This document shows, one piece after another, positions 1 through 64,000 of a stretch of 64,000 bases of DNA (position 1 is its first letter; the number at the start of each line of letters is the position of its first letter). The DNA is taken from NCBI GenBank assembly GCA_951406725.2, contig OX597828.1:1116001-1180000 (forward strand), read 5' to 3'. The translations under genes were made by a program, and so were the position numbers. This DNA comes from Octopus vulgaris (lineage: Eukaryota). Under the pieces are notes generated by a model. The model had not been told where the DNA came from. It worked only from the letters and a program-made list of their open reading frames with translations, and did not search any database.

Positions 1-125
1 ATATGTATATATATATATGTATATATATATATGTATATATGTATATGTATATATATGTATATATATATGTATATATATATATGTATATATGTATATGCAT
101 ATATATATATGTATATATGTATATA

Positions 126-188
<63 letters not shown>

Positions 189-207
189 ATGTATATATGT
201 ATATGTA
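1..207. repeat. (TA)n/(TATG)n microsatellite
   Basis: Direct inspection; source of the spurious YIYI ORFs. Confidence 0.97.
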
Positions 208-209
208 TC

Positions 210-2067
210 TTTTTTTTTCTCTTCCCTTGTCTCCCCCTCTTGTTACATTGTCGTCTGTCTGGACTCCTCTCTTCCTACCACCCGCCATGGCTATGCATAC
301 TTAAGCTAGTAAACTGCCTCATTCTTGATTCCGAATTCCTTTTGCCAAGTCTGTCCGTAAACGAAGTGATCTCAAGATAAGAAATCTTTGAACTTTAATT
401 CATCCGTATCTCTATTTATTATTATTATTTATTAATTATTATTATTCTGATCCCCCTAGTCGCCACTCTGTTTACTATTTCAGCCTCGCCTCGTTTTGCA
501 TATTCTGTATAATTCACTAGTTATCGTTATAGATATTTTAAGATCTATCTCCCTTATAGAAATTGGCTGCCGATTCTTCACGGGGTTTTCTCTTCCCTTC
601 TCTCCCCCTCTTGTTACATTGTCGTCTGTCTGGACTCCTCTCTTCCTACCACCCGCCATGGCTATGCATACTTAAGCTAGTAAACTGCCTCATTCTTGAT
701 TCCGAATTCCTTTTGCCAAGTCTGTCCGTAAACGAAGTGATCTCAAGATAAGAAATCTTTGAACTTTAATTCATCCGTATCTCTATTTATTATTATTATT
801 TATTAATTATTATTATTCTGATCCCCCTAGTCGCCACTCTGTTTACTATTTCAGCCTCGCCTCGTTTTGCATATTCTGTATAATTCACTAGTTATCGTTA
901 TAGATATTTTAAGATCTATCTCCCTTATAGAAATTGGCTGCCGATTCTTCACGGGGTTTTTTCTCTTCCCTTCTCTCCCCCTCTTGTTACATTGTCGTCT
1001 GTCTGGACTCCTCTCTTCCTACCACCCGCCATGGCTATGCATACTTAAGCTAGTAAACTGCCTCATTCTTGATTCCGAATTCCTTTTGCCAAGTCTGTCC
1101 GTAAACGAAGTGATCTCAAGATAAGAAATCTTTGAACTTTAATTCATCCGTATCTCTATTTATTATTATTATTTATTAATTATTATTATTCTGATCCCCC
1201 TAGTCGCCACTCTGTTTACTATTTCAGCCTCGCCTCGTTTTGCATATTCTGTATAATTCACTAGTTATCGTTATAGATATTTTAAGATCTATCTCCCTTA
1301 TAGAAATTGGCTGCCGATTCTTCACGGGGTTTTTCTCTTCCCTTCTCTCCCCTCTTGTTACATTGTCGTCTGTCTGGACTCCTCTCTTCCTACCACCCGC
1401 CATGGCTATGCATACTTAAGCTAGTAAACTGCCTCATTCTTGATTCCGAATTCCTTTTGCCAAGTCTGTCCGTAAACGAAGTGATCTCAAGATAAGAAAT
1501 CTTTGAACTTTAATTCATCCGTATCTCTATTTATTATTATTATTTATTAATTATTATTATTCTGATCCCCCTAGTCGCCACTCTGTTTACTATTTCAGCC
1601 TCGCCTCGTTTTGCATATTCTGTATAATTCACTAGTTATCGTTATAGATATTTTAAGATCTATCTCCCTTATAGAAATTGGCTGCCGATTCTTCACGGGG
1701 TTTTTTCTCTTCCCTTCTCTCCCCCTCTTGTTACATTGTCGTCTGTCTGGACTCCTCTCTTCCTACCACCCGCCATGGCTATGCATACTTAAGCTAGTAA
1801 ACTGCCTCATTCTTGATTCCGAATTCCTTTTGCCAAGTCTGTCCGTAAACGAAGTGATCTCAAGATAAGAAATCTTTGAACTTTAATTCATCCGTATCTC
1901 TATTTATTATTATTATTTATTAATTATTATTATTCTGATCCCCCTAGTCGCCACTCTGTTTACTATTTCAGCCTCGCCTCGTTTTGCATATTCTGTATAA
2001 TTCACTAGTTATCGTTATAGATATTTTAAGATCTATCTCCCTTATAGAAATTGGCTGCCGATTCTTC
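210..2067. repeat. Tandem array of five near-identical ~372-bp units
   Basis: Identical ORF tails end at 380, 751, 1124, 1495 and 1868 (spacing 371-373). Units differ almost only in homopolymer length. Confidence 0.96.
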
Positions 2068-2146
2068 GCGGCGCGCCCGCCTACCCACCCCCACCACCAA
2101 TACCGGATATCTCTATTTTGCTCCAACTATACCGGATGTCGTTTTC

Positions 2147-3007
2147 TCCCACCACCATTATAGGTGTCTACTCTTTGAACCCCCTCTTCAATACGCTATT
2201 TCACCATGCATTACCCCTCTCTCGATATCCTACGTTCTACTTGCCTAGAACCTGTCCTCTGGACCACCCCTCCCACTGGTGCTCACCCCTCCCACTGGTG
2301 CTCACCCCTCCCACTGGTGCTCACCCCTCCCACTGGTGCTCCCCTATATTTCTGCATCCCCCCACCACCATTATAGGTGTCTACTCTTTGAACCCCCTCT
2401 TCAATACGCTATTTCACCATGCATTACCCCTCTCTCGATATCCTACGTTCTACTTGCCTAGAACCTGTCCTCTGAACCACCCCTCCCACTGGTGCTCCCC
2501 TATATTTCTGCACCCCCCCACCACCATTATAGGTGTCTACTCTTTGAACCCCCTCTTCAATACGCTATTCACCATGCATTACCCCTCTCTCGATATCCTA
2601 CATTCTACTTGCCTAGAACCTGTCCTCTGAACCACCCCTCCCACTGGTGCCCACCCCTCCCACTGGTGCTCCCCTATATTTCTGCACCCCCCCCCACCAC
2701 CATTATAGGTGTCTACTCTTTGAACCCCCTCTTCAATACGCTATTTCACCATGCATTACCCCTCTCTCGATATCCTACGTTCTACTTGCCTAGAACCTGT
2801 CCCCTGAACCACCCCTCCCACTGGTGCTCCCCTATGTTCTGCACCCCCCACCACCATTATAGGTGTCTACTCTTTGAACCCCCTCTTCAATACGCTATTT
2901 CACCATGCATTACCCCTCTCTCGATATCCTACGTTCTACTTGACTAGTACCTGTCCTCTGAACCACCCCTCCCACTGGTGCTCCCCTATATTTCTGCACC
3001 CCCCCCC
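2147..3007. repeat. Tandem array of five ~155-bp units with a nested 19-bp minisatellite
   Basis: Units begin CCACCACCATTATAGGTGTCTACTC; the 19-mer CACCCCTCCCACTGGTGCT is present 4,1,2,1,1 times. Confidence 0.93.
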
Positions 3008-3008
3008 A

Positions 3009-3257
3009 TAAAAAGCACCATCCGAACGTGGCCGATGCCAGACCCCTCTGGCACCTGTGCAGGTGGCACGTAAAAAACACCCACTACACTCGCGGAGTGG
3101 TTGGCGTTAGGAAGGGCATCTAGCTGTAGAAACACTGCCAGACTAGACTGGAGCCTGGGGCAGTCCCGAGCTCCCCAGACCCCGGTCGAAACCGTCCAAC
3201 CCGTGCTAGCACGGAAAACGGACGTTAAACGATGATGATGATGATGATGATGATGAT
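3009..3257 (+). mobile_element. 5'-truncated RTE LINE 3' end with (GAT)n tail
   Basis: Matches the 3'UTR of the RTE at 8960-9200 (GGAGTGGTTGGCGTTAGGAAGGGCATC...GGACGTTAAACGATGATG). Confidence 0.88.
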
Positions 3258-3542
<285 letters not shown>

Positions 3543-3589
3543 GTTTCAGCCATCCGGCTGAGGCCATGCTGGGGCACCGCCCTTGTTGC

Positions 3590-4710
<1,121 letters not shown>

Positions 4711-4836
4711 TAATTAATAAGGGTGAGAGAATTAGATACTAATTTAATAGTATATTTATTCAACACCAAGTGGCCTAGTGCTTCGAGAAACCTGGATTAT
4801 TATAATATTTTATAACATATTATAATATTTTTACAA

Positions 4837-5083
4837 AATAAATATAAGAGAGTGGTCACTATATTGCTCACTCTAGCACCAGTTAATCCAAAAGGTTTCA
4901 ACCACGAAAATACATGCTTACCATGAAAGTCAGTACGATTGTTAGCTCACACGATTGTTATTTGCCCTGTCCGTGTGAGCTAACAATCGTACTGACTTTC
5001 ATGGTAAGCATGTATTTTCGTGGTTGAAACCTTTTAACTGGTGCTAGGTGAGCAAATATAGTGACCACTCTCTTATATTTATT
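4837..5083. repeat. Fold-back inverted repeat (~115-bp arms, 18-nt spacer) between microsatellites
   Basis: 4837-4953 is the near-perfect reverse complement of 4972-5083. Confidence 0.93.
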
Positions 5084-5885
<802 letters not shown>

Positions 5886-5887
5886 AA

Positions 5888-8800
5888 TAGTGCTTCATAA
5901 TAGATTAGCAACCATTATATCGGCCTATGCCCCTCAGCCAGGGCTACCCGATGGACAGAAAGACAGTTTCTATGACACCCTACTGCAGACCACCTCATTG
6001 ACGAACGACAGGGACCTTCTCTTTGTGGCTGGTGATTTCAATGGGCATGTTGGACGACATGCTGGGGGCTTCCATGGCGTGCATGGAGGCTACGGTTATG
6101 GTTCCCGCAACGAGGAGGGAACCAGGCTGCTGGAGTTCTGCGATGCGAATAGTCTTATGATCTGCAACACTAACTTCAGGAAACCAACAAGCCACCTGGT
6201 CACCTACCGATCGGGCCGGCATACTAGCCAAATCGACTACATCCTCGCCAGAAAAAGGGAAAGATGGCTGCTTATAAATGCCAAAACCTTCCCAGGCGAA
6301 GAATGCACCCCACAACATAGACTGGTAGTTAGTGACTTTAGGATCAGGACTAAGAGGGCGACTAGAAGACGACCAACATGGAGAAGAAGGGTCTGGAAGC
6401 TTAAAGACCCTGCGAATGGACAGAGATTTAGAGATATGTTACTTGAAGCCTTTGACGAAGTGGAAGGGGGTATAGCTACACATGGGGTAGAAGACAACTG
6501 GACGTTTCTGAGGGACAACCTGCTGAAAGCCGCTGACCAGATCTGTGGCTGGTGCAAAGTCCCCTTAAGACCCAAAATAAAATGGTGGTGGAACAATATT
6601 GTTGATAGGGCTATTAGACAAAAGAAACAGGCTTGGAAGGCCTGGAAGAACGGTGGTAGCAGGGAAGTGTATCAGACTGCCAGAAGGGAAGCCAGGAGAC
6701 AGGTCTATCTAGCCAGAGGGGAAGCAGATAAAGAGAAATTTGCCAATGTCCTGCGCTGTGAGGATGAAAGACTTGAGGTATTTCGTGTTGCAAGACAGTG
6801 TGTGAGAGAGAATCGTGATGTGGTAGGAGAGAAATGTGTTTGCATGGAGGATGGTTCACTTGCGCTAAATGAGGATGCAAAGAGAGAAGCTTGGAGACGC
6901 CACTATGAAAGGTTGCTGAATGAGGAAAATGAATGGGATAAAGAGAGTCTGCCGAATGTTGACCCAACAGAGGGACCAGCTATCCGAGTTGATAGTTCCG
7001 TGGTAGCTAAGGCAATTAGAAGCATGAAGACAGGGAAAGCCCCAGGCCCATCAGGAATTACTGCAGAGATGCTCAAAATATCTGGTAGTGTCAGCTATAG
7101 CATAGTCACCCGTATAGTTAACCAGGTGATACACGAAGGAGTCATACCCAATGACTGGTGTAGCAGCATAAAAGTCAACTGCTACAAAGGTAAAGGCGAT
7201 GCCCTAGATACAAATAACTACAGGGGCATCAAGGTGTTGGATCAGGTAATGAAGGTTACGGAGAGGGTTATAGCCCAGTTAATTAGAGAGAGAGTTAGCT
7301 TAGATGATATGCAGTTTGGGTTCGTGCCAGGGAAAAGTACTACTGATGCTATATTCCTGGTAAGACAGCTGCAGGAGAAATACCTAGCCAAAGGTAAGCC
7401 CTTGTACCTGGCTTTTGTTGACTTAGAGAAAGCCTTTGACAGGGTCCCCCAATCCCTTATCTGGTGGTCAATGAGGAAACTAGGGATAGATGAATGGTTA
7501 GTGAGAGCTGTGCGAGCCATGTACAGAGATGCAGCTAGTAAGGTGAGGGTTGGCAACGAGTACAGTGAAGAATTCCGGGTAGAGGTTGGGGTCCACCAAG
7601 GTTCAGTCCTCAGCCCCCTCCTATTTATCATAGTCCTCCAGGCAATAACGGAAGAATTTAAGACAGGATGCCCCTGGGAGCTCCTATAGGCTGATGACCT
7701 TGCTCTAATTACTGAGTCACTATCAGAACTGGAGGAGAAGTTTCAGGTGTGGAAACAAGGATTAGAATCGAAGGGCCTTAGAATCAACCTAGCCAAAACC
7801 AAAGTCCTAATAAGTAGGAAGGTGGACCAACCACAAACGACTTCAGGTAGATGGCCCTGCTCGATCTGTAAAAAAGGTGTAGGTAGAAACTCTATAAGGT
7901 GCACCAAGTGTAAGCTATGGACACGTAAGAGGTGCAACGTCAAAGGAAGGCTAACTAGGAAAATAGTTTTTGTCTATAGCAGATGCTCAGGAGCAATAAA
8001 CACTGAAAATGTGCAGAGACCAACTTCTACCACGTTCCATGGAGAAAAACTAGAAGTAGTTGATAGCTTCGGCTACCTAGGTGACCAAGTCAGTAGCGGG
8101 GGTGGGTGTGCTGAAAGTGTAACTGCTAGAGTAAGAATAGCCTGGGCAAAGTTTAGAGAGCTCTTACCCCTGCTGGTGACAAAAGGCTTCTCACTCAGAG
8201 TAAAAGGCAGACTGTATGATGCATGTGTACGTACAGCCATGCTACATGGTAGTGAAACATGGGCTGTGACTGCTGAGGATATGCATAAGCTCGCAAGAGA
8301 TAAAGCCAGTATGCCCCGATGGATGTGTAATGTCAGTGTTCATAATCGAGTGTAAGTACCTTGAGAGAAAAGTTGGACATAAGAAGCATCAGTTGTGGTG
8401 TGCAAGAGAGACATTTGCGCTGGTATGGTCATGTGATGAGAATGGCTGAAAATAGTTGTGTGCAAAAGTGTCACACCCTAGCAGTTGAGGGAACCTGTGG
8501 GAGAGGTAGACCCAGGAAAACCTGGGACGAGGTGGTGAAGCACGACCTTCGAACTTTAGGTCTCACCAAGGAAATGACTAGAGACCGAGACCTATGGAAG
8601 TATGCTGTGCATGAGAAGACCCAGCAAGACTAGTGAGACCATAACCCGTGGCCTCTACCTGGTGTGTAGCCAGTAGACTTCTTGGGACACAAAACTCCAC
8701 TTGTGAAGACCCGTTGAGGCAAGTGAAAATCAAAATCAAACCAAATCAAATCGGATATCAGAAAGCAGAACCAAAATTGAAGTCGATCAACATCAATGGA

Positions 8801-9199
8801 AATTGCAGCTGTGATACCAGTGCCGGTGACAAGTAAGCGAACCATCCGATCGTGGCTGTTGCCAGCGCCGCCCCGACTGGCCTCCGTGCCGGTGGCACGT
8901 AAAAAGCACCATCCGTTCGTGGCCGTTGCCAGCCTCGCCTGGCCCCCGTGCCAGTGGCACGTAAAAAGCACCATCTGTCCGTGGCCGTTTGCCAGCTCCG
9001 TCTGGTACCTGTGCGGGTGGCACATAAAAAGCACCCACTACACTCACGGAGTGGTTGGCGTTAGGAAGGGCATCCAGCCGTAGAAACACTGCCAGATCAG
9101 ACTGGGCCTGATGCAGCCTTCTGGCTTCACAGACCCCAGTTGAACCGTCCAACCCATGCTAGCATGGAAAGCGGACACTAAATGATGATGATGATGATG

Positions 9200-9200
<1 letters not shown>
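5888..9200 (+). mobile_element. RTE-clade non-LTR retrotransposon, 5'-truncated, with (GAT)n tail
   Basis: APE motifs (AYAPQ, GDFNGHVG, QIDYIL), RT motifs (KAPGPSG, NYRGI, QFGF, FVDLEKAFD, GVHQGSVLSP), RTE C-terminus (LRWYGHV, RGRPRKTW), then 3'UTR and tail. Confidence 0.95.
5890..8633 (+). pseudogene. Disrupted APE-RT polyprotein of the RTE element
   Basis: ORFs 5890..7689, 7747..8355 and 8361..8633. TAG replaces the Tyr of YADD at 7687-7689; frameshift near 8350. Confidence 0.92.
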
Positions 9201-9230
<30 letters not shown>

Positions 9231-9279
9231 TATACGTATCTACACATATATACATATATATATATATACATATCTAAAC

Positions 9280-9338
<59 letters not shown>

Positions 9339-10175
9339 CATATATATATACATAGAAATATTATTATTTCTAAGTCTCTCTAAAGGAGACTACAGCAGTG
9401 GTACTGGATATTAACAGTTATCGCCAAGCTAATATGGCAGTCCATAAACATAGGAAGAAAGCTGCCGTTGATTAGCTCCAAGAGGCCATCACCTCTAGCT
9501 AGCTATATAACACATTAACCTGTGTCCATTATAACCTTCGAACAGGGATGTCTTTTTTACTATTATCAACATTGCTGCTTCGTTAAACTATGCTAAGCAG
9601 ATCCCCAAAATATTTCCTCCCACGTGTTCTTAACCACTCCCCCACCTCTCTCTCTCTATTTTACTCTGTCACTCTCTCTATGTTTCACTATGTTTCCCTC
9701 TTTCGATTACCACTCGCTTCACCAAGACTTCCTCCACCACAACCGTCCTATATAAACTAGCGCACGCACACGGACTCCCACTCGCTTTCAATCCCCTGCC
9801 AAAGAATAACGGATCCCTGATGTACAGATAAGAATTTGTTGTCTTTTCAACCTCGTTTCATCTATTTTGCTATTTCTGCACAGATCATAAACCCTTCCGT
9901 TATTAGTTCTTTTTATTATTCTGTCTAGTTCAGTAACAGGCTATCATGTAATTATAGTTTTCAATAGTCTCGTATTCCTTGTTGTTCCCTTAAGCTAACC
10001 TTAGTTCATACATTTCCTTCACCCAACATATTCATTGACTCATTCAGCTATTAAAGTTTTATCACACAGTCATTTATTCTCTAAATTTTGTCTTAGATTA
10101 TCTGACGGAGAGCTCTCTGATTTTTCAAGTCTATTTTACTATTATCAACATTTGCTATCTCGTTAAACTATGCTG

Positions 10176-11990
10176 AGAATGGGAGAAAGAGAGTCTGCCG
10201 AATATTGACCCAACAGAGAGACCAGCTATCCGAGTTGACAGTACCTTGGTAGATAAAGCAATTTAAAGTATGAAGATAGGGAGAGCCCCTGGCCCATCAG
10301 GAATTACTGCAGAGATGCTCAAAATATTAGGTAGTGTCGGCTATAGCCTGCTCACTTGTATAGTTAACCAGGTGAATTCTGGGTAGAGGCAGGGGTCCAC
10401 CAAGGTTCAGCCCTCAGCCCCATCCTATTTATCATAGTCCTCCAGGCAATAACGGAGGATTTCAAGACAGGATGCCCCTGGGAGCTCCTCTATGCTGATG
10501 ACCTTGCTCTAATTGCTGAGTCACTATCAGAACTAGAGGAGAAGTTTCAAGTATGGAAACAAGGATTAGAATCAAAGGGCCTTAGAGTCAACCTAGCTAA
10601 AACCAATGTCCAAATAAGTAGGAAGGCAGGCAAATCACAAATCCCTTCAAGTAGATGGCCCTGCTCGATCTGTAGAAAAGGCATAGGTAGAAACTAAGAT
10701 GTACCCAGTGTAAGCTATGGACACATAAGAGGTGCAGCAATATCAAAGGAAGGCTAACTGGGAGGATAGCTTTTGTATGTGGCAGATGCTCAGGAGCTAT
10801 AAATAACACTGAAAATGTGCAGAGAACAACTTCCGCCAAATTCCAGGGAGAAAAACTAGAAGTAGTTGATAGCTTCCGTTACCTAGGTGACCAAGTCAGT
10901 AGCGGGGGAGGGTGCGCTGAAAGTGTAGCTGCTAGAGTAAAAATAGTCTGGGCTAAGTTCAGAGAGCTCTTACCTCTACTGGTGACAAAAGGCCTCTTGC
11001 TCAGAGTAAAAGGTAGACTTTATGACGCGTGTGTACGAACAGCCATGCTACATGGCAGTGAAACATGGGCCGTGACTGCTGAGGACATGTGTAAGCTTGC
11101 AAGGAATGAAGCCAGCATACTCGACAGAGTGTTAGTGCCTTGAGAGAAAGGTTGGACCTAAGAAGCATTAGATATGGTGTGCAAGAGAGACGTTTGCGCT
11201 GGTATAGTGATGTGGTGAGAATGGATGTGGATAGCTGTGTGAAAAAGTGCCACACCCTAGCAGTTGAGGGAACCTGTGGAAAAGGTGGACCCAGGAAGAC
11301 CTGGAATGAGGTGGTGAAGCATGACCTCCAAACATTGGGCCTCACCGAGGCCATGACTAGTGACCAGGACCTCTGGAAATATGCTGTGCTTGAGAAGACT
11401 CGGCAAGTGCAAGTGAGACCATAACTTATGCATGCCTTTCCTTCATTGGACACTAAACTCTGCTTGCAAAGACCAGTTGAGGCAAGTGAAATCAAAGTCA
11501 GAATCAAACTCGACTGCAAAGACCTGTTGAGGCAAGTGAAATCGAAATCACACTTGGTGACTGGCATCCGTTGCTAGTGGAGTGCTAAGAGTACCATATG
11601 AGTGAGATCACTGCCAGAGCAACAAGCTGGCCTTCGTGCCGATGGCACGTTAAACACACCAGTCAAGCGTGATCGTTATTGCGTCGCCTTTCTAGCACTT
11701 GTGCTGGTGGCACGTGAAAAAACATTCAAGTGAGGTTGTTGCCAGTGCCAGTGCCACTGGACTGGCTCCTGTGCAGGTGGCACATAAAAAGCACCATTTG
11801 TGCGTGGCCGTTGCCAGTACCACCTAACTGGCACGTAAAAGCACCCACTACACTCTCGGAGTGGTTGGCATTAGGAAGGGCATCCAGCTGTAGAAACTGC
11901 CAGATCAGATTGGAGTCTGGTTCGCCAGACCTCAGTCAAACCGTCCAACCCATGCTAGCATGAGTTGGACATTAAACGATGATGATGATA
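10176..11990 (+). mobile_element. RTE copy, 5'-truncated and internally deleted
   Basis: Collinear with 6930-7130, then jumps at ~10374 (GTGA microhomology) to the equivalent of 7570; YADD intact; (GAT)n tail. Confidence 0.92.
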
Positions 11991-11999
11991 TATATACAC

Positions 12000-13900
12000 A
12001 ACTATACAGTCCTTTAGCATTAAATTTTGTAGTCAATTTAAGTGGTGTAGGTAGAACTTCCAAAGTCTCATCTATATTCTCAACTTGTTCTTTTCCAGCA
12101 TCACTCCTTTTTAGATAAACTTTCTTTCTGGGACACCAGCAACTCAATCACATCATTCTCTATCATCATCATCATCATCATCATCATCAACATATAACGT
12201 CCATTTTCTATGGGATGGATGGCTTGACAGGAACTGGCAAGACCTGGGGGCCGCACCAGGTTCTGTTTTGGCTTGGTTTCTACAGCTGGGATGTCTTTCC
12301 TAATGCCAACCACTCCACAGAGTATACTGGGTACTTGTTATGAGGCACCATCACCAGTGCATTTTATGTGGCAATCCCTTTTACATGGAACCTTGGTTTT
12401 AAGATCTCTCAGTTCTGCTGTTGTGGTGGACAAGTCTTCTTGAGTACAACAATGCACTATATATCTTGGTCCTCTCTCACCTGCTTTATAAGATTCAGTG
12501 TTTTGAGATCAGCCTTCAACACTTCGTACCATGTTTTCCTGGGTCTCCCTCTTCCACAACTTCCCTCCACTTAAAGTGGTCGCGGCACTTCTTTATGCAA
12601 CTTTCTTCAAATCTTACATCCTTTGCAAATGTTAAAATATCTTTCTGAATATGACGTAATTTTTTTGTTTGAGGAAAACTTGTAATGTCATGGATACATT
12701 CTGGCCCTAAACTTTTCAAAACACTATTCAAAGTTGAAGGTTTCACTTCATCCCATGACTCAGCTGTATTATTCACAACATCCATTATGTTGAATTTCTT
12801 TCAGAACTTTCTAACTGTAAGGTTTATCCTTCTCGTTAATTGCTTTCATAAGTTGTTTGAAAGTTCTCATATAATATGCCTTGAAGTTAGCTATCACACC
12901 TTGATCCATTGGCTGGAGCAAAGAAGTTGTATTCTTGGGGATATAACCTACTCCCGTAAGTTAACTAAGTTGACATCAGTGCATTGCCAAAAAGAAACAA
13001 TGTTTCATTGGAAATATATCTGGTATTGTACCTTTCTACTGCAGGACAAAAAAACGTTTGTAAACTACTCTTTGAAAAGGTTCTTAGTCATCCACGCTTT
13101 CTTATGTGAATGCCAAATCAATTATAGATTCAACTTTATGTTACCTTTGAAAGCCCTTAGATTTTCAGAGTGACACGTGTAGGGGCTTTAATTTCTTATC
13201 ACCTGCAACATTTCCTGCTAAAAGGAGTGTCAGACGATTTCTAAAAGCTTTAAATCCTAGTATTAATTTTTTTCTTAAGAAATAAAAGTTGTAGCAGGCA
13301 TGCACTTCCAGAAAAGTACAATCACATGAACATTGTATACTTGCTCTGGTATGTAACCCCCTGCAGCAATCATTTTCTTCAGCCACCCAGGATAATTAAT
13401 AGCAGCCTTTGTATCAACATTTGCAGTTTCACCAATCATTTTTATGTTGTACAAATTCATGCACTTCTTAAACCTTTCAAACCAGCTTTTACAAGCCAAA
13501 AAGGGATTTTCATTAGAAGTTTTACCTTCCTTTTCCAAATAAACTTGTGGCTCTTTTTTGAATTACCATTGTGTTTATCGGCACTTTATTCTGATCCTAT
13601 GCTAATTCTGATTGAGGATCAGAATCAGCGTGAAGTCACTCCATTTTAAGCATTACATTAGACCTATGGAACAATAAGGTCCAGACAGTTAATGGAGTAG
13701 CTTCTTAAACACTTGCCATAATTTTCTCTCTGTTGTCACATATTATTGCCATTGCAGACATTGCAAGATTTAATATTTTGACAATGTAACTTGGTTTTAC
13801 TTCAGCATGAATTCATTTTAAAACATCAAGTTTAATATCCAGTGTAGATCCTTTATGGTTCTTTTTTGTATTACTACCCTCAAATCTACTTGATAGCTTC
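12000..13900 (-). mobile_element. Decayed Tigger/pogo (CENP-B-like) DNA transposon, interrupted by an RTE 3' fragment at ~12165-12600
   Basis: ORF 13275..13538 (SWFERFKK...GETANVD...GGYIPEQVYN...LFWKCMP..TFIS) is pogo/Tigger-like; 12516..12785 continues it. Confidence 0.82.
12165..12600 (-). mobile_element. RTE 3' fragment
   Basis: (ATC)n followed by the reverse complement of the RTE tail and ORF end. Confidence 0.8.
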
Positions 13901-14764
13901 TTTCCAGACCTCTTAAATTGAAGGCAAATCCAACAACAGCAGCAATTAATTATCCACAATAAATATGTAGTAAAAAAAAATTGACCCAAGAAAGATTTGC
14001 TTTGTGAGAGCAGAAAATTGTCTTATTCCTATCTATGCAATAGTGGGAATTAGATGAAAAAGTGGAGAACTAAAGAAGAGAAACTCCTTTGTGATTATAG
14101 TTAACTGAAGGGGTACCAGATTTTATAGGCAATTTGCTCCCTGCACTCCTCACTTAAAACATAAATACACACACACACTCATACAAACAGATATACACAT
14201 TCATGCACACACATGTTGGTGTACATATTATCTGTTGTAGTCTGTTGGATTCAAAAGTTAATGAGTTGATAATTGTGATGATGTGGGTTGCATTGGTCTA
14301 TATGTTAGTAATGGTGGGTGAGTATTGTTGGTGTTGACGTGGTTATGTTGTTCTTGCTAATTGTATTGCTGTGGCTGTTTAGTCTCAAGTCAATCCTCAT
14401 AGACCTTAGACTAGGACACCACATTATAGGTTTCTATTTGAAATAGATTTGCTTATCTACTTCATACAATATATTACTGTTGCTGTTGTTGGTTGCATTT
14501 GTGTTGATGATAGAAACACACATTTGTGTGTGTGTGTGTGTGTGTGAATGTATACTCACATTATGTATATATATGTGTGTGTGTGTGTGTGCAACATGAT
14601 GACAGTTTTCCAAAACATTAACAATAAAACGTAAGTGGTCACTGAGCTAAGAGGAAAGTGTAGTTTTAAATTAACAATACAAGTTTAAGTAAGAGCAAAA
14701 TTACAGACCCTATCCCAAAATTATACTTTACAATTTCCATAAGCAGGAAATCCTGTAGCCATAA

Positions 14765-15380
14765 TGTTAAGGATGCCTGTATGACGAAGACAGCTGTGTA
14801 AAGAAGTGCTGATCTCTAACTGTGGAGAGAACCTGTAGTAGAGGTAGACCCAGGAAGATGTGGGACAAGGTGGTGAAATATGATCTTTGAAATTTGGGCC
14901 TCACAGAGGCAATGACCAGTGACTGAGACCTTTGGCAATATGCTGTGCTTAAGAAGACTCGTCAAGCCAAGTGAAATTGTAGTCATGGCTGATGCTGGTA
15001 TCACGTAACTGGCACATAAAAAACATCTTTCAAGCATTGGACCTCATGGACACAAAGTGGATGAGCTCCTTTTGAATGTTGGACCTCACGGAGGCAATGA
15101 CCAAGACCTTTGGCATTATGTCATGCTTGAGAAGAAGACCCATCAAGCCGATGAAAATCACAGTCAAGACAGATACCAGTGTCATGCAAATGGCACCCAT
15201 GCTGGTGGCACATAAAAGCATCCATTACACTCTCGGAGTGGTTGGTATTAGGAAGGGCATCCAGCCATAGAAACCATACCAAATCAGACAGGAATCTGGT
15301 GCAGCTTTCCAGCTTGCCAGCCCTGGTCAAACCGTCCAGCCTATGCCAGCATGGATAACAAATGCTAAATGATGATGATA
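14765..15380 (+). mobile_element. RTE 3' fragment
   Basis: GGTAGACCCAGGAAGA ORF end, 3'UTR and (GAT)n tail. Confidence 0.85.
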
Positions 15381-15404
15381 TATATATATATATATATATA
15401 TATA

Positions 15405-16040
15405 CTAGCAGTATCGCCCGGCGTTGCTCGGGTTTGTAAGGGAAATAACTATATAAGCATTTTTAGAGAGTTATAGCCAAAAAATAGCAAAAAATGCATT
15501 AAAAATGAAAAAAATATGATGGTAAATTTTTTTTTAAATCGTTGACTCATCGTAGACATTTTTAGAGAGTTACTTCCCTTATATAATAGCGAAAAAATGC
15601 ATTAAATGGAAAAAAAACGATGGTAAATTTTTTTTTAAATCGTAGACTCATGTAGACGCTTTCTTAGCCATTTCTGTTTTGGTGTCTTCAAGCCATGAAG
15701 TCGTTGTTCTAAAAGAACACTGGTCTCCTTGACAACGCATTACGACGTTGATTTCCTTACACTCCCTTCCCCACAGGTGCAGGTGTGAGCGTGGACGCCA
15801 ACTCCGCCGCCATCGACACACGAAAAATTATGCATTAAAATGGAATAAAAAATGATGTTAAATTATTTTTAAAATCGTAGACTCATCGTAGACGCGCGCT
15901 AATATTCAGACGGGCTCGATATGAATCACGACTATAAGCTACCTGAATTTGGTTAAACTGCACCGCAAAATGTGGGAGTAGTTAGGAATCTAAATCGAAG
16001 GGGACAGACACTCACACAACTACAGTTTTATATATATAGA
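15405..16040 (-). mobile_element. Non-autonomous Helitron
   Basis: On the minus strand: 5'-TC...CTAG-3' inserted between A and T, with a subterminal hairpin CCCGAGCAACGCCGGG. Ends are shared with 53549-54383. Confidence 0.85.
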
Positions 16041-16064
16041 TATACATAGCGCAGTAGTGGTGAG

Positions 16065-16415
16065 ATGTGACAGCAAAGAAAAGCATACATTCACTCTCTG
16101 CATGCAATTAGACTCGGAAAGTTCGTGAGGAACCCATTGACCCAATTTGCTGACTTTTCCGATAGCACACAGGTGTCAATGAATGGTTGAATGACCAAAT
16201 CCAAGCTTCTCTGCTAGTTCCTCAACAGTTACGATGAGATTTTGTTCCACCAGGGTTTTCAGGATGTCCTTGTCGAGTTCTACAGATCTTTCAGGATGAG
16301 GCTCGTCTTCTAGGCTGTAGTTTATGGCTCGGGATTTCTGGAACCACCATTGACACAGCCTTACGCTTATTGTCCAATCCCCATATACTGCATTAATATT
16401 TCTTGTACTTTGCAC
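16065..16415 (-). mobile_element. Mariner transposase fragment
   Basis: WFQK...SLEDEPH...LKTLVEQN..TVEELAEKLG....TIH is the mariner HTH region. Confidence 0.8.
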
Positions 16416-16477
16416 ACATTTATATTCTGTTATTCTTTTATATGTTTCAGCCTTGAGGTTGTGGCCATGCTGGATCA

Positions 16478-16724
16478 TGTGTGTGTGTGTGTGTGTGTGT
16501 CTATCTGTCTGTCTGTCTGTATGTATATATGTATATGTATGTGTGTGAACAATAATATTTTCAACAGATGTGTTGCAAATGTATCTGATTGTTCTCAAGC
16601 TTCAATACTGTGTGTGTGTATGTGTGTGTGTGTATGTATGTATGTATATGTATGTATGTATGTATATGTATGTATGTATGTATGTGTGTATGTATGTATG
16701 TGTGTGTGTATGTATGTGGGTGTA

Positions 16725-16755
<31 letters not shown>

Positions 16756-16790
16756 ATGTATGTATGTATGTATGTATGAGTGTATGTTTA
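16478..16790. repeat. (TG)n/(TATG)n microsatellites
   Basis: Direct inspection. Confidence 0.93.
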
Positions 16791-17019
16791 CTTTATTACT
16801 AACACAAGCCACTACGGTTATTTAATGTAAAGTCTTCCTCAAATCACTCTCTCTCGCTATTTACTCTCTTCCAAGAACATTTTCACTCACTCTTAGCTCT
16901 TAGCTTCCCATACATTTTACTCATGTATCTATCAGCGTCATAGACAGAATACTTTCAGTTTAGTCTTCCTCAAATCACTCTGTCGCTATTTACTTTCATT
17001 TTATTCGTTGCACACTGTG

Positions 17020-17700
17020 TGTGTGCGTTTGCGTGTGGTGTAAACCAGACTAAGAAAAGCATTTGACACACACACCAGAATGTGAGTTTTCTGTAAATTT
17101 TGCTTAATTGGAGTTTAAATTTTAAAAACTGGACCTGGCATGACACGATGCATTGTACTCTCAAAAATGCTAGGTAAATTGTAATTGAAGAAATCCTATA
17201 TTGTAGATTTGTATAACTCCCAAAGGGAGGCAGATAAAATCTGCCTTTTATAATAAGAGATATTTGGAAAAGGATGCATGGCGTTCGATCATATAATAAT
17301 ATAAATAATATATATGCATATATACATACATATATGTACATACCTACATATATATGTATATATGCATGCATATATGGGTACAGGACATCAAAAAAACATT
17401 GAACACAATGAGAAACGAAAACATAAAAAAAACATAGAAACAAACTTTTTTTTGAACAACGAAAAAAACAAACAGAAAAACGAGACATACAACATAAAGA
17501 ATATTCCCCTTCTTCAGTTGTCCCTGTTTCATCTACTCCATGTTTCGAAGACAAGGACAAGACACAACAGTCCTTCCCGTAAAGCAAATTAAATAAAATT
17601 TGGGATTTTTTGCAGAGGGTGAAAGTGGTAACAAGAACAGGACAGTGAGAACAAAACAGTAAAAACAAACAGTGAGAGCTGCTAAGCCAAGACAATAGAA
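17020..17700 (-). mobile_element. Composite repeat (Helitron-like 5' end plus unclassified T-rich repeat), paralogous to 55385-55930
   Basis: Both loci share ...GGAGGCAGATAAAATCTGCCTTTTATAATAAGAGAT followed by GGATGCAT...CCCCTTCTTCAGT...GTTTCATCTACTCC. Confidence 0.65.
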
Positions 17701-17904
17701 AAATTATTATGAACGCTAGGAAGACGAGCTTATGAAGGAGACAGTATAAGCACGTTTTTTTCTTTACAAAGATAGTGGGAAGAAAGATAGATTCTCTTTT
17801 GTCACGTATCAGCGACGAGAGAGTTAAGGAGAAGGAGTGAGAGAGATGGAATGGTGAAGAGGAGAGGAGAAGAATAGGGAAGGGTGAGAGAGAAAACCAT
17901 AAAT

Positions 17905-17977
17905 ATAACTGTGCCAAGTTTCATTGCTCTACTGCTATGGGAAGTGGGTCAGGGGCATTACTTATTGAACGCCCCTC

Positions 17978-17978
<1 letters not shown>
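17905..17978. mobile_element. Isolated terminus of the mariner family at 47582-48850
   Basis: Reverse complement of 47582-47655; ends GAACGCCCCTCG-TA. Confidence 0.85.
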
Positions 17979-18012
<34 letters not shown>

Positions 18013-18014
<2 letters not shown>

Positions 18015-18829
18015 AGGGAGTCCCCAAAAGTAACTGGAAACATTATCTGTGGGACAAACCCATAGTTCAAGCTTCTGTTGTTAGAAGCCACTTCATGTGG
18101 CCTTCAGGCATCAGTCTGCTGAAGGGCAGCATCCAGTGAGATCATGCATCTTTGTTTTGCAGTGCTTCTCCTGTTTGTCAATTTTTGCAATGGCTGAAAC
18201 AAAGGAACAGCATGCTTCCATGAAATTCTGTTTACTGCTGAGAAAACTGGTGACTGAAACAGTTGTCATGCTTCAAACAGCTTACAAGGATGCTGCTGAG
18301 AGCAAAACACAAGTTTGCAAGTGGTTCCCACACTTTAGGAATGGTGACTTATTGCTTAAAGACCAACCTCACTGAGGATGACCATCGATCTTGGAGGACC
18401 ATCACTGAACAATTGACAAGCTCACTGATATGACTGGTATGTCCTGGAGCTCCTGCCAACCAATTTTGAGGGAGGAATTGCAAATGAAAAGAGTTGCAGC
18501 AAAATTTGTACATCACTTGCTCACAGAAGACCAAAAGCAGTCACGACTGAATGTGTGTTGGGAACTGAAAGAATAGTTGGCAGTTGATCCAGACCTTTTT
18601 TTCAATGGTCACTACTGGTGATGAAAGCATATTGTGAAGATGTGGAAGAGGTGAAGAACAAAATCAATAGAGTCACAAGAGTTCCAGCACTGCTTCAAAT
18701 AGTGGAAAAGACGTCTGGACCGATGCCTTGCTTCAAATGGAGAATACTTTGAAGGCAATAAAAGTGTAAACATTCAAAACGAAGTGAATAAAATAATATT
18801 GCAAAATTCCGGTTTCTTTTGGGCACACC

Positions 18830-18833
<4 letters not shown>
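18013..18833 (+). mobile_element. Internally deleted mariner element
   Basis: TIRs CGAGGGAGTCCCCAAAAG / CTTTTGGGCACACCCTCA within (TA)n; MAETKEQHASMKFC...TETVVMLQTAY...KWF..FRNG; VTGDE remnant. Confidence 0.85.
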
Positions 18834-18859
<26 letters not shown>

Positions 18860-18864
<5 letters not shown>

Positions 18865-20365
18865 GACCCTCGGATATCACTGCTAAGATGATTAAAATAT
18901 CAGGTTGTGTGGGATACAGCCAAGTCACTCACATAGTTCATCAGGTTATTCAGGAAGGCGTCATCCCAAAGACTGGTGTAGCATTATTATAGTCAGCTTA
19001 GACAGAAACAACTACAAAGGTATCAAACTGCTTGATCAGGTCATGAAAATTACAGAGAGATAGTTATGTCTCAACTAATTAGGGATAGACTTAAACTAGA
19101 TGAGATGTAATTTGGCTTTGTTCCTGGGAGAAGTACCACAGATACCATTTTCATAGTGAGATGGTTGCAAGAAAAGTATCTGGCCAAAAGTAAGCCATTG
19201 TACTTAGCTTTCGTCGACCTGGAGAAAGCTTTCAACAGGGTTCCCCACTCTCTTATTTGGTGGTCTGTAAGGAAGCTAGGAGTAGAGGAGTGGCTTGTTA
19301 AAGTGGTTCAAGTCATGTATAGCGATGCTGTCAGTAAGGTGAGAGTTGGCCTTGAATACAGTGATGAATTTAACATACAAGTTGGAGTGCACCAGGGATC
19401 AGTTCTTAGTTTAACTCTTAATTATCATAGTTCCCTGGGTCATAACAGGTGAATTTAAAACTGGATGCCCATGGGAAATACAATATGCTGATGATCTTGC
19501 TCCTTTGCAGAATCTGAAGCAGAATTGGAAAAGAAGTTCTGGGTTTGGAAGCAAAACCTGGAATCAAAGGGCCTTAAAGTTAACTTAGCTAAGACTCTCA
19601 TTCCAGCTGGTAAATGGCCCTGTTCAATAAGCAAGAAAGGAGTGGGATGTAATTCCATTCAGTATACAAAGTGTAACCTATGGATGTGTAGTAGTCTGTG
19701 GTCTGTAGCTAAAATAGTTGAATGAGCTATCTTGCAAGAAGTTTTATAGAGTAATCTCCCTTTAATAAGTTTCTCAGAAGATTCTACTTCACGAGAAGTA
19801 ATTCTAATTTTTCAAGAAGCTTCGCATTTCTCTTGGAAGTTTCTAGAATGTCTAGCATTCCATTAATAAAAACAGTTTGCTTGCCCTGCTCTTCGCTTCT
19901 TAGTCGACTAGACTCTGAGCCATTCACATCGTTGCTATGCCTGCCTATTTCTCTTTGCCACATGACTGAAAACCATCACTTAGCTGTTACTTCTACATTC
20001 CTGAACTTCCTTGCATAGATTACTTCATTCAACTAAATTCTACATTTTGATTATATTTCATCAACAACCAATTAATAAAATATATTTTTATGTAGTAAAT
20101 ATATAGTTCTTAAATTTCTTCTTCTTCTTCTTTGTAAGATTTCTTCGAATAATATACATGCAGCCATTTCAATACTTAATACTGAACATATATTCCACAC
20201 TACAGATGCATATGAGATGCAGTGGAATCAGATAAGGCTGCTTTTGTGTGTAGCAGATGCACTGGAACAGTGAGTATTAAGAGCACAAGGGACTTAAACT
20301 CTCTCAAATGCCCAGGAGGCTTGCTTGAGGTAGTAGATAGGTTCTGCTATTCAGGTGACCAAATT
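18860..20365 (+). mobile_element. Old RTE RT fragment split by a solo LTR
   Basis: ORF 19156..19452 (FVDLEKAFNRVP, GVHQGSVLS). The reading CNLWM|HMRCS resumes after 20204. Confidence 0.88.
19687..20204. mobile_element. Solo LTR (518 bp)
   Basis: TGTAGT...ACTACA termini and a 4-bp TSD GATG (19683-19686, 20205-20208); cleanly interrupts an RTE reading frame. Confidence 0.82.
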
Positions 20366-20529
20366 TCTGCCTCCGTATTTCTCCGTTACACTGTAACCTT
20401 TCATCATTTGATACTGGATCACCTCTTCTAATGCCTTGCTTCTGTCTCTTTGTCGCACTCTAACTTTCATCCTCTGACACAAATGCCCTACCCCTCCCAT
20501 AATTCCTTGTCTTGTGAGTTACTTGGTTA

Positions 20530-20800
20530 CCCTGCCAGTGCTGATGCCACATTAAAAGCATTCAGTCCACACTGTAATATGGTTGGCAAAACTAACTTTG
20601 CCTGTGCTAGTGCCATGTAAAAAGCACTGAGTCCACTCTGCAGAGTGATTGGTGTTAGGAAGGCATTCACCTGCAAAATTCCTGCCAAAACAGACACAAC
20701 AGCCTTGGGTAAATTTTCTACCTGGCCAGCTCCTGTCAACTGTCCTACCCATGCATGAATGGAAGATGGACATTAAACGATGATGATAATGATAATGATA
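20530..20800 (+). mobile_element. RTE 3'UTR fragment
   Basis: GAGTGATTGGTGTTAGGAAGGCATTC...GGACATTAAACGATGATG. Confidence 0.8.
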
Positions 20801-20945
20801 TATATAAGAGACCGTCCTAGCATGAGGCATTTATGTATAGTAATGCCCTTAATATAGATAAATATATTAAAATTTTTCCCTTATGACGTTTTTTCACGCT
20901 AACTACTTGATAAATTCTTATAAAGATTTAATCCTACTTTTAAAT

Positions 20946-20978
<33 letters not shown>

Positions 20979-21819
20979 CAAGTGAGAGGGAATGCAGGTA
21001 GGACAATGCTATTGCCCCTTATTCTCTTAGAGATTTCAGCATCCATATCTCAGTGCATATTCACTGCATGTTTCAAATAGATGTTTTCTTTTACCTCTTT
21101 GATTTATTTGCTTCTCACCTTTATTCAGCCTTTACCACGTCTTGTACATATATATTCGCATGCGCGCGCACACACAGATGCATTAATTAAAAGGATGCTA
21201 AATAGCACTAACTGAAATAACACTATGTTTATTTATTTATATTTACCATGTTGATGTACATTCAAATTTGAAAAGAAAGCTTCTGTCATTTTTTGACATT
21301 TTAGTCAACACCTCCTTAACTGATAGAAGCTGTCTTTGCCCTGCTAGTATAACTAGTGCATCAAATCAAGCTGAGACTGATATGACCCTGATCCTCCACT
21401 TATTTTTATTTTGCATGGTACAGTAACCAATATGTATTACAAACATATCCCAATGTCCAAGTAGACTGTCTATAGTCAGCTCCTTACTTCATCATCATCA
21501 TTTAATGTGTTTTCCATGCTGGCACTTCTCCGCTTATAATTCATCAAAGCAAACACTTTTTTCCCAAATGGTATCCTGTACTTTCAAAAGCTTATTATAC
21601 AGTCTTTCTTTGCTAAGGTGTACTTTCTAGAAAACATTAAAAAAAACACAAAGTGTCTAGCATAGTTTCAAATCTATTGGTTCGTACCCAGGTGGGAGAG
21701 CCATAACCATAAAATAATACAGATGCAGCGACAGTATAGAAATTTATCAGATTTTTTAAAGCGATAAGATTTCTACATTATACTGAAACTTAAGTGTTGC
21801 CCAAACTTAAGCACAGGCA

Positions 21820-22725
21820 CTGTGCTAAAAAATACACAGACAATAGGCTCCTTCAAATGCTCAGGGGGATCATCAGAAGTAGTAGATGGCTTCTGTTACC
21901 TAGGAGACCAAGTTAGCAGTAGTGGAGAAGGTTCTGAAAGTGTAATTGCTAGGATAAGAACAGGTTGAGCAAAGTTCAGAGAGTTTCTACCTTTGTTAGT
22001 AACCAAGGGCCTCTCCCTCAGAGGGAAAGGCAGATTGTATGAAGCCTGTGTACGTACAGCTATGTTACATGCCTGTGAAACATGAGCCCTGCAAAAGCTT
22101 GAAAGAAATGAAGCTAGCATGCTCTGCTGGATGGGTAATCAGTGTGCATGCACAAGAGAGTAAATGATTTAAGAGGGAAACTGGGTATAAGAGGCGTTAG
22201 ATGTTGTGTGTAAGAGAGAAGACTGCACTGGTTTGGTCATGTGATGTGTATGGATGAGGACAGCTCAATAAAGAAGTGCCAAGCTCTAATTGTGGAGGGT
22301 ACCTATGATAGGGGTAGACCCAGGAAGACATAGGATGAAGTGGTGAGAAAGGATCTTCAGACACTGAGCCTCACTGAGGAAATAACAAGGGACCGGGAGA
22401 TGTGGTGATTTGCTGTACTTGATTAAAACACGTCAAGATAAATAAAATTGCTATCTTCCACACATACAGGCTTGTATCTTCAGGAGCCAGTGCTACTTAA
22501 AAAGCACCCATGCTGGTGCTGCACAAATGCACCTATGCTGGTGGCGCATAAAAAGCACCCAGCAGGCTCTGTTAAGTGGTTGGCATTATGAAGGGCATCC
22601 AGCCATAGAAACCATGCCACAACAGACAGTTGGAGTCTGGACAGGTCCCTGCTAGCCAGCTCCATGTCAAATTGTCCAACTCATGCAGCATGGAATGCAG
22701 ATTTTAAATGATGATGATGATGATG
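21820..22725 (+). mobile_element. Decayed RTE 3' portion
   Basis: YLGDQVSS, AKFRE.LPLLVTKG and GRPRKT motifs with stop codons; (GAT)n tail. Confidence 0.88.
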
Positions 22726-23795
22726 AATGGCTTTCTGTAAGGTAAATATAGGGTAACATTAGCCACTCGTTATTATCAGCAAATGCCACAGATGGTTTAG
22801 ATAGCTGTTTCTCATAACAAAGTTGATGCCATGTTGATGATGTCCACTTTCAGAGCAGTTGCTCCAGACAAATATAGCCCTCACCAACCTTAAGGAAACC
22901 TTTTCAAAGTTTCATTAAGTGAACCATATAATGTCTAAGTTCACTGGCTATTGGTGTCATTCATTAGTTAGGTTGCTTTGTCAAGTTGCCAATATATATC
23001 CATGTATTTTGTATAAGTGTGAATGGTATACACACAAACTTAGCTGCCAATGACCATTACTTTACTGCTGACATGAGTTCTAATTAAAAGCTTCCAATAT
23101 TCAAACTGGCTCCTTTTGCCAATTTCCATTACTACCAGACATGTTATAGATCCTTATTACAAGAGTGAAAACTGTGCATAGTCACTGTGAAAATGACTGG
23201 TACATTCACCTACCCGCCCAAAATTCACAACTTATTTTCTCCCAAAGTGCCCTCTCCCAGTTTTTGTCTTCCTAGACAATCTTCAATACTGGTTCTCGAT
23301 AAAAATAAATCGTACCTCCTTTCAAAAATTATGTTTATCATGATTACTCTCTTCTTTTTATTAAAAATAAATTCAAAAACAAAATATTGTTATTTTCACA
23401 TGATCATTTACATTCAGAAGGATCAATCAACTGACAGGTTGAATTGCTTGTGGTGTTGGCGGTCGGTGTTATGGGACGTGATGAGCTATGTGGTGTTGGT
23501 GGAGAGGATGACAGATGAGGTGGGCGGAAGTAGGGCTTGCAGGGGCCGGCGGAAGACTGAGCGGCATATGCATGGCAGGAAGCGGATGTGGTCAAGGAGG
23601 AAGCACATGTGGTCAGTGAGGAAGCGCGGCAGTTCCAGCATAGACAGCAAAGCGACAGGACGTGTCAAATTCGTGAGAGACCGCTGATTTCACCAAGGTA
23701 AGGCCTTTTGTATTTCTTTCTCCCGTTGCTTCTTTTTTCTGTTGTCCTCTTCATCCATCACACTACAAGCTACTTCGGCTCATAAAAAAAAAAAA

Positions 23796-24542
23796 ATGAT
23801 GAGTGCCCGTATTTCGAACGAGATGATCAAACCATTTTGCGGTGACACAGATGTAGTCGCTTGGTTGAAGGTGAAGTTGGTGGCAAAGCTCCAAGATATA
23901 AGCGACCTAGCGAGTTTTAAACCGCTGTACTTGGATGGTTTGGCATTGGCGCTGTATCTAGAGATGGAAGAGAAGGACCAACTTAGCGCAGAGAAAGTAG
24001 AAATCCGGTTGATGGAGGCCTTTGCGGAGGAAATGTTTGAGGCATACGCTCGCCTGGGGAAAACAAGATGGACTGGGGAACAGGTGGACGTATTTGCCAA
24101 TGAACTCAGGAGATTGGCTAAACTGGCGGATTATGAGGGAGAGTCGCTGGTTAAGTTGGTGTTTGTGACTGGCTTTCCTGTCAACATGTTGGTCGAGTTG
24201 CAGCAGCTTCAAAACATTCATTCGATGGCGATGGCAGACATCGTATCTCGGGCACGCGTTCTAGTTTCGTGCAGCAGAATGACGTCGGTAGCAGCTACTG
24301 CAACAACGAAAAGTGGCCGAGCTAGGAGCAGCAGAGAGGGGTCAAAGAAAGAACATGTGCGACCATTCAAAGGACAGTGTTTCCAGTGCCAGGGTCCGCA
24401 CATGGTGCGTGACTGCGAGTCACCCAAGCCTGAGGTCATTTGCTACCGGTGTCAAGAAACGGGGCATATAGCCAGCAAATGTCTGCGGGGAAACGGACTG
24501 GGAGAGACTACTGTGCCGGTAGTTGTCCTTTCGGATCAATAG
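23796..24542 (+). CDS. gag: Gag with two CCHC-type zinc knuckles
   Basis: Open ORF containing CFQCQGPHMVRDC and CYRCQETGHIASKC. Confidence 0.88.
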   Translation: MMSARISNEMIKPFCGDTDVVAWLKVKLVAKLQDISDLASFKPLYLDGLALALYLEMEEKDQLSAEKVEIRLMEAFAEEMFEAYARLGKTRWTGEQVDVFANELRRLAKLADYEGESLVKLVFVTGFPVNMLVELQQLQNIHSMAMADIVSRARVLVSCSRMTSVAATATTKSGRARSSREGSKKEHVRPFKGQCFQCQGPHMVRDCESPKPEVICYRCQETGHIASKCLRGNGLGETTVPVVVLSDQ

Positions 24543-25738
24543 AGGCGCGTTTATCGTTACTACCTGTGGTCGACATTCTGGTGGAGGAGAAGATGTCGCG
24601 AGCCCTCGTGGACACGGGCTGTACAACAACCCTGATGACTCCAAAAGTGGTAGAGACGTGGAGTGGAGAAAGCAGTGTAAGAGCAGTACACTGTGAAGGC
24701 ATTACAGATGCACAGGTTGTAGTGCAGGGAATAAGGCTGATGCTGCAAGCAATTGCAGTTGGCCACTTGGTGGACGAGATTGACGTGGTGATGGGGATGG
24801 ATGCAATCACCCATTTGGGAGGTGTCACTGTTAACGAGGCCAATGTAACCAGACGGAGTGTGCAGAGAGTGGTTAGCAGCTGTGACAGGTGCCAGTCCAT
24901 CGACCCTGCTCCAGGCGTACATGAGGCGGGAAGTAATCCAGTGGTCCACGGCTGGAAACGACTGGCGGTGGACATAACACACTACCGGCAGGGGACATAC
25001 CTCTCAATGGTTGACTGCGGACTGGGGCGGTTGGCCATATGGAGGGAGATGAAGACGGGGACCGCAGAGGAAATTGTGAAAGTATTGAATGAGATATTCC
25101 TGGAACGAGGCCCCGTAGATGAACTGATTCTGGATAATGGCACTGCATTTCGCTCGGAGGTGCTGAAAGAAATGCTTGATGGGTGGAAGGCCAACCGCTT
25201 CTTCAGGGTGGCATACCAGCCAAGTGAAAATGGGGTGGTGGAAAGGCATCATCGTACCATCAAGACCATGGCAGAGAGGGGCCACATTTCACCAATCGAG
25301 GCTGTATTTTGGTACAGGTCGCCCAGATCAGGACAGGCTGAGGAGTCGGTGCCACACAGGGCAATATTCAGGTACGAGTGGAGGCATCCGTGTACTGCAT
25401 CAATGCGACCTGGGGCAGAGGAAGAGCAAGCCTTCGTAAAAACCCCAAACACATGGTGTACATCACGATGGGGAAAGGGAACAATAACCTCTATAAATTC
25501 GAAGAACAACATTTCTGTCGATGGTATGCCATGCCACATTTTGGATATATGGAAGATTGTCCATACCTCAGAGGATGGAACCAGCAGCAGTGGGCAAGAA
25601 GATGAAGACAACATCAGTAGACAAGATGATGAAGCCAGCAGCAACATGCCAGGAACCAAGGCCAGTCCTAGGGTCGCACTGCGACCACAGAGGGAACGGC
25701 ACCTTCCTCCCTGGTTGGTTGATTATGAAACCACTTAA
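24488..25738 (+). CDS. pol: Pol remnant: aspartic protease fused in frame to integrase core, entered via a probable -1 frameshift
   Basis: Slippery G-GGA-AAC at 24488-24494; ALVDTGC protease motif; CDRC, AVDITH, ILDNG and NGVVER integrase motifs; no RT motifs. Confidence 0.82.
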   Translation, partial: GKRTGRDYCAGSCPFGSIEARLSLLPVVDILVEEKMSRALVDTGCTTTLMTPKVVETWSGESSVRAVHCEGITDAQVVVQGIRLMLQAIAVGHLVDEIDVVMGMDAITHLGGVTVNEANVTRRSVQRVVSSCDRCQSIDPAPGVHEAGSNPVVHGWKRLAVDITHYRQGTYLSMVDCGLGRLAIWREMKTGTAEEIVKVLNEIFLERGPVDELILDNGTAFRSEVLKEMLDGWKANRFFRVAYQPSENGVVERHHRTIKTMAERGHISPIEAVFWYRSPRSGQAEESVPHRAIFRYEWRHPCTASMRPGAEEEQAFVKTPNTWCTSRWGKGTITSINSKNNISVDGMPCHILDIWKIVHTSEDGTSSSGQEDEDNISRQDDEASSNMPGTKASPRVALRPQRERHLPPWLVDYETT

Positions 25739-26111
25739 GGTGTGAGTTCAGGAGCGAGGAGTGAGTAGGAAAGCCAGTTGAGTGATCTGTAGATCGGGGG
25801 GGGGGGGGGCGTGTGGTGTTGGCGGTTGGTGTTATGGGACGTGATGAGCTACGTGGTGTTGGTGGACAGGATGACTGAGGGGTGCATGCGTGGGAGGAAG
25901 CGGATGTGGTCAAGGACAACACACGTGTGGTCAGCGAGGAAGCACGGCAGTTCCAGCATAGACGGCAAAGCGACAGGGCGTGTCGAATTCGTGAGAGACC
26001 GCTGATTTCGCCAAGGTAAGGCCTTTTGTATTTCTTTCTCCCGTTGCTTCTTTTTGCTGTTGTCCTCTTCATCCATCACACTACATAGCTTATAGAATTA
26101 ATAGCCATCTT

Positions 26112-26326
26112 TAGGCAGCGAGCTGGCAGAATCATTAGCATGCAGGGCGAAATGCTTAGCAATATTTCGTCTACCATTACATTCTGAGTTCAAATTTTGC
26201 CAAGGTCAACTTAACTTTTCATCCTTTTAGGATCGATAAATTAAGTACCAGTTACACACTGAGGTTGATGTAATCAACTTATCCCCACTCCCAAATTTCA
26301 GACCTTGTGCCTATAGTAGAAAGGAG
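26112..26326 (+). mobile_element. tRNA-derived SINE
   Basis: A-box-like TGGCAGAATCA and B-box-like GAGTTCAAAT; flanking direct repeat ATAGCCATCTT / ATAGCCACCTT. Confidence 0.8.
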
Positions 26327-28846
26327 AATTATAGCCACCTTAAATGTACCTAGTCACATGCAAACATGAAAAGCATGTACCAATATTCACATATCAATGA
26401 TATAATTTACAATATACGGTATTCACAATATACAATATTCACAGTAATAGTTTGGCACCTCCTACTAATATCTTCATAGATACGTGAGAATATCTATCAA
26501 TAAGAACATGTTAGGCCATACATTTGCATATTGTCCACCTGACTGATGATGTGCCAATAAAGATAGTCTACATCAGGTGTGAAGAGCCTTTTTTCTGTAC
26601 TAGTGATAAATGCAAGTGCATAAGAGTCATTTAGCATTCGTTCTGTGTTGAGTTTATAACTGTGCAACTTATATTAAATTATTATTTTGGTATTAAGGTT
26701 AAAGTCTTTTTGTTTGTTCATATGGATTGTTTGAAACTTTGTCAAGGAGTTGTTTCAAATTTGAAAATGGGTAAAATTTTGCATGCGAACAAAGATACTT
26801 TTATTCCTGCTCTACACGGTCATTGGCTTACAAGAAATAACATTCAAATCCCTCTGAAAAAATCTTTCAAAAAGGGTGCAGTCATATTAGATAATGTAGT
26901 CCTATTCCTATGACAGTATGATCACTGCTGGACTGCTTTGCCTCATAGGTCTGCTCAAATGCTGACCAACGGCTAAACAACCAACAAAGTTCTCAGAAGG
27001 TCCTCTGAAATAACTTTTTCTCTTTCTTTTTTTTTTTGTCACTCTCTACACCTACAGAATGCACGTTACCTAATCCTTTATGCTCCCAAAAACACACATC
27101 TACAACTTGTTTCTCTCATCCACTGACCTTCAACAGTTCAAACTATAACTTCGCCAGCTCGCCTCCACCTCGCTTCTAGGAGAGCCTTTAAAGATTGTAA
27201 GTTCTGTCTATATCAGAGCAAATACTTACGAGTGTACGTAAATCGGCATGTTTAAAGACGAGGTTGTATGTCTAACACTAGATCTCTATATGCCAGCGTA
27301 TGAGAGATTTCGAACTATTTACGTCAAGAGGTATGTGGGACATTATCTAATATGACCTTCTCGTCCTTTTTCAAGACTGTAGTTATGCAATTTGAGGAGA
27401 ATATGGAAGTTATTTCTAGCATGTCAATGACAATGTGCAGCAGAATTAAGAGACTTTTTGCTCAAATACAAAATTTAGGCATCACAAAACCAGCGTAAGT
27501 GTTTTAAAGACTTTTACTGCAAACTATTTCAAACCAGAATGCAGCAGACTAACTCATCGCAACTAGTTATTTTGGTGCACACCCACATACACATTTAACA
27601 AATATAACGTTTCAAATTTAATAAGAGTGAAGTGGTAAGACACATTTTCCATGAGAGGCAACTTAAGTGAAATACATGTTCATTTACCCATGTGAATGGT
27701 TTTGGGAGTTAAAACGAGAGGTGATACAGAATATACAATCTACGAAATATAAAATATGGACACAAAAGAAAATACGCAAAAGAATTATTATAGGAGAGTA
27801 GGAAGAGATAGAAAGAAAGCAAGGCGGAGTAAGAGAAACAAACACCTGACCTTCCCTCCTGATGCATGTGTCGGTATTTACCTTAATAGCTTTTGCTATA
27901 ATAACGAGTTGTTTTGTGTCTATATATGTTGAATATCTTGTATTGCAGTGTGTACGTCATTTTCCCTAATACAGGGTCAAGATAGATTAATTATAAAAAG
28001 ATATTTTTGTTATATACACTTGTTTGTGTGTCTTGCAACTATTTGCAGAATTCAAGACAAAATTCTTATTTAAAGAATAAGTTGAAAAGAAAGTACTTTA
28101 TTAGGCGATCTTACGAAAGATCGCCCTTTATTATGATCTAAGTAATAAAGTCGCTTAAAAATCACACAACATATATTTAATTCGACCATTTGTTGGAGTA
28201 GGTGTGAACTGAAGTAGTTTCGGAAGTATAGTGAGGGAGACAGCAAGATAATATAACTTGTTAGGCTACAGACACAGGTTCAACAACACAAACAAATCGG
28301 GACCGAAGTTGATAAGAGAGAAATCTTACCTGAATTTCAAAAGCAACAAACCTTGTCAAGATCCCATGTAACTTGTAATATTTATGAGATACTGGAAATC
28401 AAAACAGAAACAAAACTGTTGGTGTCGACTTACATCTCTTCCTGATGTTATTGTTTTGTTCTTTGCATTTATCAGCTTGTAATTGTTGTGGGTGACACTG
28501 TTGGCATTTACATACATAAATAAAGGCTTTGAAACTGTGTGCATGCAATGTATAACCCTCTCCAAGCAGACTGAGATGCAATTGCCGCGTCTTCCTGACT
28601 TTCATTTACTTTTTTCCCCTCTGGTTGTCTTCTCCTTGTTCACTTCAATACACTTCACCGTCTCGCTCTTCTTCCCTTCTTTCCTCTTTCCTTTAGTCAC
28701 TTCTTTTTCAATTATTTTTACTTTCATTACCTCTGTATTTATTCCTTCCTTCTCTTTTCTATATTCTGCATTTTCTCTATCAGTGTCTTCATTCCTTCCT
28801 ACTTCTCATTCTCTTCACACTACATCTGCCACCTCCTCCTTCGTGT

Positions 28847-28894
<48 letters not shown>

Positions 28895-28900
<6 letters not shown>

Positions 28901-29243
28901 AGAAGGTTATTTGCCAACATAATGTGGCTGTCCTGGAAGGGACGATTGTTACTGTTGTTTAGCCCCAGGAAACATCATTTCCAGCTGACTATACGACACA
29001 ATATCGGTGTCCTTATAATTTCGAACAAGGAGTTCAGCACCTCCATCCAGCACAAAGCAGCATCTGTGGACCGGTTTCTGGATTATTAGTCTTTATCAAC
29101 ACTGAGTAGCTGTTCGAAAGTATAAGGACACAGAGATTGTGTCGAATAGTCAGCTGGAAACGATGTTTCCCGGGGCTAAACAATCGTAACAATCGTCCCT
29201 TCCAGGACAGCCACATTATGTTGGCAAATAGCCTTCTACTTTA
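28895..29243. repeat. Fold-back inverted repeat (~133-bp arms, 83-nt spacer) between (TA)n tracts
   Basis: 28895-29027 is the reverse complement of 29111-29243 with a few mismatches. Confidence 0.93.
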
Positions 29244-29319
29244 AAGAACATCTCTCTTTGAGAGATTTAGAAATAATAATGTTTCTATGTTATAAATAAA
29301 TAAATATAAATACACATAC

Positions 29320-29368
<49 letters not shown>

Positions 29369-29437
29369 GGAGTAAACACATAAATGTGAAACAAGGTGGA
29401 AAAAAGAGTACTCTAATACCAGTGGTAGAGTAATATG

Positions 29438-29590
29438 CTTTATTTAAAGCAGCAGAAAATTCAACAAAATCTGTTACTCTGAGTTTCTCGTTGCCGTTCA
29501 TCAGACAGTTTTTGCAAAAACTGTCTGATGAACGGCAACGAGAAACTCAGAGTAACAGATTTTGTTGAATTTTCTGCTGCTTTAAATAAA

Positions 29591-29591
<1 letters not shown>
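29438..29591. repeat. Perfect 154-bp spacerless palindrome, probably a Penelope-like pLTR inversion
   Basis: Centre at 29514/29515; each arm holds a hammerhead core; left arm extends to ~29365; flanked by (TA)n. Confidence 0.9.
29521..29558 (+). ncRNA. Minimal type I hammerhead ribozyme motif (mirror copy on the minus strand at 29471-29508)
   Basis: CUGU-CUGAUGA-aCG GCAA CGa-GAAAC UCAGA GUA-ACAG. Stem I is CUGU/ACAG, stem II has a GCAA loop, and the cleavage triplet is GUA. Confidence 0.75.
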
Positions 29592-29662
<71 letters not shown>

Positions 29663-29894
29663 TTCACGGAAAACAAAAAATGTAAGCATCTGTAAATTCT
29701 GTGCTGGTGTCATGAGAAATGTTTCTATTTTGTGACACAAAATATAGAAAGTAATGTAACACCAATGACTATATAATCCAACCAAAATATCTCAGTTACA
29801 CAAACGTAAACAGAATTAATATTTAACCTTAAAATACATCATACATATTCAAAGAACCTCCTTGGTTTTGTGGTAAGGAACGTTTTTTCTGGTA

Positions 29895-30890
29895 TTCTTT
29901 TATTCTTTTACTTGTTTCAGTTATTTGACGGTGGCCATGCTGGAACACCACACTTTAGTCGAAGAAATCGCCCCCTGGACTTATGCCCTGTTGTCCTGGT
30001 GCTTATTTCTATCAGTCTCTTCTGCTGAACAGCTAAATTACAGGGATCTTTTCTTTTTGAACGGCACTTTTCAACACGATTTCTAGTTAACTAAACACTT
30101 TTAAACTTCGTATGCTGGTAGAATGTGTTTATAAAACATCATTTTTTCTTGGCTTTATTGAGAAAATTCTATATGCTGTAACATATTTCGTCTTTAATTT
30201 CGAGCATTTCGGCAATTTTAACCAATCGCTGGAGTCCATTTAAGTAAATAACATTCTGTGCATAATGAATATGTCCCTCCTTTAAGAAACAAATTGGGTT
30301 TATTTACATTTGTGAAGAAAAAAGATACCCTTCCCCCACCCCTAACTCTAACCCTAAATCTAAAATAGATTGAAATGCAATATATCGATACTAGGGCCAT
30401 AATTATGGGTGACAATTTCATACAGAAAAATGGGATTTTTTTCTAGCGGTGTCAAATGAAAATGTCACCCATAATTATGGCCCTAGTATCGATCTATTGC
30501 ATTTCAATCTATTTTAGATTTAGGGTTAGGGGGAAGGGTATCATTTTTTTCTTCACAAATGTAAATAAACCCAATCTGTTTCTTAAAGGAGGGACATATT
30601 CATTATGCACAGAATGTTTTTTACCTCAATGGACTCCAGCGATTGGTTAAAATTGCCGAAATGCTCGAAATTAAAGACGAAATATGTTATAACCTATAGA
30701 ATTTTCTCAATAAAGCCAAGAAAAAATGATGTTTTATAAACACATTCTACCAGTATACGAAGTTTAAAAGTGTTTAGTTAACTAGAAATTGTGTTGAAAA
30801 GTGCCGTTCAAAAGGAAAAGATTTCAATTACAGGGACGCAAATGCACCAAAATCGGTTGTCAAGCAATGGGGTGGGACAAACACAAACAT
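29895..30890 (-). mobile_element. SINE split by a fold-back transposon
   Basis: TACTTGTTTCAGT...GGCCATGCTGGAACACC...CTAAATTACAGGG, resuming AATTACAGGGACGCAAATGCACC after 30825. Confidence 0.75.
30043..30825. mobile_element. Non-autonomous fold-back DNA transposon (MITE) with ~375-bp TIRs
   Basis: 30043-30422 mirrors 30457-30825; AATTACA(GGG) is duplicated at the junctions (7-10 bp TSD, exact boundary ambiguous). Confidence 0.9.
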
Positions 30891-30903
30891 GCACGCACAC
30901 ATA

Positions 30904-30937
<34 letters not shown>

Positions 30938-32329
30938 CAACTTTTCTCCCCCACCCATTTTGTAGGGAGTATTACCCATTATTCTGGGCTCTTTTCACAG
31001 CTATATCCCATTCGAAATTTGCATTAGTTTTTGTACGAATTTTACAAGCAGACTACCGTTGTTCAGATAAACAGTAACCTCATTGCCGTAAGCGATGGAG
31101 TGTCATTTTTTAAAAAGAGTGAAAGAAAAGGAAATGTTTCGTATGGTAAGGCAAATATATCATGTGTTTAGTATAAGCAATGGAAGCTAAGACGAATTAA
31201 TAGCTATTCTGTCATGTCGTGACTTCGACCTGGACTCATACTCAGTTTGATAACAATAGCCTGCACATTGGTGCTTATCTGGGGGCTTGGCCTCCAAATC
31301 TGTGAGACTTGCAAATACCACTGTTAGGACAGTGACTCTAAAAACTAAAACGATTTTCCTGCCCCTATACATGATCCTTTTTTCATTTTCTTCCAACCAC
31401 TTGAAGGCTTATCTTGCTCCAGTCCACTCAGCTGCCAAAATGAATTGTACTTGTAATTAAAACTTTACTTTGGTGGTACCATATTGTTCCTGGGTCTATG
31501 AGTATGACATTTTCTCTTCTTGTCATTCGCACAACCTGTCAGGTAATTAGGACAACGGCTTTTTATAAGTAAAGGTGAGTCTCGAGGCTATAAAAAGTGA
31601 AATATGTGATACACAGGTAACCATTGGAAATATTTGTCTATTAACTCCCTAGATGTGATTGAAATGAAGGAAATATACCTCTTTACCATACCCATGGTGA
31701 ATTTTTCATCTTCCATTATGCAAAATTCGAAAATCTCACCAATTTGTCAGAAAAAAAACAACTTTTTTATGTTTTTCACAGTATATTGACTTTCATTCCA
31801 ATTTTTTTTGTAATTAATTTAATATTCATTAAGTTATACAAAATAGTTCTAATTACTGGGTATTTCTACTATACCATATGAAATTTGAGTCTGCTATCTT
31901 CAATAATAACGATATTATAAGCAATTTCCTACCCCATCCTCTATAAGGCCAAAATGGATGATTTCGATAAAAATCTTGGTAATGGAGGGTGTCTTAGCAT
32001 TTTTTGGAGCTTTTTGGACTTGTTTTATGTATTTCAATGCGAGGAAGCCAAACAAGAGAAAATGTCATCACATAAACCCAGGAACAATGTGTTACCAATA
32101 AACTAAAGTTGCAGTGGGGGGGGGGGGACCATCTCAATGAATAAGAACATTATTTATTTGGCCTACCGTCTATATGTGCAGTGTTGGTTTGTGTTGACTT
32201 CAACCTGATTTTATGTCATTGTTAAGGTATGTTTTTGTTATTATAAATATGTCAATCATGTCAAGTAGCATGAAATAAGTGGTAAACGAATGTGCAGAAA
32301 ATTGTTTGAAAATGTATGGAAAAAGCAAG

Positions 32330-34992
32330 AAGAGTCCTCCCATGTCATCCTCAGATTGAGGGCCTTTCACACTACAATGATGTTCCTTGCAATCCTGGGA
32401 AAGAGGTTCGGTGATGCAGGACTGTCAGATATGGTCATCAAAGTTAGTATCATTGCTTCTGGTTCAATTCTTGCAGTTCTTGAGGGTCAGCAATACAATC
32501 ACGCCATACGAACATGGAAGCTATGTAGCATCTGAGAATCAAAGCCTTTTATGAATGGGCACAGAAGAACCATACTCATTTACTCCAACCCACTTGGGCA
32601 GCAATGGATAATGTCAGCAGTGAGATCACTTCAGATAATTTCAATAACATGTTGGCACCAGAGTTCACACGTCTCTTGGAATTATTTGATGAGTTCTGCA
32701 AGTTGGACCAAGGTAAACTGGCAGCCTTTTGGGACTCTTACATTGACCTGGTCTACCTATTGCTTCTATTCACATGTGCTACTAGAGAGGGAAACTGGAT
32801 TTTGCATCTTGCTTCTGTGCGTGAGATGCTACCTTGGATGTTTGCATACAACAGAACAAACTATGCCCGTTACCTCTCTGTGTACTGGTGTGAGATGAAG
32901 ACCCTGCTTCAGACACATCCTGAAAGCAATACTCTTCCCCTGGAAGAGCATTTTACAGTTCAACGATATTCCAAGAGTGCATTTTGCCAAGTTGCTGTTG
33001 ACCAGACCATTGAGCAAACTTTGAATCGTGACTCCAAAACAAGTGGTGGTGTAGTAGGTATCAGCCTCAACCAAGGGGAGGGGCAGCGTTGGGTTCTGAT
33101 AGCACATGACGGGACAAGAATACTTCAAATCTGCAGGAAGACGGCTGGTATGTATGATGCCCAGAACCAACACCACAAAGAAACTAGTTCTCCTCTCCTA
33201 AAGAAAGATGAAGGTGATATTAAAAAAGTCATGGACACGATAGAAAGTTGGGTGAGCCCATTTGAGACAAAGAACACAACTGATTCTCTCATCAACATTG
33301 CATCAGGAGTAAAAGCCACTGATGATATAACAGAGGATATTTTGTCTGCAGAAGAGAAGGGAGCTAATGCCTTCTCATCTTTTGTACATGAGAGGCTGTG
33401 TAGCAGTCAGACAGACCTTTATTCCTCATTAGCAAAGACTGCACTCAAAACATTTAGGAACCCAGTGAAAACAAAGAAAACTAAAGGTACCATCACAGAT
33501 GTTGTAATCAAGGCTGATAGTGGACTCTTTGCAAAGATGGTGGTCATTGCTCAACACAGACAAATGAACATGAAAGAAGTTTTGCAGTATCCACTAGGTC
33601 CTCAGTCATGGTCCCTTGCAACTCCTGATGGTGCACCTGCAAAGACTACCAAGGCATCCCTTTTACATTCATTAGAAGAGCTAGCTAAACCAGCAGAAAA
33701 TATCCCTACAACAGCAGTATGGATCTTTGATGGAATGGCTTTGCTGCAATCCATAAAGACAGTCCCCAAGATATTCAGAGATCTTGCTACTTGTGTTCTT
33801 TATGTTCTTGAAGTGCTGAAGTCAACAAGCAATAACCCTGCCAGAATAGACCTAGTTATGGACCAGTATCCTGAGCTATCTATCAAGAACCCAGAGCAAG
33901 CAAAGCATGGAACATCAGGTGTCTTGAAAAGGAAGATCCTTGGCAGGCATCAGAAGTGCCCGACATAGTGGAAGAAGTTTCTTAGTGATGGTGGGAATAA
34001 GACCAAACTTGCAAAGTTTCTGGTGAAAGAGTTACAGCAGCCAGAATATGCTTCCAGGTTTAAAGGGTTTGGACCACTGTACATCACCCATGGGGATGAG
34101 TGCCACATGCTTGTTGAGAATTATGATTGTGTAAAATGCAGTAGATCAACTGTGCACATCAAAGGAAGAAGCTGACACCTGCATTCTGCTACATGCAGGC
34201 CATGCAGCATTAGAGGGGAATGCATGCATCATGATTAAGTCACCTGATACAGATGTTGCTGTGTTGACCTGTGCTTATAGCCATCAAATCAATGCAAGAC
34301 TACTATTCTGCACTGGCCCCACACAGAGACAAAGGTACCTTGATGCCACAGCTATTGGCCTGAAACTAAGAAAAGATGTGTGTGAAGCAGTGCCAGGAAT
34401 GCACGCATTCACAGGATCTGGCAGCACTAGTGGATTTGTTGGTAAGGGAAAGAGGCAGGCATTCAAAATGGTGGTGTCTGATGTAGAAATGTGCAATGCG
34501 ATGAGAATGATTGGCTCATCGTTTCATATAGATGATGAAAAGCTGCAAGCAAGTTTGTTTGTTTGTTCTCTCTCTGAGTACAGTCGCAATGATACCGACC
34601 TTGTCCACTACAAACTATTCTGCAACAAGAATGCCCAAATATGTCATCTTCAAGATGCACTCAAGTACTATGTGAAGCAGGCAAATTACCAAGCATGCAT
34701 CTGGCGATCAGCACTAGATGCATCTGAAACCACACCAAGTTCAGATGTCCATGGCTGGGACCTCAAAGATGACACATTGGCTATCCACTGGATGGACAAA
34801 CCACCAGCACCAAAAGCACTCCTGTTATTGATATCTTGTAAATGCAGTATTAGCCAGTGTAACGGTAGTCAGTGCTCATGCCTTGTGAATGGTTTGTCGT
34901 GCACTGATGCCAGTCAATGCAAGTCATGCACAAATACCACAAATATTGATCAAACAGAATCCAGTGATGAGGATGAGGATGAGGATTATTAA
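32330..34992 (+). pseudogene. Disrupted Academ-type transposase with XPG/FEN1-like nuclease and C-terminal Cys-rich (CXC/Cys8) finger
   Basis: LR.FHTTM.FLAILGKRF.DAGL, REGNWILHL, NYARY, DQTIEQTLNRD.K..GG, DGMALLQ, EEADT, SPDTDV, HAFTG...SGFVGKGK, CKC..C..CSC..NGLSCTD..C..C.N. Stop at 33966, frameshifts, N-terminus missing. Confidence 0.82.
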
Positions 34993-35386
34993 TGAATAAT
35001 GATAACTGTTTTTTCCCACATATTTGCTCATTCTATGAAGTGTATTATTGGCTGTGGTAAGACTTGCACTGGTGGTGAGTGAAATTGCTTGACTTTTGGG
35101 GGTTATGTTATGTTTTTCGATATGATTACTCCTTACTTAGGAAAGGAAATTACTTATAATATCATTATTATTGAAGATAGCAGATTCAAATTTCATACGG
35201 AATAGTAGAAACACACAGTAAATACAACTATTTTGTTTAACTTAATGAATATTAAATTCATTAAAAAAAAAAAGGAATGAAAGTCAATATACTGTGAAAA
35301 AAACAAAAAAATGGGCGATTTTTCAGACAAATTGGTGAGATTTTCCAATTTTGGGCAATGGAAGATGAAAAATTCACCATGGTATA

Positions 35387-36682
35387 CAGGGTGTCCACAA
35401 AGTTTCTTTACAATTTCAAAAATTTATTACAAAGGCAATTGATGGTTTATATTTGTCAGATTTGTCCTATGTACTCAGTGGTTATTAAAGTTTTTAACCA
35501 CATTGAATTTGTATTTTTCAGGTACTCTGTTGATGGAAAAGGTTCTGTTAAATGAAACAATGGCTACTCCTCAAGAAAAAGTGCAACATGTATCTTGGTT
35601 TATTGAAACAAAATCGGACATGCAGACCCAGTGAAAGTACAGGATCAAGTATAGAAGACATCTACCATGACATCCATCAATTTGTGCAAGCACAAGAAAT
35701 TTATGGAAACAGGAACAGTGTTGGATAAAAGGAGGAGTGGACAACCAAAATTATCTGAGGAAAACATCGATAGTATAAGACAAGCTTTTGCTAGTTCTCC
35801 TACAAAGTCCATATCTAATGCCGCCAGACAGTTACAGCTATCACATTCAATAGTGCACAAAGTCCTACACAAGAACTTGTGATTATATATGTACAAAGTG
35901 CAACTCTTACAGGCAATTGAACTAAATGATAAACCAAGGCAAAAGAGTTTGCAATTAACATGCTGGAACAAATTTCTGAGAATGCAGCATTCCTCACCTG
36001 AGTTTGTTTTAATGATTAGGCAACCTTTCATGTTTCAGGAAACTGAACCCACATATTGTGAGAATCTAGGAATCAGAACAAGCCCATGTAACTAGGGAAC
36101 CTCACCGAGATAGTCCAAAGGTGAATGATATGCACTTGAATCAGTGGTCCATTTTCTTCACAGGGAGATCAATTTCTGAAAATATTTACCTTGATCTTTT
36201 AACTGAATATATGGCACCACAACTGGATGACCGTCAACTAACCATCATTTTCCAGCAGGATGGTGCACCACCACATTGGGGACTGCATGTTCTTGGGTTC
36301 CTAAATCAGACATTTCCAGACCGTTGATTTGCAAGGGACAGCCTAATTCCCTGGATATCACTCCTGAACTTTTTCCTATGGGGTTATATTAAAGACATTG
36401 TGTATCAAACAAAGATATGGAACACAAACGACCTGAAGCAAAGGATCACTGATGCCATTGTGACCATTGATAAGACTGTACTACAATGAACATGGCAAGA
36501 AATTGGTTACTGTCTTGATGTACTTTGTGCAACTAATGGTACCCATATAGAGATGTATTGAATAAGGCAAAAAAAAAATTCAATATCTACACCTTATTTT
36601 GTAATAATTTCCACAGATTTATCTATTTATTTGCTTTTGTAAGAAATGTTTGAAATTGTAATGGGACTTTATGGACACCCTG
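35387..36682 (+). mobile_element. Tc1/mariner-superfamily transposon nested in the Academ right inverted repeat
   Basis: TIRs CAGGGTGTCCACAAAGT / ACTTTATGGACACCCTG with TA TSD; decayed transposase (KFMETGTVLDKRRSG, FQQDGAPPHW, FFLWGYIK). Confidence 0.92.
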
Positions 36683-38449
36683 TATTTCCTTCATTTCAGT
36701 GACATCTAGGGCGTTAACAGATAAATATTTTCCAATGGTTACCTGTGTATCACATATTTCCACTTTTTATAGTCTCGAGACTCACCTTTACTTATAAAAA
36801 GCTGTTGTTCTAATTACCTGACAGGTTGTGCAAATGACAAGTGAAAATGTCATACTCATAGATCCAGGAACAATGTGGTACCATCAAAGTAAAGTTGCAG
36901 GGGGAGGGGTGCAACCAATTCAATAAATAAGGCCCTTTTGGGATTTGGCCCACCGACTAGGGCCAGTCTTGTCATATTCTGTGTTAAGCTGAATCTCCCT
37001 GAGAATTACATTAATGGAATGTGTGTCTGTGGAGTATTCAGCCACTTGCAAGTTAATTTTATCCTTGTGTAGTAATGAAAAGGGAAAGTGACATCCAATA
37101 TTTGCTGTAGTTATTTGTCTTTGCTTTAACAATGTGTCTGTCTATGTATCAACTTTTCTTTTGATATATGTATCTACTTGTATCTTTCCTTTCGATCTAT
37201 GTAGCTACTTTTCTTTTGATGTATGCATCAGTCTACTCTGAAAATACTGATAAACATTTTACTTCTCCTTTCAACTGCAGAAAAGTAACAGTAACATCCA
37301 CAGCTACTTGCTGAGAGAGAGATAGACAGAGGAGAGAGAGGCAGACAGAATAACTGTCAGACAGACAGATAGATAGGCAACATTTCTTTTTGCAATTTCC
37401 ATATTTTCAACACCTTTATCATATATTGTTGAAAATGTAAAGTTTTCCAGCATTTTCTGTATGAGAATGGTTCCTTCTCTCACTATTATTCTCTATCCAC
37501 TTCCTTCCTCCACTCAATCTATCTCACTAAATCTCTCTCTTTTCCACCCTCCCTCTTCTATGTCTCCTTGCTTCTAACTGTTCTCCTGTGTTTAACACAT
37601 TATATTTCTTTTACCTCTCAGCTCTATCAATCTCCCTTCACTCTCTCTTTCTCTTTCTCTCACCCCCTCTTACTTCCTCCTCTTTGCTGCTTTGCCTCTC
37701 ACTTCAACTATAATTCCTCTGCTTCTGTCCCTCCCCTCTCTCCTGCTTTGCCACTAACTTCAAGTATACCTCCTCTGCTTAATACCTTTTATTTCTCTTT
37801 TTCTTTGTACCTCTCCCTTCAACCTTTTTACCTCTTCCTTTGAAGTAAGTGTGACACACCACAGGTATGTACAAAAACAAAAAAAAATAAGTGTATTAAT
37901 ATTATTGATAATTGTCAATGATATAGATAGATAGAGAGAGAGAGAGAAAAGGAAAGAAAATGGAGAGTTGACAGTTAATTATTTATTAATTGATAATTCT
38001 TACTTCCTACTGCTGTTTCCATTTGTGCTCATTAAATAAATTACAAATTTGTGCTTTAAATTTGCATTTATAAGATATGAGCAAAATATCATCAGGGAAG
38101 AAGATATACATTAAAAGATTACATGTTAACCTCTTAGTTCATACTAGTAGACTAAATATATGGAGTTATTTTGTGCATTTAATGTGAATTTAAAGCATAA
38201 ATTATTTAATGAGTACAAATGGAAATAGCTGTACGAAGTAAGATTTATCAATTCATTAATAAATAATCATTAACTTTCAACTCTGCATTTTCTTTTCTTC
38301 TATTTATTGAAAATAGATTATATGCCTAATATATACCTATTGATTTAGGGAAATTTTATTTCCCAAAAATATTAGGTATAGAATCAGTGTTGTATGTAAT
38401 CATACCTTTAAGAGGTTAATAAATCCTCTAATTAACTTATATATAAGTT

Positions 38450-39350
38450 ATGCTGTGTCCCAGTTACTGCTTGGCCAAGTTGGAGCACCTTTTAATTTCC
38501 TGTGGAAAGGACACATTCCAATGGTCTGTCTACTGCCAGCACCCTGTGAGTGGCGGATTAACCAGGTCTTGTTTTCTGATGTTTTCAGGTTGCACAAAGA
38601 TTTTTGAACTGTGAATGTGTGTGGGTTTCATTTGTGAGGCATGTCTTTAGGCAGCTCATCTTCTTGATGGAGCTGCAGTTCTGGATGAACAAAAGATTGA
38701 GACTGGTTGTTTGGCATCTTGATTGTCATCAGGCACTCACTGTCCTCTACCAGTCAGGCAATGGGATCGGTGGATATTCCACTTTAGCAATATATAGAAG
38801 ATTAGTGGCAATGAAGTGTGACAACATTCTCGGGGAGACCCTGGGCATTGACAAAAATGAACTGGCTAGTCTAATCCAGAGTACTTTCCAGTCAGGGACT
38901 GTCATGGATAATTTCCAAATGTCCTTAGTATGGCAGTGCTACCAAGGGGTGGGGGTATAATGGATTCAAAATAAACTCTACAGGCACAGATATACTGTCA
39001 GACTCCTTTAGTATTTGAGCATTGCTGATTTATGGGGTTATTTCCAACAGCTGCTGTCAAATGTGGGATGGAGCCGTCTATCAGCCAAGTCCATAGTGAT
39101 GATTGCCCTCCTTTAATCAGGTAAGACAGTTTCCCTTTGCATGGTGGCAGTTGCAAAAGAGGTTGTTTGGTGGACGAGGTTGAATGGCATGAGGACAGCG
39201 ATGTTCCTGTTTTGTAGAGCCCTCATCAACTTTTTCAAGTGAAACTTGATAAAAAGTAAGTGAAGGTGGAGAGTTAATTTATTGTAAGGTGGGGGAAAGT
39301 TGTGAAAATGATAAAGGTGAATGGAACAGCTCTAATTGTAATCTTATGAG
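38450..39350 (+). mobile_element. Highly decayed L1/Tx1-like LINE C-terminal remnant
   Basis: FLWKG...P..GGL-like and FQMSLVWQCYQG...KLYRH fragments; many stops. Confidence 0.45.
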
Positions 39351-39637
39351 TTGGAGAAAAGGAACTGGAGAGGACACTTACCTTTGGCGTTCGAGGAGAT
39401 CTTGGACAGTGAAGTTCTTAGATTATCTCAAGAGGTCTTCCTACATCAGGAGAGCCACATCACTGTCATCCTTCTTTTTTCTTTTATTTTTGTATATTAT
39501 GCGTACTTCTCTTCTTTGTTTTTATTGTATACAGTGTATACTTTCAATTTTTTTATCATTTCATCCACACATTATGTCTGTCTTTGTATTGCCTTTCTCA
39601 TCCTTCCCACTGGTGGCAAATAAAAGAAATCATTATT

Positions 39638-42565
39638 TGTGGTGGAAGGGTAATTGACCAGGCACAGGAAGACCAGATGGGACAGCACGTCAGGAAGCAA
39701 CTGGGTAAGTCTGACTCTAATTTTATGCCGTCTGAGAATGAGGCAAGTTGTGCTGCAAGAAGTAGTGTGAGGGGATCTGAGCTGAAGAGATTGGTTGAGT
39801 CAACACATAACAACTGAATGATCTGGCCACAGTACCCGATTGCACTTCGGTATAAGAGCGACTCTATTTTCATGCCTTCAAACTACAAGCTATTTCGGCA
39901 TGTTGTTACCGGCTGTGATGATATGTCTAAGAAGTATATAGAAAGATTTTTTTTTAATTTTTGTTGCTCTTGTTTTCCCTTTGTTTTTTTTTTTTTGTGA
40001 TGGCCACAAAAATCAAAATCGGTAGTGATGTGTTGAAACCATTCACTGGGGAAGGCAATGTGATGTCCTAAATAAAGAAGGTAAGACTTGTGGCAAGGCT
40101 GCAGGAAATAGATGTGGCTAGCCTAATGCTGTTGTACTTAGAAGGCAGTGTTCTGAATCTGTACTTGGAGATGGATGAAGCAAACCAGGAGAAAGCAGGA
40201 AAAATTGAAGAGTGGCTGAAGGACATGTACATGGTTTTAAAGCCTACAGCAAGCTCAGTAGAGTAAGATGGACCGGCAAGCAGATAGACAACTACATGAG
40301 TGAGATTAGGAGGTTGGTGGGCCTAGCAGTGTTTACTGGAGCAGTGATGAAGCTGACTTTTGTGACCGGCTTCCTCAACCATATCTCTCTACATCTGCAG
40401 GAGATGCCGGACATTGAAACGATGTCGGTAGGAGAGATGTAGTGACAACAGTGACTGCATATACAAACAGGACAAAGAGGTAGACTTGCTTGCTGATGTG
40501 ACATCATCTAGTCCCTTCTGATCCTCCTGTGCTGTCTCTCCTTCTCCCTTCTGGTCAATTACTCTGAAGGAGGTACAGTACTGGGGCTCGGGCTCAAAAG
40601 AGATAAAGCTCATAGGCTTGTGTTTCACAGGAGAAACAAGATCCTGGACCTAAATCAGGATATGAATAGGTGAGGGCTATTCTCAATGTGTAGGAAGCTA
40701 CTTGGTCACGACCCTGTCACAGGATGGCTCCAAAAATGTAGCTATTTCAAAAGTGAGCAGAAGGAGTGAACTGGGGTGATAAAGTGGGAGAGAAGACGAT
40801 GATGATGATGCAAGAGGTCTTGGAGAGAGTGTGAGTGGAAGATCCAGTGAAGGGCAGCTGGTACATGCCTGATACAAAGGAAGTGACTATGTGGTGCATA
40901 GCATTGGGAGTCATGCTGGAAATAGGAGGTGTCAAGATGGAAGACGTTGTGAGGTTTAGGAAGAAGGGTGACTACAACTACATCAATGTAACTGAACTGG
41001 ATGCTTTGTTAAAGAGTGTAAACCTAGCCCTGAGATGGGAATTATGAACTGTTGAGGTCCAGACTGATTCTGCCATAGAATGAGGGTGGGTGGAATCAGC
41101 AATCACCAACTGGAATTGGATTCGTACAAAAGGGGCAGTGGAAATGATGATTAAGCATTGCCTGGGAATCCTGAGGGAGCTAACTGCCAAGTTCAACCTG
41201 GATTTGCATGTGGTTTCATGCCCTTGGAAAAGAATAAGGCAGACATTCTAACCAGAGTAAAAAAGCATTGGTTGGAAACAGCAGAGGATGTTCCAAGTGG
41301 GGTAGCTGTGGTTTGTCAGCTAGAGGGCACAGAACTGAGGAGGATACACAAAATGCACTACATGGGGGTCAACAGGAGGTTGTTTTTTGGCTAGGATGGT
41401 TGACCCCCAATGTCACCAGGGAGAGTGTTCAGAAGATAGTGGGGAACTGCAACAGGTGCCAGTCGATTGATCCAGCCCCAAGTGCACACGAACCAGGAAA
41501 GAATCAGATAGAGGAAGACTGGAAGAAGCTAGCCATTGATGTGACACATTATCAAGGAAAGGTATACCTACCTTTCAAAGGTCAACTGTAGGCCAGGGCA
41601 AATGGCTATATGGAGAGAAATCATGGTAGAGACTGCTGCCAAAGTTGCAAAAGTGCTGAAGGCAGCGTTCTTGGAAAGGGGGCTTGTAGTCAACCTATTG
41701 ATGGACAACAGCACAGTTTTTCATTCAGAGCAGCTGAGAGAGATGCTCAAAAGGTGGAGCACAAGACACTTCTTCAGAGCTGCACACAGACCAGATGGAA
41801 ATGGGATAGTGGAATGGCACCATCATATGATTAAAGCCATGACTGAGAAAGAACGAATCTCCCCTATGGAGGCAGTCTTCTGGTACAACATGTCACTCAG
41901 AGTGGGGCAAGCTGAAGAGTTGTTCTTGCAAAGGGCCATATTCCAGTACAAATGGAGACACCCGAGCATAGTGCCACAGCAGCTAAAGGTAGAAGGGGTT
42001 ACATCTATGCAGGTTGGAGGTGAAGTGTGGGTGAAGCCCCCAAACACTTGGTGCACAGAGCAATGGGAAAAAGGAAAGGTAATCGTGATCAATACATTGA
42101 ATAATGTATCAATGGATGGAATGCCGCATCACATCCTGGATATTTGAAGGGTGACGAAGGGGAGGGAGAAGCCACCCCCATAACCCTACAGACATCTCAA
42201 AGGGAATGTTATACCTCCCACCCACCGAGTGGATGGACAATTATGAAACAAAACAAGGGAGCAGTGATCTTTAGATCAGTGGGGCATGTGGTGGAAAGGT
42301 AACTGACCAGAAGGGAGAAGGAGACACAACACAGGAAGACTGGAAGGGACCAGATGACATCACATCGGTGAGTGACAGGGCAAGTTTGCCTCTTCTTCTA
42401 TGCTGTCTGCAGACAAGACAAGTTGTGCTGCAAAAAGTAGTGTGAAAGGATCCAAGCTGAAGAGATCAGTCGAGTCAACACATTATAACAGGTGAATGAT
42501 CTGGCCACAGTACCTGATCACAACTTGAGGTAAGAGCGGCTCTATTTCCATGCCTTTAAACTACA
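39638..42565 (+). mobile_element. Gypsy-type LTR retrotransposon B (same lineage as A), decayed and rearranged
   Basis: LTRs 39638-39887 and 42287-42565 (TGTGG...CTACA) with perfect TSD TTATT; gag remnant 40000-40440; RNase H remnant (INVTELDALLKSVNLAL); integrase 41340-42147. Confidence 0.9.
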
Positions 42566-42829
42566 TTATTATTGTTATGAGTTTTTCTTCTTTCAATTTT
42601 GTTTTCATTTCTTGCTAAGTGTCTTCCTGACTCCTAAAGCAAAGAAACTCACCATATGCCTTGACAGGCCTTTAAAAACCAAACATACTAGATTGTTCAT
42701 TTTCAAAATGAAATAAAGTCATGTGAAGAAAAAAATTTAAAACACATAGGTGGTAATTGTTCTCTCATCAACAATGTTCTTTTCAATATTCGCATGTTGA
42801 GAAGTGCATTGTCGATGTGAGAACAAACC

Positions 42830-43600
42830 AGCTAAAACAATCTTTTGCACTTCATGCAGGGATGATAAGCAAGGGATGATACTGAAATTATTTTCAGTTC
42901 CTTTTTTGATCATTCCAAGTGCTCCTATAATCGCTGGTATTGTAACCGCCTTGAGATGTCACATTTTTGTCAATTTCTTTTGCCAAGACATTCTGATCAC
43001 AAGGTATACTCATGTCAATCAATAAACAAACTTTATTGTTTTAGATTTTCACAACAAAATATTGTTGTGAAAATCTAAAACAATAAAGTTTGTTTATTGA
43101 TTGACATGAGTATACCTTGCTTATTAGCTGTGATGATTCAGTCTGTAGGTACTGGAAAGTCCTAAAGAATAGTTATATTTTCTCCCTCAGTTACAGCGTC
43201 AGGATGATGATTATACCATTTGTTGGCAGTTTTGATTTTATAATCTCAACATATTAATCAGTGTAGATATTGGCCAACTCTGTCATTTATACTCCACTGA
43301 TACTCAAACTTTACATCCAGAGATTAAGTGGTCTGCTATTTCAATTACATAATTGCAGAATTGGCATTTTGGACGTGCTCCATTTTTCATTATATTGGCT
43401 TGGTAGTTATAGGTCAATAAGCTTTGATCTTAAGCAGCTAAGATAAAGCCTTCACTCTCTGCCTTTAGTCCTGAGCTCCATAGATGGGTGTGCTTCTGGT
43501 CTACATCAGCCTGTTTGCTATAGACCAAATATTTGCCACTTCTCAGCCAATTGCTCATATGTTTTTTCTTTGCAACATTTGCCACACTTTTATTCAACCT
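42830..43600 (-). mobile_element. R4/Dong-clade LINE 3' fragment (decayed)
   Basis: The minus strand gives SSGLKAESEGFILAA, HLISGC, CLLIDMSIP and IIGALGMIKK, homologous to 51107-51920. Confidence 0.78.
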
Positions 43601-43609
43601 GAGTATCAT

Positions 43610-45620
43610 GCATGAGACCAGTAGTCATTTTTTGCTCTTATTTATGACAGAATGAAGCTTCTCTCCCTTCACATCGACTCACAAGCATATACATGGGCAT
43701 TCACCATTGCTGATGTCCATCAGCCTGTTATCAGAGCCTACTGTTATCTTCAAACATACTCACTGCTGGTCAATCTTCAGGGAAAGCGACATATCAACAG
43801 CAATATTTATGCCCCCATTTCTCTGGCAACATCTACACATGCTGACCCATGCATAGCAGCCAACTCTCAGACCGAAAACGAGTTCTCAGACCTGCTTGTG
43901 AACTGCCCAGATCTCACTAGCCTGACATTCTCCAAACCCACAACCCACCATGGAGTGAAACACCACATCCCCACTACCAGCCCTCCAGTACACAGCTGCA
44001 TGCACCATCTACCATTAGAAAAACTTGCTATTGTGAAGTTCAACAATATGGAAGCTTTGGGTATCATTTGTTGATCAAGAAGTCCCTAGTCATTACCTCT
44101 ACAAATGGCACTAAAATTAAACAGGAGTTGGTGATCTTATGGAGATTATCACCATCTCAACACAAACGCAACACTCACCCACTGTCCCATTCCACATATA
44201 CAGTGCTTCTCAGCCCAGATAGCCAGGTGCTCAATTTTCTCAAAGGTCGACCTCATCCCAAATTACCACCAAATACCGGTATGAGATGATGATTTTCTCA
44301 GAACTGTTGTGATCATTACTTTTGGGCTGTACAAATTTCTACATACACCCTTCAACCTGAAAAATGCAGTACAATCCTTCCAATGTGCATGAGTTTAGAT
44401 GTTGTCTTTATGCACCTAGATGACATCTTTAACTCAAGCCAAAATGTAGAACAATGCAAGAAGAACCTATTAACCCTTTTTGATAGACTGGAATAATATG
44501 GTTCGGTAGTCAACCTCATCAAGCATGTCTTTGGTGTTAAGAAAATCGACTTCCTGGGACATTGAATCACACCTACCAGAAAAAGTGAAAGCTATTCTAT
44601 CCTTTCACACCCCACCATGAGAGAGGCTCTGCACCAATTTGTGGGTAAGGTAAACTTTTATCATTTCATCCCTCTTGCAGCAAGTTTGATAAGACTCTTG
44701 TATAAAGTGCTATCAGGAGAAGATTGAAAACAACAGGAGTAGGACAGTGAAATGACTTCAGCCTTCAAATCCACAAAAGAAACTCTTACTAAAGCAATCA
44801 ATGCTTTCCCATCATTCATATGTCAGCATTGGCCACACTCACAGTCAATGCCTCTGACACAGCTGTTGGAGGCATTTTGGAACTATACATCAATGATCAG
44901 CAGTGACTTCTAACCTTCTTCAGATGACAACTACGACCACCTGAAGATAAATCTAACACTTTTGACAGGGAACTACTAGCTACCCATCTAGGTATCCACC
45001 ACTTTCGCTATTTTTTGGAAAGTTGCACTTTCATGGAGTTCACAGACCACAAACCACTCACCTTCACTGAGTAAACTGTCAGAGCCATGGTTTGCACGTC
45101 AGCAGTGACAGTTATCAACTATTTATGGGTACACTACAGACATCCAGCATACATCTGGAAAAAGCAACCCAGTTGCTGATGCACTTTCTAGAGCCCCTAC
45201 CTACTCTGACACCAACATAGTCTCAATAACAGAAGGTCTTGATTACAAGGCTATAGCCATGGCTCAACAAACAGATAATGGGATTAGGCCTACTGCACCA
45301 CAATCATTTCCCTTTCCTTGCAATATGTGCACTTTGGCTTCAACAGAACAACCATACTTTGCAACATATCCACCAGGAGGTCATGACTCATCATCCCATT
45401 AGCCTGATGCCGAAAATATTTTGATGTCATTCGCAGGCTTTCCCACCCAGGTACCAGAGCCACATGGTACCTGATGTCATGCAAATTCGTCTGGTCAAGC
45501 AAATTGGGGAGTGGACCAAAACCTATATCCCCTGCCAACAAGCCAAAATCTATCAGCATACCAAAGCAACTCTTGGCAGCTATGAAACCTCATAGGCCCA
45601 TTTCGGCCACATCAACATTG
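43610..45620 (+). mobile_element. Decayed Gypsy pol remnant of a different lineage
   Basis: FTIADVHQP, HGVKHHIPTT.PPV, HLDDI, DFLGH, ASDTAVGGIL, FDRELLA, FTDHKPL and GKSNPVADALSR fragments; no LTRs seen. Confidence 0.85.
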
Positions 45621-45624
45621 ACCC

Positions 45625-46604
45625 ACCTTGAAGCTGTGTAAATTTTTTGACATCAAAATGAAGCACACAACAGCCAACCAACAGCTTGGTGGGGAGATTT
45701 CACCATTGCTGGAAGGAACCCCTCACAGCCATCCATTCCTGTGTTACTAGAGCCATGCGTGATAGTGCAGAGTCTTACTGAAATATATATGGCCTTCTAT
45801 TGCATACACTGTCTATCCAGGGCGTAACAATTATTTCAAAGACCACAATGTAGGTGGCTGAGCTAACTCTAGGGCCTTGTTGAAAGAAGTAAGGAGGCAT
45901 CACATGTTCTTCATTGCTGAGAACCCCTTAAACCATGACACTTGCAGGAAATTTTATATGCATAACACTTCAATTTCAGAAGGGTCTGCACATAACAATC
46001 TGTCATTTCTGTTAACTTTTTGATCTTGGTTGAAGTTTTTCTTGTTTGAGAAAAACCAAATCAAATCAAATCTTCTGCTGGATTTTTCAGTTTGTTTAAG
46101 AGCCTTTTAGATCTGATGTAGTGATTTTCTTTTGCTTTATCGGATAAATTGACCTTTCCTCGCCATATAAAGACTTACATCTGATGTCTTCATGGACAAC
46201 ATTTCTGACTGTTCCTTCTGACACATGGAGGTCTTTTGCAATTAACCTCATGGACTTTCTAGGATTGTAATCAATTGTCTGTTGAACTTGCTGGATCTGT
46301 GTTCTGATGGTTTCAGAGCATTTAGAATGCTTTTTATGCTTTGATACTGGTGATACGTTTCCATCTTCAGTCTCTAGCTCCTTACAAACTTTGTGCATGA
46401 TAAATGTTGCAACTTTTAAAACTCAAGATATTTCTAAATCGCTATGCTCAGCCTTTATAACCATAATAATAGTATGTCTCTTCATTTCCTGAGTAATATG
46501 CAGGTCTGCCATTGTTATTTTCTGAAACAAAGATTATACAGAGTTAGCAAAAAATGTAGCAATGACCCAAAAATGGTATGTCTTCAAATACCTTACGCAC
46601 CCTG
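45625..46604 (-). mobile_element. Tc1/maT-like transposon remnant
   Basis: ORF 46096..46398 (NPRKSMRLIAKDLHVSEGTVRNVVHED); terminus-like TTACGCACCCTG. Confidence 0.7.
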
Positions 46605-47581
46605 AAATTTGTGAAAAAATTTATCTGCCTTTTTTCATTATTATTATTATTATCATTGAGTGAGAGAGTAGCGTATGCCATCAAAGTGACACTGGGGTAA
46701 AATATACGAAGCCCAATATACCCATCATGACAACCTGTTTGTGATGCAGGTGCACACCAGGCACATGCCTCACAACGATATATGTGCAACATGGTGATCT
46801 CATATCAAGATAAACAGTGCATGACCTTGCAGTGGAGCCCTGTTAGAATTTTCTTCAGATCGAGTAGTACATCCAGCTCAAATGGTTCTTGAATAAGGGG
46901 TGTTTAAGGATGTTGAATGAAATATCCATGTTTCCAGAGGTGAATTATTCAAACCCCAAAGAGTTCATCTCAACACATGGCTATGATGCTCCCATACTAC
47001 TTCTGCTCATGATCAGAGATGCACATATTGTCAGCCACAAAGGGACATGATCAAATGGTTATGGTCAAACAACTGACAAGCAAATCTGTGGTATTGAGCA
47101 GAATATTTGCTATAACCCATTTTTTATACCAAGACAAAACAATGTACATGATAATGCTTCCAATCAGTTAAGATTAGAAGCCATGAGAACCAGTGCCTGG
47201 CACTGCATCAGGGCATTTATTATCTTATTATTATTTTTAAAAATTTTATTTTTGTTTTTATTCAAGTTCAATGTTATTCCTGATAAGATTTATGTGGGTA
47301 GCAAGTTACTACCTGTAACCTTAGGTATCCACAAGTTTACAGTAGTCTTTCAAGTGCTTGGAACCCTCCTGATAATCCTTGCTGTCCCGAAGAGACAAAC
47401 TTACTGCAGGAGCTCTATAGGGCATTCTACTCCAAATTCCTTCAACCATTTATCTATACCTTTCCTTACCAATTATTATTATAGGCATGACCATTACAGT
47501 TTTCATACTCCAAATTCTTCCTATTTCAAATTTTAAGGGATTATGTCTTTTACAGTTCTATATTTCAGAAATGAGGAATTA

Positions 47582-48850
47582 TGAGGGGCGTTCAATAAGT
47601 AATGCCCCTAACCCACTTCCCATAGCAGTAGAGCAACGACACTTGGCACAGTTATTAGTCTTTTCCTACATAGGAACTACCCAGAGTTATGCATTTCTCC
47701 CAATCGTTTGATACAGCTCTGGAGACCGTTTTTGTAGAAGACCCCAGCTTGGTCCTCCAACTACGACGTGGCTTCAGAAATCAAGGCTGCATCATCTGGG
47801 AAACACTTTCCTTTCAAAATCAACTTCATGGCTGGGAAGAGGTGAAAATCAGAGGGTGCAAGGGGAGGAGTTCATAGCTGCACGCCTGTGCTTCTGATCT
47901 GGTGACACGCGAGTTGTGGACCAGAGCGTTGTCCTGCAGGAGGAGGATGCCTTTGCTGATCTTGCCCCGCCTCTTGATTTTGATAGCTTCTCTTAATTTC
48001 CTCAAAAGTGAAGCATAATAGGCTCCTGTAATTGTGGTACCCTTTGCCAGGAAATCTGTCATCACTACTCCGTCCTGGTCCCAGAAGACTGTGAGCATAA
48101 CCTTGTCAGCGGAGGGCTGCACCCTTGCCTTCTTTGGAGGAAGTGAGTCACGGTGCTTTCACTGCATTGACTGGGCTTTGGTCTATGGATCATAGTGATG
48201 GACCCAGGTTTTATCCTGTGTGATCAGTCTTTTGAAAAATTTTGACTCATCTTCTTGGCACATCTCCAAATTCATCCTCGAGCACTCAACGCGTTCTTGC
48301 TTCTGGAAAGGTGTGAGCAACCTGGAAATCCATCTGGCAGACACCTTTTGCATATGCAAATGGTCATGAATGATAGTTTCCACAGACCTGGTACTAATCT
48401 TGACCTTATGGGCTATTTGGCAAATAGTTATGCGTTGACCTTCCAAAATGGCAGCCTCAACTTGACGGACAGACGTCTCATCAACGGCAGAAGGGGGCGA
48501 CCAGATCTGGGAGCTGTTTCCACAGAGTTCCGACTATGTTTGAATTCACAATGCCAGCGTTTTACAAGGTCATATGATGGGGCATCATCACCATAAGTTA
48601 CTTTCACTTCATCAAGTCTCCCGTGGTGTGCGTCCTTTCAAATACAAAAACCAGATCACTGCTCAACGCTCAACAGGCTCCATTTCACACTTGACTCAGT
48701 TCAAACACCTGTAAATCAGAAACCACAATTAGTTCAGAGCTGTAATCCGCCACTTAATCTATAGAGGTATAAATAAGTGCACATGCAAAATTTCAGCTAG
48801 ATCAAACAACTGCAAGTGGGTCAGGGGCATTATTTATTGAACGCCCCTCG
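47582..48850 (-). mobile_element. Full-length, decayed mariner element
   Basis: TIRs GAGGGGCGTTCAATAAGTAATGCCCCT / AGGGGCATTATTTATTGAACGCCCCTCG with TA TSD; ITQDKTWVHHYDP, KVMLTVFWD and LLQDNA motifs. Confidence 0.93.
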
Positions 48851-48997
48851 TATGTACATTATTTACATTTGATGGATATTTGTCCTCATCTTGTTTCAGC
48901 AGATATACCGTCCAGCCTTTATCAGGTGTTTTGGGGAAATTTCAAACCTGAGTTCTCATTCCTAAGGTATTTTTCGATGTTATTGTTATTATTATTA

Positions 48998-50590
48998 GGA
49001 GACCTCCAGGCAATATCTTCAAGAAAGGATGCCACTGGGAGTTCCTCTATGCTGACAACCTTGCTCTAATTGCTGAGTCAGTATCACAACTAGAGGAGAA
49101 GTTTCAAGTGTGGAAACTAGGATTAGAATCAACCTAGCAAAAACCAAAGTCCTAATAAGTAGGAAGGCAGGCAAACCACAAATCCCTTCAGGTAGATGGC
49201 CCTGCTCGATCTGTAGAAAAGGCATAGGTAGAAACTCTATAAGATGTATCCAGTGTAAGCTATGGACACACAAGAGGTGCAGTAATATCAAGGGAAGGCT
49301 AACTGGGAAGAAAGTTTTTCTATGTGGCAGATGAACAGGAGCGATAAACACTGAAAATGCACAGAGACCAACTTCCGCCACATTCCAGGGAGAAAAACTA
49401 GAAGTAGTTGATAGCTTCCATTACCTAGGTGACCAAGTCAGTAGCAGAGGAGGGTGTGCTGAAAATGTAGCTGCTAAAATAAGAATAGCTTGAGCAAAGT
49501 TCAGAGAGCTCTTACCCCTGTTGGTGACAAAGGGCCTCCCGCTCAGAGTAAAAGGTAGACTGTATGATGCATGTGTATGAACAGCCATGCTACACGGCAG
49601 TGAAACATGGGCCGTGACTGCTGAGGACATGCGTAAGCTCGCAAGGAATGAAACCAGTATGCTCCAATGGATGTGTAATGTCTGTGTGCATACTCGACAG
49701 AGTGTAAGTACCTTGAGAGAAAAGTTGGACCTAAGAAGCATTAGATGTGGTGTGCAAGAGAGACGACTGCGCTGGTATGGTCATGTGGCGAAAATGAATG
49801 AGGATAGCTGTGTGAAAAAGTGCCACACCCTAGCTGTGATGAGGTGGTGAAGCACAACCTTCGAACATTAGGCCTCACCAAGGAAATGACTAGCAACCGA
49901 GAGTTTTGGAAATATGCTGTGCATGAGAAGACCTGGCAAGCCAAATGAGGCCATAACCTGTGACCTATGCCAAGAGCATAACCAGCCCGCTTATGCCTAC
50001 CTTTTTCTTCTTTGGTCACTAAACTCTGCTTGCGAAGACTAGTTGAGGCAAGTGAAATCAAAATCAATTTGATGACTGGCATCCGTGCTAGCAGGGTGCA
50101 AAGAGCACCATACAAGTGTGATCGTTGACAGAGCAGCTAACCGGCTTCCATGCCAGTGGCACGTAAAAGGACACCATTCGAGTATGATCATTACCAGCGT
50201 CGCCTTACTGGCACTTGTGCCTGTGCCAGTAGGGTGCCAAGAGCACCATCCGAGCGTGATCGTTGCCAGAGCAGCCAACTGGCTTCTGTACCTGTGGCAC
50301 GTAAAAGGGCACCACTCGAGCATGATCGTTACCAACGTTGCTTCACTGTGCCGGTGGCATGTGTAAAAAGATTCAAGCGAGGTCATTGCCAGTACCGCCT
50401 GACTGGCTCCCGTGCCAGTGGTACATAAAAAAGCACCCATTACACTCTCAGAGTGGTTGGCGTTAGGAAGGGCATCCAGCTGTAGAAACTCTGCCAGATC
50501 AAGGTTGGAGCCTGGTTCGCCAGACCTCAGTCAAAATCGTCCAACCCATGCTAGCATGGAAAGCGGACGTTAAACGATGATGATGATGAT
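48998..50590 (+). mobile_element. RTE copy, 5'-truncated, with expanded 3'UTR module array
   Basis: ORFs 49110..49334 and 49587..49850 match the RTE at 7750-8630; (GAT)n tail. Confidence 0.93.
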
Positions 50591-50710
50591 TATTATTATT
50601 CAAGTCACTGCCTGGAATCGAACTCGGAATCTTGGGGTTAGTAGCTTATGCTCTTAACCACTATGCCATATGCCTGCGGGAATGAGAACCCAGGTTCAAA
50701 ATTTCCCCAA

Positions 50711-50756
50711 GACACCTGATGAAGGCTGGAGGGTATATCAGCTGAAACGTTGTGTT
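50711..50756 (+). ncRNA. Minimal type I hammerhead ribozyme motif
   Basis: GACAC-CUGAUGA-a GGCUGG agggtata UCAGCU-GAAAC GUU-GUGUU. Stems I and II pair; stem III is the palindrome AACGUU. Confidence 0.82.
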
Positions 50757-50994
50757 AACAATAACAAACAAGATGAGGACAAATATCTATCAAATGTAAA
50801 TAATGATTATGTTTTTTGTTTTGCATCCTCTTTCTTTTCAATCCTGGAATCAAAAAGGTATGAGGGGTTGATTAGTAAGCGACTTCACTTTTCCTTATCT
50901 ATAATTGTTATGTCCGGTCTATTGTTTTGTAACTACTTGTCCGTTTAAATAGGAAAGGCCCACAAAATCTTACAATATTGTTGTTATCATTACT

Positions 50995-53235
50995 ATTATT
51001 ATTATTATTCAGTAGTTTTATTTTCATAGCGTGCTTTCACTTCACTACCGAGCGCAGCTCTGTGTGCCTTGGGTATGTGCTGTGATTTGTTGTGATGCTC
51101 TGATGGTTACTGTATTGAAAGTGTTTTGCATACGATGTGTGCAGTGCCTAGTAGTGCAATTTTCTGTATGTTATATGTGTTTGTAAGTCCTGGTGTTTTT
51201 GTTATGTATTTGTCTGAATATTTTTTTATCATGCCTAATGCGCCTACTATGATAGGAATTGTTTCTGGTTTTAGATTCCACATTCTAGTTACCTCTATTT
51301 CCAGATCTTTGTATTTTGAAAGTTTCTCCATTTCTTTTAGAGACACGTTGTCATCTGCTGGTATTGATACATCAATTAGAAAGCATTTTTTTTCTTCATG
51401 ATCTCTGACAACTATATCTGGTCTGTTGGCCTTAATTTCTCTATCTGTGTGTATTGGCATATCCCAGAGTATGGTTGCTTTCTCGTTTTCTGTGACCTTT
51501 TCTAGTGTGTGCCTATACCATCTTTTTTGTTGTTATTCCATAATGTTGGCATAGCTTCCAGTGTATGTAGGTCCCAACTCTGTCATGTCTGTGAATATAT
51601 TCCTTCTTAGCCAGGACTGGGCAGCCAGAGATAATATGATATATTGTTACTTGTCCATCTCCACATATTCTGCAGTTACTTGTTATATTTCTTTTCATTA
51701 CATGCTTTTGGTAATTTCTGGTGGGGAGGCTTTGGTCTTGTGCTGCAATTAAAAATCCCTCTGTCTCTGCTTTGAGTCCTGAGCTTCTCAACCACTGCTG
51801 GGATTTTTCTTTGTCTATTTCTTTTGCATTTAGTTTAGTCCAGTACTTGCCATGAAGGGGCTTTTCTTGCCATTGTTTTATCATGGTCCGTTGCTGTTCT
51901 AGTTTTAGTTTTGATTTCATTTGCTTTATAGCTTTTGTTGTGTCTTCTTCTTCTTCGTATTTGTTAGGTGGTATGATTTCTGTTTGTATTTGTCAGCTTC
52001 CTTAAATACTGAGAACAGTTTTTTGTTTTGCCGCTATTTGTATCAGTTTTCCTTGCTTCTGAAGTAAGTATTTTTGCAGTCCTATGGTGGTTATTTTATA
52101 ATAGTTTTCCAGCTTTATAAGGCCTCTACCACCTTCTATACGTTGTAAATATAGCCTTTCTATGTCAGATTTTGGGTGATGCATCCTAGATCCTGTCATT
52201 ATTTTTCTTGTTTACCTATCTATTTTGGTTAGTTCATTTAGCGTCTAGTTAAGGATATTGTAGCTGTAACTTATAACTGGGACGGCTAAAATGTTAATAC
52301 CTATTATCTTGTTTTTAGCATTGAGCTCTGTTTTTAGTATTGATCTAACTCATCTATAGTATTCTTTCTTTATTTTCTCTTTCATTTGTGTGTTGTATCA
52401 TATCAAGTTCATGGATTCCTAAATATTTGTAAGTTTGGCTTTGGTCTAATTCTCTTATTTCATTGGCTTTATCTAGTGTGATGTTGCTACTCTTAACTAG
52501 TTTTCCTCTTTTCAGGGTTACTTTGGCGCATTTTTCTAATCCAAATTTCATATCTATTTCTTTGGTAAATCCATGAACTGTCTTTAGTAGTGTTTCCAGC
52601 TGTTTGTCATTTGTAGTGTATAGTTTTAGGTCATCCATATATAAAAGGTGGCTGATCGTTTTGCCGTAACATTTATATCCGCATCCAGTTCTATTTAGCA
52701 TATCAGATAGAGGTGACAGTGCGAAGCAGAAAAGGAGTGGAGAGAGCGTGTCTTCCTGGAATATTCCTCTTCTAATGGGGATGGCTTTGGTTTTCATGAG
52801 TCCCTCTTTTGTTTGGAGCTGTAGCACTGTCTGCCATTTATTCATAGTGTCCTATGTATTTTATAATTATTGGTGCTACCTTGTTAATGGCTAGTGTTTC
52901 GAGGATCCATGTGTGGGGGATGCTATCAAACGCCTTTTTGTAGTCGATCCAGGCCATACTGAGGCCTTTCTTCTTTCTGTGGCTGTCTTCAGTTATGGCT
53001 TTATTGATCATTAGCTGATCTTTACAGCCATATGAGCCTTTGCGCCATCCTTTCTGCTCTTCTGGAAACAGGTTGTTTTCGTCCAGGTGCTTGTTCAATC
53101 TTTGTGATATTACTGCAGTAAATGCTTTGTACGTTGTAGGGAGACAAGTTATAGGTCTGTAGTTTTCTGGTTTTGCCGTTTCATTGGATTTTGGAATTAA
53201 GATGGTTTTCCCCTTATTTAATATCCATGTTGACA
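50995..53235 (-). mobile_element. R4/Dong-clade non-LTR retrotransposon (RT plus restriction-like endonuclease), 5'-truncated
   Basis: NYRPITCLPT, WIDYKKAFDS, GIFQ.D.LSPLLF, HLLYMDDLKL, AAQDQ, CRICG..HIISGC, RHD, NRPDIV, EKLSKY; (TAA)n tail. Confidence 0.93.
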
Positions 53236-53548
53236 TGGTTTGGACAGTTTGACAGGAGCTAGCCAGTCAGGACTATACCAAGCTATCTTTTTTGGCATGG
53301 GTTTACAGTTGAATGCCCTTTCTAGTGCTAACCTCTTTACAGAATGGACTGAGAGCTTTTTACATGACAGCAAGTAATTCACAAGTAGTACTGAAAGAAG
53401 TGGCTTTGTGCCAGATGGTGAGAGTGGCAGTATATCAATGATACAATTTGCAGGGGAAGAACAGAAGAGAGATATGGCTTGGAGGCATTGGGAAGTCAGG
53501 GGCAAAGTGCATGATGAGATGTGGTGGGGACATACATTTATAAGTATA

Positions 53549-54383
53549 CTAGCAGAATTGCCCGGCGTTGCTCGGGGCTGAATTACTTGAAAGTACTGTT
53601 AATGATTGCACTGAACGATGACGATTATTCAGGCAAATATTGATATAAGTTTACGCTGGGAGATAAGGACTTAACGATCAAACGTGTGCCATTGCATTGT
53701 TTTGGGGGAACCAAATTTCTGATGAGCATTATAGGGGCACCAACTTTAAGTTTGAGAATGTGTGGTGGTAGTCCGGGGTGCTCAAAGGAATTGAGTACCT
53801 CTATTGGATAGTTGATGACGTCCTCTGGGTCAGGAGTTGTATCGATAGACTGATATACATAGACTTCCCCAGGAATGAGTTTTAGCATTTCATCATTAAT
53901 ATGGTGAACAGTTTTATTCCTTGGGGCCAGTATAGCCTTTTTGCCAATCCAATCCATATTCTGATAATTAGCTTGTAGATCTTGGAATACTGCATCTCTG
54001 AGATCAGAAGGCATCTTAACAATGGTACAAATGGAATCGATGGCAATATTACCATTTTCATCCCCTGGTATTTTGCCTTCGCCAAGTGCAATGAGGGTGT
54101 GAGGAAATGCTGCTGATGTGATATTATGTCACATATGAGCACGCATATTGGTGTGAAGTTTGAGAGTTACTTCCCTTAATTTTAAAAAAATGCATTAAAA
54201 TGGGAAAAAATGATGGTAAATTATTTGTAAAATCGTAGACGCGCGCTAATACCCAGAAGGGCTCGATATGAATCACAACTATAAGATACTCAGTTTTGGT
54301 TAAACTGCATCGCAAAATGTGGGAGTAGTTAGGAATCTAAATCGGAGTAGACAGACACACAACCTTTCTTTTATATATAAAGA
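53549..54383 (-). mobile_element. Helitron deletion derivative carrying a PIF1 helicase fragment
   Basis: TC...CTAG ends with 3' hairpin; ORF 53625..54014 has ILAPRN...SID...GLPPHILKLKVGAPIMLIRNL...CNGTRL. Confidence 0.9.
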
Positions 54384-54740
54384 TTTTCGTCCTAAAAACT
54401 TTGTATGGAGTAAATGGTTACCTCTATGGAAATATATACACACACATTATACATACATGTGTGTATAGATGAATATATAAATACATTTAAATATCTATAT
54501 ACACTTTTGGGCGATCTTTCTGCTTCTTAGAGATAACTTTAGATGTTATTTTCGTCCTAAAATACTTTGTGCGGAGTGAATGGTTACCTCTATGGAAATA
54601 TATACACACACATTATACATACATGTGTGTATAGATGAATATATAAATACATTTAAATATCTATATACACTTTTGGGCGATCTTTCTGTTTCTTAGAGAT
54701 AACTTTAGATGTTATATTCGTCCTAAATAACTTTGTATGA
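54384..54740. repeat. Tandem ~166-bp duplication (about 2.1 units)
   Basis: TTCGTCCTAAA recurs at ~54386, 54551 and 54717 with near-identical intervening sequence. Confidence 0.9.
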
Positions 54741-55984
54741 ATTGAAAAAGAAAATGAATTGAAATTCTAAAAGAAAGGAATTTGTTTACATACATGTGTA
54801 AAATGGCAAATGTTTGTGCAGTTGTCTGATGGAACTGATGTATTATAATGAATAGTCCTCCTTCTTGTGAATATTAATTTGATTAATATGAACTGAAAAC
54901 CAGTGGTGTAGCATAGGTGATCTTCTAGCAAAAAGGATGACCAGTCTGAATGGGTCATCCCTGTCACACACACACACACACCCTCACACAGACACACACG
55001 TTAGCTTACAATGTCTGTCAACAATTGACACTGTCGTATATATTAGTGTGTCTATGTGTCTAAAGAGGAAGTGGGAGTAATAGGCAGAGTAAAGGCTTCA
55101 AAGTGAAATGTTAAAATATTGAGTTTTCTCGAATTTTGTCTTAATTGGGGGTGAAATTGAAAGAAATTTTGTATGGCATGACCCAATAGAAGTTCTTTGA
55201 AAAATCATAGGTAAAGTCTAATTGAAGAAATTGTGTGAGGAGTAAATCGTTATGTATTTATTTGTTTCTGTTTGCTGCTTTTTTTTTTTTAGTAGTGTTG
55301 TAAGGTAGACTTGCAAAGAGAAAGTCATAGAAATGAGAGTGATAGCGTGAGTGAATCAGATCCCTCCCTTTGTGTGTGTGTGTGTGTGCGAGTGCTGTAA
55401 CCCACACTAAGAAATGCATTTGACTTATACACCACAATGTGAGTTTTCTCTAAATTTTGCTTAATTGGGGTTGAAATTTTTAAAAACTGGACCTGGCACG
55501 ACCCGATGCATTCTATTCTTAAAAATGCTAGGTAAATTGTAATTGAAGAAATCCTATATTGTAGATTTCTATAAGATACAAAGGGAGGCAGATAAAATCT
55601 GCCTTTTATAATAAGAGATAAATATATATATATATATATATTAAGAACAAACTTACTTAGAAATGGATGCATGCGTTCTGTCGTGTAATAACAAATTAAT
55701 AAATAAAACATATGCATATATACATACATATATGTACGTACCTACATCTACATGCATATATGGATACAGGACACCAAAAAAACGTCGAACACAATGAGAA
55801 ACGAAAACATAAACACAAAACCAAGGAACTGGACATTTTTCTTAAACAACGTAAAAATAGAGTACAGGACATATAACACAAGGAAAATTCCCCTTCTTCA
55901 GTCGCCATGGTTTCATCTACTCCGCGTTTCAAAATATATATATATATATATATATATACATACACATAGATAGATAGATATAAA

Positions 55985-56155
55985 TGACAGGCTTCTTTCA
56001 GTTTCCATCAATCGAATCCACTCACAATGCTTTGATCAGCCAAGAACTATAGTAGAAAAATGTTCAGTCCCACTATGTTGCACCTTGGTGCAACATAGTG
56101 GGACTGAACATGGAACTATGTAGTTGGGAAGCAAACTTCCATACCACACAGCTAC
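55985..56155 (-). mobile_element. tRNA-derived SINE
   Basis: Reverse-complement paralogue of 57610-57770. Confidence 0.75.
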
Positions 56156-56448
56156 AGCTTAATTCAGTAATTTATAAACTGAAGAAGTCCTTAGTTTCCA
56201 CTTCCAAAACACAAGTTCTATCACCATCTAATTTCACAAACTTATCTTGGTCCAGTTGAAACTGAATAGCATGTTATGTTGAAAATGTATTGCATCAAAA
56301 GAAAGGAAACTTGCACTATAATTTACTCAACTATACAGTCTTTATTCTGATTAACTTACAATCTCTTTTCTAAATAAAAGAGAATGAAAAATACTTTCAG
56401 AATGTATGAAAGGGAATTACTATATAACTTGTCATTTTTACATAAATA

Positions 56449-56608
56449 TTATTTTTTAGCGCTTTTACAATATTTAGCTTCAAGAGAAGCAATAGTACTA
56501 TTAAAGTTGTTGGCTCTTCTTTTCAATATTTGACTTTCAAGTGAATTTTCACTGTTCAACCCAAGTTTCTTTTTCATTTCTTCAGCTTCTTTTGCTTCCA
56601 TTTCAAAT
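56449..56608 (-). CDS. DNAJC9: DNAJC9 terminal coding exon
   Basis: Acceptor TTTTGTTGCAG; phase-2 join AG|A gives R-FEMEAKEAEEMKKKLGL...SLESQILKRR...IASLEAKYCKSAKK*, matching the DNAJC9 C-terminal (histone-binding) region. AATAAA on the minus strand at 56341-56346. Confidence 0.9.
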
Positions 56609-57609
56609 CTGCAACAAAAGAATTTAGATTTAGTATCAAATTTATTATACAAGTTGAACAATTAAAAGCACAGCTTATCACAATGGATATTCAAACATTC
56701 ATCTTTGTAGCAGGACCCATAAATATTTCAAGGAATATTTCTGAAAACTTTATCCAAAAAACCTGAAAGCATAGCTTGTGTTGTGTCTATATAGAAAGCT
56801 AGTCATTTATCTGCTGCTCACTGAAAAGTGAAAGAAATTGGAATATGACGATTACTTAATGCACTTTATATTCTTTATGCATAATCTTACAGACTTAATA
56901 CATAGCACTCATAAAATAAATATTCACTCTTATTTTTCCATTTTCCCCCACAAACAAAAAATCTCATACATATGATACAACCTTCAGTTAAATTACATAT
57001 ATCTGCCACATAAATAAGTGTGAATATTTCACAGAATTGTACTTGTGCGCATGCATTAAGTAATAGGTGATATAAAAAAATTAGTTCAATTTTCACTATC
57101 CAATCACCTCCACCTCTCTCTGCCTTAATCAGAACATTACCCCTCTGCTAAAATTATATTTTTAACTCTCCCCCTCTACCTTCAATGAACTTTTTTAACT
57201 ATGTAATAGATATTATGTTCCCCCACCTCACATCATGGACGCTTCTCTCTTCCTCTTTGCCTTATCCTCTTTTTCTCTCTCCTATTTTTCCCTTCAACTA
57301 ATCACATGAAAACATTACAATTACATTCCCTCTACCTGTCATGGACACTTCTCTCTCCCTCTTTTTCTCTTATCACATGAAAGTGTTACTGACAGGCTAA
57401 GTAACACAATGACAAGCAGAATTATTATAAGATGTGACAGGCTACAATGGATCTGTTTACTGAATTCTTCTCTTCCATCCCTGTCCTTCCCCTATCAGCA
57501 TGGCTTTCCTGTGGAGCCCAAATTTGCAATGTTGCTTTCAAACTCAATTACACTGATGTAATTGAGCCCCATCAAAGATTTTATATTCTTAGGAATTATT
57601 TGTTAACAC

Positions 57610-57880
57610 AGGTATGGCCTGTGGTAAGAAGTTAGGTTCCCAGCAACATGGTTCTGAGTTCAGCCCCACTGCATGGCACCTTGGGCAAGTGACTTCTACT
57701 ATAGCCTCAGACTGACTGAAGCCTTGTGAGTGGATTTAGTAGACAGAAATTAAAAGAAACCTGTTATATGTGTGTTTGCCTCCATCACTGCTTGACAACC
57801 AGTGTTGGTGTATTTACATCCCTGTAACTTAGCAGTTCGGCAAAAGAAACCAATAGAATAAGTACCAGCTTAAAAAATAA
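57610..57880 (+). mobile_element. tRNA-derived SINE
   Basis: TGGCCTGTGGT A-box-like, GAGTTCAGCCC B-box-like, CCTTGGGCAAGT core. Confidence 0.78.
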
Positions 57881-57974
57881 GTTAGTTTTCCCTGTGCCAT
57901 GAGGCACATAAGCAACAACACAATCTCTCCAACTAGCTCTGTTTTCTGCCACTATTCTGGTCTCTTTCCACATT

Positions 57975-59200
57975 CAGATAGTGCTTTTTACATGCCACTG
58001 GCACAGGTATCACAACTGCAATTTCCATTTGATTTTCATTTTGATGTTGATGTACTTGACGCAATAGTTCTCCTCAAGCACAGCAGGTCGTCCTATGATC
58101 CAAGGTAAGCACAGCAGGTCGCCCTACAATCCAAGGTACTTTTGAATGGGCTGGGGCTGGTTATGTGAAACTGGTGTAGGATACAGCCATGTCTTCTCAA
58201 TCACAGCATATCTCCAGAGGTTTTGGTCTTTCAGCATTGCCTCTGTGAGGCCCAACGTTCGAAGATCACGCTTCACTACCTCATCCCATGTCTTCCTGGA
58301 TTCCTTCTACTGTTTGGGAGTGGCACTTCTTCAGAGCTCTCCTCATCCATCCGTAGTACATGACCATACCAGCGCAAATATCTCTCTTGCATGCCACATC
58401 CGATGCTTCTTATGTCCAATATTTCTCTCAGGGCACTTACACTCTGTCATGTGTGCACACTGACATTACACATCCAGTGGATCATGCTAACTTCATTTCT
58501 TTCAAGCCAACGCATGTAACTCCACAGTCACGGCCCATGTTTCACTGCTGTGAAGCATGGCAGTTTGTACACATGCATTGTACAATCTACCTTTCACTCT
58601 GAGCAAGAGGCCCTTGTCACTAGTTGGGGTAGAAGTTTTCTAAATTTTGCTCAGGCTATTCTTATTCTAGTGCTAACACTCTCAGAGCTTCCATCCCCAC
58701 TACTAACTTGGTCACCTAGGTAGCAGAAGTTATCAACTACATCTAGTTTCTCCCCCTGGAGTGTGATGGAATCTGTTTTCTGAGCATCTGTGGTGTTTAT
58801 TGCCCCTATGCATCTGCCGCGCGTGAAAGCTATCTTCGATGTTAGTGCACCTCTTATGTGTCTATAGCTTGCACTAGGTACATCTTTTGGAGTTTCTACC
58901 TACACATTTTCTACAGATCAAGCACGGCCACCTACCTGAGGGTGTGTGTGATGAGTTCACTTTCCTACTTACTAGAACTTTGGTCTTTGCTACATTGACT
59001 CTAAGACCCTTTGATTCTAAACCTAGCTTCCACACCCAACATTTCTCTAGTTCTGGTAGTGATTCTGCTATGAGGGCCAGGTCATTAGCATAGAGGAGCT
59101 CCCAGGGGCAACCCGTCTTGAATTCCTGTGGAGGACTATGATGAATAAAAGGAGACTGAGGGCTGATCCTTGGTGGACCCCTACTTCTATCCGGAATTCT
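57975..59200 (-). mobile_element. RTE copy (3' portion, decayed)
   Basis: Reverse complement of the GVHQGS...PWELLYA...YLGDQVSS...WDEVVK region. Confidence 0.9.
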
Positions 59201-59499
59201 TTAATTTGTTTGACTAAAATTCCTCAAGGTGGTGCCCCAGCATGGCTGCAGTCTAATAACTGAAACAAGTAAAAAATATTTATCTATAAAATACTTTTCT
59301 CTGCAGCTCTTTGACAATGTAACTCATGAAAAACTCAAAAGTACATTTAACATCAAGCTTACTTCAGTATCCTTTGCCAAGGAGGCACTGCTCAAATGGT
59401 ATGGGAATCTGGGTTTACATAAATGCTCCTCTATCTTTCCTTTGCTTCCTTTCTTCCATTTATGCTTGATCTTTTTTTGATAAACAATATTCTCTCTTT

Positions 59500-60235
59500 T
59501 CCAAGATGGATTAGCTCCAACAGGGAAGTGAATGAAGCTCTACAACTGTGGAGTGGGCTTGTTAACTCCAGTGTGGAGAAAACTGACTTAGAGAGTTTGA
59601 TATAACTTACAGTCCTAACACATTTTTGGCTTTTTTTTTTTTTATCTGATCAAAACTCAAGATGCTGCCCACTTTCTCAAAGTGTCAAGTTTTCTGGAGA
59701 TAGGATAGATACAGTGTGTAGCAAATATCAGTGGGTTAGGAGCCCTACATCTCTATCACCTTCAGAGCCAGAGCTGATGGATGCAGGGGAATGAAGTGTT
59801 ATTGCGGCATGCCTCTCAGTTCTAAGGTATAGATGGCAATGCTTGCCACAAGATAAATACGATCATTTAATGAGCTGAAGTCAGAGTAAATATCATCTCA
59901 ATTCTGGAACCAGTAGGATAGTCCTGGAATGATGAAAAGAGGACCAATGGACCCCTTGACTCTAAGATAGCAGCAGATGCCTTGTATTAGATGTTACTAT
60001 TAGTGACTCATGAACTCCATCACATATCCTTAATGCTGTTGTGAAGGTTGGAGTTACAGCTAAACAAAATAATGCACCAAAATACCATAATTTGTTGGCA
60101 AATTATGTAGTTTAACCCGAAGTTTTTAAGATATTGGAGAGGATTGGACAACTGACAAAGCTCACTGAAGTATCAGGTGATGCTCAAGCGAGTGCTTGGC
60201 TGTTCCAGCACCTAAGCCCTGCAGTTAAGTGGTAA
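59500..60235 (+). mobile_element. Decayed CRE-like (RLE) retroelement C-terminal remnant
   Basis: ...DIGE...LT.VSGDAQASAWLFQHLSPAV resembles CRE-clade C-termini; heavily degraded. Confidence 0.45.
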
Positions 60236-60824
60236 GTGATTTGGGATGTCACACAAATTTCTAGAGAACACCAGTTTCCCATGGTACAATGTATAATTGA
60301 GGGAGTGTGTGCATACCTCTATTTTGATTATTTACCCATTTCTATTTTTTCTTTCTTTCTTATTCTCTAACTATTTACTTTTATAAATTACTTTCTTTTC
60401 TCTGAATTATTGCAAATAAAATTTGTTAATTCCCTTCACATACTTGAGCTGCAAATTTATGGTTTTATGCTGACGATATCAGAATCTATAATGATGCTGA
60501 GGTCCATATCATGGCACATTACTGAATATTGAAAATTATTTATCTTGTTAGAAAATAACTGTTTAGCTAGCATAACTACAGATTAGTGCTCTTCAACACT
60601 CAACCTTGTTTCAGAAAAAATGCATATTTTTTAATGAAAATTTGTAGATACATTCTTGAGTACAATTACATTCATCAAATTAAAAAAAAAAAAAGAATTG
60701 AAGGATTTTGGATCATTCTCTGCATCCCCATCACAACTGCTTCTTTATAACTATTTAAATCATTATTTTAAAACATTTTCCAGAAATATTTACAAGCAAT
60801 TTTGTGAAAATATGTTTTTGAGAA

Positions 60825-61105
60825 TTTAGATTGTGTTGTAGTTGTGCCCCTTGTGCCAGTAACACGTAAAAAAGCACCATCTGAACGTGGCCAATGCCAG
60901 TGCCGCCTTGACTAGCTTCCGTGTTGGTGGCATGTAAAAAGCAGCCACTACACTCTCGGAGTAGTTGGCGTTAGGAAGGGCAACCAGCTGTAGAAACACT
61001 GCCAGATCAGATTGGGGCCTGGTGCAGCCTCCTGGCTTCCCAAACCCCAGTTGAACCATCCAACCTATGCTAGCATGGAAAACGGACGTTAAATGATGAT
61101 GATTA
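60825..61105 (+). mobile_element. RTE 3'UTR fragment inside the DNAJC9 intron
   Basis: Same 3' modules and (GAT)n tail as 8820-9200. Confidence 0.87.
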
Positions 61106-61299
61106 TGTTAAACCATTACAAATAAAAAGTTTTTGAATAGTTTTGGATTGCTCTACTTCTATTCTCCTAATTTTGCTATATACCACTAACTTTCTTAATT
61201 TTAATATTTTTTACTTTTTTCAGAAGCATCAACATACCAAAGATCCGCACTTGGAGGTGTATTTCTGCAAAATGTGAGGGGGGATGAGGAGAATGATCC

Positions 61300-62165
61300 C
61301 AAACCTCTTAATATTTTTCTTTTAATGTTAACAATCATAATACATATTCCTCGAAAATTATATCTGCAAAATTTCATAAGGAATATGTATTTTTCAGAAA
61401 ATTATGCAGTAAATATGCTTTCAAGAGTGTAGATTATACAAGACGTACCCCACCCGATTTTGTTTCCACATAACTTTCAGAAAAATGGGTACTTTTTTAA
61501 TGAAATTTTCTACAAATATGTTTAGGATGGTGTAGATCCCGATAATATCGGGACTTGCGAAAAAACCTTTCTACGAGTGGGGAGAGGAGTTACAAGAAAT
61601 TCACACAAGTCGTCTTTCTTTATAACTTTAAAAATGGGTATTTTTTAGTGAAATTTTCCACAAATAACCTTAAGAGTGTAGATTACGATCATATGAGAAT
61701 TTAATGTTAAAAAAAAAAAACAATGTAAAGAATACGCATACCCGGTGGTCAAGGTGAGGGTTAAGCCGAAAACGGGTGGTATGCGTATTCTTTACCTCTG
61801 CTCGCACACATGCATATTGGACACATCATATATTTACAAAATCAAACTTGAAATTTCGAAACATTTGTGATGTGTACGTGCTCACCCTTTTTCTTTACAC
61901 CTCAAATTCCAATATAATCGTAATCTACACACCCTGAAAGGTATTTGTAGAAAATTTCATTAAAAAAATATAATTTTTTCTGAAAGTTATGAGAAAACAA
62001 AGTCGACTCGTGTGAATTTTCTGAAACTCCTCTCCCCACTTCTGGAAAATGTTTTGCACAACAAATTCCGATGTAATCGAAATCTACACTATCTGAAGTG
62101 TGTTTGTAGGAAATTTTATTTTAAAATATTCATTTTTCTGGAAGTTATGAGGAAACAAATTTGAG
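61300..62165. mobile_element. Old fold-back element with internally repetitive arms
   Basis: CATAACTTTCAGAAAAA...AATGAAATTTTCTACAAATA...GTGTAGAT blocks (61380-61700) are mirrored by ATCTACAC...TATTTGTAGAAAATTTCATT...TTCTGAAAGTTATG (61900-62160). Confidence 0.7.
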
Positions 62166-63584
62166 GAGGGAGGCGCGAACAGAAAAAAATCAAAAAGGCT
62201 ACACTTAAGGAAATTGGCAGAACAAAATCGAATCAGAGAAAAAAGGGAAGAACGACACGAAACTCACAAAAGGCAAGAGAAGATAGATCGAATACATCGG
62301 CGCTCCAGTGATCAACTAACTGCTACTTATTTTATTAAGCTTGAGATTAGTGATCAGAACGTAGATGAGGCTAATAATGAGGCTAATAATGAAGAAGAAA
62401 GGATCAAAATTTCCTGATTTCTGCCCCACCACATCCTCTACTTTAGATGATCATAATCAGAAAATATTCCTTATTTTGGCGATCCTTCGGAATAGGTACC
62501 GGAAGTGGCTTTGTTTACATTTCTGAAGATAACAGAAACCTTTTCTCCCACCCCTAACCCCCCATATATATAAAAAAACACTTTCTTGAAATGTATCCGG
62601 TACCTATACTGAAGTTACGCCCTTATTTTTACTTCTGGGGTCGTCTGTCTTTCTATTAGAAACGTTTACCTGGGAATTTACTAAAAGTGAAAACAAAAAT
62701 CGTATGTAACAGATAAGTCATCTTAACATATTTCTGTGTACCAGACCTTTAGCTGTTATTTTTAGCATAACGAGTTTCTTGGTGAGGGTTTCATTTGCCT
62801 TCATTGTCTGTTTGTTGCTTCAGTAGAAATCTTCGGAGATTACGAAGATGCAAAAAGAAAAAAATTTTAACCCAACTCGCCGCCCCCCACTACCTCTCTT
62901 TCCTAGGGGTACAAAAGGAAGTCTTGCCATGCATTTTTCAAGGAGGGGTGCGAACCTACATTTGGCCCCTTTTAAACACGTCACAAATTAGTTGCGTCGT
63001 TAACGCTCTAAGGAAGTAGTATCGGAATATCCAAGTCTATTTTTGTATTTTCCTCGGATCGTTTCGGTTTCATTATTAATCACGTAGATAAGATGTACTT
63101 GAAAAAAGACTGCAAATTTTTTTTTCCTAAATGTCACCAACATAATTGTAATCAACACCCTCGAAAACGTATATCTGTAAAAATTCATGGCAAAACGTGC
63201 ATTTTCTGTTGGAGAGAAGGTACGAATCTGTAGTTATGTTCCGAAAATAAAAAATTAAAAGTCGAGCCGGAAAGAAATGTCAGATGTGTTATTCAATTTC
63301 TTTGCGTAATTTATAAATACATACAACATATTTTATACATAAAACTCAGCGATACGAGCCAATATTAATTTGAGTTGTTCAGCACTCTGTGTCTGTGGGT
63401 GCCATCCATAACATCATTTACAAGTATATAAATGAACAATATTTATTGATTCTAACAATAAACACGGCAATCAGCTTTCGCTCCAATTAAAATCCTAGTC
63501 TCTTTAAAGACTACTCGATATTCGTGTTTCCCTATTGTGTGAAAATACAAAAGACCTAGTCATTTTAAGAGTGTTTAAATTTAC

Positions 63585-64000
63585 CTTTTACTCCGCTTGT
63601 GTTTCTTCTTCATATCCTCTTTTATAAACATTTCAAAGTTTGGCAATTGTTTCTTTTTAATAAGTCCTTGAACAATATTTACAAATCTTGGTTCGTCTTC
63701 AGAAGTAGAACACATCATATTATCCATAATTCTATCCATGTCACCTTCATATTCTACATAGCAGTTTTTCAAGTCTTCTAGTTCTTGAGCCGACCCTTTG
63801 TATTGTTTTTCGAACTCCATAACATCGTTGACAGAAATTCTTTTGAAGAGGCAACGCCAATATGCGTACCAATCCTTACCGTCATCGACCAAATCATCGT
63901 CTATGCTACCGGTTTGATCGTAGATGGCTCGTTTATCATCGTCCTGTAATATCGAGTAAATTTTTGACAAAACTTGAAACTTCGCTGTTGCTTCTTCTCG
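63585..64000 (-). CDS. DNAJC9: DNAJC9 (DnaJ homolog subfamily C member 9) coding exon; its 5' part lies beyond the window
   Basis: End of the J domain (EATAKFQVLSKIYSILQDDDKRAIYDQTG), then DWYAYWRCLFKRI..FEKQYKGSAQELEDLK..Y....GDMDRI...DEPR; donor AG|GTAAAT at 63585/63584. Confidence 0.94.

Follow-up and report, generated by a model that had tools for sequence, protein, structure and literature searches.

A putative primer-binding site complementary to the 5' end of tRNA-Phe in a lineage of LTR retrotransposons from Octopus vulgaris

The findings described here concern a lineage of LTR retrotransposons in which minus-strand DNA probably starts from a 12-base piece of the 5' end of the host tRNA-Phe, as judged from the primer-binding site's sequence. 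Two members, elements A and B, lie in the window, that is, the whole 64-kb stretch of Octopus vulgaris DNA that was analysed, and carry AGCTACTTCGGC at 23768-23779 (A) and AGCTATTTCGGC at 39888-39899 (B). Both are decayed copies of a 4.2-kb lineage. If the proposal is true, a 12-base 5'-terminal tRNA piece would represent a fourth primer type for LTR elements, linking tRNA priming to Tf1-type self-priming and assigning a definite role to 5' tRNA fragments of very short length.

The two elements and their putative primer-binding sites

The features of both copies are the following:

23444..23448, + strand: element A, target-site duplication on the left, TTGCT; its partner on the right, TAGCT at 26086-26090, differs at one base
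23449..23767, + strand: element A, 5' LTR (TG...CA), with splice-donor-like AG|GTAAG, GT at 23698-23699
23768..23779, + strand: element A, putative primer-binding site, pairing with tRNA-Phe nt 1-12 at 11/12 bases
23796..24542, + strand: element A, gag, coding for the zinc knuckles CX2CX3HX4C and CX2CX4HX4C
24434..25738, + strand: element A, remains of pol, in which integrase follows directly on protease and the RT and RNase H region is deleted
25783..25811, + strand: element A, inverted repeat TGATCT-NN-AGATC, polypurine tract and 2-nt spacer
25812..26085, + strand: element A, 3' LTR
39633..39637, + strand: element B, target-site duplication on the left, TTATT, with an identical partner on the right at 42566-42570
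39638..39887, + strand: element B, 5' LTR (TG...CA)
39888..39899, + strand: element B, putative primer-binding site, pairing with tRNA-Phe nt 1-12 at 12/12 bases
40018..40439, + strand: element B, gag remnant (tblastn), broken by a frameshift and stops
40566..42168, + strand: element B, pol remnant in three frames: RT end, RNase H and integrase; protease and most of RT missing
42265..42286, + strand: element B, inverted repeat TGATCT-TT-AGATCA, polypurine tract and 2-nt spacer
42287..42565, + strand: element B, 3' LTR

Both copies have the TG...CA LTRs and the target-site duplication in the 4-6 bp range that define LTR retrotransposons, as have full-length relatives; A and B themselves are internally deleted and therefore cannot be autonomous. 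The two LTRs agree at 256/273 aligned bases in A and at 207/242 in B, with boundaries read from the sequence and alignments that started 1-2 nt off. We infer use of the splice donor in the LTR of A from a related copy.

The first-pass annotation of this DNA had drawn attention to a shared 12-mer directly after the 5' LTR of two elements with otherwise dissimilar LTRs, to the lack of a TGG start, and to a match with the complement of the metazoan tRNA-Phe(GAA) start, as in the human sequence. These observations were borne out. Its further suggestion, that a tRNA-Phe 5' fragment of about 12 nt may prime minus-strand DNA, is partly supported, and none of the three conditions that it named as refuting turned out to hold. 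Each 12-mer adjoins the terminal CA of the 5' LTR with a spacer of 0, and the pattern AGCTA.TTCGGC, searched on both strands, occurs in the window at these two places only. The A and B LTRs give no blastn match to each other better than E 0.39. TGG follows the LTR in neither A nor B, whereas it stands 0-2 nt after the LTR in 6/6 canonical Gypsy elements of the same genome; the lineage lacks the usual site complementary to the 3' CCA end of a tRNA. Nor does the site complement an anticodon arm, as a half-tRNA primer would require, its best match beginning at tRNA base 1.

Against the host's own tRNA-Phe(GAA) genes, the complementarity to nt 1-12 is 12/12 for B and 11/12 for A, and the limits of the match are tRNA base 1 and base 12. 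The mismatch in A is a C at position 6, found also in 2/47 copies and likely a later mutation. The host tRNA-Phe starts as the first-pass annotation had stated: a 15-nt pattern of this start has 94 matches in the host genome, and all 12 of the loci fetched from among them were called tRNA-Phe(GAA) by ARAGORN. Among the fetched tRNAs, which sample part of the host set, the next best matches the B site at 9/12. The predicted duplex of the B site with tRNA nt 1-12 has -20.7 kcal/mol, compared with -12.5 for the tRNA 3' end.

Conservation in the family and in distant relatives

Genome-wide, TACAAGCTAYTTCGGC has 118 matches, against 0 for the reversed control, and CAAGCTATTTCGGC, in which CA precedes the 12-mer, has 287 against 14 for its control. 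Conservation across copies was assessed in 50 loci picked by Gag protein alone from 150 listed: the site is exact in 33, has one mismatch in 13 and two in 1, and is absent from 3, so that 47/50 keep it, always preceded by CA (47/47). [quoted passage not shown] The site does not occur after 3' LTRs, tandem copies excepted.

The same holds at much greater distances. Among metagenome loci picked by Gag only, at 26-37% identity, 41/45 carry AGCTAT-nnn-GGC or a close variant, a set that includes near-copies and comprises about 30 distinct loci by eye. CA precedes the site in 38/41, and in 8 distant loci the second LTR copy places the boundary at the same point. RT, RNase H and integrase are shared with the family in the four relatives tested. 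A Gag profile at E 1e-30 retrieves 371 clusters at 50% identity, some through the zinc knuckles only; named relatives belong to cephalopods, gastropods and crustaceans, and the viral contigs searched contained no relative. The family is large and may merit a place of its own in classification.

In the distant relatives both ends of the site are fixed and the middle, corresponding to tRNA nt 4-6, varies. The complements of the three commonest new middles, CGC, CAC and CTA, are starts of natural tRNA-Phe(GAA) genes of other organisms, the comparison being with such genes at large. The search pattern forced a Phe-type D-arm and 9/16 possible middles occur, mostly in archaea, so these matches lend weak support. 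A Gag tree of 33 rows requires at least 10 changes of the middle, with an identical variant reappearing in separate clades. One site (L117) fits a tRNA-Lys-type start, and three others (L143, L144, L145) have one base more or fewer. Within the Octopus vulgaris genome itself, variant sites have 17 matches against 8 for the control; 2 of them stand before gag, each one base off the usual site.

Proposed priming and rival explanations

In the proposed mechanism, the Gag nucleocapsid would anneal the 5' acceptor-stem strand and U8-U12 of tRNA-Phe to the element RNA, a cut separating U12 from C13 in the D-stem would generate a 3'-OH, and RT would extend the fragment into the LTR. Plus-strand strong-stop DNA would subsequently copy the primer to its 5' end and thereby reset the site to the host tRNA; such resetting would account for a match that ends at base 1 and for a middle that changes between lineages. 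The cutter that we favour is the element's own RNase H, which would act on an RNA duplex as in Tf1 but in trans, a host nuclease being about equally likely. In this regard, Levin is reported to have described in 1996 the cleavage of an RNA duplex by RNase H in Tf1 (cited in PMC4600332). The D-E-D-D residues of RNase H are invariant in 35/35 members; their intactness is required anyway and is silent on the cutting of RNA duplexes. A 12-base primer would have to be freed from the folded tRNA, for which a fold of -23.6 kcal/mol is predicted, and this counts against the proposal. Alternatively, the primer may have 10 bases and the first two site bases (AG) may be a spacer. Precedents for cut-tRNA primers exist in copia and Ty5, according to passages of PMC5371799, PMC10886601 and PMC6317226. 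Among sequencing runs recorded as RNA, none was found that contains the element, and contigs do not reveal transcript start positions.

The site could alternatively bind the 5' end of tRNA-Phe for packaging, RNA folding, RT recruitment or host small-RNA control, with priming achieved by other means. Such roles have a parallel in Ty1 and Ty3, where tRNA arms besides the priming end bind element RNA (passages of PMC5371799), but we consider them unlikely here: without any spacer (47/47 and 38/41), the site occupies the one position where a primer must end, neither a TGG-type site nor any further candidate for a primer was found, and a target of host silencing would be lost by an element over such distances. 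Closer to the preferred reading is the idea that a dedicated short host RNA, or a 5' tRNA fragment made ready by a host pathway, primes without an element-guided cut. The end that Ty5 uses is reported in PMC5371799 to be produced by the host's RNase P, and a ready-made fragment would have the very primer sequence of the preferred explanation, differing only in the cutter, so that its odds are partly counted there. Apart from this, we regard it as quite improbable, since no Pol III-type gene family ending in the 12-mer and a T-run was found (6 matches in unrelated contexts, one of them a mutated LTR end) and Rfam gives no match on three elements; a dedicated Pol III primer RNA was accordingly rejected.

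Self-priming of the Tf1 type, in which the start of the element's own transcript, contiguous or spliced within the LTR, would pair with the site and the tRNA match would be incidental, is very improbable. Family LTRs do hold a splice donor that is apparently used, and in several related families a weak donor-acceptor pair would give a junction matching 9/12. However, the best splice junctions average 8.75 against 8.44 in 16 own elements and 8.25 against 8.18 in 20 distant ones, with a maximum of at most 10. For contiguous pairing, the 450 nt upstream of the site in 65 elements contain a best Watson-Crick match of 7.85/12 on average, compared with 7.77 in shuffles. With scores at chance level, both the contiguous and the splice-made forms were rejected. 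A candidate that the first-pass annotation had pointed out near 23520 did not survive, being a chance-level 9/12 match that other copies lack. A complement of at least 10 bases upstream was found in one near-copy pair of the 65 elements (L136 and L138, 11/12, 327 nt upstream), is missing in 7/7 relatives sharing the primer-binding site of L136, and likely lies outside the LTR, as LTRs of that group measure 170-175 nt. Furthermore, the LTR interiors of A and B cannot be aligned while the site stays fixed. Scarcely tenable, finally, is the view that the 12-mer is left over from a single tRNA capture, serves integrase as an attachment sequence or arose by chance. Six of the 12 site bases (the UAGCU region) are indeed common to many tRNAs, but this reading is largely refuted by the excess of genome matches (287 vs 14), by the absence of the site after 3' LTRs outside tandem copies, and by its persistence across Gag proteins 26-37% alike despite diverging flanks.

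Relation to known elements and priming systems

PMC6317226 distinguishes three kinds of primer in LTR elements: a whole tRNA, a half tRNA that results from a cut in the anticodon arm, and a self-primer. Passages of PMC6317226 and PMC10886601 place the half-tRNA mode, with its cut in the anticodon arm, in Copia lineages only, namely Drosophila copia, yeast Ty5, plant Osser, Bryco, Gymco-II and Bianca, and fungal Copia/Helenus. The present family resembles these in that a host tRNA would be used through an internal 3' end that needs a cut and in that no TGG follows the LTR; it differs in pairing with nt 1-12 of tRNA-Phe, in a proposed whole primer of 12 bases and in its PR-RT-RH-IN order. In Tf1, Sushi and Tj1, which are Ty3/gypsy chromoviruses, the extreme 5' end of the RNA pairs beside the LTR and is cut to yield a short primer (passages of PMC4600332). 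In the proposed mode, too, an extreme RNA 5' end would pair beside the LTR and need a cut to become a short primer; that of Tf1 has 11 nt. In the family, by contrast, the paired 5' end would belong, in trans, to a host tRNA, the LTR contains no complement, and the proteins are not Tf1/Ty3-like. Neither priming by a 12-nt 5' tRNA-Phe piece nor this site was found described in the literature searched, Repbase entries or supplements outside that search being places that may contain the lineage or the site; the motif string retrieved, in the text open to such searching, tRNA or unrelated papers only. Software that searches for TGG or for the 3' ends of tRNAs would overlook the site, and the elements, if primed as proposed, might also escape silencing by 3' tRNA fragments.

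The first-pass annotation had called both elements Gypsy. They are LTR elements, as it stated; the Gypsy label is doubtful. The family shares with Ty3/Gypsy the TG...CA LTRs, gag with an overlapping pol, the PR-RT-RH-IN order and a 5-bp target duplication, exact in 15/24 elements with automatic boundaries (4- or 6-bp in 0; 4 further elements unparsed), and its profiles score higher on Gypsy than on BEL or LINE (RT 22 vs about 7 bits, integrase 65 vs 6 bits; 6.8 bits for RT on a BEL locus). Nevertheless, RT_RNaseH or RT_RNaseH_2 is recognised in 0/35 family Pol proteins as opposed to 4/4 controls, the family RNase H profile misses Gypsy RNase H, DUF7047 is present in 35/35 members, and the elements measure about 4.2 kb. 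The best 60 matches among solved structures do not include Ty3 Pol, whereas a true Gypsy of the same genome matches Ty3 at 1.7e-105. In fold searches, retroviral, caulimoviral and metaviral Pol all come out at 10-18% identity, and an atlas search returned unnamed clusters, RVT_1 clusters and retroviral and hepadnaviral Pol, with no firm family.

Other known groups were rejected. Peptidase_A17 is not among the 11 families matched by the 35 members, which speaks against BEL/Pao and a Sailor/BEL identity, and neither the integrase-before-RT order nor the RVT_2 of Ty1/Copia is found. Troyka (Kuafuorterviruses) is likewise an animal LTR lineage long placed under Gypsy yet distinct, and has CG...CG ends, 3-bp duplications, xADD in RT, CX2CX8-10HX4C and a length of 5-6 kb (PMC12440569, PMC11673190); the ends of our family are TG...CA and its duplications 5 bp, with YIDD and knuckles of the ordinary kind. 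Its RT motifs were not found in the supplement text available for PMC11673190, PMC6238403 and PMC8556966, where alignment gaps may mask motifs. The fullest reading of these results, which we put forward tentatively and with considerable doubt, would be an unclassified deep animal LTR lineage outside Gypsy, BEL, Copia and Troyka, whose own RNase H cuts the annealed tRNA-Phe after its first 12 bases in a Tf1-like manner but in trans, and whose site is refitted to each host by primer copying.

Two further motifs were considered and set aside. Added pairing with tRNA nt 14-17 past a bulge is not conserved, position -4 being T in 21/47 and C in 20/47. The motif GATCT..AGATC, which in some copies partly complements the anticodon arm of tRNA-Phe, suggested a further tRNA-binding site of the Ty3 kind ahead of the polypurine tract; it reads instead as a hairpin or palindrome, since its loop is free and in one element (L141) both sides have changed with the stem preserved.

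A conserved site adjoining the 5' LTR

Elements A and B, two decayed LTR retrotransposon copies, carry the sole matches in the window to a 12-mer complementary to nt 1-12 of tRNA-Phe, a putative primer-binding site; reading of the sequence confirmed both at the positions given by the first-pass annotation.

23449-26085: element A, with TG...CA LTRs and a 5-bp target duplication
39638-42565: element B, with TG...CA LTRs and a 5-bp target duplication

In A and B alike, the first base of the 12-mer directly follows the LTR-terminal CA, and the LTRs are as dissimilar as had been noted, with no alignment between them. Element A keeps gag, protease and integrase and is missing RT and RNase H, while element B is frameshifted and is missing protease and most of RT. 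Among named Gag homologs, the closest is that of Octopus sinensis (77%).

Across the 2.8-Gb genome, CA plus the 12-mer gives 287 matches vs 14 for the reversed control. To avoid circularity, family copies were selected on their Gag protein: of 150 loci listed, the top 30 and a further 20 from down the list were taken. The conservation noted between A and B in the first-pass annotation extends to 47 of these 50; the site is exact in 33, has one mismatch in 13 and two in 1, and is absent in 3. CA precedes the site in 47/47. The conserved stretch in family copies runs from the LTR end to base 12 and no further; base 13 is free, and therefore there is no pairing with the pre-tRNA leader, and an in-register complement of tRNA nt 13-17 was not found in the LTR end. 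Full-length copies, in which gag and pol overlap, span ~4.2 kb, and exact 5-bp duplications flank 15 of 24 parsed elements. As a control, TGG lies 0-2 nt past the LTR in 6/6 ordinary Gypsy elements of the same genome.

Host tRNA-Phe and distant relatives

A 15-nt tRNA-start pattern has 94 genome matches, and in all 12 loci fetched from these ARAGORN called tRNA-Phe(GAA) beginning GCCGAAATAGCTCAG, the start that the first-pass annotation gave for this tRNA. The site of element B matches Phe nt 1-12 at 12/12 positions, and every other host tRNA compared, a partial set from fetched loci (Ala, Arg, Cys, Glu, Lys, Ser, Thr), at 9/12 or fewer. A tandem array of ~45 tRNA-Phe start motifs with a 200-bp period occupies G000:C18:30147732-30157146, with further clusters on C6 and C18.

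With the Gag alignment as query, 45 metagenome loci (26-37% identity) were recovered, and 41 carry the site; the other four are incomplete loci or partial Gag matches. Counts, which include several near-copy loci, are AGCTATCTAGGC 14, AGCTATTTCGGC 10, AGCTATCGCGGC 7, AGCTATCACGGC 4 and AGCTATCCGGGC 1, together with two single-mismatch forms and three with one base more or fewer. A second LTR copy confirmed the LTR boundary at the site in 8 loci. The site is real and deeply conserved.

Among these relatives, bases opposite tRNA nt 1-3 and 7-12 are fixed and those opposite nt 4-6 vary. Complementing the three commonest new variants gives sequences with which real tRNA-Phe(GAA) genes begin in other organisms; some of these genes have an animal-type body. 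Since the search pattern allowed no D-arm but that of Phe, and 9 of the 16 middles (forms of nt 4-6) turned up, this match is consistent with, rather than proof of, a tRNA-Phe reading, the tRNAs compared being from organisms other than the elements' own hosts. On a Gag tree of 33 rows, limited to loci with a clean open frame and with long branches leaving parts unsure, the middle has changed 10 or more times and identical variants appear in different clades, which would fit resetting of the site to the host tRNA. Animal-type tRNA-Phe genes also occur on short contigs of prokaryote genome bins (L254, L258, L278, L280, L244-L248), likely eukaryotic contamination.

Candidate priming mechanism

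Judged from sequence, this lineage quite probably uses a 5'-terminal tRNA-Phe primer. Priming requires a 3'-OH where the LTR ends. If nt 1-12 are paired, only cleavage at U12/C13 could supply it, or cleavage at G10/C11 should AG serve as a 2-nt spacer. Such a spacer would be akin to the element's own, also 2 nt, between polypurine tract and 3' LTR. Nucleocapsid would anneal tRNA-Phe to element RNA, the annealed tRNA would be cut, RT would extend the primer, and plus-strand synthesis would copy the entire short primer.

The four acidic residues of RNase H are invariant in 35/35 members. We favour the element's own RNase H as the putative cutting enzyme because the geometry resembles that of Tf1, in which, according to the available text of PMC4600332, the 5' end of the transcript anneals beside the LTR and the RNA duplex is cut by RNase H. 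A host nuclease, reported for the Ty5 primer end in the accessible part of PMC5371799, would be about as likely.

Other primers were considered. Contiguous self-priming was rejected, the mean best match in 65 elements being 7.85/12 vs 7.77 in shuffled sequence; the candidate previously pointed out in LTR A matches at 9/12 and is not common to other copies. Splice-made self-priming, examined because an LTR splice donor seems used, fared no better (8.75 against 8.44 in 16 own elements, 8.25 against 8.18 in 20 distant ones; none above 10). No dedicated Pol III RNA with the primer sequence at its end was found in a genome search, and a site complementary to the tRNA 3' end is absent.

Passages of PMC6317226 list three primer types for LTR elements and restrict half-tRNAs to Copia, as do those of PMC10886601. 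The site is not mentioned in the parts available of PMC6238403, PMC8556966, PMC3587641, PMC8220671, PMC13191261, PMC12859917 and PMC2678813, and no description of it or its priming mode was found in the literature covered, which excludes subscription journals and Repbase. The site is apparently undescribed so far, and may mark a form of cut-tRNA priming not described before, in an LTR lineage that is poorly classified.

Classification and further features

The initial label of Gypsy is doubtful. The domain order is PR-RT-RH-IN, with YIDD. The RT and integrase profiles fit Gypsy better than BEL or LINE. Against Gypsy, RT_RNaseH was detected in 0/35 members and in 4/4 Gypsy controls, and Ty3, which tops the list for the Gypsy control, is not among the best 60 structure-sequence matches. 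DUF7047 is present in 35/35 Pol members, and the lineage's RNase H profile did not find Gypsy RNase H. The predicted structure model (mean pLDDT 73.6) shows 10-18% identity to its matches, which include retroviral, caulimoviral and metaviral Pol without preference. Identity with Troyka/Kuafu, as described in the available parts of PMC12440569 and PMC11673190, was rejected. The lineage may be a branch of Gypsy that has diverged strongly, or may stand apart from Gypsy.

A splice donor (AG|GTAAG or AG|GTAGG) lies 37-70 nt upstream of the LTR end in 10 of 14 listed LTRs of this genome's families, and one is at 23698-23703 in element A; two others differ by one base, it is not kept in distant relatives, and AATAAA is mostly absent from family LTRs. 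At family copy L094 (donor 813/814), contigs of 3/4 runs, guessed to be RNA, exit exactly at the donor into unrelated sequence, suggesting chimeric transcripts in which the LTR is spliced to host sequence. In relatives L118, L123, L139, L133 and L135, tandem units with one LTR in common, and with polypurine tract, LTR and primer site in a row, exist or were so assembled.

Throughout the lineage a short inverted repeat, TGATCT-N2-4-AGATCA, adjoins the polypurine tract, and probably acts as a structural signal in plus-strand priming; in L141 both sides are changed.

25783-25811: inverted repeat and polypurine tract, element A
42265-42286: inverted repeat and polypurine tract, element B
L126, L133, L135, L139, L140, L141, L148, L150: the same, fetched loci

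The window also contains other repeats.

234-2021: tandem repeat of 371/373 nt
5887-9200, 10177-11940, 48900-50600 and others: LINE copies with (ATG)n tails, which we take to be RTE-like
30046-30822, 42747-42834, 43000-43119: long MITE-like inverted repeats, with arms of 278 nt that are 96% complementary, and two short palindromes
32529-34992: probable DNA transposon, with two long frames, of 479 and 285 aa, and a cysteine-rich CXC-like domain at the end (TCR, E 0.0016)
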